From positions 1 through 38,927 of IMG/VR virus record IMGVR_UViG_3300033416_000018: 38,927 bases of DNA. One strand, written 5' to 3'. Both the position numbers and the translations under genes were made by a program. Position 1 is the stretch's first letter. Each line of letters starts with the position of its first letter. Under the pieces are notes generated by a model. That model had not been told where the DNA came from and did not search any database. It worked only from the letters and a program-made list of their open reading frames with translations. Positions 1 through 38,927 of the stretch are shown in pieces. The stretch comes from a virus (Duplodnaviria; Caudoviricetes).

Positions 1-1
1 G

Positions 2-631
2 CTCGGGCGCCTCATCCCGGCCGAGCACGCGGACTACTACTACGCCTTGGAGATGTTCCTGGAGCACGTCTCCGCCCGCGGGTTGTGCGTGGAGTTCGTG
101 GTGTTCGCGGATATGGGTACGGACCCCCTCCGCACGATGAACGCCGGCCGGCACTACCACGACGTCATGGACGTGCTGACGGGTCGCTCCGGCGTCGTGG
201 CTGAGGTCTGCAATGAACCCTTCGTCAACGGGTTCGAGCCACTGACGGTGTACACGCCGTTCTCTGAACTGGCCCAAGCCCTCGGGCACTACAACGTGGA
301 TGCCCCGACCGCCTCGCTTCCGAAGGCGCAGTATCTCACTCAGCACGGCCAGCGCGACATCGAATGGCCCCGCCGGGCCAAAGACTTACTGGAACTGTCA
401 AGGTTGGGCTACGCCGACGATCCGAACCCCGCGCATCCGCCCTTCCTGCCGCTGAACGTGCCGGCGGTCGGCGACGAGCCGATGGGCATTGGTGTCGATC
501 AACCCGGCCGGCGCTCCATGAACAAGACAGACCACGCGGCATATCATGCCCTCGCGATGCTACTCGCCTCGGGGTCGACCATTCACGGGGACTTTGGGCT
601 GGAGACACGGCTGCCGCGGCCCGACGAGTAG
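2..631 (+). CDS. 5'-truncated glycoside hydrolase-like (clan GH-A/GH5-like TIM barrel) protein, possible endolysin; ends at an in-frame TAG
   Basis: Frame is open from base 2 (LGRLIPAEHADYYYALEMF...); EVCNEP acid/base-type motif and later DEP motif; lies directly upstream of holin-like genes. Confidence 0.5.
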   Translation, partial: LGRLIPAEHADYYYALEMFLEHVSARGLCVEFVVFADMGTDPLRTMNAGRHYHDVMDVLTGRSGVVAEVCNEPFVNGFEPLTVYTPFSELAQALGHYNVDAPTASLPKAQYLTQHGQRDIEWPRRAKDLLELSRLGYADDPNPAHPPFLPLNVPAVGDEPMGIGVDQPGRRSMNKTDHAAYHALAMLLASGSTIHGDFGLETRLPRPDE

Positions 632-649
632 GCCATCGTCGAGGCGATC

Positions 650-883
650 GTGGCCGGCTGGGATGCCATCCCACCGAAGGCCCAACTCGGCACGTACACG
701 GCCGCCCATCTGTCCGACTGCCCTCTCTATGGAGACCAGAGTCTGAAAACCTACGGCATGATCGACGGCGGATCCGCGACGATGGTCCGCGTGCGCGGCG
801 TCGGGGATCCCATCGCGACCAACGGATGGCGCATCGTCACACAGCACGGCTATCCGGCCCTTGTCGTCACCCTGGAGAAGTAA
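650..883 (+). CDS. Hypothetical protein, same frame as the preceding ORF; probably its C-terminal continuation
   Basis: In frame with 2..631, separated only by TAG 629-631; weak GAGG before GTG 650. Confidence 0.45.
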   Translation: MAGWDAIPPKAQLGTYTAAHLSDCPLYGDQSLKTYGMIDGGSATMVRVRGVGDPIATNGWRIVTQHGYPALVVTLEK

Positions 884-884
884 T

Positions 885-1106
885 GTGCCGCATATCCATG
901 ACTCGACCCGCATCACGGTCAGCTTGAACTGGCTCATCGCTACGGCGGGCCTGCTCATTACCATCGCTTCGTCTGGCGGGGTACTCTTATACCAGGTCCA
1001 GTCCATGCGCGGCGAAATCGCGGAGATGCACCTTGAGCAGACGCGGAACCGTGAGGCCATCATCGCGCTCACGGCCACCCTGCAAGGCCAAGGAGTCTTG
1101 AAATGA
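885..1106 (+). CDS. Single-TM plus coiled-coil membrane protein (holin/antiholin-like)
   Basis: GGAGAAG RBS before GTG 885; hydrophobic WLIATAGLLITIASSGGVLLY followed by heptad helix. Confidence 0.55.
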   Translation: MPHIHDSTRITVSLNWLIATAGLLITIASSGGVLLYQVQSMRGEIAEMHLEQTRNREAIIALTATLQGQGVLK

Positions 1107-1342
1107 GACGGCTACTCTGGGCGTTCGTGATGACCTTCCTCGTCGGCTTCAGCGTAATGGGGCTCTATGGGCAGGCCGTACAGTACCGTTCCGCCGAAAG
1201 CTACATGCCGGAGACCCTCACCATCAAGCGGGAGCTTCCCGATCGGACGCGGGTCTGCGTCGAGCCGCCAGACGGCGGACTCATGGCGTGTCGGACGCTC
1301 GGCGACCTACGTGACTGGGTATTCAAGTCGAAAGCGAAATAG
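1103..1342 (+). CDS. Small secreted or membrane-anchored protein
   Basis: ATGA overlap, AAGGAG RBS, N-terminal signal/TM segment, two Cys. Confidence 0.6.
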   Translation: MRRLLWAFVMTFLVGFSVMGLYGQAVQYRSAESYMPETLTIKRELPDRTRVCVEPPDGGLMACRTLGDLRDWVFKSKAK

Positions 1343-1350
1343 GAGGCTAC

Positions 1351-1533
1351 ATGCACAGGGACATGATCGCGTGGTGGATCGGGCTCATCGGCGGCGTCGT
1401 GACGGCGCTCGCCGCACAGGCGGATCTGTTTCCGCCCGCAGCCAAGCCTTACGTGACGATCGCGGCTGTTATCGTCGCCGCGGTTAGCGGCTGGATGAAG
1501 ACGAGTCCGCTCCCCGGCGCTCCGAAGGAGTGA
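1351..1533 (+). CDS. Two-TM holin-like protein
   Basis: AGGAGG RBS, 60 aa, two hydrophobic helices, charged C-terminus. Confidence 0.6.
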   Translation: MHRDMIAWWIGLIGGVVTALAAQADLFPPAAKPYVTIAAVIVAAVSGWMKTSPLPGAPKE

Positions 1534-1952
1534 GTATGCGACGACTCGTGCCGCTGCTCCTCGTCGTCCTCGTCGCGGGCTGTTCGCAGAACCCGCGCCA
1601 CAACTACGCCGTCGCGTCGACGACGGTCGCGACATCGCTCTTTGCCATTCAGGACGCCGAGGAAGCGGCCTATCGCGCCGCCAGACTGACGCCCGCGCAG
1701 CACATGGTCTTCAACCAGACGATGCTCGCGGCCCTCAAGGTGGGGCGTGAGTTCAATACCGCTGTGCTGGCCTGGAAGCCTGGCGAGACGCCACCGCAGC
1801 AACTTCCGCGGCTCCGCGAACTGATGCTGAAGCTCAGCACGGAGATCATCGCCACCTTTCCCGAGGACGTGAGAGTGGAGATCCAGAAGACGATCACGGC
1901 GACGTATGACGCCATCCTCGCCGTACTCCTAGCGTCCCAAGGGGGTGCGTGA
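1530..1952 (+). CDS. Lipoprotein (possible spanin-like lysis accessory)
   Basis: MRRLVPLLLVVLVAG-C lipobox, helical body, lysis-cassette position. Confidence 0.65.
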   Translation: MSMRRLVPLLLVVLVAGCSQNPRHNYAVASTTVATSLFAIQDAEEAAYRAARLTPAQHMVFNQTMLAALKVGREFNTAVLAWKPGETPPQQLPRLRELMLKLSTEIIATFPEDVRVEIQKTITATYDAILAVLLASQGGA

Positions 1953-2158
1953 TGGCAAAGGTGGAACCCGTCAGCGTCCTGCAATGGACTCAGGTCATCA
2001 TGCAGATGATCACGATCGGCGCCACGACCTACGCCGCCATCAAACAGGCGACTGCTGATGCTGGCTGGCAGGAAGACGACGCCCGCCTGAAGGCGCTCGA
2101 CGCGGAGTACGCCCGCCGCATTGCCAAGGCCGAAGCCGCCGCGACTGGACAGGGGTGA
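1949..2158 (+). CDS. Small helical hypothetical protein, last gene of lysis-type cassette
   Basis: GTGA overlap with lipoprotein gene; phage-like codon usage. Confidence 0.6.
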   Translation: MMAKVEPVSVLQWTQVIMQMITIGATTYAAIKQATADAGWQEDDARLKALDAEYARRIAKAEAAATGQG

Positions 2159-2168
2159 GAATGAGGCA

Positions 2169-2199
2169 CGGGGCGATGGGGTTCCGGCCCGTCGCCCCG
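2169..2199. terminator. 12-bp GC-rich hairpin after the lysis cassette
   Basis: cggggcgatggg-gttccgg-cccgtcgccccg; no U-tract, so function is uncertain. Confidence 0.4.
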
Positions 2200-2268
2200 C
2201 GCAGGGGAGGATGTCGCTCCCCCAGGTGGGCGCCCAAGATCATTGTCGCACGGCTGTCAATTTTCCGC

Positions 2269-2297
2269 TTGACTTGATGCTTGCTTGCAAGTACGCT
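2269..2297 (+). promoter_or_regulatory. Sigma70-type promoter, probably leaderless transcript
   Basis: TTGACT-17bp-TACGCT, 6 nt upstream of GTG 2304. Confidence 0.65.
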
Positions 2298-2303
2298 CTC
2301 CCC

Positions 2304-2441
2304 GTGACCGCGCACGAACTAGCGAGACTCGGCGGATACGCGAGAGCGAAAAGTCTTCCGAAGGCTCGGCGGATCGCCATCGCGCGGTATGCGGCGCTCT
2401 GCCGCTGGGCAAAGCAGACACCACCGAAGAAACGGCGGTAA
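2304..2441 (+). CDS. Small basic nucleic-acid-binding-type protein (GG.ARA..L...RR..IA..AA..RW family)
   Basis: MTAHELARLGGYARAKSLPKARRIAIARYAALCRWAK; GTG at predicted transcription start. Confidence 0.65.
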   Translation: MTAHELARLGGYARAKSLPKARRIAIARYAALCRWAKQTPPKKRR

Positions 2442-2444
2442 GCC

Positions 2445-2687
2445 ATGTCACTCGTGGCAGCGGGTGTAATCGGGATCGTCGTCGGCTATGGACTCTGCCT
2501 GTGGCGCGAGTCGCGGCGTGTGCGCGACTGCGAACGAGACTGTCACGCGCTACGCGAGCACATCAAAACACGGCTACATCAGGACCTGACGATCTACCAT
2601 CTGTACGCCGCGAACGAGCGGCTGGCGCGGATGATCGCGCTACGGAATGCCTGCGAGAAGACGCGGCTTGATGCGGAGGGATCGTGA
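2445..2687 (+). CDS. TM-anchored coiled-coil hypothetical protein
   Basis: N-terminal hydrophobic helix; starts 3 nt after the upstream stop. Confidence 0.55.
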   Translation: MSLVAAGVIGIVVGYGLCLWRESRRVRDCERDCHALREHIKTRLHQDLTIYHLYAANERLARMIALRNACEKTRLDAEGS

Positions 2688-2764
2688 TGCGCGCGGGCGG
2701 GGTGGGGCTGGCTGCTGGGAACCGTGCGGCCCCGCACGGAAGCCGGCTCCCATCTCCCCGCCGT

Positions 2765-2868
2765 ACAGAAAGCGGCCGGCATCTGGCAGGACGCCGGCCT
2801 TGGAGGTGGGGCTGTCGTGAGAGGAGCAGACCCGCAGCCATTCTACACCCGTCCTCTCGGAGTGCCAA
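2765..2868 (-). ncRNA. Candidate antisense small RNA with own promoter and intrinsic terminator
   Basis: Minus strand TTGGCA(2868-2863)-17bp-TAGAAT(2845-2840); about 70 nt later hairpin ggccggc...gccggcc followed by gctttct. Confidence 0.5.
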
Positions 2869-2871
2869 ACA

Positions 2872-4029
2872 ATGAGTGATGCGAGCCGTCCCCCCGACGA
2901 TGCTTCCGAGCGGAAGGAAGCCTATCTCCAGAAAGTCAGCGCCGTGCCGGTCGGCCTCGCCCCCCGGTCTTTGGATGAAGCCTTCCGCACGGCCGAGGTC
3001 TTCGCGAAGGCCAACCTCGTGCCGCCCGAGTTCCGCGGGAACCCCGCGAACTGCCTCGTGGCGATCATGGCCGGGGCGGAAGTCGGCCTGAGTCCGTGGC
3101 AGGCCATTCAAGGCACAGCGGTCATCAACCAACGGCCGAGCTACTACGGCGACACGCTCCTGGCGATCTGCATGGCCGCGCCCGTCTTCGAGTGGATCGA
3201 TGAGCCTCCGGTCAAGGATGGTCTGGCGACCTGCACGGTAAAGCGGAAGGGCTGGCCGAACCCCGTGACCCGATCGTTCTCCATCGACGACGCCAAGCGG
3301 GCGCATCTGTGGGGCAAGCAGGGACCGTGGACTAACCATCCCGATCGGATGCTCCAGATGCGGGCGCGGGCGTTCGCTCTGCGCGACGTCTTCGCGGACG
3401 TCCTGCGCGGCATCGCCTCAGCGGAGGAAATGATCGACGTGGCTAGTCCGAGCGTCACGGAGGTCAAGCCCGACCCCATCGTGGCGATGCGGAACGATCT
3501 CGCATGTTCCGACGAGCAGTGGGCTGAGATCGTCTCGCTGTGGGATGAACTGAAGGTGCCGCCCGCACAGCGCATCCTCGACGCGAAGAAGTACTCCGGC
3601 CATGCCGTGGTCTTGGCGCAGAAGTTGATCGACCAGCGCACAGAGCCAACAAATCCGGCCAAGTTCTTTGCCGCCGTGGGCAACGCCCTCGTAACTGCCG
3701 TCCCCGTCGAGCCCAAGGTGGTGACGAAGCACGCGCGGAAGCGGTTGGCGAAGGCCAAGGCTGAGGGCACGGCGACCACGCCCAGCCCCGAACCGCCGCC
3801 GGCACCCGAGAAGGCGACCTGTGAGCATGGCGTCCTCATCGACGAACCGTGTGACGTCTGCATCAGCCTCGGCGACGCCCTCGCCGAAGGACGCCCAGAG
3901 CCGCCGGCTGAGACGCCTCCGCCACCCCCGCATCAAGAGACGTCGGCCGAGTACGCCGCGCGTCGGAAGGAAGAACTGCGGCGGCTGAACGAACCCACGG
4001 TCGCGCCGAAAGACGTGGCGCCGTTCTAG
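2872..4029 (+). CDS. recT: RecT/Redbeta-like single-strand annealing protein with long Pro-rich C-terminal extension
   Basis: G.P.NC..AIM.G.E.GLSP.QA.Q...VIN.RP and WGKQGPW..HPDRMLQMRAR.FALRD.F.DVLRG motifs. Confidence 0.8.
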   Translation: MSDASRPPDDASERKEAYLQKVSAVPVGLAPRSLDEAFRTAEVFAKANLVPPEFRGNPANCLVAIMAGAEVGLSPWQAIQGTAVINQRPSYYGDTLLAICMAAPVFEWIDEPPVKDGLATCTVKRKGWPNPVTRSFSIDDAKRAHLWGKQGPWTNHPDRMLQMRARAFALRDVFADVLRGIASAEEMIDVASPSVTEVKPDPIVAMRNDLACSDEQWAEIVSLWDELKVPPAQRILDAKKYSGHAVVLAQKLIDQRTEPTNPAKFFAAVGNALVTAVPVEPKVVTKHARKRLAKAKAEGTATTPSPEPPPAPEKATCEHGVLIDEPCDVCISLGDALAEGRPEPPAETPPPPPHQETSAEYAARRKEELRRLNEPTVAPKDVAPF

Positions 4030-4037
4030 GGTGAGAC

Positions 4038-5153
4038 ATGGCATACCAACCCACAGACACCCTGACTCACAGCAAGTTGCTTGCATTTACTTGTCCGAGC
4101 CGATATCACAAGCTCCACGTCCTGGGGCTGAAGGACGACTCGGACCCAGCCCGCCGGGGCTCGACGGTCCACACGGCGAACGAACTGTACCTGGCCGCAC
4201 TGGTCGAGGCTGGCGAACCGTCCGACTTCGACTTGGCGCAGCAGTGCCTTCAGGACGCCATCGTGGCAGAGACGTGCCCCGCCCATCTCGTGCCGGATGT
4301 CGAATATCTCTGGCAGAACCACGTTGAACGCTTCGAGTTGGACTTGAACGCCTACCTGGAGGCCGAGACGCGGCGGAGCGTCGGAGAGTTTTCTTTCAAG
4401 CCCGACTGGGCCTACGTCTACGCCGATCGCCTGGAAATACACGACCTGAAGACCCATTACCAAGCGTTGACGGAGGATGGCGCGCGGCGCGACCTTCAGG
4501 CGCGGATGTACGCCTTCCTCGCATCGAAGGTCTGGCAGGGGTTCGACTGTTACCGCTTCGTCTGGCACTTCATCAGACTGAACCAGACCGTTGTAACAGA
4601 CTTCCGACCGTCCGATCTGGACGCCATCGGTCGACAGCTTGCGGCGCACGCCGAGGCCATCGAGAAGGCCAAGGCGACAGACGACTGGCCCGCGGCCCCT
4701 GGACAGCAGTGCCAGTACTGCACGTTCGTCTGCCCGGCGGTGGACGCCGCGGAGCGGATGCCGGCGCGCATCCTCACGCCCGAGGATGCGGCGAAGATCG
4801 CCGAGAACCTCGTGGTGCTGAACGCCTCGATCGCGCAGCAGAAGCGCGTCTTAGAGCAGTACACGGCGCTCCACGGACCCGTTGCCGCGGCCGGCTACGA
4901 ATACGCCCACCGGCCGTACGAACGCAAGCAGTACCCCGCCGCGGCGTTCATCGACACGCTGCGCTCGCACGGGGAACTGAAATTGAAACTGACGTTCGGG
5001 GCGTCGGCGCTCCGTACCTACCTCACGACGAAGAAGTGGGCGTTTATGAAAGACGATTTTGAGGCGCTCGCCGAAGTCAAGACGGGGACGCGCTTCTCGG
5101 CGAAGAAGATCGACATCGAGGGTGACGAGCCCGAGGACGACGCGACGGAGTAG
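4038..5153 (+). CDS. PD-(D/E)XK RecB/Cas4-like exonuclease (RecE-type partner of RecT)
   Basis: HSKL..F.CP.RY, GS.VH, KPD...IHDLKT, Q..MYA, C-terminal CQYC...CP Fe-S ligands. Confidence 0.8.
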   Translation: MAYQPTDTLTHSKLLAFTCPSRYHKLHVLGLKDDSDPARRGSTVHTANELYLAALVEAGEPSDFDLAQQCLQDAIVAETCPAHLVPDVEYLWQNHVERFELDLNAYLEAETRRSVGEFSFKPDWAYVYADRLEIHDLKTHYQALTEDGARRDLQARMYAFLASKVWQGFDCYRFVWHFIRLNQTVVTDFRPSDLDAIGRQLAAHAEAIEKAKATDDWPAAPGQQCQYCTFVCPAVDAAERMPARILTPEDAAKIAENLVVLNASIAQQKRVLEQYTALHGPVAAAGYEYAHRPYERKQYPAAAFIDTLRSHGELKLKLTFGASALRTYLTTKKWAFMKDDFEALAEVKTGTRFSAKKIDIEGDEPEDDATE

Positions 5154-5156
5154 GCC

Positions 5157-5423
5157 ATGCTTGCCCGAACGCATTGCCAGCGGTTAGCCATCGCCGTGCT
5201 GGAGCGGGCGCTCTTGGACGCCTGGGCCAGAGACGACCGGGTGAAGCACGACGCCAGGACGTTCATCCAGGAGCCGTCTGAACTGCGGATGTTCTGGTGC
5301 GGACTCGCGGAGGTGTCCGAGGGATACCTCGTGCGGGCACTCCTGCAACCCCGCGCCAGCCACCGGCCGTACCCGGGGAGCCGCGCCACGGTCGCCGTGA
5401 CAGACGAGGAGCAGGACGCATGA
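5157..5423 (+). CDS. Hypothetical phage protein
   Basis: LA.AVL.RA..D...DAR.F pattern common in phage early regions; coupled to neighbours. Confidence 0.55.
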   Translation: MLARTHCQRLAIAVLERALLDAWARDDRVKHDARTFIQEPSELRMFWCGLAEVSEGYLVRALLQPRASHRPYPGSRATVAVTDEEQDA

Positions 5424-5560
5424 CGCTATGGGGGTGGGTGGTGTTGGGCGCGGTCCTTGTGGTGGCGGGCCTCGTCGTCGGCGCCCTCCTCGCGCTGGCG
5501 TCCGTGGTCCTGCCGAGATGGGAGCCCGATCGGGATGGGTTCTCGGAGGAAGACGAATGA
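5420..5560 (+). CDS. Small single-TM protein
   Basis: ATGA overlaps at both ends; long hydrophobic stretch. Confidence 0.55.
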   Translation: MTLWGWVVLGAVLVVAGLVVGALLALASVVLPRWEPDRDGFSEEDE

Positions 5561-5772
5561 GCATCTTCAGCCGGTTTCGGCGTTTCATGGACACGGATGG
5601 GCGCGACCCGCGCCCCGACTACGTGAGCCCGCAGGTGATCCTGCACCACGAACGGCACGAGATCACCCGGGGCGTCGATCTGCCCCGGTGGAAGACGCCG
5701 CGGGAACTCGCGGAACTGCGGCGACTGGAGCGCCGCGCGGCCCTCCGCGTCGTCATCCGCAAGGGGGCGTAG
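5557..5772 (+). CDS. Hypothetical basic protein
   Basis: GGAGGA RBS, ATGA overlap. Confidence 0.5.
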   Translation: MSIFSRFRRFMDTDGRDPRPDYVSPQVILHHERHEITRGVDLPRWKTPRELAELRRLERRAALRVVIRKGA

Positions 5773-6204
5773 ATGTCGGACACGCTCTCGAAGGACTGGC
5801 CGCACGATCAAGACTTCGACCTCACGCCCGAGGTGCCTCTAGAGGAGTCCTTCGCTCAGTTCTGGGCCGCGTACCCGCGCCACGAGGCGAAAAAGGATGC
5901 CTGGAAGGCATGGACCCAGATTCGGCCCGACGCGGCCCTCGTCGACCGCATCCTCGACAACCTCCGCACGCGAAAATGGCCGAACCTTCAGAAGCACATT
6001 CCCCTGCCGGCGTCGTACCTTCGTGGGTATCGCTTCAACGACGAGCCTGGCGTCGATACGCCGAGCACCCCGGCGAACCGATGGGCGCCGGCCAAACCGT
6101 CCAGGCTCATCAAGGGAGGCATGGGGATCTGGTGCGAGCACGACCCGATCTGCGAGACGGACTTGGAGCACGTCAGAAAAACTGTTGACGGAGGCGAGAA
6201 GTGA
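5773..6204 (+). CDS. Phage replication-initiator C-terminal-like domain protein
   Basis: FAQFWAAYPRHEAKKDAWKAW...IPLPASYLRG.RF.DE matches the F..FW..YP.K..K..A.KAW / P.P.TWLN..RW.DE pattern. Confidence 0.65.
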   Translation: MSDTLSKDWPHDQDFDLTPEVPLEESFAQFWAAYPRHEAKKDAWKAWTQIRPDAALVDRILDNLRTRKWPNLQKHIPLPASYLRGYRFNDEPGVDTPSTPANRWAPAKPSRLIKGGMGIWCEHDPICETDLEHVRKTVDGGEK

Positions 6205-6214
6205 AGCGTAGGAT
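6185..6214 (+). promoter_or_regulatory. Sigma70-type promoter
   Basis: TTGACG-18bp-TAGGAT at the start of a 380-bp ORF-poor gap. Confidence 0.55.
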
Positions 6215-6289
6215 GAGGGCCGACCGCCCGCGTAATGCGCGCAGGCGGCCGGCAATGGCATGGTGGATCATGCCGGAGCGAGCGCGTTT

Positions 6290-6318
6290 AGTATGACGCG
6301 CCACCCCGCCACGGTCAA
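6290..6318 (-). promoter_or_regulatory. Antisense sigma70-type promoter facing the 6185 promoter
   Basis: Minus strand TTGACC-17bp-CATACT. Confidence 0.55.
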
Positions 6319-6591
6319 GTCACAACCACTGCCGCGGAGTACTCAACGGTCCCGGCCTCGCACTGTGAGGCGCGGGCGATGCCGACCCGGGGGCTGGAGT
6401 GCCGGGGACCTTGCTTCGAGCGGTGGTTGCGAGCGGGCGCTGACGCCGACTGTCAACCCGCGCACATGCGACGGCCGAGTGGCCGAGAGTGACGCCGCGA
6501 ACACAGACCTAGCGGGACCTGTGCGGGCAACATCGTGGGCATACCCAGAAGATCGCGGGAATAGAGTCGGTACGTACCGGCGAGGAGAGTC

Positions 6592-6939
6592 ATGCGGAAA
6601 GCGACTCCGAAAAAGCGCAAACGTCCCGTCAAAGCCGCGACCCGGCACGCCAAGGCGAAGAAGATCGGCCTTGCCCTAATGGGCGGGTACGCCGCGCAGC
6701 TTGAAAAGCAGGGGGGCGGGTGCGCCATCTGCGGCGCGCGGCCCAAGTCGCGGCGGTTGAACATCGACCACGAGCACGGAACGGGAGCCGTGCGCGGCCT
6801 GCTCTGTCCCCGTTGCAACCGTGGCCTGGGCTGGTTCGCGGATCAACCGTATCGCCTGGAAGGCGCGGCGCTCTACCTCAAGTGGGGCTGGGGCGCCGCC
6901 TGCTCGTACCGGGACGCACAGGGCACAAGGGCGCGATGA
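6592..6939 (+). CDS. Recombination endonuclease VII family protein
   Basis: Q.G.CAIC...L.IDH.H.TG.VRGLLC..CN.GLG.F.D motif; GAGGAG RBS. Confidence 0.85.
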   Translation: MRKATPKKRKRPVKAATRHAKAKKIGLALMGGYAAQLEKQGGGCAICGARPKSRRLNIDHEHGTGAVRGLLCPRCNRGLGWFADQPYRLEGAALYLKWGWGAACSYRDAQGTRAR

Positions 6940-7388
6940 GGCTGGAGCAGCCGAAACACTTGGCGCGGCAACGTATCGTTGCGGATCGGATCGCCGCGGA
7001 GTGGAAATGTGCCTGGGGACAGATGGGACCGTACTCGCCGTTCGATGTTTACCTGATGCGCGACAAGGCGATCGTGTCGCTTGTGGAAATTCGCACGCGA
7101 AGGGACCGTACCTGCGGCGCGTTTCCGACCGTGCTGATTGACCTAGACAAGTGGTTCAGTCTCATGCAGGCCGAAATAGGGTTGCACCTTCCGGCGCTGT
7201 ATGTTGTCGCGTTCACGGACGGCATTTGGTGGGTCCGCATCGGATCGCTTCCGGTCAACGAGTTCAAGATCAACTATCGCGGAAGGACCGACCGCCCAGA
7301 GGCGGCCAATGACCTGTCGCCCGTGATCGAAGTGCCGTCGATGACATTCCGCCGACTGTGTTCATCAGACGGCGTATTTGAGGATTAG
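6936..7388 (+). CDS. PD-(D/E)XK-fold nuclease-like protein
   Basis: YSPFD...VEIRTR motif (K replaced by R), ATGA overlap. Confidence 0.6.
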   Translation: MRLEQPKHLARQRIVADRIAAEWKCAWGQMGPYSPFDVYLMRDKAIVSLVEIRTRRDRTCGAFPTVLIDLDKWFSLMQAEIGLHLPALYVVAFTDGIWWVRIGSLPVNEFKINYRGRTDRPEAANDLSPVIEVPSMTFRRLCSSDGVFED

Positions 7389-7400
7389 AAGGAGAAAGCG

Positions 7401-7490
7401 GTGTTTCTGATTGGCGTTCAACTGCTTGTCGTCGTGGCCCTGGTATGGGTGTGCCTGGACGTCTGGATTGCCTGGAGGGAGCGACCATGA
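7401..7490 (+). CDS. 29-aa membrane peptide
   Basis: AAGGAG RBS, GTG start, MFLIGVQLLVVVALVWVCLDVWIAWRERP, ATGA overlap with next gene. Confidence 0.5.
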   Translation: MFLIGVQLLVVVALVWVCLDVWIAWRERP

Positions 7491-7726
7491 CGGCGGATGA
7501 ACTGGTAGCCTGGATCGAGCGGTATCGCTACACGGATGGGTCGCCCTACTCCGTGGAGGATATGGGCATGTTCCGCACGCTGGTCGGGGAGATTCACCGG
7601 CTGCGCCAGCTCGTCAACGAGACGCGGGCGTCGGACATGGCGCGGATGCGTGAGGAATGCGCGGTACTGCGCGTGGAGAACCTGGAGCTGCGGCAACGGC
7701 TGGACCGGACGGAGGAGGTGCCATGA
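7487..7726 (+). CDS. Hypothetical coiled-coil protein
   Basis: GGAGG RBS, ATGA overlaps. Confidence 0.6.
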   Translation: MTADELVAWIERYRYTDGSPYSVEDMGMFRTLVGEIHRLRQLVNETRASDMARMREECAVLRVENLELRQRLDRTEEVP

Positions 7727-7821
7727 CGTTCTGGATCGGGGTACTCGTGGGCCTGTTTATCGGGATTCCGGTTGGGTTTGCGACCTTGAGCTTCTGCGTC
7801 ATCGCGGGGAGAAAGCCATGA
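7723..7821 (+). CDS. 32-aa membrane peptide
   Basis: GGAGGAGG RBS; MTFWIGVLVGLFIGIPVGFATLSFCVIAGRKP; coupled at both ends. Confidence 0.55.
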   Translation: MTFWIGVLVGLFIGIPVGFATLSFCVIAGRKP

Positions 7822-8183
7822 CCGACCCCGAGCGGCTTGACGCGGCGCTTGGGCGCATCGACGAATCACTCGCCGACCCGGAAATCTTCTTCGACGACCT
7901 CGATGAGATGCTGGAGGATGTCGCTACCCTCGTCGCTGCGGTGCGGGAGTTGCAGCAGAAGTGCGATGTGTTGGAAGCCCCGGCGCTGAACTACAACCGC
8001 ACACTGGCGCGTGCGGAGAAGGCCGAAGCCGACCTCGCCGCGCTGAAGGGACGGACGTGCAAGACGTGCCTTCACATGAGCCTATACAATGACGAACAGA
8101 CCTGTGACCGAGTGGCAAACAACTATTCATGCTCCACATTCGGCTTCATCTGCGGCGCGTGGACCGCGAAGGAGGGGGCATGA
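7818..8183 (+). CDS. Coiled-coil protein with C-terminal Cys-rich zinc-binding motif
   Basis: CKTC...C...C...CGAW; ATGA overlaps. Confidence 0.6.
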   Translation: MTDPERLDAALGRIDESLADPEIFFDDLDEMLEDVATLVAAVRELQQKCDVLEAPALNYNRTLARAEKAEADLAALKGRTCKTCLHMSLYNDEQTCDRVANNYSCSTFGFICGAWTAKEGA

Positions 8184-8494
8184 AACCTGTCCAGGCGTGG
8201 GCAGTAACACTACCTCGTAAATTACATAGCATCACGGGCAACATGCCGTCGATTTCGGCCCCTTCAAGATGGATGTATCCGATCTACCGTTCATTGTACG
8301 AGGCTCGGGCGGCTGCGCGGCAGTGGTCATTTTCTCGTGAACAGCCGCGTATCATCCGTGTTGAGATCCGCGAGGTGCCGTACAACGCGAGGAACGGACC
8401 AGACTCTGACGGGTATGGGTGGGACCAGGTGCCGGACAACTCTGAGCAAGATGGTTTCTTCTGCGGCGCGTGGGCCGGGAAGGAGGGGGCGTGA
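8180..8494 (+). CDS. Hypothetical mosaic protein
   Basis: AAGGAGG RBS, ATGA overlap; shares motifs with both neighbours. Confidence 0.55.
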   Translation: MKPVQAWAVTLPRKLHSITGNMPSISAPSRWMYPIYRSLYEARAAARQWSFSREQPRIIRVEIREVPYNARNGPDSDGYGWDQVPDNSEQDGFFCGAWAGKEGA

Positions 8495-8868
8495 GTTGTC
8501 CACGATGCGGTCTAGCGAATGGCGAGTTCTATGGGCATGTCTGCAATGATGTGCCTGTCGGCGGCATGGCGTTGACGTTCTCGCCAACCTGCGCAAAGTG
8601 CGCCCAACTGGAGGCCGAGAACGCGGCGCTGCGGAAAAATCTCGCTATTTCCGAAGGTATAAGCGAACAACTCAACCAAATGGCTGGAAGGGCGCAAGCG
8701 TCGACGCTGGCATTGCTGGCCGAGCGTGACGCCCTCCGCGCCGACCTCACCCGTGCGCGGGCGGTGCTGGACGGGGCGCGTGAGTCTGTCGGTCGGCTAC
8801 TCCCGCACGACAAAACCTACATCATGGTACACCGCGCCGCGTGGCAGGCGTGGACGGAGGCGCAGTGA
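8491..8868 (+). CDS. Zinc-ribbon plus coiled-coil hypothetical protein
   Basis: AAGGAGG RBS, GTGA overlap, CPRC/H.C/CAKC. Confidence 0.55.
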   Translation: MSCPRCGLANGEFYGHVCNDVPVGGMALTFSPTCAKCAQLEAENAALRKNLAISEGISEQLNQMAGRAQASTLALLAERDALRADLTRARAVLDGARESVGRLLPHDKTYIMVHRAAWQAWTEAQ

Positions 8869-9053
8869 TGAAGCCGATCAAGGGCTGGATACTCGTGTGG
8901 AAGGATGGCGAACCCGATCCGGCCGGCAACGAGTATGGACCGCAGTATGCCGTCTACACGGTGCGAACGTCAGCGGTAGCCGACCGCCGTGACATGGCGG
9001 TGGAAAAGAACTGGCGCATTGTCCGTGTCGAGATTCGGGAGGCGCAGCGATGA
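8868..9053 (+). CDS. Hypothetical protein, paralog of the N-terminal part of 8180..8494
   Basis: TGATG overlap, GGAGG RBS; MKP...W and IVRVEIRE motifs. Confidence 0.55.
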   Translation: MKPIKGWILVWKDGEPDPAGNEYGPQYAVYTVRTSAVADRRDMAVEKNWRIVRVEIREAQR

Positions 9054-9430
9054 ACCGGCGCGATTTCCTCAAGGCGCTGGCCGCCATCCCGGTCGGGATC
9101 GCCCTCACCCGCGTCTGCGAGGCGGCATCCGGCGTGCTGCTCGAAGTCTGGTCGGGTGGACGCCTCTGCGCCGTGCGGCAGATCGGGCTATCCGAGAATT
9201 GGACGACGCGGGAACTCACCTTGAGCGAGTCCGAGGTGGCGTCGATCGTTGACTGGCGCGATGTGTCAGTGAAGCTCCGGGCGATCAACGGCGGCACGGC
9301 GGAAGTGGCGTACCTGGAACTGGACACGCCCCCGCCCGCGACATGGCGGGTGCCTCCGCGGTCGCGGCACGCTCGGAAGCGGGATCGGGAGTGGTGGGAG
9401 GGGCGCTCAGCGCATGTTTCCCAAGCCTGA
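9050..9430 (+). CDS. Twin-arginine signal-like protein
   Basis: MNRRDFLKALAA matches the S/N-RRxFLK Tat consensus; GGGAGG RBS. Confidence 0.6.
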   Translation: MNRRDFLKALAAIPVGIALTRVCEAASGVLLEVWSGGRLCAVRQIGLSENWTTRELTLSESEVASIVDWRDVSVKLRAINGGTAEVAYLELDTPPPATWRVPPRSRHARKRDREWWEGRSAHVSQA

Positions 9431-9710
9431 ACCCCGGGCGGTCGCCCGCGCACGCCAGAAGCGGGATCTGCAATTACGCCGTAGGGCCTGCATCCTAGAG
9501 GTATTTCGCCGGGAACTCGGCCGGTGCCAGTCCTGCGGATGCCTCGTGGTGCCATCCTGGGCGCCGGAAGCGAGCCCCTTCAATGTTGGGCATTGTCACG
9601 AACCTCGTCGCCGATCCCGGGGGGCCGATCCGACGAACCCGGCCGAAGTGGTGCTTCTCTGCCCGTCCTGCCACGCCCGCGCGCACACTCGCCGGCAAAC
9701 TCGGCCCTAG
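9414..9710 (+). CDS. HNH endonuclease
   Basis: CQSCG...HCHE...G......V.LC.SCH..AH. Confidence 0.7.
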   Translation: MFPKPEPRAVARARQKRDLQLRRRACILEVFRRELGRCQSCGCLVVPSWAPEASPFNVGHCHEPRRRSRGADPTNPAEVVLLCPSCHARAHTRRQTRP

Positions 9711-9766
9711 AAGCCCCGTCGCGGGCCCTAGCCGCCTCTCAGGGGCGCGATCTCCCTCGCGCGCGA

Positions 9767-10099
9767 CTATCGGGGTTCTTGCAGGCCGTCGGCCCCCTGA
9801 CGGGCGCGTAGCCGTTCCCATCGGACCGTGACCGCGTTCAGCGCGATCTTCCGGCGCTGGTCCTGGCTGAGTGCCTGCTGCCGGGCGCGGTTGGCGACGC
9901 GGGCGGCCTCGCTGGCCCGCGTGCCGTGCTCTAGGGCGCTCGCCAGGCACGCCGGGCAGTACCTGGTGGCCTTCCCTGCCGCGACATCCTCACGCGCGCG
10001 CGACTGCGGGAATACCTGTATGCCGGCGCCGGCCCGTGCGCCACAGTACGCCGCGGTCGATCGGGTCGCGCGAATATGTAGGGGAAAGTGTCTCGGCAT
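9767..10099 (-). CDS. Zinc-finger plus basic RA..LS...RR.IA..A...RW motif protein
   Basis: H..C / CPAC then ANRARQQALSQDQRRKIALNAVTVRW; GAGAGGA RBS. Confidence 0.6.
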   Translation of the reverse strand: MPRHFPLHIRATRSTAAYCGARAGAGIQVFPQSRAREDVAAGKATRYCPACLASALEHGTRASEAARVANRARQQALSQDQRRKIALNAVTVRWERLRARQGADGLQEPR

Positions 10100-10121
10100 G
10101 GTGGTTGTTCCTCTCGTGGCG

Positions 10122-10130
10122 AGTATAGCA
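10122..10130 (-). promoter_or_regulatory. Extended -10 promoter for 10099..9767
   Basis: Minus strand TGcTATACT 22 nt upstream of ATG; poor -35. Confidence 0.5.
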
Positions 10131-10194
10131 CGGCGGGGGCCGATAGACGAAGGGCCAGCCGGCGCCCTGGGCGCGCGCGACTGGCCCCGAACCT

Positions 10195-10407
10195 CTAGCG
10201 CCTGCGGCTGGAACCCGTCTCGGCCCAGCGCGCTTGCCCTGCCTCGATGCGGTCCTCGGCGGCGCGGACTTCGGCGCCTTCCTCGCGGGCCTCTAGCGAC
10301 GCTTGGATCAAGTTCTCATCGGTCACGATGAGCCCGCAGCCGTCCAGGTCGTTGATCAGATCGATCAACTCGTCGATCGTCACTACATGGATCTGGCTTA
10401 TTCGCAT
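10195..10407 (-). CDS. Hypothetical acidic protein
   Basis: GGAGGG RBS; part of leftward operon. Confidence 0.6.
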   Translation of the reverse strand: MRISQIHVVTIDELIDLINDLDGCGLIVTDENLIQASLEAREEGAEVRAAEDRIEAGQARWAETGSSRRR

Positions 10408-10410
10408 GGT

Positions 10411-10626
10411 CTATCCCTCCACTATCTGCGCCTGGTCGACGCCCTCCCGCTGCAACTCATCCGCCCATCGTCGGGCGTCGCTTTTCGTTCCTGTCAGGAC
10501 TTCCGGCGCGTCTGGGTTGTAGCTCCAGGTTGCGCCGCTTGTCACCTTCCACCCCGTTAGCCATACGACGCGCGGCCGGCGTCCCCGATCGGGGAGCACG
10601 CGCGCCGCGATGCGGCAGTGGCTCAT
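10411..10626 (-). CDS. Hypothetical protein
   Basis: AGAGGGG RBS; stop 3 nt before next start. Confidence 0.5.
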   Translation of the reverse strand: MSHCRIAARVLPDRGRRPRVVWLTGWKVTSGATWSYNPDAPEVLTGTKSDARRWADELQREGVDQAQIVEG

Positions 10627-10731
10627 TGTCTGCCCCTCTCTGGCCCCCTGCCTGGGGCCGGCACTCCGTACACGCGCGGCCGATGGGCTCCAGTACCCAA
10701 CGGCCGCAGCTTGGACATCTCCAGCGGTGCA

Positions 10732-11007
10732 TCATCCGACCCGTTTCGCCTGGACACGGGCGCGGTATTCCTCGGGCGTTTCCTGCACGATTCGGATACC
10801 CGGCACGGAGACGATCTGGCCGTGGTCGTCCCGGGGAAACCATCCCTGCTCGCCGGCGTAGCGGTCGCCGTCCTCGATCATGCGGACCGCCGTGACGCGC
10901 CGGCCGCCAATGTCATGCAGCCCGACGTAGACGTTGACGATCGCCCCGTCGATCTCCAGGTGGAGCCCGTCGTATCCTCTCGGGACGGTGATGGTCTTGA
11001 GTTTCAT
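10732..11007 (-). CDS. Hypothetical beta-rich protein
   Basis: GAGGGGG RBS, ATGA overlap, MKLKTITVPRGYDGLHLEIDG... Confidence 0.6.
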   Translation of the reverse strand: MKLKTITVPRGYDGLHLEIDGAIVNVYVGLHDIGGRRVTAVRMIEDGDRYAGEQGWFPRDDHGQIVSVPGIRIVQETPEEYRARVQAKRVG

Positions 11008-11132
11008 CGTGCCCCCCTCAGCCGCTCGATCGCGGCGTCGACGACATCGCACAGGGCGCAGAACGCCCAGAAGAACAACCCGACCGCGGCGGCCAGGATG
11101 AGAAAGTCGAGAATCGAGGCGAGGAAGATCAC
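11004..11132 (-). CDS. Small single-TM protein
   Basis: GTGA overlap; hydrophobic helix. Confidence 0.5.
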   Translation of the reverse strand: MIFLASILDFLILAAAVGLFFWAFCALCDVVDAAIERLRGAR

Positions 11133-11422
11133 TGGTCCCCCTCTCGCGTGTAGCCGTCGAACCACGGCCCGATCGCCGCGGTGCGCCGCTTGCCCGCGGC
11201 CTTTGTGCAAGTGGATGATGAGGTTTCCGGGTCCGAACAGTGGGCGCGGGCCTCGGCGAGCGTGAGCCCCCGCGCGATCGTGCGGCTGCGCCCAGTCGCG
11301 CGGAATACAAACCGCTTGATCATGTAGGGTCCGCGGCATTCATCGCAGCGGGTCGCGCGCGTTTCGCTCATGTGCGGGTTGCCGAACAGCGCGCCGCAGT
11401 CTGGACAGGCGTAGGCGTGCAT
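11129..11422 (-). CDS. Zinc ribbon fused to a conserved small phage domain
   Basis: CPDC/CDEC then RGLTLAEA.AHCSDPETSSSTC...GPWFDGY, recalled from phage early genes. Confidence 0.6.
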   Translation of the reverse strand: MHAYACPDCGALFGNPHMSETRATRCDECRGPYMIKRFVFRATGRSRTIARGLTLAEARAHCSDPETSSSTCTKAAGKRRTAAIGPWFDGYTREGDQ

Positions 11423-11426
11423 GATG

Positions 11427-11654
11427 TCACCCGCGGCCCACAAGGGCATCAATGTCGGCCTGCGGCACTTCGGTTGCGTCCTTTCCGGCCCACTGGTTGA
11501 CATGCTTGGACGTGGTGACACTGTGGCGCGTGGCGGAACGGTAGAATCGGCCCATCCGTTCATAGGCCACGGGCGTTTCGTAGCTGAACAGGACGCGCGT
11601 CCCATCGTTCAGCGTGAGCATGGTCTGGTTCGATCCGATCGGTGTCAATCTCAC
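11427..11654 (-). CDS. Conserved small phage early protein
   Basis: VLFSYETPVA...S.TTSKH.N.W motif; AGAGGGG RBS before GTG. Confidence 0.65.
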   Translation of the reverse strand: MRLTPIGSNQTMLTLNDGTRVLFSYETPVAYERMGRFYRSATRHSVTTSKHVNQWAGKDATEVPQADIDALVGRG

Positions 11655-11691
11655 AGTTGCCCCTCTCATTCTGCGCCCTGCCAGGCGCGGT

Positions 11692-11880
11692 TTACTGGTC
11701 CCCGTCTTCCCGCGGGTACGCCGCGCGCCATAGTGCAGAGTCGTCGCGCTCCTCCGCGCACCCGTCGCAGAGGTACGTCCCGTACTCCTCGCGCCACTCG
11801 GCGCCCTGCGGCCAGCGTGCCAGCCATTCGGCCGGCGTGTCACCGTGAACGTTTACGCAGTCCTCGCAAGCGTGCGGCAT
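11692..11880 (-). CDS. Small zinc-finger protein
   Basis: CEDC...LCDGC; GGAGG RBS. Confidence 0.55.
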   Translation of the reverse strand: MPHACEDCVNVHGDTPAEWLARWPQGAEWREEYGTYLCDGCAEERDDSALWRAAYPREDGDQ

Positions 11881-12076
11881 AGGATGCCTCCGGTTGTTCG
11901 TTCTGGAGAATGGCTTGAGCAACGCGCAGGGCCTCGCGCCTCGTCCGCTCCGCCCCGCGAAACTCCCCATTGATCACAATGAACCACTCGGTAACTAACG
12001 CGGGCCGCACTCGGCCAAACTTATCCTCTCGGCCACCTTCCTGTGTATGCTTCTGTATCTCGATCGTGTCCCGCAT
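11840..12076 (-). CDS. Hypothetical protein
   Basis: GGGAGG RBS before ATG 12076. Confidence 0.55.
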   Translation of the reverse strand: MRDTIEIQKHTQEGGREDKFGRVRPALVTEWFIVINGEFRGAERTRREALRVAQAILQNEQPEASYAARLRGLRKRSR

Positions 12077-12107
12077 TGGTTCCTCCCGGTGTAGTGGACT
12101 CGCGCGA

Positions 12108-12132
12108 AGGGCCGAAGCCAAGCCTCGGCCCC
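12108..12132. terminator. GC hairpin between SpoVG-like gene and downstream genes
   Basis: gggccgaagc-caa-gcctcggccc imperfect stem; short T runs only. Confidence 0.35.
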
Positions 12133-12145
12133 TCTGGTCAGTCCG

Positions 12146-12511
12146 CTAGTCTCGGGTGACGCCAGCCGCTTCGACGTACTGCCCCGCGAGCACGCGGTTG
12201 GTCATGGCGTCGGCGGCTTCGTTCTCCTGGTACTCGTCGAACGCGGCCAGGATGAACTCCCGCAGCCGCTCCTGCGCGGAGGCGTCCACCACGGGGCGCA
12301 ATAGCGCGAACGCGCGCCGCTCCCCGTTCACCGAGTACTGCCGCGCCGGGAACGTCACGTTCCGGCCCCTGCCGTCCTTCCGCTCCCAGATGCCGAAGCC
12401 GATCAGCTTCAGGCCGGCAAGCGTACCGTCCGACTCGCAGAAGTGGATCTCCGCGTCTGCGAGCTTGCCCGGAGGATTCCCCCGGTCGTTCACCGTGAAC
12501 TTGACTACCAT
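12146..12511 (-). CDS. SpoVG-like nucleic-acid-binding protein
   Basis: KLADAEIHF...GLKLIGF.IWE.....NVTFPARQYSVNGERR.F.LLRP...RL...IL.AF resembles the SpoVG/PC4-like pattern; GAGGAG RBS. Confidence 0.6.
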   Translation of the reverse strand: MVVKFTVNDRGNPPGKLADAEIHFCESDGTLAGLKLIGFGIWERKDGRGRNVTFPARQYSVNGERRAFALLRPVVDASAQERLREFILAAFDEYQENEAADAMTNRVLAGQYVEAAGVTRD

Positions 12512-12605
12512 CGTCGTTGCTCCTCTCGCCGGCCTGCCAGCCGGCCATGTTGAGCGCGGTTCGTGCGCTCTGGACTGCCGCGCGGGCAGTCCGCAACGCG
12601 CGAGC

Positions 12606-12719
12606 CTAGTAACCGCGCCACGTGCGCCAAAGGTCGGCGAGCGCCATCGGGAGCGCGATGAGAACCGAGACGCACAGCGCGACCACAATCAGAACGGCAA
12701 ACCCTTCTAGCGGTGTCAT
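12606..12719 (-). CDS. Small single-TM protein
   Basis: ATGA overlap, GAGGGG RBS, hydrophobic helix. Confidence 0.5.
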   Translation of the reverse strand: MTPLEGFAVLIVVALCVSVLIALPMALADLWRTWRGY

Positions 12720-13051
12720 ACGTCCCCCTCTAGCCGCTTCAGCGCGGCGCGCAGGTCCCCGTGGACCCGGGCCAGGATGTTGTCTGCCTGCTGTCGGGCC
12801 TTCCCGACGATCTCCGCGGAGCGCTTCTCGGCGAGCGCCTTCGTCTCCGCGGCCTGCTGCGCAGTGGCCTGCTGTATACGCTCGGCCTCCCGGTATGCTT
12901 CCCACGGGAGCATCGGCGCCGGATAGTAGTCCGACCGGATGCAGTCGGCCAGTTCATGCCGCACGCTGGCAAGCCAGGGGCCGAGATATGAGTCCCGGCC
13001 CAGCTTGCCGATCGCCTCGTCGACGATCGCCAGTTCTGCTGCTTTGGTCAT
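12716..13051 (-). CDS. Coiled-coil protein (DivIVA/ATPase-b-like repeats)
   Basis: A..EA..I...A heptads; GGAGGAG RBS. Confidence 0.65.
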   Translation of the reverse strand: MTKAAELAIVDEAIGKLGRDSYLGPWLASVRHELADCIRSDYYPAPMLPWEAYREAERIQQATAQQAAETKALAEKRSAEIVGKARQQADNILARVHGDLRAALKRLEGDV

Positions 13052-13053
13052 GG

Positions 13054-13263
13054 TTAGCTTCTCCTCCGCTTCCGGCCGTCATACGGCTGGTCGATCAACC
13101 GGGGCTGGCGCCGCGTCTTCGCTGGGCTCGGCCGCTTTTCGTCATCCAGCCACCACGGCCGATCCGCGTCGGCGTCCGTCAGCGTTTCGTCAGCGTCCAG
13201 AACCACGAAGATCCGGCGCGTGGCGTCCTCTTTCTTGTCGTCGTCTCTTTCTTTCCCCGACAT
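13054..13263 (-). CDS. First gene of leftward operon, charged hypothetical protein
   Basis: GGAGG RBS, directly behind consensus promoter. Confidence 0.55.
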   Translation of the reverse strand: MSGKERDDDKKEDATRRIFVVLDADETLTDADADRPWWLDDEKRPSPAKTRRQPRLIDQPYDGRKRRRS

Positions 13264-13281
13264 CAGACACCTCCGCCACAC

Positions 13282-13310
13282 AATATATGCTCGCGCCGCG
13301 AGAATGTCAA
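13282..13310 (-). promoter_or_regulatory. Strong sigma70-type promoter for leftward operon
   Basis: Minus strand TTGACA-17bp-TATATT. Confidence 0.8.
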
Positions 13311-13318
13311 CCCCCCCC

Positions 13319-13348
13319 TTGACCGACCCTCCCGACGGGGCGCATACT
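13319..13348 (+). promoter_or_regulatory. Sigma70-type promoter for terS, probably leaderless
   Basis: TTGACC-18bp-CATACT, 8 nt before ATG 13357, no Shine-Dalgarno. Confidence 0.6.
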
Positions 13349-13356
13349 TCCGCCTG

Positions 13357-14175
13357 ATGGAAACGCCGAAAACTGAAGCGGCCCCAATTCCAACATACGG
13401 AACGACGATAGAAAACCCTGCCATCCCTCCGCCGCGGAACAAGGGCGGCCGGCCGAAGGGCTCGAAGGATAAGACGAAGCGCGCCTCCCCGAACCGCCGC
13501 GCGTCTTTCCGTGAGATGTACGACAACGAGGTGCAGAAGAACGCGCCCCGCATCATCCGCGCCGCCATTCGCCAGGCTACCCGCGGCGACTCTCGCGCCC
13601 TCGTCGACGTCTTGAACCGCGTCCTGGGTCCGCCGAGTCAGCGCCTGGAAGTCACCGGCCCGGGCGGTGCGCCCCTCGCCCTCCAGGCCGCCGCCCCGGT
13701 CGCGCTCGCGCTGATGAGTACCGAGGAACTCCGCGCCCTGCTTGGCCTTCAGCGTCGTCTCGGCCTGCCCGATGTCCAGGTCCAGGCGGTGCGCGATCTC
13801 ATCGAGGCGAGGCCGTCAGACCCCGCCGCGGGCGCCCTCGAGCCGGCCGCCGAACCGGGCCAGATAGAACCCCTCTCTACTTCCTCTCTCCTCGACTCCA
13901 CCTCTCTCCCTCTCCCCGTCCATCCCGACCCCCTCGACCCCGACCAGGACGACCCCTCCGGCCTCCGGCCGGCGACCCCGAACCCCGAACCCGACACCCC
14001 AGCCGGCGACCAGGTGAGCGACGAGGGAGGCGACGAGGGACCCGCGCGCGCCTCCAACCTGCCCGGGCCGGCCGGCGGCGGCCAGGTCGAGGGCGTCGAC
14101 CCTGAACCCGTCCAGGTCGAGGGCGACTCAGGCCCGAATCTAAGCGCGTCATACTCAGATGAGCCCCTTCCATAA
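13357..14175 (+). CDS. terS: Terminase small subunit-like protein with long acidic Pro-rich tail
   Basis: GGRPKGSKDK motif, A..GD..A....L.R.LG.P.Q.LEVTG.GG.PL motif; position upstream of terL. Confidence 0.65.
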   Translation: METPKTEAAPIPTYGTTIENPAIPPPRNKGGRPKGSKDKTKRASPNRRASFREMYDNEVQKNAPRIIRAAIRQATRGDSRALVDVLNRVLGPPSQRLEVTGPGGAPLALQAAAPVALALMSTEELRALLGLQRRLGLPDVQVQAVRDLIEARPSDPAAGALEPAAEPGQIEPLSTSSLLDSTSLPLPVHPDPLDPDQDDPSGLRPATPNPEPDTPAGDQVSDEGGDEGPARASNLPGPAGGGQVEGVDPEPVQVEGDSGPNLSASYSDEPLP

Positions 14176-14241
14176 TCTCTCATCGTCGCGCTTCGTGTCG
14201 CTAAGTCCTGCGCTATCAGTGAGTAGCAAGGAACTAGGCGA

Positions 14242-14269
14242 AGGTAACACAACATACATTATCAGACTG
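14242..14269 (-). other. dif-like XerC/XerD recombination site
   Basis: Minus strand CAGTCTGATAA-TGTATG-TTGTGTTACCT versus E. coli dif GGTGCGCATAA-TGTATA-TTATGTTAAAT; 11-6-11 layout, AT-rich island in non-coding DNA. Confidence 0.7.
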
Positions 14270-14642
14270 CGACCGATAGAGTCGGACATGGCAGGACGCC
14301 GGCCGTCGGCCTCCAGGCGCCCGCTCGCGCGGCGGGGGAGGGGCTGGGGCTGGCGACGAAGCCACTACCCCTCTACCTTCCTCCCCCGCTATTGGCCCTC
14401 TTGGCGTCGTCCCTTTGTCTGTTTTTCGGGGGCGGTTTGTGGACGGGTGGGCTGTCAGGGTGGGGGTGAGGGAGTGGGTTCATGTGGGTGGTGCGGGGTG
14501 GACTTTCGCCTTGTTTATACATTTTCTGCATAGTGGGTTTTCATTGGGAAGTTTATCGATCTTGTACGGGCGGGTACCGGCGTGAAGGCGTGCGAGGGGG
14601 GCGAAAGTCGTGCATAACCCCGGGTCCTTCTAGTGGTGAGGG

Positions 14643-14837
14643 GTGAGTATGGCGTCATCCAAGCTGGTCTATGACGGGGAGTGGGTGCGAGTTCGGAACA
14701 TGATGAACAAGCGGTTTACCGCGTCAGATCCGCGGTGCGAGTGGTGTCTCCGGCTCACCTGTGACGTGGTGTGGCTGAGTATCAAGACGCATCGTGTGCG
14801 CTGTCGGCGGTGTTTCACGCCGAAGCAGGCCAAGTGA
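14643..14837 (+). CDS. Small zinc-finger protein coupled to the terminase nuclease gene
   Basis: CEWC...CRRC; TGATG overlap at 14835-14839. Confidence 0.55.
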   Translation: MSMASSKLVYDGEWVRVRNMMNKRFTASDPRCEWCLRLTCDVVWLSIKTHRVRCRRCFTPKQAK

Positions 14838-15598
14838 TGGACGCGGCTCTTTCCCGCTACACGGTGATGGCGTCGTGGGACGACTGCCCGCATTTGGATG
14901 CGGAGGCGAAGGCGGAGTTGCTGGCGGAGTATCCGCTGTTTCAGCGGGAGGCGCGGTCGAAGGGGATTCCGGCCCTTGGAAGCGGGACGATCTACCCGGT
15001 GCCGGAGGGGGAGATCCGGTGTGCGCCGTTCTCGATACCGGAGCATTGGCCTCGGTGCTTCGGGCTGGACACGGATGCGGGGGCGGGGTGGACGGCGTGT
15101 GTCTGGTTGGCCTGGGACCGGGAGGCGAACGTCGGGTATGTGTATGACTGCTTCAAGCGGAGCCACGCGGAACCGGCGGTGACGATCGAGGCGGTCAGGG
15201 CGCGGGGGGTGTGGATTCCTGGGGTGGCGGATGCGGCGGGGTTGGCGGTGACGCAGCACGACTCGGAGCAGGTGATTGCGATCTTGCGGCAGGGGGGCCT
15301 GGACGTCTCGTTGCCCGACAAGGCGGTGGAGGCGGGGATCCAGACGGTCTGGGAGTTGATGTCGGGGGGCCGGTTGCGGGTGTTCTCGAACTGCGCGCCG
15401 TGGTTCGACGAGGTGCGGTTGTACCGGAGAGATGACAGGGGTCGGGTGGTGAAGAAGGACGACCATCTGATGGACGCAACGCGGTATGCGGTACGGAGTG
15501 GCCGGGAGCGGATGCGGACGAAGCCGGGGATGCCGAAGACGACGGCGGAGCAGACGATCTACGACCCGCGGACAGCGGGGGTGCGGTGGATGCAGTAA
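14837..15598 (+). CDS. terL: Terminase large subunit, C-terminal part (ATPase lid plus RNase H-like nuclease)
   Basis: SWDDCPHL..E.K..L..YP..REAR.KGIP.LGSG.IYP, GLD, VE.GI......M..GRL.VF..C..WF.E.RLY.RD..G..VK..D...DA.RY align by eye with the P22 gp2 C-terminal half. Confidence 0.9.
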   Translation: MDAALSRYTVMASWDDCPHLDAEAKAELLAEYPLFQREARSKGIPALGSGTIYPVPEGEIRCAPFSIPEHWPRCFGLDTDAGAGWTACVWLAWDREANVGYVYDCFKRSHAEPAVTIEAVRARGVWIPGVADAAGLAVTQHDSEQVIAILRQGGLDVSLPDKAVEAGIQTVWELMSGGRLRVFSNCAPWFDEVRLYRRDDRGRVVKKDDHLMDATRYAVRSGRERMRTKPGMPKTTAEQTIYDPRTAGVRWMQ

Positions 15599-15611
15599 GA
15601 AGGAGGGTGTG

Positions 15612-15701
15612 ATGAAGGGGAAGGGCGCGAAGTCGGAGAAGGGCGAGTCGAAGAAGCACGAGCGGGCGGAGAAGGGCAAGGGCGGGAAGGCGGGGTGCTG
15701 A
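15612..15701 (+). CDS. 29-aa Lys/Gly-rich peptide
   Basis: AAGGAGG RBS; MKGKGAKSEKGESKKHERAEKGKGGKAGC. Confidence 0.55.
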   Translation: MKGKGAKSEKGESKKHERAEKGKGGKAGC

Positions 15702-15704
15702 GCG

Positions 15705-15875
15705 ATGGACGATGCCTTTCGTGAATTGTGCCGCCGGCTCGGGTGGGGCGTGGAGCCTCGTGGGACGTGGCCGCCGACGGGGACGCGGTACGTCTGGACG
15801 GCATCAGATGATGCCATGTTCGCCTGGGAGTACGACGTCTGGCTGGCGAGTGGCGGGCCGGAGCGGTCGGCGTGA
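15705..15875 (+). CDS. 56-aa Trp-rich hypothetical protein
   Basis: MDDAFRELCRRLGWGVEP...; fills the gap and overlaps the terminase ATPase start (GTGA). Confidence 0.5.
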   Translation: MDDAFRELCRRLGWGVEPRGTWPPTGTRYVWTASDDAMFAWEYDVWLASGGPERSA

Positions 15876-16636
15876 GCGACGTCTTCATCGCGTCGGACGA
15901 GGCCATCCTCGCGGAGTTGAAAGAACGGGAGTCGTGTCCGTGGTACACGTATTACCCGGATGAGGGACCGCTGCGGCGGGAGTTGTACCCGAAGCATCTG
16001 GCGTTCTTTGCCGCGGGGGCGGAGTGGCGGCAGCGGCTATTCTTGGCCGGGAACCGCGTCGGGAAGTCCAAGGTCGCGGCGTATGAACTCGTCTGCCACA
16101 TGACGGGGAAGTATCCGGCCTGGTGGAAGGGGCGCCGCTTCCCAGAGCCGATCGAGGCGTGGGCGGCGGGCGACACCGGGAACACGACGCGGGACATCAT
16201 TCAGACGGCGTTGCTGGGGCCGGTGCAGACGGTCGACTCACGGAACTGGTGCGGGATGGTGCCCCGGAAACTCGTCTACGACATCACGCGGAAGCAGGGG
16301 ATCCCGTCGGCGGTGCATTCGATCTTCGTGCGGCACGTCTCGGGAGGCGTGTCATCCCTGGATCTGAAGTCCTATGACCAGAAGCGGGAAGCGTTCCAAG
16401 GGACGGAAAAGCAAGTCGTCTGGGCCGACGAGGAGCCGCCGGCCGACATCTACGGTGAGATGCTGATGCGGACGATGACCTCGGATGGGCTCCTGATGGT
16501 GACAATGACGCCGTTGATGGGGCTTACGCCGTTCCTGGCCGAGTGGCTGGAGCGGAGCGTGCTGGAGGTGCTCGGGCCGGATGGGACGAGCGAACTCACG
16601 GGGGCCAAATCGGCCGTGTTCGGCCAGCGGGTCTAG
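15872..16636 (+). CDS. terL: Terminase large subunit, N-terminal ATPase part
   Basis: Walker A AGNRVGKS, H.TG.YP.WW.G.RF, KSYDQ.R..FQG, Walker B VVWADEEPP, coupling motif TMTPLMG as in the P22 gp2 N-terminal half. Confidence 0.92.
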   Translation: MSDVFIASDEAILAELKERESCPWYTYYPDEGPLRRELYPKHLAFFAAGAEWRQRLFLAGNRVGKSKVAAYELVCHMTGKYPAWWKGRRFPEPIEAWAAGDTGNTTRDIIQTALLGPVQTVDSRNWCGMVPRKLVYDITRKQGIPSAVHSIFVRHVSGGVSSLDLKSYDQKREAFQGTEKQVVWADEEPPADIYGEMLMRTMTSDGLLMVTMTPLMGLTPFLAEWLERSVLEVLGPDGTSELTGAKSAVFGQRV

Positions 16637-16638
16637 CG

Positions 16639-16833
16639 ATGCTCATTGCCCTGATGGACGAGGCGCGGCGCGTCCGACTCTGTGAGGTGGAGGACGACAT
16701 CGAGGCCCGGTTCATCCTGGTCCGTGAGGGCTTCGAGTACTTCTTCGAGCGTCGTGAGGACCAACCGGACGGGATGCGGACGTACTACCTCGTGGATGCG
16801 GAGAAGGTCGATGGGCTGGGCAGCACGTTGTAG
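16639..16833 (+). CDS. Hypothetical protein
   Basis: ATG 2 nt after terL stop; typical codon usage. Confidence 0.55.
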   Translation: MLIALMDEARRVRLCEVEDDIEARFILVREGFEYFFERREDQPDGMRTYYLVDAEKVDGLGSTL

Positions 16834-17002
16834 AGTCGGGCTGTGGGAGCGGACACAGCAGGAGTACCGCCGCCGTCGACTCGCCCACAACCTCTTGCCG
16901 AGGCTCATCCTCTGGCAGTTCATGCACTTGATCGTGGCGATCGTGACATTACCGTGGCGACTCATCACTGGAGGACGGAGGAGACATGCCCAAGAAATAT
17001 GA
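16811..17002 (+). CDS. Small membrane-associated hypothetical protein
   Basis: Hydrophobic LILWQFMHLIVAIVTLPW; fills the operon gap. Confidence 0.4.
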   Translation: MGWAARCRVGLWERTQQEYRRRRLAHNLLPRLILWQFMHLIVAIVTLPWRLITGGRRRHAQEI

Positions 17003-17138
17003 GGCGATCCGAGACAAGCTGGCAAAGGGTGCGAAGGTCGACAGCCCCGCCTACAACCGGGCGCAGTCGCGGGCTGCGGCTATCTACAATGCCACGCGCA
17101 AGCCAGGGCAGAAGCCTGTGACGGGGAAGCACTCGTGA
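16986..17138 (+). CDS. 50-aa basic protein
   Basis: GGAGGAG RBS; MPKKYEAIRDKLAKG...AAAIYNATRK; GTGA overlap with next gene. Confidence 0.6.
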   Translation: MPKKYEAIRDKLAKGAKVDSPAYNRAQSRAAAIYNATRKPGQKPVTGKHS

Positions 17139-17383
17139 CGACCCCGCGCCGATCGCGGAACCAGATCATCGAAGCCGTCAAGCAGGCCCGGGCCGACGGC
17201 GTCCAGGATCCTCTCGTAAGCCTCATGGACGTCGTGACGCTGACCCAGTTCCACGAGCGGACGCTGCGCCGGTACGTCGAGGAGGCCACTTTGCCAGTGG
17301 AGCGTCTCGGACCGACGCGCCGGATCTACTTCCGCTGGTCCGTGGTCAGGAAGAACTGGCCCGAGGACACGCAACGTATCTGA
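17135..17383 (+). CDS. Excisionase/MerR-like winged HTH DNA-binding protein
   Basis: LVSLMDVVTLTQFHERTLRRYVEEATLPVERLG..RRI pattern of HTH_17 family. Confidence 0.7.
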   Translation: MTTPRRSRNQIIEAVKQARADGVQDPLVSLMDVVTLTQFHERTLRRYVEEATLPVERLGPTRRIYFRWSVVRKNWPEDTQRI

Positions 17384-17514
17384 CAGCCCCTGCTAAACCA
17401 TGACATGCTGTGGCTCAATAGCCACAAACTGTTGCGGGTTAGCCACACCGAAGCGCATTGTACCGCCGAACGTGGTGTCATCACGGCGCACTCGCCGTGT
17501 GTCACGGAGGCGGT

Positions 17515-17622
17515 ATGAAGAAGCTCGGGGACACGGGGAAGACACGCGAACCGAAACCGTCTGGGCTCGCCGGCGCCAAGTCCGTCTCGGCGACCAAGCC
17601 CGAGGGCGGCAAGAAGAAGTAG
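17515..17622 (+). CDS. 35-aa Lys-rich peptide upstream of portal
   Basis: GGAGG RBS; MKKLGDTGKTREPKPSGLAGAKSVSATKPEGGKKK. Confidence 0.5.
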   Translation: MKKLGDTGKTREPKPSGLAGAKSVSATKPEGGKKK

Positions 17623-17628
17623 GCCGGG

Positions 17629-20160
17629 ATGGCAACCCGGCCACCGTCGCACCCCGCCCTCGACGGGGAGCCGCCGATCTCCCAACCTGGTGCCTCTAGT
17701 GCCAGCGTAGAAGGCCGAGCCGGCTTCAAGACCGAGTCTCCGACCCCACCCAGTCCCAACCCCAACAGCGACGGCGACACTCGCGTCTCACAGAAAGCGG
17801 CCGATTTCGTCGCGTTAGCGATGAAACGGTGGCAGACGATCGATGCCGCCGAGTCTGAACTTCGTGGGGACCAGCGGGAAGACCTGGAGTTCTTCGCCTC
17901 GGACCAGTGGCCGAAGGACATCAAGGACCAACGGGACCGTGACGGGCGTCCCTGCCTCACCGTGAACCGTCTTCCCGGGTTCGTCAGGCAGTTGACGAAT
18001 GAGATGCGGGACGCGAGACCAGGGATCGAGGTCATTCCGGTCGATAACTTCTCGGATCCGGCCAAGGCAGAGGTCAGACAGGGCCTGATTCAGCACATTG
18101 AGGCCAATTCTGACGCGGATGTGGCCTACACCCGGGCGACAGAGGCCCAAGTACGGACCGGCCGAGGGTTCTTCCGCATCGTTCCCGAGTACGCCAGTGA
18201 CACCGGATTCGAGCAGGAACTGCGGATCAAGTCGATTCGGAACCCCAACACCGTCTATTTCGACCACGCGAGTCAAGAACTTGACGGTTCGGACGCTCGG
18301 TACGCCTTCATCGTCGACGATCTGCCGATTCCCGAGTATGACGAGCGGTTTGGGGAGGCGTCGCGGCTCAGTCTGACCCAATTTGCCCGAAGTGGTGAGA
18401 CCACTTCCGACTGGATGCCGGAAGGCAAGGTCCGGGTCGCCGAATACTACTGTTTCGTGCCCAAAACGCGCACGATCCATCAGTTACGGAACGGCTGGGT
18501 CGTCAACGACGCCGATCTGAAGAAGATGACGGCAGAATACGAGGAAGAACGCCAGATCAACCCCGAAGTGCCGCAGTTGGACCTGATACCCGTGCGTTCC
18601 CGTGAGGTGGAAGGCCGGCAGTTGACGTGGGCACTCATCAACGGGGCCACGATCCTCGACGGAAACGACGAAAAGACGGCTGGGCGCGAACTTCCGGGGC
18701 TCTGGATCCCGATCATCCCCGTCTATGGCGAGGAGATCGACCTGGATGGCAAGGTCGACTACCGCGGACTAGTCCGAGACGCCAAAGACGCGCAGCGGAT
18801 GACCAATTTCTGGCGATCCGCCGAGACGGAGACCGTCGCGCTGGCCCCGAAAGCACCCCATGTGGCCGAAGTGGGCCAGATCGAGGGCTTCGAGGAAGAC
18901 TGGCGCACAGCCAACATCCGCAACCACTCCGTTCTGAAGTACCGTGCCAAGGCGCTTGACGGGCATTTGCTTCCTCCGCCTCAGCGGAATACGGCCGAAC
19001 CGCCGATCCAGGCGATGTCCATGCTGGCGCTCCAGATGGAGAACGATCTACGGGCGACCGTGGGCTTCTCTTACGACGTTGGGAGCCAAGAGAAGCGCGT
19101 GGAACAGTCTGGACGGGCGATTCTGGCTCGCCAGGCGCAGGGGGAGAAGGGGAACTCGCACTTCTCGGCGCATCTCGCCATTTCGTTGCGTCATGCCGGC
19201 CGGATTCTGCTCGATCTGCTCCCGTATTACTACGACACGCCGCGGGTGAAGCGGATCCTCGGTCGCGATGGGCAGTCGAAGCAAGTCATCGTCCATGCTG
19301 GGAACCCGCAAGAGGCGATGACCGTCGCGACTCAGCAGGCAATGGGCGAGGCGAGCATCCACGACCTCTCCGCCGGCCGGTATGACGTGCGCGTGAAGGC
19401 GGGCGTCAGTTACGCCTCGCAGCGTCAGCAGGACCAGGAACTCGTCGCGAACGCCCTCCAGACGAACCCGGCCCTGTTCCAGATCATCGGCGATCTGTTC
19501 TTCAAGACGTTGGACTCGCCGATCGCGGAACGCATCAGCCAGCGACTTGCTAAGGCGCTTCCGCCCGAACTGAAGGACCCCGAGGAAGGACAACCACCGC
19601 CGATTCCGCCACAGGTCCAGATGCAGATTCAGCAGATGGACAAGCTCATCCAGGCCCTGACACAGCGCCTGAATGAGATGACCGAAGAACAGAAAGCCAA
19701 GCGCGAAGAACTTGCCTCGAAGGAACGCATTGCCGAGATCGAGGCGAAGACGCAAATGGCGATCGAACAAGCCAAGATTGCTGCCGATCAGGCCACTCTC
19801 CAGATCCAGCTTGAGTCCCAGGCTCGACAGGCTGACCGCAAGATCGCTGCCGATAGCGCGAATACAGAGCGCAAGGTGGCGAGCGCGGAGGCCCAAGCCG
19901 ATGCCGATCGTGGCGCGGAGCAGGCGATTGCCTTGCTCAACGCCCGCATCAAGCAGATCGAGCAGATGGTGGCGATCGACATGGCGCGGTTGCAGGCCGC
20001 ACAACAGACTCCGACGGCTTCCGCCGGGAGCCCGGCTTCACCGACGCCGCCTGTGGCCGCGCCTCGTTCCCCTGATGTGACGCTTCCGCCGATGCCGGCG
20101 CCCTCTGCCACATCCCCGACTCCGACCCTCACACCGGCTGAGAACCCCGCCGGGACATAG
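17629..20160 (+). CDS. P22-like portal protein
   Basis: D..F...DQW......R....RPCLT.N.L, G.GF.RI, IP.YG......GK....GLVR.AKD.Q...N, SG.AI.ARQ.QG, G.YDV.V..G.SY.SQRQ, long C-terminal coiled-coil barrel. Confidence 0.93.
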   Translation: MATRPPSHPALDGEPPISQPGASSASVEGRAGFKTESPTPPSPNPNSDGDTRVSQKAADFVALAMKRWQTIDAAESELRGDQREDLEFFASDQWPKDIKDQRDRDGRPCLTVNRLPGFVRQLTNEMRDARPGIEVIPVDNFSDPAKAEVRQGLIQHIEANSDADVAYTRATEAQVRTGRGFFRIVPEYASDTGFEQELRIKSIRNPNTVYFDHASQELDGSDARYAFIVDDLPIPEYDERFGEASRLSLTQFARSGETTSDWMPEGKVRVAEYYCFVPKTRTIHQLRNGWVVNDADLKKMTAEYEEERQINPEVPQLDLIPVRSREVEGRQLTWALINGATILDGNDEKTAGRELPGLWIPIIPVYGEEIDLDGKVDYRGLVRDAKDAQRMTNFWRSAETETVALAPKAPHVAEVGQIEGFEEDWRTANIRNHSVLKYRAKALDGHLLPPPQRNTAEPPIQAMSMLALQMENDLRATVGFSYDVGSQEKRVEQSGRAILARQAQGEKGNSHFSAHLAISLRHAGRILLDLLPYYYDTPRVKRILGRDGQSKQVIVHAGNPQEAMTVATQQAMGEASIHDLSAGRYDVRVKAGVSYASQRQQDQELVANALQTNPALFQIIGDLFFKTLDSPIAERISQRLAKALPPELKDPEEGQPPPIPPQVQMQIQQMDKLIQALTQRLNEMTEEQKAKREELASKERIAEIEAKTQMAIEQAKIAADQATLQIQLESQARQADRKIAADSANTERKVASAEAQADADRGAEQAIALLNARIKQIEQMVAIDMARLQAAQQTPTASAGSPASPTPPVAAPRSPDVTLPPMPAPSATSPTPTLTPAENPAGT

Positions 20161-20190
20161 CGCGGAGGCGACCCGCGCAGGAGTAGATCG

Positions 20191-21210
20191 ATGGCAATTA
20201 CGTTGATGACCACGACTGGCTCGCTTCCCGACGTGCAGGCTGCGCTCGGCATTGCCGCAGGCTCAGCCCCCGCACCGGATGTCGATCCAGGACCGATCGC
20301 GGCGTCTGTGGAGGCGCTTCCGAAAGCCGAACCGGCTACGGAGCCTTCCGAGACACCCGAAGCGCCCCCTGTGGAGACGGCGCCACAGGATGCGACCCCG
20401 CAGGCCGCCGAACCCGAGGTGCCAGACTCGGAGTTTGACGAGGACGGCGAACCGCTGACTGAGCGGGCCGCCCGATCTTCGAGGACGAAGCTCCAGACCA
20501 TCAAGAAGCTCCGCGCGCGTGCCAGACATGCTGAAACAGAACTGGCGCGACGCGAGGGCGAATTGGCGGCCTTGCGAGCGTTACAGACTCCGTCGACGAC
20601 CGCCGCGGAACCCGTGCAGACCGGAATGGACTCGTCCGAACCCAAGGAAGCCGACTACGCCACGTATGAGGCGTGGATCGAAGCCCGTGCCGACTACCGC
20701 GCCCGTCAAGCCGTCCGCGAGGAACTCCAGCAGCGGCAGACACAGGATGCGGAAACGCGGCAGCGGGAGAGCCTGGCCGAACGGATCCGTGCCTTCGAGA
20801 AGGATCACCCGGACTATCAGGAACTCGTGTCGAACCCCGAGTTGCAGTTGACGCGCGCCATCGCCGAGACACTGACCGTGAGCGAAGACGGTCCTGCTCT
20901 CGCGTACGCTCTCGCCAAGGACGTGCCTCGCTTCAAGCGGATCGCGTCGTTGCCGCCCGTGCTCGCCATTCGCGCACTCGGGGAACTCAGTGCTGAACTG
21001 CGGTTAGGGGCTCAGCCCAAGGTGGCTGAAGCCGCGCCGCCTCCGAAAGTACCCGCCGCGCCTCCCCCGCCGACACCCGTGCGAGGGGGCTCGGTTGCCG
21101 CCTCCGTCTCACTGGAAGACTTTGCGAAGACCATTCAGCCTGGAGATCCCAAGACCTCCGAGTGGATCCGTCGTCGCAACGAACAGTTGAGGCGCGCAGG
21201 CCAGAGATAA
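20191..21210 (+). CDS. Capsid scaffolding protein
   Basis: Between portal and coat; acidic N-terminus, P...DY..YE.W..A.ADY, PDY.E, GP.L.Y.L, PPP..PV. Confidence 0.8.
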   Translation: MAITLMTTTGSLPDVQAALGIAAGSAPAPDVDPGPIAASVEALPKAEPATEPSETPEAPPVETAPQDATPQAAEPEVPDSEFDEDGEPLTERAARSSRTKLQTIKKLRARARHAETELARREGELAALRALQTPSTTAAEPVQTGMDSSEPKEADYATYEAWIEARADYRARQAVREELQQRQTQDAETRQRESLAERIRAFEKDHPDYQELVSNPELQLTRAIAETLTVSEDGPALAYALAKDVPRFKRIASLPPVLAIRALGELSAELRLGAQPKVAEAAPPPKVPAAPPPPTPVRGGSVAASVSLEDFAKTIQPGDPKTSEWIRRRNEQLRRAGQR

Positions 21211-21216
21211 CAGACC

Positions 21217-22455
21217 ATGAACTCGCTGCTCACCATTGAGATGATCACCCTCGAAGCCTTGAGGGTGCTCACCAACATGCTGACGTTCACGGGCCTCGTG
21301 AACCGCCAGTTCGACTCGATGTTCGGGAAGTCCGGCGCGAAGGTTGGGGATGTCGTGTACGCCCGCAAGCCGCCGCGCTACATCGTCCGCGTGGGTTCTG
21401 GCATTCAGCCCCAGGCGACGGTCGAGACCCGCACGCCGGTCAAGCTCGATAAGCTCGTCGGCATCGATCTGCCGTTCAGTTCCGTGGAGCGCACGCTGTC
21501 GCTGGACAATTACTCCGACCGTGTGCTGAAGCCGGCGCTGGCGGCCATCGGCAACCAGATCGACTATGACGGGCTCCAGTTGTACAAGGAGGTCTACAAC
21601 CTCGTTGGCACGCCTGGCACGGTGCCGGCCACGACGGACGCGAATACCACGTATCTTGGCGCTGGCGTCAAACTCGATGACATGGGCGCCCCGCAGGATG
21701 ATCAGCGGTATCTCGTCGTCACGCCGAACATGCAGGCATCGGCTGTCGCCGCGAACTTCTCGCTATTCAACCCGTCAGCGACCATCAGCGAAGGCTTCCG
21801 CAAGGGCCGGTTCGGTCGGTCAGTCCTCGGGTTTGACTGGTTCATGGACCAGAACTGCCCGACCCACACGGAAGGGACGAGAACGGGCACGAATGGCACG
21901 ACCTGGACTGTCAGTGGCGCCAGTCAGACCGGAAGCTCCCTGCTCATCACGGGTCTGACGTCAGGGAATACTGTCAAGAAGGGCGACGTCTTCACGATCG
22001 GAACGATTGCCGATGCGACGGGCGTTCAGAGCGTGAACCCGCAGTCAAGGCAGGCCACTGGCACGTTGCAGCAGTTTGTCGTGACGGCGGACTTCACTTC
22101 GGACGGTGGCACGGACACAATCTCGATCGACCCGCCCATCACGCCGTCGGGACAGTTCCAGACGGTGGATCGCTCGCCGGCCAGTGGTGCGGTGCTCACG
22201 TTCTCCTCGTCCTCGGCTCGGGTGTATCGTTCCGGGCTGGCGTTCCATCGTGACGCCTTCACGCTGGTCACGGCGCCGCTGGAACTCCCGAAGGGCGTTC
22301 ACGAGTCGTACTACGCTGGGGACGACCAGACGGGCGTCGGCGTGCGCGTCGTGACGGCCTACGACATCCGCACGAACGAGATGATCACCCGCTTCGACGT
22401 GCTCTACGGTTGGGCCGCGCTTCGGCCCGAGTTGGCGTGCCGCATCGCCTCGTAA
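21217..22455 (+). CDS. Major capsid protein (P22 coat protein family)
   Basis: NSLLT..MIT.EAL.VL.N, GAK.GD....RKP, L.LD.YS.R.LKPA...IGN..D, LAFHRDAFTL....L.LP, RFDVLYG....RPELACRI. Confidence 0.93.
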   Translation: MNSLLTIEMITLEALRVLTNMLTFTGLVNRQFDSMFGKSGAKVGDVVYARKPPRYIVRVGSGIQPQATVETRTPVKLDKLVGIDLPFSSVERTLSLDNYSDRVLKPALAAIGNQIDYDGLQLYKEVYNLVGTPGTVPATTDANTTYLGAGVKLDDMGAPQDDQRYLVVTPNMQASAVAANFSLFNPSATISEGFRKGRFGRSVLGFDWFMDQNCPTHTEGTRTGTNGTTWTVSGASQTGSSLLITGLTSGNTVKKGDVFTIGTIADATGVQSVNPQSRQATGTLQQFVVTADFTSDGGTDTISIDPPITPSGQFQTVDRSPASGAVLTFSSSSARVYRSGLAFHRDAFTLVTAPLELPKGVHESYYAGDDQTGVGVRVVTAYDIRTNEMITRFDVLYGWAALRPELACRIAS

Positions 22456-22541
22456 GAATGCGGCCTTCACAACTGCGGCGGGCGTCGGGCAGTTCCGTTC
22501 GGCGCTCGCCAAGGTCTATGGAAGACAAGGACTGAACGAAC

Positions 22542-23144
22542 ATGGCACTCGCATCGACGACTCTCGCTGGCGCCTGTGACGCCACCACCAACACGATCAA
22601 TGTCACCTCGGCCACGGGCTTCGTGGCCGGATCGTACTGCCAGGTCGACTCGGAGATGATGAAGATCCAGGTCGTCAACGGCACGTCGATCTCGGTGTTC
22701 CGGGGTGTCCGCGGTACACAGGCCGTTGCTCACACGGTCTACGCGCTGGTCACGGTCGGCACGGCGGCGGAGTTCGCGGCAGTGACGGTCTCCGAAGGAC
22801 CGCTCGCAACGGAGCCGCGGATCTACACCTATGCCGTCGCGGGCGCGTTGACCATCGCCCCGGGCATCCACCGGATCGGCTGCGGCGCCGCCGAGATCAA
22901 GGCGATGACGCTCGCCGGCCCGAGCTACGCCCAGGACGGCCTGGAGATGACGATCGTGAGCATGTCGGCGTATGCCCACACTGTCACCTACACGGCGGGC
23001 TTCTACGGCGACACGACTTCCTCGGACGTCGCCACGTCGGCTGCGAAGGTCGGCGCGTCCATGACCATCGTCGCGCACGGAGGAGTGTGGACGGTCAAGG
23101 CGACCTCGGCGGTTGGCACCACGGCGAACTTCACGATCGCCTAG
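22542..23144 (+). CDS. Putative capsid decoration/minor virion protein
   Basis: Directly after coat; beta-rich Thr/Ala/Gly composition; DSE.M.I......V.RG..GT.A..H motif. Confidence 0.6.
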   Translation: MALASTTLAGACDATTNTINVTSATGFVAGSYCQVDSEMMKIQVVNGTSISVFRGVRGTQAVAHTVYALVTVGTAAEFAAVTVSEGPLATEPRIYTYAVAGALTIAPGIHRIGCGAAEIKAMTLAGPSYAQDGLEMTIVSMSAYAHTVTYTAGFYGDTTSSDVATSAAKVGASMTIVAHGGVWTVKATSAVGTTANFTIA

Positions 23145-23152
23145 AGCGTGAT

Positions 23153-23187
23153 GGGGGGCTGATGGCTCGCGTGGCCGTCAGTCCCCT
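23153..23187 (+). terminator. Hairpin after decoration gene
   Basis: gggggctgatggc-tcgcgtg-gccgtcagtcccc then tta. Confidence 0.4.
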
Positions 23188-23210
23188 TATCCAGACAAGG
23201 AGATCACGCT

Positions 23211-23696
23211 ATGCCTAATAGCCCAGTCGGCGGGGGCAAGAAGACCGCGTCCCAGGCCGATCTCAACCTGTTGGCTGGTGCGGCAGACAACATCACCACC
23301 GGGTACAGCAAAGCCACTGGCACGATGCGGTTGATCCCCGTGCAGATGCCAGAAGGGATCACGCTCTATGTGCTGGCGGCCGAGACGTGGTCGGCCGTGG
23401 CCTCGACGTCGATCTCCCCGAGCGCGAGCACGAGCGGATCCGAGTCGGTTTCGTCCTCGGTCTCGGAAAGTCGGTCGGGTTCACGTTCGTCCAGCCGATC
23501 GACCTCTCTCTCGTCGTCGACATCGTCCAGTGTGTCGAGTAGCGCCTCAATTTCGCCATCAGTCAGCTCTAGTCGGTCGGGGTCAGCATCGACCTCTCCG
23601 TCGGTTAGCAGCAGTCGATCGCCATCGGCCAGCGTCTCGCCGAGCGTGTCCTCAAGTCGCAGCGAGTCCGCTTCACCGAGCCCGACTGGCGTCTAG
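23211..23696 (+). CDS. Small virion-region protein with about 100-aa serine-rich repeat tail
   Basis: AAGGAG RBS; C-terminal SAS(I/T/V)SPSVSSSRS repeats. Confidence 0.8.
   Translation: MPNSPVGGGKKTASQADLNLLAGAADNITTGYSKATGTMRLIPVQMPEGITLYVLAAETWSAVASTSISPSASTSGSESVSSSVSESRSGSRSSSRSTSLSSSTSSSVSSSASISPSVSSSRSGSASTSPSVSSSRSPSASVSPSVSSSRSESASPSPTGV
23541..23684 (+). repeat. Degenerate 42-bp (14-aa) tandem repeat, about 3.5 copies
   Basis: SASISPSVSSSRSG/SASTSPSVSSSRSP/SASVSPSVSSSRSE/SASPSP. Confidence 0.75.
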
Positions 23697-23711
23697 CGCC
23701 CTGGAGGCGAC

Positions 23712-23918
23712 GTGGCAGAACGGTACGTGTTTCAGCCCTTCCCGAAGTGCAAGTATCACGCGGACGGAAGGGTCGTTGTCGCGCAACATGCCGGCGAGGA
23801 ATTGGCGCTTGGACCCGGATGGGCCGATCGTCCGTTCCCGCCGGCTGAGCTACCGCCCCCACCTCCGCCTGACGTGCCTCGTCGTCGGGGGCGACCGCCG
23901 AAGGAGCGTCAGCCATGA
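23712..23918 (+). CDS. Small conserved head-region protein with AT-hook-like tail
   Basis: FPK..YH......V.....E.AL..GWAD.P...RRGRPPK; GGAGG RBS. Confidence 0.7.
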   Translation: MAERYVFQPFPKCKYHADGRVVVAQHAGEELALGPGWADRPFPPAELPPPPPPDVPRRRGRPPKERQP

Positions 23919-24622
23919 CAGCGCGGCAGATGATCGAGTACGCGCTTCAGGAGATCGGGGCGCTCGCCTCGGGTGAGACGCCCACGAATGCGGACGCGGC
24001 GGCGTCCCTGGTGCGCCTCAATAGCCTGCTCGATAGTTGGCAAGTCGAGCGTCTGGCGATCCATACGCTTGTCCGGTCGACCTTTGCGCTCACTGCGAGC
24101 CAAGCCAGCTACACGATCGGGCCAACGGGAGCGAACTGGACCTACGCCATCCGCCCGCAGTTCATTCAGCGGGCCGGGATGATGGACAGTGACAGCATTG
24201 AGTCCTTGATCGAAGTGCTCACGGAAGACCGTTGGGCGGCGCTCACGGACAAGACGCTGACCTCGACGGAAGCATCGGCGCTCTACTACAACCCGAGTTT
24301 TCCGTTGGGCACCGTCTACCTCTGGCCGGTACCGACGGATGCGACGGTCACGGCAGTCCTCTACCTGCCGACACCCTTGTCCGCAGGACTGACGCTAGCA
24401 TCAGAACTTACGATGCCTCCGTCCTATGAGGAAGCCATCCGGTACAACCTCGCCGTTCGTCTGGCCCCGATGTTCGGCCGTCCGGTCGACCAGACCCTGA
24501 ACACCCTCGCTGTTGAAACCAAAGCCCTGATGAAGCGGGCCAATGCGCGTCCGCAGGAGATGACCGTCGATCCCGCCATCATTGGTGGTGGAGCCTTTGA
24601 CATCTTCACCGGGGGCTTCTGA
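23915..24622 (+). CDS. Head-tail adaptor (P22 gp4-like DNA stabilisation protein)
   Basis: TA..MI..AL..IG.LA.GETP...DA...L..LN..LD.W, LWPVP, P..YE.A.RYNLA..LAP. Confidence 0.8.
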   Translation: MTARQMIEYALQEIGALASGETPTNADAAASLVRLNSLLDSWQVERLAIHTLVRSTFALTASQASYTIGPTGANWTYAIRPQFIQRAGMMDSDSIESLIEVLTEDRWAALTDKTLTSTEASALYYNPSFPLGTVYLWPVPTDATVTAVLYLPTPLSAGLTLASELTMPPSYEEAIRYNLAVRLAPMFGRPVDQTLNTLAVETKALMKRANARPQEMTVDPAIIGGGAFDIFTGGF

Positions 24623-26724
24623 TGCGCTGGCCCGGATTCTGCGGCCCGTCCTACCAGCCGCGCTCGATGAATGTCGATGCCGAGCGGTCGATCAACCTGT
24701 ACCCGGAGTTTGTCGAGAGCGGGACAGGGAAGGTCAAGACGTGGCTCGTGGGCACGCCGGGGCTCCAGGGGTTCGTGAACTTCACGGTCAACCTCGGCGG
24801 ACCTGTCAGAGCCTTGTGGAGTCAGAATGGCCGCGCGTTTGCGGTGATCGGGCAAGGGTTCTACGAGTTCTTCGCCGCGGGCTATGGCAAGCGGTGGGGG
24901 TCCATGACGAACGATGGACTCACCGCGACCATCTGTAGCAACGGGACGGCCGGGAACCAAGTCTTCATCACCTCAGCGGGCTACGGGTACATCTTCAACA
25001 CGAGCACGAACGACTTTACCCAGATCACGGATCCCGACTTCCCGAACCCGTGTACGCACGGGTTGTTCGTGGATGGGTACTTCGTGGCACTCCTGGGGCA
25101 GTCGAGGCAGTTTCGGATCTCGGATCTTGAGGATGGCTTGTCTTGGAATGGGTTGGACGTGGCCGAGATGTCCTGGTCCAGTGACAACCTGCGCGCCATT
25201 GCCTCAGCCCATCGTGAGATTTGGTGCTTTGGGGAACACACGACCGAGATTTGGTACGACTCGGGAGCCGCGAACTTCCCCTTTCAGCCTGTTGGCGGCG
25301 TCCTGATTGAGCACGGTATCCTCGCTCCGTACTCAGCGGTCAGTCTCGACAACAGTCTATTCTGGCTCGGGGCAGACCGAGACGGGCATGGGATCGTCTG
25401 GCGGTCGAATGGCTACACGCCCGTCCGCATTAGTACGCACGCCGTCGAATACTGGCTCGCGCAGCGTGGCAACCTGAACCAGACTGTCGCCTACGCCTAT
25501 CAGGACGAAGGCCACAGCTTCTACGTCCTCTGCATCCCCGATAGCCACACCCGCGACGACGAAACGACATGGGTCTACGACGTCGCCACGGGGTTCTGGC
25601 ATGAACGGGGCACATGGAATGAGGACACTGGCCGCTGGGAGCCCCACGAGGGCCGCTGTCACTGTTTCGCGTTCGGCAAGCACTTCGTCGGGAGCCGCAC
25701 CACGGGTCAGGTCTACGAGATGTCCTTGGACTTGTTTGATGAGGACGTCTCACTTCGGGACACGAACATCGAAACGCCCTCGCTATCGGCCGCGGTGGGG
25801 GAGATCGTGGTGCCCACGATCGGGCGGGCCTGTTGGTTTGGCTACTTCTACAGCGCGTCCGTCCGATACGGCTACAACACGGATGGCATTCCGCAGAACT
25901 GTCTCTACATCGAGGATGTAGCGTCTGTCGCCTGGGCCGTCTCCAACGGGTATCACTTCGTCGTCGGTACTGATGACGCGGCGGTCCTGGCGGCGTGTGC
26001 AGGGTACGAAGACTGGATCATCGCCCTGATGTGTACGGGCGGTTCGCCAGCGACGCTGGCGACGGCTGCCGCGGACATGGTGGCGGCGCGACCGTCATCC
26101 CTGGCTCATCGGCCGATCATTGGCATCTGCGATGGCTTCCTGCCCACGGGGGCAATAGCAAATGTGGACTGGCTGGCAATCGAGTGCTACACGCAATCCA
26201 CGGAATCCGCGGCGCAGTGCCAAGCCCGTATCGAAGCCTCACTCGCCTTGCTCGACGCGGGACAGGAAGTGTGCCTCATCGGGTTGAGTTACACGAGCAA
26301 TACCGACAACACGCAGGACGTGACGCAACTGGAGGCGTCTCAGGTCATCCCGGCGAACATCGCGGCGGCAGACTCCCGGGTCCAGATGATCCTGATGTTT
26401 TCTGATGGACGACCCACGGGGACACAGGACCACGAGGAATGGCGGCCGATCCACGAGGACATCTTCGCCGGCTTGACGCAACCGGCGCTTGAGTCGCGGA
26501 GCGCCAGTCGGTCGAGTTCGCGATCCGCGTCAGCGTCTGTCTCGCCAAGTCGGTCGGAGTCAACGAGTAGCAGCGCCTCGATCTCTCCAAGTGTCTCGGA
26601 GTCTATCAGTTCCAGTGCCTCGATCTCCCCGAGCGTGTCTGAGTCCGTTAGCGGAAGTGCCTCCATTTCGGAGTCCATCAGCGAGAGCCTGTCAGAGTCC
26701 TCCTCGCCGAGCGGAGGTGGATGA
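24622..26724 (+). CDS. Tail hub (P22 gp10-like) N-terminal part fused to an inserted alpha/beta domain and Ser-rich tail
   Basis: GF.GPSY..RS...D.ER.INLYPE, DGYF, FG..TTE.WY.SG...FPF, RISTHA.E, Y...GH.FY.L, TWVYD..T..WHER; gp10-like sequence stops near 25746. Confidence 0.85.
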   Translation: MRWPGFCGPSYQPRSMNVDAERSINLYPEFVESGTGKVKTWLVGTPGLQGFVNFTVNLGGPVRALWSQNGRAFAVIGQGFYEFFAAGYGKRWGSMTNDGLTATICSNGTAGNQVFITSAGYGYIFNTSTNDFTQITDPDFPNPCTHGLFVDGYFVALLGQSRQFRISDLEDGLSWNGLDVAEMSWSSDNLRAIASAHREIWCFGEHTTEIWYDSGAANFPFQPVGGVLIEHGILAPYSAVSLDNSLFWLGADRDGHGIVWRSNGYTPVRISTHAVEYWLAQRGNLNQTVAYAYQDEGHSFYVLCIPDSHTRDDETTWVYDVATGFWHERGTWNEDTGRWEPHEGRCHCFAFGKHFVGSRTTGQVYEMSLDLFDEDVSLRDTNIETPSLSAAVGEIVVPTIGRACWFGYFYSASVRYGYNTDGIPQNCLYIEDVASVAWAVSNGYHFVVGTDDAAVLAACAGYEDWIIALMCTGGSPATLATAAADMVAARPSSLAHRPIIGICDGFLPTGAIANVDWLAIECYTQSTESAAQCQARIEASLALLDAGQEVCLIGLSYTSNTDNTQDVTQLEASQVIPANIAAADSRVQMILMFSDGRPTGTQDHEEWRPIHEDIFAGLTQPALESRSASRSSSRSASASVSPSRSESTSSSASISPSVSESISSSASISPSVSESVSGSASISESISESLSESSSPSGGG
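26530..26712 (+). repeat. Degenerate 42-bp (14-aa) tandem repeat, about 4 copies
   Basis: SASVSPSRSESTSS/SASISPSVSESISS/SASISPSVSESVSG/SASISESISESLSE. Confidence 0.75.
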
Positions 26725-27812
26725 TGGCTTGGCCGTTGGGAGTAAGTGCTGGAAGTGTTCTAAATGGTTCAGGCGCCACTTCTATCTCGACAGGTATCAT
26801 CACGCCACCTGTTGATAATTCGTTTGTCCTGACTACTCTGTATTCTTGGTATCCCGTCACGCCTGCATACGGAGGAATCGCCCCGTCTGGATATACGTAT
26901 TCTGACTGGTACGACTCAACCAAAGGGCGTACTTTCTGGGCTAGGCAGACCGCTGCGACGTCGACAAATCCGACCTATGCTTTCGATGCTTTCAATGGCC
27001 CAATAACATGCGCGGTGGCATCGTTTGACATTCCTACGACATATATACCGCTACAGTCTGCACATGGCGAACATGCCGGAGAAACGACAACATCCGCGCT
27101 GTTCTTTGATCCCGCCACAGATGGGAGCCTAATCGTAGCCTGTGTCGGTATGTATGATGTGTTTCTTTCCATCACCGTCACTGGAGTCACCGATACCGCT
27201 GGCAATACATATTTTCCGGCTACCAATCTCTATCAATGTGGTTCTGGAGCATTCTACGGCCGGCATACGTATGCCGCTTCGATGCAGATGTGGTACGCCT
27301 ACAACATCACCGGAACCGAAGGACTCCAAAGCCTCAGAGTGACGGCTACGTTGTCGGGTATCCCCGAGGGTGGGCAAGGCATCGGAGTTGTGGAGATTGG
27401 TCTTCCCTATCCGATCTCTCCCTCATCTTCTTCTAGTCGTAGTGCCTCTCCATCCCCAGAAGTTCCAGAGGAGATCCGCACGATTCGCCGGATGCGGCAG
27501 TCACCCCATCTGAGCCACGAGCAGATGTCCGTCTTTCTGTCATCCTTCGAGCTGGATCTGGAGACTGGACGTGGCCTAACGACCGGACAGGGCGTGGATC
27601 CCCAGATCATGCTCCAGTACTCCGACGATGGCGGACACACCTGGAGCAACGAGGAATGGGTGTCTGCGGGCATCATGGGCGCCTATGCCTGGCGCGCACG
27701 CTGGCTCCGCGTTGGCCGCACCCGTGATCGTGTCTGGCGCGTGGTTATGTCAGACCCGGTGCCCTGGCGTCTGCTGAACGCCTACGTGCAGGCGATGGGA
27801 GGGACCTCCTGA
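26721..27812 (+). CDS. Low-GC beta-rich domain, Ser linker, then C-terminal part of gp10-like hub
   Basis: From 27471: R.R.SPH......ELD.ETG.GL..GQG.DPQ.ML..SDDGGHTWS.E.W...G..G.Y..R..W.R.G..RDRV.....SDPV; GGAGG RBS and ATGA overlap. Confidence 0.85.
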   Translation: MMAWPLGVSAGSVLNGSGATSISTGIITPPVDNSFVLTTLYSWYPVTPAYGGIAPSGYTYSDWYDSTKGRTFWARQTAATSTNPTYAFDAFNGPITCAVASFDIPTTYIPLQSAHGEHAGETTTSALFFDPATDGSLIVACVGMYDVFLSITVTGVTDTAGNTYFPATNLYQCGSGAFYGRHTYAASMQMWYAYNITGTEGLQSLRVTATLSGIPEGGQGIGVVEIGLPYPISPSSSSSRSASPSPEVPEEIRTIRRMRQSPHLSHEQMSVFLSSFELDLETGRGLTTGQGVDPQIMLQYSDDGGHTWSNEEWVSAGIMGAYAWRARWLRVGRTRDRVWRVVMSDPVPWRLLNAYVQAMGGTS

Positions 27813-29086
27813 TGGCCTACACGGGATGGTTCCCGTGCTTCTCGCCATCCGGGGATCACGTTATCACCGGGACGGGAGAACTGTGGTTCGACGGCACCCA
27901 ACAGATCGGCTCGGGATATACCGCTAGACAGGGGACAAACTCCTGCTGGTCGAGTGAGCATCAGGTCCTCTTTCTCGCCCCGAATACCCCTGGCACGGAT
28001 ACCGACTACCGCATGTGGACGTCGACCGTCGGCGGATCCACACAGAACCTTGGACTCAACGGTGGGTACTACGAGTTTGTCGTCGGACAGGGCGGCCGAT
28101 GGGCAGGTTGGGCACCAGGAACTATCTGGACAAGCTGGGGAGAGGTGCTGAGCCCCGGCTTCGGGCGTCCAGCCCTCACCGCTACCCGCTTCGCCTACAC
28201 CCTTGACTACTTCGCCGACACGCAGCGCCTTGTGCTGGACGGCACAACGATCGACTCTGGCGCCGGCATTATGAACGTGCAGATGACCTCGCAGGCCATT
28301 GCTTGGTCTCGACTCAGTGGCGCCCTTGGGCGTGACGTCTGGGGGATGCGGCTGGACATCGCTGATGCGCCCCACACCATCGCGGCCAGCAACGATGTGG
28401 AATTCATCTGTAGCCCTATCGACAGTCCCGCAGGACCGTGGGCGCTCTCCTATGACCAGGCACGGTTGATCTTGCGTCCGTTCGGCGAGACCTTCGGCTA
28501 CGTGGTTGCCACGGGCGAAACCATGTATCCCAGCGGTGTCTGGCATACCGCCAGTTCCACCTTCCGTATCGCCTGGAGTAGCTCGACCGGCGTCTATTCC
28601 GAGGCGTACGTGGATCCCGACGATGCCCGCGTGGATCTCGGCGGCACGCCGAGTACGGGGACTCCAGGCGAAACGCAACCCGGCAACCCGGGATCGGCCG
28701 AGGCGCTCGCTCGAAACACGAACTATCCCCCGCTTCGCCATCCGATACTTGAGCCGGCGACGGGTCTCGTGACGAAGCCGTGGGCCATGTGGTTCGAGGC
28801 ACAGACCACACTCAGCACGAACTTCTACAACTACATCGGGGATGGGACTCTCTTGGGCCGAGATACGACGGGGCCTGGGCCGGCAACCACGATTACGCCC
28901 GGTACGGGACTCACCCTGAACAATGGCACCTTGGCGGTCAACGTCCAGGCGTTCATTCAGTCGGGGACGCGAGCCAACCAACCCAATGCGTCTGCCGTGC
29001 CCATCGGCACGTTGTATGGCGTCAGCGACGAGTCGGTCATCGAGCGGTCCAACGGAACGACGTGGGACGCTTTCGGGACGACGTAA
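27812..29086 (+). CDS. Tail-associated protein with N-terminal beta-propeller-like domain
   Basis: TGATG overlap; Trp/Gly/Thr-rich beta repeats; internal PP.R.PI.EP.TGL...PW..WF motif; terminal ERSNGTTW. Confidence 0.65.
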   Translation: MAYTGWFPCFSPSGDHVITGTGELWFDGTQQIGSGYTARQGTNSCWSSEHQVLFLAPNTPGTDTDYRMWTSTVGGSTQNLGLNGGYYEFVVGQGGRWAGWAPGTIWTSWGEVLSPGFGRPALTATRFAYTLDYFADTQRLVLDGTTIDSGAGIMNVQMTSQAIAWSRLSGALGRDVWGMRLDIADAPHTIAASNDVEFICSPIDSPAGPWALSYDQARLILRPFGETFGYVVATGETMYPSGVWHTASSTFRIAWSSSTGVYSEAYVDPDDARVDLGGTPSTGTPGETQPGNPGSAEALARNTNYPPLRHPILEPATGLVTKPWAMWFEAQTTLSTNFYNYIGDGTLLGRDTTGPGPATTITPGTGLTLNNGTLAVNVQAFIQSGTRANQPNASAVPIGTLYGVSDESVIERSNGTTWDAFGTT

Positions 29087-29095
29087 GGAGACAGC

Positions 29096-29413
29096 ATGGA
29101 CATCATCTTCACCCGACAGCGATTGACGCGATACTACGCCATGAGCGTAGGGACCTCGATCGTGGGGTTCACGTCATCGGAACTGACCGACCGCTGGGGC
29201 AACCAGGTTGAGCGCGCGGTCGGCAAGGTGACGGGTGGCAGCGTCAACATGGGCATTCTCGGCATTATGAACCCGACAGCGGACGCGGGGTTTCCCATCG
29301 CGACGACGGATCTCATCGTGATCGAGGGACACGATAACATCCGCAATGTCACGTTCTATCAGGACAGTGGCGCCGCGGTCATCTATTGGATCCTTCAGAC
29401 CGACAAGGCGTAG
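29096..29413 (+). CDS. Small beta-rich virion-type protein
   Basis: AAGGAG RBS; PTA..GFP....D.I.I.G..NI motif. Confidence 0.6.
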   Translation: MDIIFTRQRLTRYYAMSVGTSIVGFTSSELTDRWGNQVERAVGKVTGGSVNMGILGIMNPTADAGFPIATTDLIVIEGHDNIRNVTFYQDSGAAVIYWILQTDKA

Positions 29414-29415
29414 CC

Positions 29416-30288
29416 ATGATTCCTGGGCGGACGTCCATCATCATTCCGGCGCGGCAGGAGCCCTATCTCCGCCCGACGGTGGAGGACTGCCTCCGCCAAG
29501 CTCGGGGTGACGTGGAAGTCGTCGTCGTGCTGGACGGATGGTGGCCCGAACCCACCTTGCCCGAGGATCCGCGAATTGCCGTTCTGCACTGGGGAACGGC
29601 TCAAGGGCTGCGGCAGTCGATCAACGCCGGCATGGCGATGGCGACCGGCGAGTACGTGATGAAACTCGACGCCCATTGCGCCGTCGGCGAAGGCTTCGAC
29701 GTGACCCTCAAGGCGTCGTGCGGGGAGCAGGACATCGTCGTGCCGGAGAAGTACTCCCTCATTCCCGAGACGTGGGAGCGGTGCAAACATCCGTGGCAGT
29801 ACTTCTACCTCTCGTGGCCGTGGGAGGAGAACGGGCTGACGTGGGGCCTGCACGAGAAGAACTACGGCCCGAGCGTCAACTATGCCAGACGACGGATCCC
29901 CGTCGACGACATCCTGACCTTCCAGGGGTCGGCATGGCTTCTCCGGCGCACCTACTGGGATCGCATCGGGCCGATGAACGTTGAGCGATACTACTTCGCC
30001 CACGAAGCCGTCGAACTCGGGATGCGGGCGTGGCTCGGTGGGGGCCGGTGTCGCATCGTCAAGGCGGCCTGGTATGCCCACTTGTACAAGGGCAAGGCGC
30101 ATCGGCGTGGGTTCAGCCGGCACAAGCAACGGTGGAACGCGGCCATCGCCGAGTCGACCATCTACTGGATGACCGACCAGTGGCCCGAGCGGGTCCATGA
30201 CTTCGCGTGGCTCGTTGACAAGTTTGGTCCCCTCCCGGGATGGCCGGAGAACTGGCAGGCCGAGTTCCTTGAGCGGAGGGCGGCATGA
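29416..30288 (+). CDS. Glycosyltransferase family 2
   Basis: SIIIPAR.E, VVVVLDG, G.R..IN.G..A.GEY.MKLDAHC (DxH), FQGS.W. Confidence 0.88.
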   Translation: MIPGRTSIIIPARQEPYLRPTVEDCLRQARGDVEVVVVLDGWWPEPTLPEDPRIAVLHWGTAQGLRQSINAGMAMATGEYVMKLDAHCAVGEGFDVTLKASCGEQDIVVPEKYSLIPETWERCKHPWQYFYLSWPWEENGLTWGLHEKNYGPSVNYARRRIPVDDILTFQGSAWLLRRTYWDRIGPMNVERYYFAHEAVELGMRAWLGGGRCRIVKAAWYAHLYKGKAHRRGFSRHKQRWNAAIAESTIYWMTDQWPERVHDFAWLVDKFGPLPGWPENWQAEFLERRAA

Positions 30289-30920
30289 CGCTCGTCGAGG
30301 CCCTCACGAAGCGGTACGGGACGCTCCCAACGGGACCGCCCTATCCCGTGGAGGTGCCTGGCGCCAGTCGTCTGCATCTCGCATCAGTCTTCTCGGATAT
30401 GGGGTTCACGAAAGGGGCGGAGATTGGCGTGTGGGCAGGGGAGTACTCAGAGTATCTCTGTCAGGGAATGCCTGGTCTGGACTTGACATGCGTCGACCCG
30501 TGGGTCGCCTATCAGGACTACTCGGACCATCGGAACCGCGCGCATATCGCGCAGACGCACGCGGAGGCGATGGCTCGGCTCGCACCGTATCGCTGTCGCA
30601 TCATCCGGGCGTTCAGCGTGGACGCCGCCCCGCAAGTGCCAGACGGGTCTCTGGACTTCTGCTATATCGACGCGAACCACGGCTTCGAGTATGTCGTGGC
30701 GGATCTCGCCGCGTGGTTGCCGAAAGTGCGGTCTGGCGGGGTCATCTGCGGGCATGACTACAAAATGATCGCGGCGCGTCCAGACCTTCAGGTCGTTGAA
30801 GCGGTAGACGGCTGGACGCGGGCCTATCGCGTGGCCCCGTGGTTCGTGCTCGGACGAACCAGAACAAGGCCCAGCGAAGTGCGGGACAAGCATCGGTCCT
30901 GGTTGTGGGAGAAGCCATGA
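30285..30920 (+). CDS. Class I SAM-dependent methyltransferase (Methyltransf_24-like)
   Basis: GAEIGVW.G, VDPW, SLDF.YIDANH..EYV..D...W.PKV..GG..CGHDY. Confidence 0.88.
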   Translation: MTLVEALTKRYGTLPTGPPYPVEVPGASRLHLASVFSDMGFTKGAEIGVWAGEYSEYLCQGMPGLDLTCVDPWVAYQDYSDHRNRAHIAQTHAEAMARLAPYRCRIIRAFSVDAAPQVPDGSLDFCYIDANHGFEYVVADLAAWLPKVRSGGVICGHDYKMIAARPDLQVVEAVDGWTRAYRVAPWFVLGRTRTRPSEVRDKHRSWLWEKP

Positions 30921-31699
30921 TCATCGACTGCTTCTCCTTCTTCAACGAACTGGACATCCTGGAGTTACGACTCCGAGAGCTTGATGGTGTCGTGTCCTAT
31001 TTCATCGCCGTGCAAGGCGAGGAGACCCATGCCGGCGACCTCAAGCCGATGTATCTGAATCTGGAAGATGACCGCTGGGCTCCGTGGAGAAGCCGACTAC
31101 GTTCCGTGACCGTGCCAAGGATTGAGACATCGGATCGGTGGATTCGCGAAAAGGCGATGCGCCACGTCAAGAAAAATGCGCTCGCGTTCTATCAGGATGA
31201 CGACGTGGTCATTCTGTCTTGCGTGGACGAGATCCCAGATGTGCGATTGCTTCCTGACCTCGTGCCAAGTCTGACGCTTGATGCCTGGGTTGGCTTCGAT
31301 CCGGCCTGCTATTACTACTATCTCAACCTCAGAACGCCGCGGTCACTTCCTGGCATTCAGTTCGCTCGTATCGACACCGTCCGAAAGTACGGGGCCGATG
31401 CTTTGGAGGCCCGATTCAGAACGCCTCCGATCGGCCCCATCAAGGGCGGCTGGCATTTCAGTTACATGGGAGGCGTGGAGGCAATTCGGACGAAGTTTGC
31501 ATCGTTCGCCCATGCCGAGTACGACACCGAGCATCACCGGAACGCGGAATGGCTAGAGTCACGCATCGCGCAGCGGCTCAACCCATTTGGGCGCAAAGAA
31601 GAACCCTTCAGCGTCGTGTCAATCAAGGAACTTCCCGAGGAAGTACAGCGACATCCTGAGCGTTATGCCCACATGCTGCTCGCCGAGGTGACGGTATGA
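30917..31699 (+). CDS. Glycosyltransferase family 17 (beta-1,4-GlcNAc transferase-like)
   Basis: IIDCF.FFNELD.LELRL.EL, TH.G..KP, DD....S.VDEIP, GGWHFSY.G....I..K..SF.H.E. Confidence 0.85.
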   Translation: MIIDCFSFFNELDILELRLRELDGVVSYFIAVQGEETHAGDLKPMYLNLEDDRWAPWRSRLRSVTVPRIETSDRWIREKAMRHVKKNALAFYQDDDVVILSCVDEIPDVRLLPDLVPSLTLDAWVGFDPACYYYYLNLRTPRSLPGIQFARIDTVRKYGADALEARFRTPPIGPIKGGWHFSYMGGVEAIRTKFASFAHAEYDTEHHRNAEWLESRIAQRLNPFGRKEEPFSVVSIKELPEEVQRHPERYAHMLLAEVTV

Positions 31700-32760
31700 G
31701 CTATACCGACTCTCGGCACAAGGTATTCGGGCACCTCGAAAGGATAGCCCTATGGCAGCACGGACAGAAGCCTGCCCCGGTAACGGTGGAATGGGACCTC
31801 TCCAATCGTTGTCCGCTGGGCTGTCCAGACTGCCATTTCGCGCATTTGCGGACGCGAGGCCCACTCACAACCGGCCCGTCGGTCCTGTACGAGCCGTGTG
31901 GAGACCTGGCCGATGAAGTAGTCGTTCGTCGGGGCCTTCTGGAGATGGCTACCGCAGGGGTACAAGGCGTGGTGTGGAGTGGTGGAGGCGAGCCACTAAC
32001 CCATCCGCACTGGTGGCAGATTGTGGACTACGCACATAGTCTTGGACTCCATCAGGGCATGTACACGTCTGGAGTAGTTCTGACGCCAGAATCCTCACTC
32101 TGGCTCGCCGAACGGTTGGCATGGGTAGTCATCTCACTTGACGCGATTGACGCCGACACCTACGCGACTGACAAGCAGTGCAGTCCAGGCATCTTCGATC
32201 TGGTCTGCCGGAACATCGAGAATCTCGCGTCTCTCGGCCAGATCGTGGTCAGCGTGTCCTTCCTCTTGCGCGAAGCCAACTGGCAACGTGCGCCAGAAAT
32301 GGCCGCGCTCGCTGAGCGCCTGAAGGCCACGTATACGACCTTCCGGCCGGCCATCGTAGTGGACCCAGAAGACCCCGCTACGTGCCTTGAAGATCGCCGC
32401 TGGATTACCAAAGCCGTGCCGATGTTACGTGACCTTGCCAAGAGTCCCGACGTGGAACTAGACGTAGCTCGCTTCGAGGCATATCAAGCCTGGACGGGCC
32501 GGGCATACGACGCCTGCTATGGCATTCGGTTCTCCACGGTTATCACCCCAGATGGACGAGTATGGGAGTGCTGTCAGCGTCGAGGAATGCGAGATTCCTG
32601 CATTGGAGATTTGCGAGTCACGTCGTTCCCGATGATCTGGGAAACACATCCTGGACTCCGTACCGACTTTTCATCCTGTCGGGTCATGTGCCGATTGCAC
32701 CTGATGAATGAAAGCCTCGCAATGGTCTACGCGGATCGGCCGCATGGAGCGTTCTTGTGA
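31696..32760 (+). CDS. Radical SAM/SPASM-domain protein
   Basis: CPLGCPDC, SGGGEP..HP, ISLDA, C......I.PDG.V..CC...IGDL SPASM/twitch motif. Confidence 0.9.
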   Translation: MSYTDSRHKVFGHLERIALWQHGQKPAPVTVEWDLSNRCPLGCPDCHFAHLRTRGPLTTGPSVLYEPCGDLADEVVVRRGLLEMATAGVQGVVWSGGGEPLTHPHWWQIVDYAHSLGLHQGMYTSGVVLTPESSLWLAERLAWVVISLDAIDADTYATDKQCSPGIFDLVCRNIENLASLGQIVVSVSFLLREANWQRAPEMAALAERLKATYTTFRPAIVVDPEDPATCLEDRRWITKAVPMLRDLAKSPDVELDVARFEAYQAWTGRAYDACYGIRFSTVITPDGRVWECCQRRGMRDSCIGDLRVTSFPMIWETHPGLRTDFSSCRVMCRLHLMNESLAMVYADRPHGAFL

Positions 32761-33356
32761 CTGATCTAGCCGCGACACTAGACCGCCTGGATACTCCGCC
32801 ACCGTGGCCGATCAAGGTCGACGCCGGCCGACAGGACCTCGCGGTCTATTTCGCAGAGAAGGGCTACACGACTGGGGTAGAAATCGGCACGCTTCGTGGC
32901 GAGTATGCGAAGACACTCTGCCGTGTCAATCCTCGCCTCCGACTCATTGCAGTGGATCCCTGGATTCCATACGAGGGATACCACGACCAACTCCAGAAAA
33001 CGATGCAGCGGCTCCCCGACATCTACGAGGAAGCGCAGGCCAGACTGGAGCCATATCACTGCACGCTCTGGAGAAAAACCTCAGCCGAAGCCGCGCCTGA
33101 TATTCCAGACGGCTCGCTTGATTTCGTTTTCATCGACGGCAATCATGCCTTTGACTACGTCATGCAGGACCTGACGCTCTGGATGCCGAAGGTCAAGCCT
33201 GGTGGCATCCTCTCAGGGCATGACTACCATCGGTTCACGCGACCGCCCTACCGACATATTCAGGTCATCGAGGCCGTCAACGCCTTCGTTGCACAGCATG
33301 AAATCGGGCCGTGGTGGATCTTCGAGGATGGCAGTTACGCCTGGAGGGTCCTCTGA
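32757..33356 (+). CDS. Class I SAM-dependent methyltransferase (second paralog)
   Basis: GVEIGT..G, VDPW, SLDFVFIDGNH, KVKPGG..SGHDY. Confidence 0.88.
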   Translation: MTDLAATLDRLDTPPPWPIKVDAGRQDLAVYFAEKGYTTGVEIGTLRGEYAKTLCRVNPRLRLIAVDPWIPYEGYHDQLQKTMQRLPDIYEEAQARLEPYHCTLWRKTSAEAAPDIPDGSLDFVFIDGNHAFDYVMQDLTLWMPKVKPGGILSGHDYHRFTRPPYRHIQVIEAVNAFVAQHEIGPWWIFEDGSYAWRVL

Positions 33357-34012
33357 TGCGCGTGTTCGTGCATACGGCAAACTTGGGCGGCTTCGATGCC
33401 GTGCGAACGCCAGTGAGACAGGTGGACGTGGAGATCACCTATCGGATCTTCACGGATACCGAGTTCCCGCCGAGGCCACGCGCCATGACCCGTCGCCTTC
33501 AGGCGCGGATTCCGAAGATGTTTGGCTGGGACTTGGAGCCTGGGTACGATGCGTACTTCTGGCATGATGCGTCCCTGCAACTCTCGAAGCCCGACAGCGT
33601 AGCCTGGTTTCTCGACCAGATGAACGGGCACGACATCGTCGTCTTCGCCCATCCGGTTCGCAAGAGCGCCAAGGAAGAAGCGGACTTTCTTAGAGTCAAA
33701 CTCGCCAAGGGTAGCAAGTACATCTGTTCCCGCTATGAAGGTGAGGACCTTGATGGTCAGATGAAGGCTATCAACCACGGATGGTTCTCGGACGACAAGC
33801 TCTATGCCAGCGGTGCATTCATCTATCGTCCGACGATTCGGATGCAGGCCGCGATGCGGTTGTGGTGGGAGCATACCAGTCGATTCCATTGCATCGACCA
33901 GTTAGCCTTTCCGTATGTCCTGGATGCCTGCCGTACAACGGTAAAGGTTCTGGACCAGGACATCTACCATGCCAGTCATCTGCTCTGGACGAGGCAGCAC
34001 CGTCATGGGTAG
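33356..34012 (+). CDS. DUF616/TOD1-MUCI70-type glycosyltransferase-like protein
   Basis: V.TA..GG.D, FTD, AR.PK, W.DAS, HP.R....EE, DQL.FPYV. Confidence 0.75.
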   Translation: MRVFVHTANLGGFDAVRTPVRQVDVEITYRIFTDTEFPPRPRAMTRRLQARIPKMFGWDLEPGYDAYFWHDASLQLSKPDSVAWFLDQMNGHDIVVFAHPVRKSAKEEADFLRVKLAKGSKYICSRYEGEDLDGQMKAINHGWFSDDKLYASGAFIYRPTIRMQAAMRLWWEHTSRFHCIDQLAFPYVLDACRTTVKVLDQDIYHASHLLWTRQHRHG

Positions 34013-34835
34013 GCGCATCTCGTTCTTCTATCGGCGGCATCAACTCTCTGGCGAAATCCGGCGCCAGGTGGCCGACGTGATTGGAGCCCGAGTCAATCCG
34101 TCTAGCGATACGGAACAGGACATCTGCATCGGCGTGAAGATGTCGCCCTATCTCGTCTACCACGACAAACTCATTGACCCGTCTAGGATGGGGGACTTCT
34201 ACCTCGATTTCATCGACCATCACACCTCGATTGACTGGTTGGCTCGCTGGCCCGAGATCAAACTGATTGTCTGTTCGAGGTCGGGTGAACGCTATCTTCG
34301 CGAGCATCTCAAGAATCCACTCCGTTTCATCCCGCAGCATCACTGCAATGTGGAACGGCATCGTCGTCCGCACCGTCCAATGAAGACCGTCGTGTTCGTT
34401 GGGGTCCTCACTGAGCGTCCGCCCTGGTACGACTGGGTGAACCGAGCGATGGCGAACATGGGACTGACCATGCGCTGGGTGACGGACTTCAGGACTCGGA
34501 AGGACGTGGTCGACGCCTATCTTGACGCGGACCTCCAGTTCTACTGGCGCGAGGGGATGCCGGAGAAGCTCCGTCACCTGAAGAACCCGATGCGGATTAT
34601 CAGCGCCGCCAGTTTCGGGATTCCGACGGTCGTCAACCAGGAGCCCTGCTACGCCGCTGAGTGCGACAGCCACTATCTCGGGTTCGAGAAGATCGGCGAC
34701 GCGCTCGATGCCGTGCGCGAACTTCAGCATGACCCATCGAAGTACGCCGCACTGGCGGAACCTGGGCCAATCTGGACGGAACCCTACCATCTCGACCACG
34801 TCGCCGAAGCGTTCAGGAGGCTCGCCGATGAGTAG
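34005..34835 (+). CDS. GT-B fold (GT4-like) glycosyltransferase
   Basis: SGEIR..Q.A, IPQHHCN, Y..AD, KNP.RI..A.SFGIPTV. Confidence 0.7.
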   Translation: MGRRISFFYRRHQLSGEIRRQVADVIGARVNPSSDTEQDICIGVKMSPYLVYHDKLIDPSRMGDFYLDFIDHHTSIDWLARWPEIKLIVCSRSGERYLREHLKNPLRFIPQHHCNVERHRRPHRPMKTVVFVGVLTERPPWYDWVNRAMANMGLTMRWVTDFRTRKDVVDAYLDADLQFYWREGMPEKLRHLKNPMRIISAASFGIPTVVNQEPCYAAECDSHYLGFEKIGDALDAVRELQHDPSKYAALAEPGPIWTEPYHLDHVAEAFRRLADE

Positions 34836-36504
34836 CCTCACGGTCTGCATCCCGGCGCGCAATGAGATGTTCCTGAACCGGACCATTGAGGACATCCTCG
34901 CGCATCGACGGGGACAGACCAATGTGATCGTGGTGCTGGACGGCCAGTGGCCGGTCGAGGCGATCCCCGACCATCCCGACGTGCATCTCGTGTATCACCC
35001 CGTTTCTATCGGCCAGCGGGCCGCGACGAACGAGGCCGTACGCATCAGCACGGCCAAGTACGTGATGAAGCTCGACGCGCACTGCGCGCTCGACGAAGGG
35101 TTCGATGTCAAGCTGATGCAGCCCTATGAGGATGGGGAACTAGCCTGGGACGTGACGACCGTGCCGCGTCTCTATAACCTGCACGTCTTCGACTGGCAGT
35201 GTGACGGATGCGGACACCGGACCTACCAGGGTCCGCAGCCGCAGACGTGCGTGAAGTGCGGGGCCGCGCCCCATCACCGGGAGATCGTCTGGACGCCGCG
35301 GTGGAACCGCATGACCGACGCCATGCGCTTCGACGCCACAATGCACTTTCAATACTGGAGCGCCTACAAGCGCCGGCCTGAAGCCAAAGGGGAGTTCGTG
35401 GAGTCCCTCGGCCAACTCGGGGCGTGCTACGTCATGCACCGTAGCCGGTTCTGGGACCTTGGCGGGCTAGACGAACGGCATGGGTCCTGGGGCCAGATGG
35501 GGACGGAAGTCTCCTGCAAATCGTGGTTGAGCGGAGGCCGTCAGGTCATCAATAAGCGGACGTGGTATAGCCACTTGTTCCGCACGCAACCCGGGTTTGG
35601 CTTCCCCTACCACCTGTCCGAACGCCAGGCTGAGTCGGCCAGACGACACTCACGAAAACTCTGGCTGGAGAATACATGGGAAAGCCAGCGGAGACCGCTG
35701 TCCTGGTTGATCGACAAGTTCTGGCCCGTGGAAGGCTGGACGGAGGAGGACCGCGAACGGATCCGCGAGACGGCCAAGAGCTTCCCTGTCACTGCTCCAC
35801 CGTCAGTCGGCGTCGTCTACTACACCGATGGGCGTCTGGATCCCTCGATCGCTGAGGCGTGTCGACGGAGACTTCAGGCATCGACGAACGGCCATCGGCT
35901 CGTTTCCGTGTCGCTCGCGCCGCTCGCCTTCGGGCAGAACCTGACGCTCCAGGCGGAACGGGGCCGACTGACGATGTTCCGGCAGATCCTAGCCGGGCTG
36001 GAGACCCTAGACACGGAGTACGCCTTCCTCTGTGAGCACGACTGCCTCTACCCGTCTGAGCACTTCGCCTTCATGCCTCCGACGAAGGACGCCTACTATT
36101 ACGATGCAAACTGGTGGCGCGTGGACGCGGCGACTGGACGGGCCGTGGCGTACGACGGGTATCACCTCAGCGGGTGCTGCGCGAGCCGGAGCCTCTTACT
36201 CGACCACTTCCGAAAGGTCGTTTCGGAGGTTGAAGCCAACGGGTATGACCACGGCGTCGGCTACGAGCCGGGCGTCCACATTGGACGGAAGGCCGGCGTC
36301 GACACGATCCCCACGAGGACCTGGCAGTCGGCCAAGCCCTACATCGACATTCGTCACGAAAACAACCTGACCGCCTCGCGGTGGTCTCCGGCTGAGTTCC
36401 ACGACAAGCGGACGTGCCAGAACTGGCGGGAAGGCACAGAGATCCCGGGCTGGGGCGTGCCGGCAGGCCGATTCGCCGACTGGCTACAGGAGGTGCAGCA
36501 GTGA
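34828..36504 (+). CDS. Two-domain GT-A glycosyltransferase with inserted zinc ribbon
   Basis: IPARNE, KLDAHC, CDGC/CVKC insert, GGLDE.HGSWGQ.G.E; second domain VVYYTD...F.QIL.GL...FLCEHD.LY. Confidence 0.85.
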   Translation: MSSLTVCIPARNEMFLNRTIEDILAHRRGQTNVIVVLDGQWPVEAIPDHPDVHLVYHPVSIGQRAATNEAVRISTAKYVMKLDAHCALDEGFDVKLMQPYEDGELAWDVTTVPRLYNLHVFDWQCDGCGHRTYQGPQPQTCVKCGAAPHHREIVWTPRWNRMTDAMRFDATMHFQYWSAYKRRPEAKGEFVESLGQLGACYVMHRSRFWDLGGLDERHGSWGQMGTEVSCKSWLSGGRQVINKRTWYSHLFRTQPGFGFPYHLSERQAESARRHSRKLWLENTWESQRRPLSWLIDKFWPVEGWTEEDRERIRETAKSFPVTAPPSVGVVYYTDGRLDPSIAEACRRRLQASTNGHRLVSVSLAPLAFGQNLTLQAERGRLTMFRQILAGLETLDTEYAFLCEHDCLYPSEHFAFMPPTKDAYYYDANWWRVDAATGRAVAYDGYHLSGCCASRSLLLDHFRKVVSEVEANGYDHGVGYEPGVHIGRKAGVDTIPTRTWQSAKPYIDIRHENNLTASRWSPAEFHDKRTCQNWREGTEIPGWGVPAGRFADWLQEVQQ

Positions 36505-37112
36505 GTCAGACTGCGGTGCCGACGACGTTCACGAGCGCCACATGGGCGGGTACGGCCGCCTCACTCGGGGATGCCTCGGACGCCACATACGTCACGTCGC
36601 CACAGGCGCCAGAGCCAGCGCAGACCTTTCTCTGTTCGCTAGGCCCGTTGACGGATCCTGGGGTAGACACGAGTCATCAGATCGTCGTGCGGGCGATCAT
36701 CTCTCCGCCGGGAGATGAGTTTCTGGACCTGATTCTCACGCTGGAGAATACGGACGATGGTAGCGTCGTCGCAACCAAGTCCCTGCTTGGCGTTCCCAAT
36801 AGCTTTCAGGATGTCGTTCTCACCCTGACCGCTGGAGAGGCGGCTCTGATTCGCAACTATGCGGGCCTGCGAATCCGCGGATACGGCCAAATCTCGCAAG
36901 AGATTTTCTTCGTCTGGGACGCTGTTCCTGGCGCCGACTTCTATGTCTTTCAGATTGGGACAACGGACGGTGGCAGCGATGAGTGCGATGTCATGCTCGA
37001 AGGCGTGCTGACGTACTCATGGCAGTTACGTCATGGCACACACTATGCCCGAGTCGCGGGCATCGTGGGCGGAGTAACACAGCCCTTTGCGAAACAGACG
37101 GTGACGGTATGA
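36501..37112 (+). CDS. Beta-sandwich virion-type protein with C-terminal FN3-like segment
   Basis: GTGA overlap, AGGAGG RBS; WDAVPGADFY...GT.Y.RV FN3-like pattern. Confidence 0.6.
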   Translation: MSQTAVPTTFTSATWAGTAASLGDASDATYVTSPQAPEPAQTFLCSLGPLTDPGVDTSHQIVVRAIISPPGDEFLDLILTLENTDDGSVVATKSLLGVPNSFQDVVLTLTAGEAALIRNYAGLRIRGYGQISQEIFFVWDAVPGADFYVFQIGTTDGGSDECDVMLEGVLTYSWQLRHGTHYARVAGIVGGVTQPFAKQTVTV

Positions 37113-37405
37113 AAAAGTGGCTGATTACGGCGGCCATTGCGGTCGTGCTGGCCGTATCGATCTGGGCGCAGACGGCCCCGGTGATCGAATGGCAGCACGA
37201 CGGCGTGAACGTCACCGAGTTCACCTGCAAGATTGACGCTGGCGCTCAGGTCAGTCTGGGCATTCCGAGCAAAGTGGGTGATTACTACTCCACTGCGCTG
37301 TCGAACTGCGGAACGCTGACGGCGGGAACGCACCAGATTTACATCTACGCCTGCAACGGGGCGCTCTGCACGGCGGCAACCGCGATTACGGTGGTGAAGT
37401 TATGA
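37109..37405 (+). CDS. Small secreted Ig/FN3-like protein
   Basis: Sec signal MKKWLITAAIAVVLAVSIWA-Q; four Cys; LT.GTH...I.ACN. Confidence 0.65.
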   Translation: MKKWLITAAIAVVLAVSIWAQTAPVIEWQHDGVNVTEFTCKIDAGAQVSLGIPSKVGDYYSTALSNCGTLTAGTHQIYIYACNGALCTAATAITVVKL

Positions 37406-38927
37406 GGCGCATCATTCTGGCTCTGGCGCTGGCGCTGTGGGCGGTCCCGGTGTGGGCGGATACCCATAAGGCGGCGTCGTGTTCCAGCGCGGACGTGCAG
37501 ACTGCGATCAACGCGGCCTCAAACGGCGATACCGTGACGATTCCCGGGACGCCCTGTACGTGGACGACTGGCGTCACCGTTCCGGCTGGCGTGGCGATCA
37601 CGATCACTGGCGAGGGAGTCCCCAACACGACGCCCGCCACGACCGGCGCGAGCGCGTCCTGTAGCGCGACGACGATTACTGTCAACGGAGCCGACGTGGT
37701 GGCGTTTACAGTGACGCCTACCTACGGGAACGGCACCACACGCCTGTCCTGCTTCGCGCTGAACTATGGCGGAACGGGCACGCCCATCGGGTTCAAGATT
37801 CACGGGACGTGTACGGCGAGCGGCTGTCCCAGCCTCCGTATGGACAATCTTAGCTTCTCGAATTGGGCGAACCGGAGCGGGGGGTCCCAGAACGGCTATG
37901 CCATCGGCGCCATCGACAATATGTTCGGGGTAATTGACCATAACACGATGACTACCACGACGCTGGGAAGCTATCCCGCCGTGGAATTGGCTCACATCAA
38001 TCTCGGTAGTTACCTCGGCGTCGGTCATTGGGGCGATAAAGACTGGGCAATGCCTGAAAACTGGGGCAGCGATCAGTTCTTGTTCTTTGAGAACAATGTC
38101 TTCAGTGATAGTTCAACAAATGAACATGAAGGGACTGCGGGAGCCTACCAGGACGAGGGTGGTGGCCGCCTCGTGGCTCGGTTCAACCAGTTCGTGGGTA
38201 TGACGCAGGATCGGTTCGGTGTGGGCTGGCACGGCACCGAGTCGAATGGCCGACCACGAGGGATTCATGCCTACGAGGTGTACAACAACACCTTCGTCTG
38301 CGCCGATCCGACCTATCGCTGCCGCAACCTGCTGAGTATCCGAAGCGGGACGGGATTTCTCTGGGGCAATGCAACGTCTGGTGGACACGGCATGGATCGG
38401 CTCGCGGACTTTACGACCTATCGACTGCTTGGTGATGGGACCAACAACTTTGCCCCGTGGGGTCCGTGCGCGGGCGCGACGGGATACGACACGAACGATG
38501 CCACCGTCTACTGGAGCGGCACGGTGTCGAGTGTCGGATCTTATACGATCACGGTCAGCGGAAGTCCGTGGACCACGAATCAGTGGGTGGATTCCACCAC
38601 CCAGTACTCCGTCCATAACGTCACGACTGGATACGGCGGGCAGATTCAGTCAAACACGACCGATACACTCACCGTTGGCTGGTGGTCTGGGACATTTCGG
38701 TTTTCTATTGGAGACAGTATCCAGATTCGTCGCCCTCTTGCGTGCGTGGATCAAACGGCGGGGCGTGGGTATGGGGCGCTCTACGATGATAACTACACCC
38801 CCTTGATCGGCGGGGTAGCGAACCAACCCGCGAATCAGGCGCTCGTGCCGACCTATGTGTGGAGCAATACCTTCACCATCACGCCCTACAACTATGTCGC
38901 TACGGCGCCCGCGAATAACCTGGTGGT
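37402..38927 (+). CDS. 3'-truncated secreted right-handed beta-helix (pectate-lyase-like) protein; tailspike/depolymerase candidate
   Basis: Not in ORF track because it runs off the end; frame appears open to 38927; signal MRRIILALALALWAVPVWA, AASCS.ADVQ.AI.AA..GDTV.IP, GVIDHN, FENN.F, HGTES..R.RG....EVYNN.F. Confidence 0.8.
   Translation, partial: MRRIILALALALWAVPVWADTHKAASCSSADVQTAINAASNGDTVTIPGTPCTWTTGVTVPAGVAITITGEGVPNTTPATTGASASCSATTITVNGADVVAFTVTPTYGNGTTRLSCFALNYGGTGTPIGFKIHGTCTASGCPSLRMDNLSFSNWANRSGGSQNGYAIGAIDNMFGVIDHNTMTTTTLGSYPAVELAHINLGSYLGVGHWGDKDWAMPENWGSDQFLFFENNVFSDSSTNEHEGTAGAYQDEGGGRLVARFNQFVGMTQDRFGVGWHGTESNGRPRGIHAYEVYNNTFVCADPTYRCRNLLSIRSGTGFLWGNATSGGHGMDRLADFTTYRLLGDGTNNFAPWGPCAGATGYDTNDATVYWSGTVSSVGSYTITVSGSPWTTNQWVDSTTQYSVHNVTTGYGGQIQSNTTDTLTVGWWSGTFRFSIGDSIQIRRPLACVDQTAGRGYGALYDDNYTPLIGGVANQPANQALVPTYVWSNTFTITPYNYVATAPANNLV

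Follow-up and report, generated by a model that had tools for sequence, protein, structure and literature searches.

A P22-type large terminase encoded as two intact genes in reversed order in an uncultured phage

In an uncultured phage, a P22-type large terminase (TerL) is encoded as two intact genes in reversed order, the gene for the nuclease half lying upstream of the one encoding the ATPase half. The large terminase has been described as the universal one-chain ATPase-nuclease of tailed phages (PMC7824862, in the available part of that text); in the window, which here means the whole 38,927-nucleotide stretch of DNA analyzed, ATPase and nuclease are divided between two genes of reversed order instead of following one another from N to C on one polypeptide. 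It is considered quite likely that the two separate proteins reassemble non-covalently into one motor subunit, without any splicing.

The Two Terminase Genes

The first gene, for the C-chain (14837..15598, plus strand, 253 aa), encodes the last ATPase strand (residues ~7-12), the lid helices (~14-45), a linker and then an RNase H nuclease. The second, for the N-chain (15872..16636, plus strand, 254 aa), encodes the ASCE ATPase core minus its last strand and most of its lid, with Walker A (GNRVGKS, 60-66), Walker B (WADEE, 184-188) and the coupling motif TMT (211-213), and finishes in a conserved hairpin-helix tail (residues 226-251). Both starts are coupled to preceding genes: that of the C-chain overlaps the stop of the ORF at 14649-14837 (TGATG), and that of the N-chain overlaps the stop of the ORF at 15705-15875 (GTGA). 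The free ends of the chains read ...SAVFGQRV for the N-chain and MDAALSRY... for the C-chain. A sequence-only reading of this DNA had described two genes with the nuclease half upstream, coupled starts and two small ORFs between the halves; all of these are present, and both terminase ORFs are intact.

The P22 gp2-type identity put forward in that reading was confirmed by Pfam and by alignment. The N-chain gene matches Terminase_6N positions 1-152, and the C-chain gene matches Terminase_6N positions 167-212 (below the cut-off) together with Terminase_6C. In the comparison with P22 gp2, the N-chain was aligned to residues 40-245 (34% identity, E 2e-37) and the C-chain to residues 245-484 (34%, E 6e-39); both halves abut at P22 residue ~245, and therefore no P22 segment has been lost at the junction. 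The catalytic motifs, said to look intact, contain residues that are invariant in the chains compared: N61, G64, D186, E187, E188, T211, T213 and P214 among 110 N-chains, and D78, D209 and D213, which by the P22 and RNase H folds we take to be the catalytic acidic residues, among 98 C-chains. The C-chain also matches the P22 nuclease domain (PDB 4DKW, E 6e-25), and a sequence search of the PDB with the N-chain gave no match. The break had been placed inside the ATPase domain and right after TPLMG; the first part of this claim stands, and the second was corrected, since the N-chain extends 37 residues beyond G217 as a helix, a beta-hairpin and a helix.

Genomic Neighborhood

The gene pair sits between a predicted terS and a P22-like portal. 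The upstream gene (13357..14175, plus strand) encodes a protein with a long Pro/acidic tail that is 44% identical to the product of a gene upstream of terL in the one-chain relative L051; it is probably the small terminase (TerS), a weak assignment drawn from position and from a weak DUF5681 match below the cut-off. Downstream, genes for P22-like portal, scaffold and coat proteins occupy 17629..22455 on the plus strand (Pfam P22_portal and P22_CoatProtein; PHROG scaffold). Ahead of the portal, the window has a gene for a small basic peptide (16986-17138) and an HTH gene (17135-17383), and a similar-looking run of small genes lies between terL and portal in L051 and L055, both one-chain relatives.

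The ORF that precedes the C-chain gene (14649..14837, plus strand) encodes a 62-aa CxxC-containing protein with a weak IBR match below the cut-off, and the gene at this place in the related phage L001 is unrelated to it. Between the two terminase genes lie a 29-aa Lys/Gly-rich ORF (15612..15701, plus strand) with an AGGAGG ribosome site and a 56-aa ORF (15705..15875, plus strand). The former has a close homologue in the relative L052 and the latter a weak one in L046 (E 0.007), each in the corresponding place; neither had a Pfam or PHROG match, and no homologues of either were found in one-chain relatives. Small basic peptides encoded after terL in L051 and L055 may be counterparts of these spacer ORFs.

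A non-coding element, GGGGCTG..AAGCCACTACCCCT, follows terS at 14343..14372 and is common to the window and L001 (~395-424 in the latter; blastn 80% over 80 nt, E 3e-9). Its 15-nt core occurs only in the window and in L001/L047 among 180 sources, and its fold z-scores (-0.6 to -2.1) were not consistently better than those of shuffled sequences. It is a candidate pac or regulatory site. The element lies near the point where the skew turns from C-rich to strongly G-rich (13500-16000). A near-consensus sigma-70 promoter (11/12) was seen on the minus strand at 13282-13348, and a weaker plus-strand sigma-70 promoter stands directly before terS. After the structural genes, 30285-36504 carries a methyltransferase gene, two glycosyltransferase genes and a radical SAM/SPASM gene; DNA like this region was found upstream of terL in L051 and L055.

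Permuted Relatives and Selection

A search for related phages with the same gene order returned three (L001, L046 and L052; 79-97% identity), and the order is reversed in all four clade members in which both genes are visible, with spacers that largely differ. L001 shows 79-81% protein identity to the window and has an unrelated spacer gene. L046 (81% identity), whose contig holds the first 56 N-chain codons, has an HNH-like gene, identified by eye, between the halves. L052 (~87% DNA identity) is frameshifted and has the 29-aa ORF in common with the window, its remaining spacer genes being different. No further permuted loci came from DNA patterns specific to the clade or from searching viral contigs for the portal.

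The ends of both chains are conserved. In length-limited protein searches, 12 N-chain clusters (61-100% identity, the window's own included) stop 43-48 residues past the start of the coupling motif, closing with the tail ...VFG, and 12 C-chain clusters (70-97%) begin 13-16 residues before W14, a few residues ahead of L[ST]RY[TV]VMA. Two clusters carry inteins away from the split, P0012 (an N-chain) inside Walker A and P0412 (a C-chain) beside the last nuclease Asp; the longest contig is 7084 bases for each, and an insertion at Walker A is also found in many family representatives.

A check for relaxed selection found both genes under purifying selection instead, with dN/dS of 0.11-0.27: relative to L001 the N-chain has 0.13 and the C-chain 0.11, and relative to L046 the C-chain has 0.27. 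Within the N-chain gene, conservation is strongest in the tail (0.015-0.04). Among low-depth strain contigs of run X3, the variant codons were synonymous in 13 of 15 cases.

Integrity of the Locus

The possibility of misassembly was examined with contigs from other sequencing runs. Contigs of X3, from a second study, cover 14794-14892 and 15634-17177, and a contig of X2 covers 15165-15665, all with 0 differences to the window; together they bridge all four gene ends, no single one spanning both genes. Contig L045 covers both genes (14774-17305, 99.9%) and possibly stems from the same source as the window; runs X1, X4 and X5 gave no useful cover of the locus. An intact terL elsewhere was likewise sought: neither a second copy nor a relic was found in the 38.9-kb record, and no leftover terL half turned up near either gene when a one-chain TerL profile was used to look for relics. 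The record may be incomplete, by about 8 kb, because no terminal repeat was found in it and the N-chain protein is also present on a 47.5-kb contig.

This possible incompleteness, and the frameshifts in both halves of L052, would fit an assembly artefact, or decaying pieces rescued by an intact terL elsewhere. Such an origin is nevertheless held to be extremely improbable, given the bridging contigs, the low dN/dS, the placement of the pair between terS and portal, and the occurrence of intact genes in the same order in L001 and L046, which are distinct phages (the N-chain of L046 being visible for its first 56 codons only). The frameshifts in L052 moreover appear to resemble single-base read errors.

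Possible Rejoining of the Halves

Since the order is reversed, cis-splicing, frameshifting and readthrough are excluded, and in this the sequence-only reading is upheld. Back-splicing, by contrast, would require exon2-exon1 order, which is the order found here. A one-chain TerL could then be made from a circular mRNA, or else by trans-splicing of the RNAs or of the proteins. The idea has some precedent, according to the accessible portions of the sources: terL is spliced in ICP1 (PMC10448857), a split-intein terminase is known (PMC2677866), and TerL is trans-spliced in some alloherpes- and mirusviruses (PMC13595911). In addition, inteins occur elsewhere in both chains of clade members, as noted above. 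Yet there was no Rfam match in the window at the gathering score, nor within 12900-17800 at E<=1, no intein Pfam match and no intein ends at either terminus, and the flanks and spacers of the window, L001 and L046 have no non-coding DNA in common except the post-terS element. Strong protein-level selection acts on the N-chain tail right up to its stop, and both starts are translationally coupled. Rfam searches also found no introns in L001, L005, L006 and 16 further split or half-only loci. Pfam, Rfam and the terminal sequences therefore agree with the earlier remark that neither intein ends nor an intron are visible, and rejoining of the halves is regarded as highly improbable.

Predicted Structure and Assembly

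The AlphaFold model of the one-chain relative L055 (mean pLDDT 86.7) resembles the solved terminases of D6E, P22, T4, Sf6 and P74-26. In this model a hairpin and helix (233-252) are followed by a low-confidence loop (~253-270) and a strand (271-276), and the break in the window maps to this loop, the least confident internal one (pLDDT <50 at 255-258). Modeled alone, the N-chain is confident (pLDDT 93.6), with a folded tail hairpin. Co-folding of the two window chains gave an ipSAE of 0.85, against 0.02 for the best of three controls; 116 of 157 solved complexes reach the mark applied, as do 2 of 215 mismatched pairs. The runs agreed in at least 59% of contacts, with partner pLDDT of at least 75. 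In the predicted complex, C-chain residues 7-11 touch tail residues 225-232 and N-chain residues 54-58, which belong to the strand preceding Walker A. The interface comprises C-chain residues 4-14, 16-20 and 39-43 and includes N-chain residues 33-65. The co-fold speaks for compatibility more than for binding, because the halves of a split gene may score this well through their resemblance to solved one-chain terminases.

According to the reading favored here, the two chains would be translated separately, and the first strand of the C-chain would insert into the ATPase sheet, flanked by the Walker A strand on one side and the N-chain tail on the other. The tail would clamp this pairing, strand complementation would bring back the lid, and the 1:1 pairs would then form a normal ring with TerS on the portal. 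The proposal of the sequence-only reading, a terminase made of two polypeptides with no splicing, is supported by the conserved ends of the 12 N-chain and 12 C-chain clusters, by purifying selection, by the four permuted phages and by the co-fold.

It had further been suggested that two polypeptides could uncouple cutting from motor stoichiometry. The N-chain would then complete itself via its tail and run the motor, with the nuclease chain docking transiently or below 1:1. The confident model of the N-chain alone and the strong conservation of its tail would suit such an arrangement, separate coupled starts could permit unequal expression, and in normal-order relatives the two genes can be 5-6 kb apart. 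Against it, the tail hairpin is present together with the last strand in L055, the co-fold puts the tail beside the incoming strand and not in its place, and a tail of this kind is missing from most normal-order split N-chains. The TerL lid caps the ATP site, and in P74-26 both hydrolysis and ring contacts depend on the lid residue R235 (PMC5389665); a similar link between lid, ATP hydrolysis and ring contacts is reported for D6E TerL (PMC5727402), both as described in the available sections of these papers. The suggestion is not supported, the last strand and most of the lid being on the nuclease chain: uncoupling is unlikely because the lid is tied to hydrolysis and ring contacts, and we rate it as improbable. 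Because the last strand and most of the lid reside on the C-chain, an ATPase subunit probably requires one nuclease chain to be active, and the best reading is an obligate 1:1 two-chain subunit rather than an uncoupled nuclease.

Wider Family and History

Normal-order splits at this same loop are common in the P22-type family. Both halves were well covered in 128 of 180 sources; one source had no match, and 51 were set aside as having one half only or being partial or frameshifted, L046 and L052 among them. After removal of 23 duplicates, 105 sources remained, a set enriched for splits by the pattern searches used: 76 are one-chain, 27 keep the normal order but are split at this loop, and 2 are permuted. 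Among 80 metagenome loci, which are biased to kin of the query, 59 are one-chain, 7 normal-order split, 4 permuted and 10 nuclease-half only. As for the best 150 representatives at 50% identity, 71 end just past the coupling helix, some of these perhaps being truncated records, and 70 are one-chain. No circularly permuted single chain was found among 120 longer matches or the 150 representatives, and the phages CV-1-33, DES1 and Xfas53 are not split at this site. In the GenBank entry MW202785.1, a large terminase is annotated as two CDSs of that name in normal order, with the break in this loop.

Of the 27 normal-order splits, 9 have their halves joined by an ATGA or GTGA overlap; in others the halves can be 2-6 kb apart, with unrelated genes between. 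Such cargo was seen in L020 (2015-3707), L026 (402-6001) and L042 (3748-6001), that of L020 including a GroES-like gene, read by eye. Tandem copies of normal-order split terL, ~4 kb apart, occur in L174 and L175 (Reyranella MAG) and L176 (Enhydrobacter MAG); L018 and L033-L035 also have tandem split copies, and some tandem copies are frameshifted. In L005, a Twister-P5 ribozyme (444-505, minus strand) lies ~3 kb from a normal-order split terL.

A TerL tree was built from 86 rows, 19 redundant rows of the 105 having been dropped. In it, the permuted pair forms a starred group (99) within a starred 8-row clade that holds six one-chain TerLs. A 48-row nuclease tree places 13 clade C-chains as a starred group in a 19-row clade with four one-chain proteins, with two more C-chains unresolved beside the group. 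The 86-row tree requires 14 changes between split and one-chain forms, at least 6 of them forced by starred branches. In AU tests on 47 rows, a single clade for all 23 split rows was rejected (p 8e-102), as was a clade of the permuted pair with the three nearest split rows (p 0.004). These trees place the permuted lineage within one-chain terminases whose linker at the split site is long. The closest one-chain relatives have the same tail, then an acidic/proline linker and then the same strand, with a junction loop of 63-73 residues, and the loop is 33-41 residues in the more distant relatives listed.

The proposed history starts from one-chain ancestors in which this loop already contained a hairpin and a long linker, disordered in part. 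The gene would have broken in the linker, the chains would have paired by strand complementation, and gene order would then have become irrelevant; the order terS, C-chain, N-chain, portal could have arisen when one half was relocated, or through a tandem duplication followed by reciprocal loss. At the split site, the one-chain sisters L051 and L055 read ...PEMSRYTVM, which resembles the MS[RK] start of split C-chains and might be the trace of an older split that later re-fused, or an internal start. Given this motif at the junction of two one-chain sisters, the history may also have run from split to one-chain.

Implications

Reversed order is the cleanest genetic evidence against cis repair of a split that is common in the family, and a two-chain motor probably functions in nature. 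Such a motor would be a natural dissection: one could add, mutate or titrate the lid and nuclease apart from the ATPase core, making lid-driven force generation, nuclease switching and ring stoichiometry directly testable. TerL-based taxonomy and completeness checks would miss such genes or halve them.

The frequent breakage of the loop may reflect no more than tolerance, with the site serving to hold cargo genes; alternatively, it may be favored by selection as a defense against terminase sensors. The defense protein Upx is predicted to thread beta1, beta4, beta5 and beta6 of the unfolded TerL ATPase, and to activate Upx and EcAvs2 the ATPase domain is sufficient (PMC13601566, available part of the text). 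The strand donated by the C-chain would correspond to beta6. A broader proposal is that P22-type TerLs have repeatedly become two-chain, with strand, lid and nuclease on an exchangeable subunit and gene order freed, perhaps hiding the ATPase from immunity; taken as a whole, this is doubtful. Split TerLs offer a simple test of hiding from Avs and Upx sensors.

Comparison With Known Systems

No description of a splice-free or permuted split TerL was found in the part of the literature covered, namely main texts; the portions available of PMC12210895, PMC7824862, PMC3322345, PMC5135824 and 10.1101/2025.06.11.659172 describe none.

P22 gp2 (NC_002371.2) shares the same motifs, 34% identity in both halves and the same head context of portal, scaffold and coat. 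P22 gp2 is one chain, whereas the window has two genes, reversed and cut before the last ATPase strand and lid, and its N-chain has an extra hairpin-helix tail relative to P22 gp2. Normal-order split P22-type TerLs are cut at the same loop, with a C-chain that begins at the last ATPase strand, but they keep the N-then-C order, often with an ATGA overlap, and by the AU tests they would have an origin independent of the permuted pair.

Other split terminases differ in how the halves are reunited, as far as the sources at hand extend. A T4-like terminase also has terL in two ORFs, but with a split intein at the break (PMC2677866), while none was found at the break in the window; in ICP1, terL likewise occupies two ORFs, but these are RNA-spliced to give one chain (PMC10448857), and no intron was found at the window's break.

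A further likeness is to NrdA of Aeromonas phage Aeh1, an essential phage enzyme in which two chains work without RNA or protein splicing and the terminal tails matter (PMC3045599 and PMC2677866, in their available parts). Both are cases of two intact, selected genes for one enzyme with no splicing elements. In the same partial sources, the halves of Aeh1 NrdA are in normal order with mobE between them, whereas the window has reversed order and no endonuclease gene between the halves; L046, unlike the window, has the HNH gene there. The tails of Aeh1 NrdA stem from the insertion, whereas the tail of the window's N-chain is common to the linker of its one-chain relatives.
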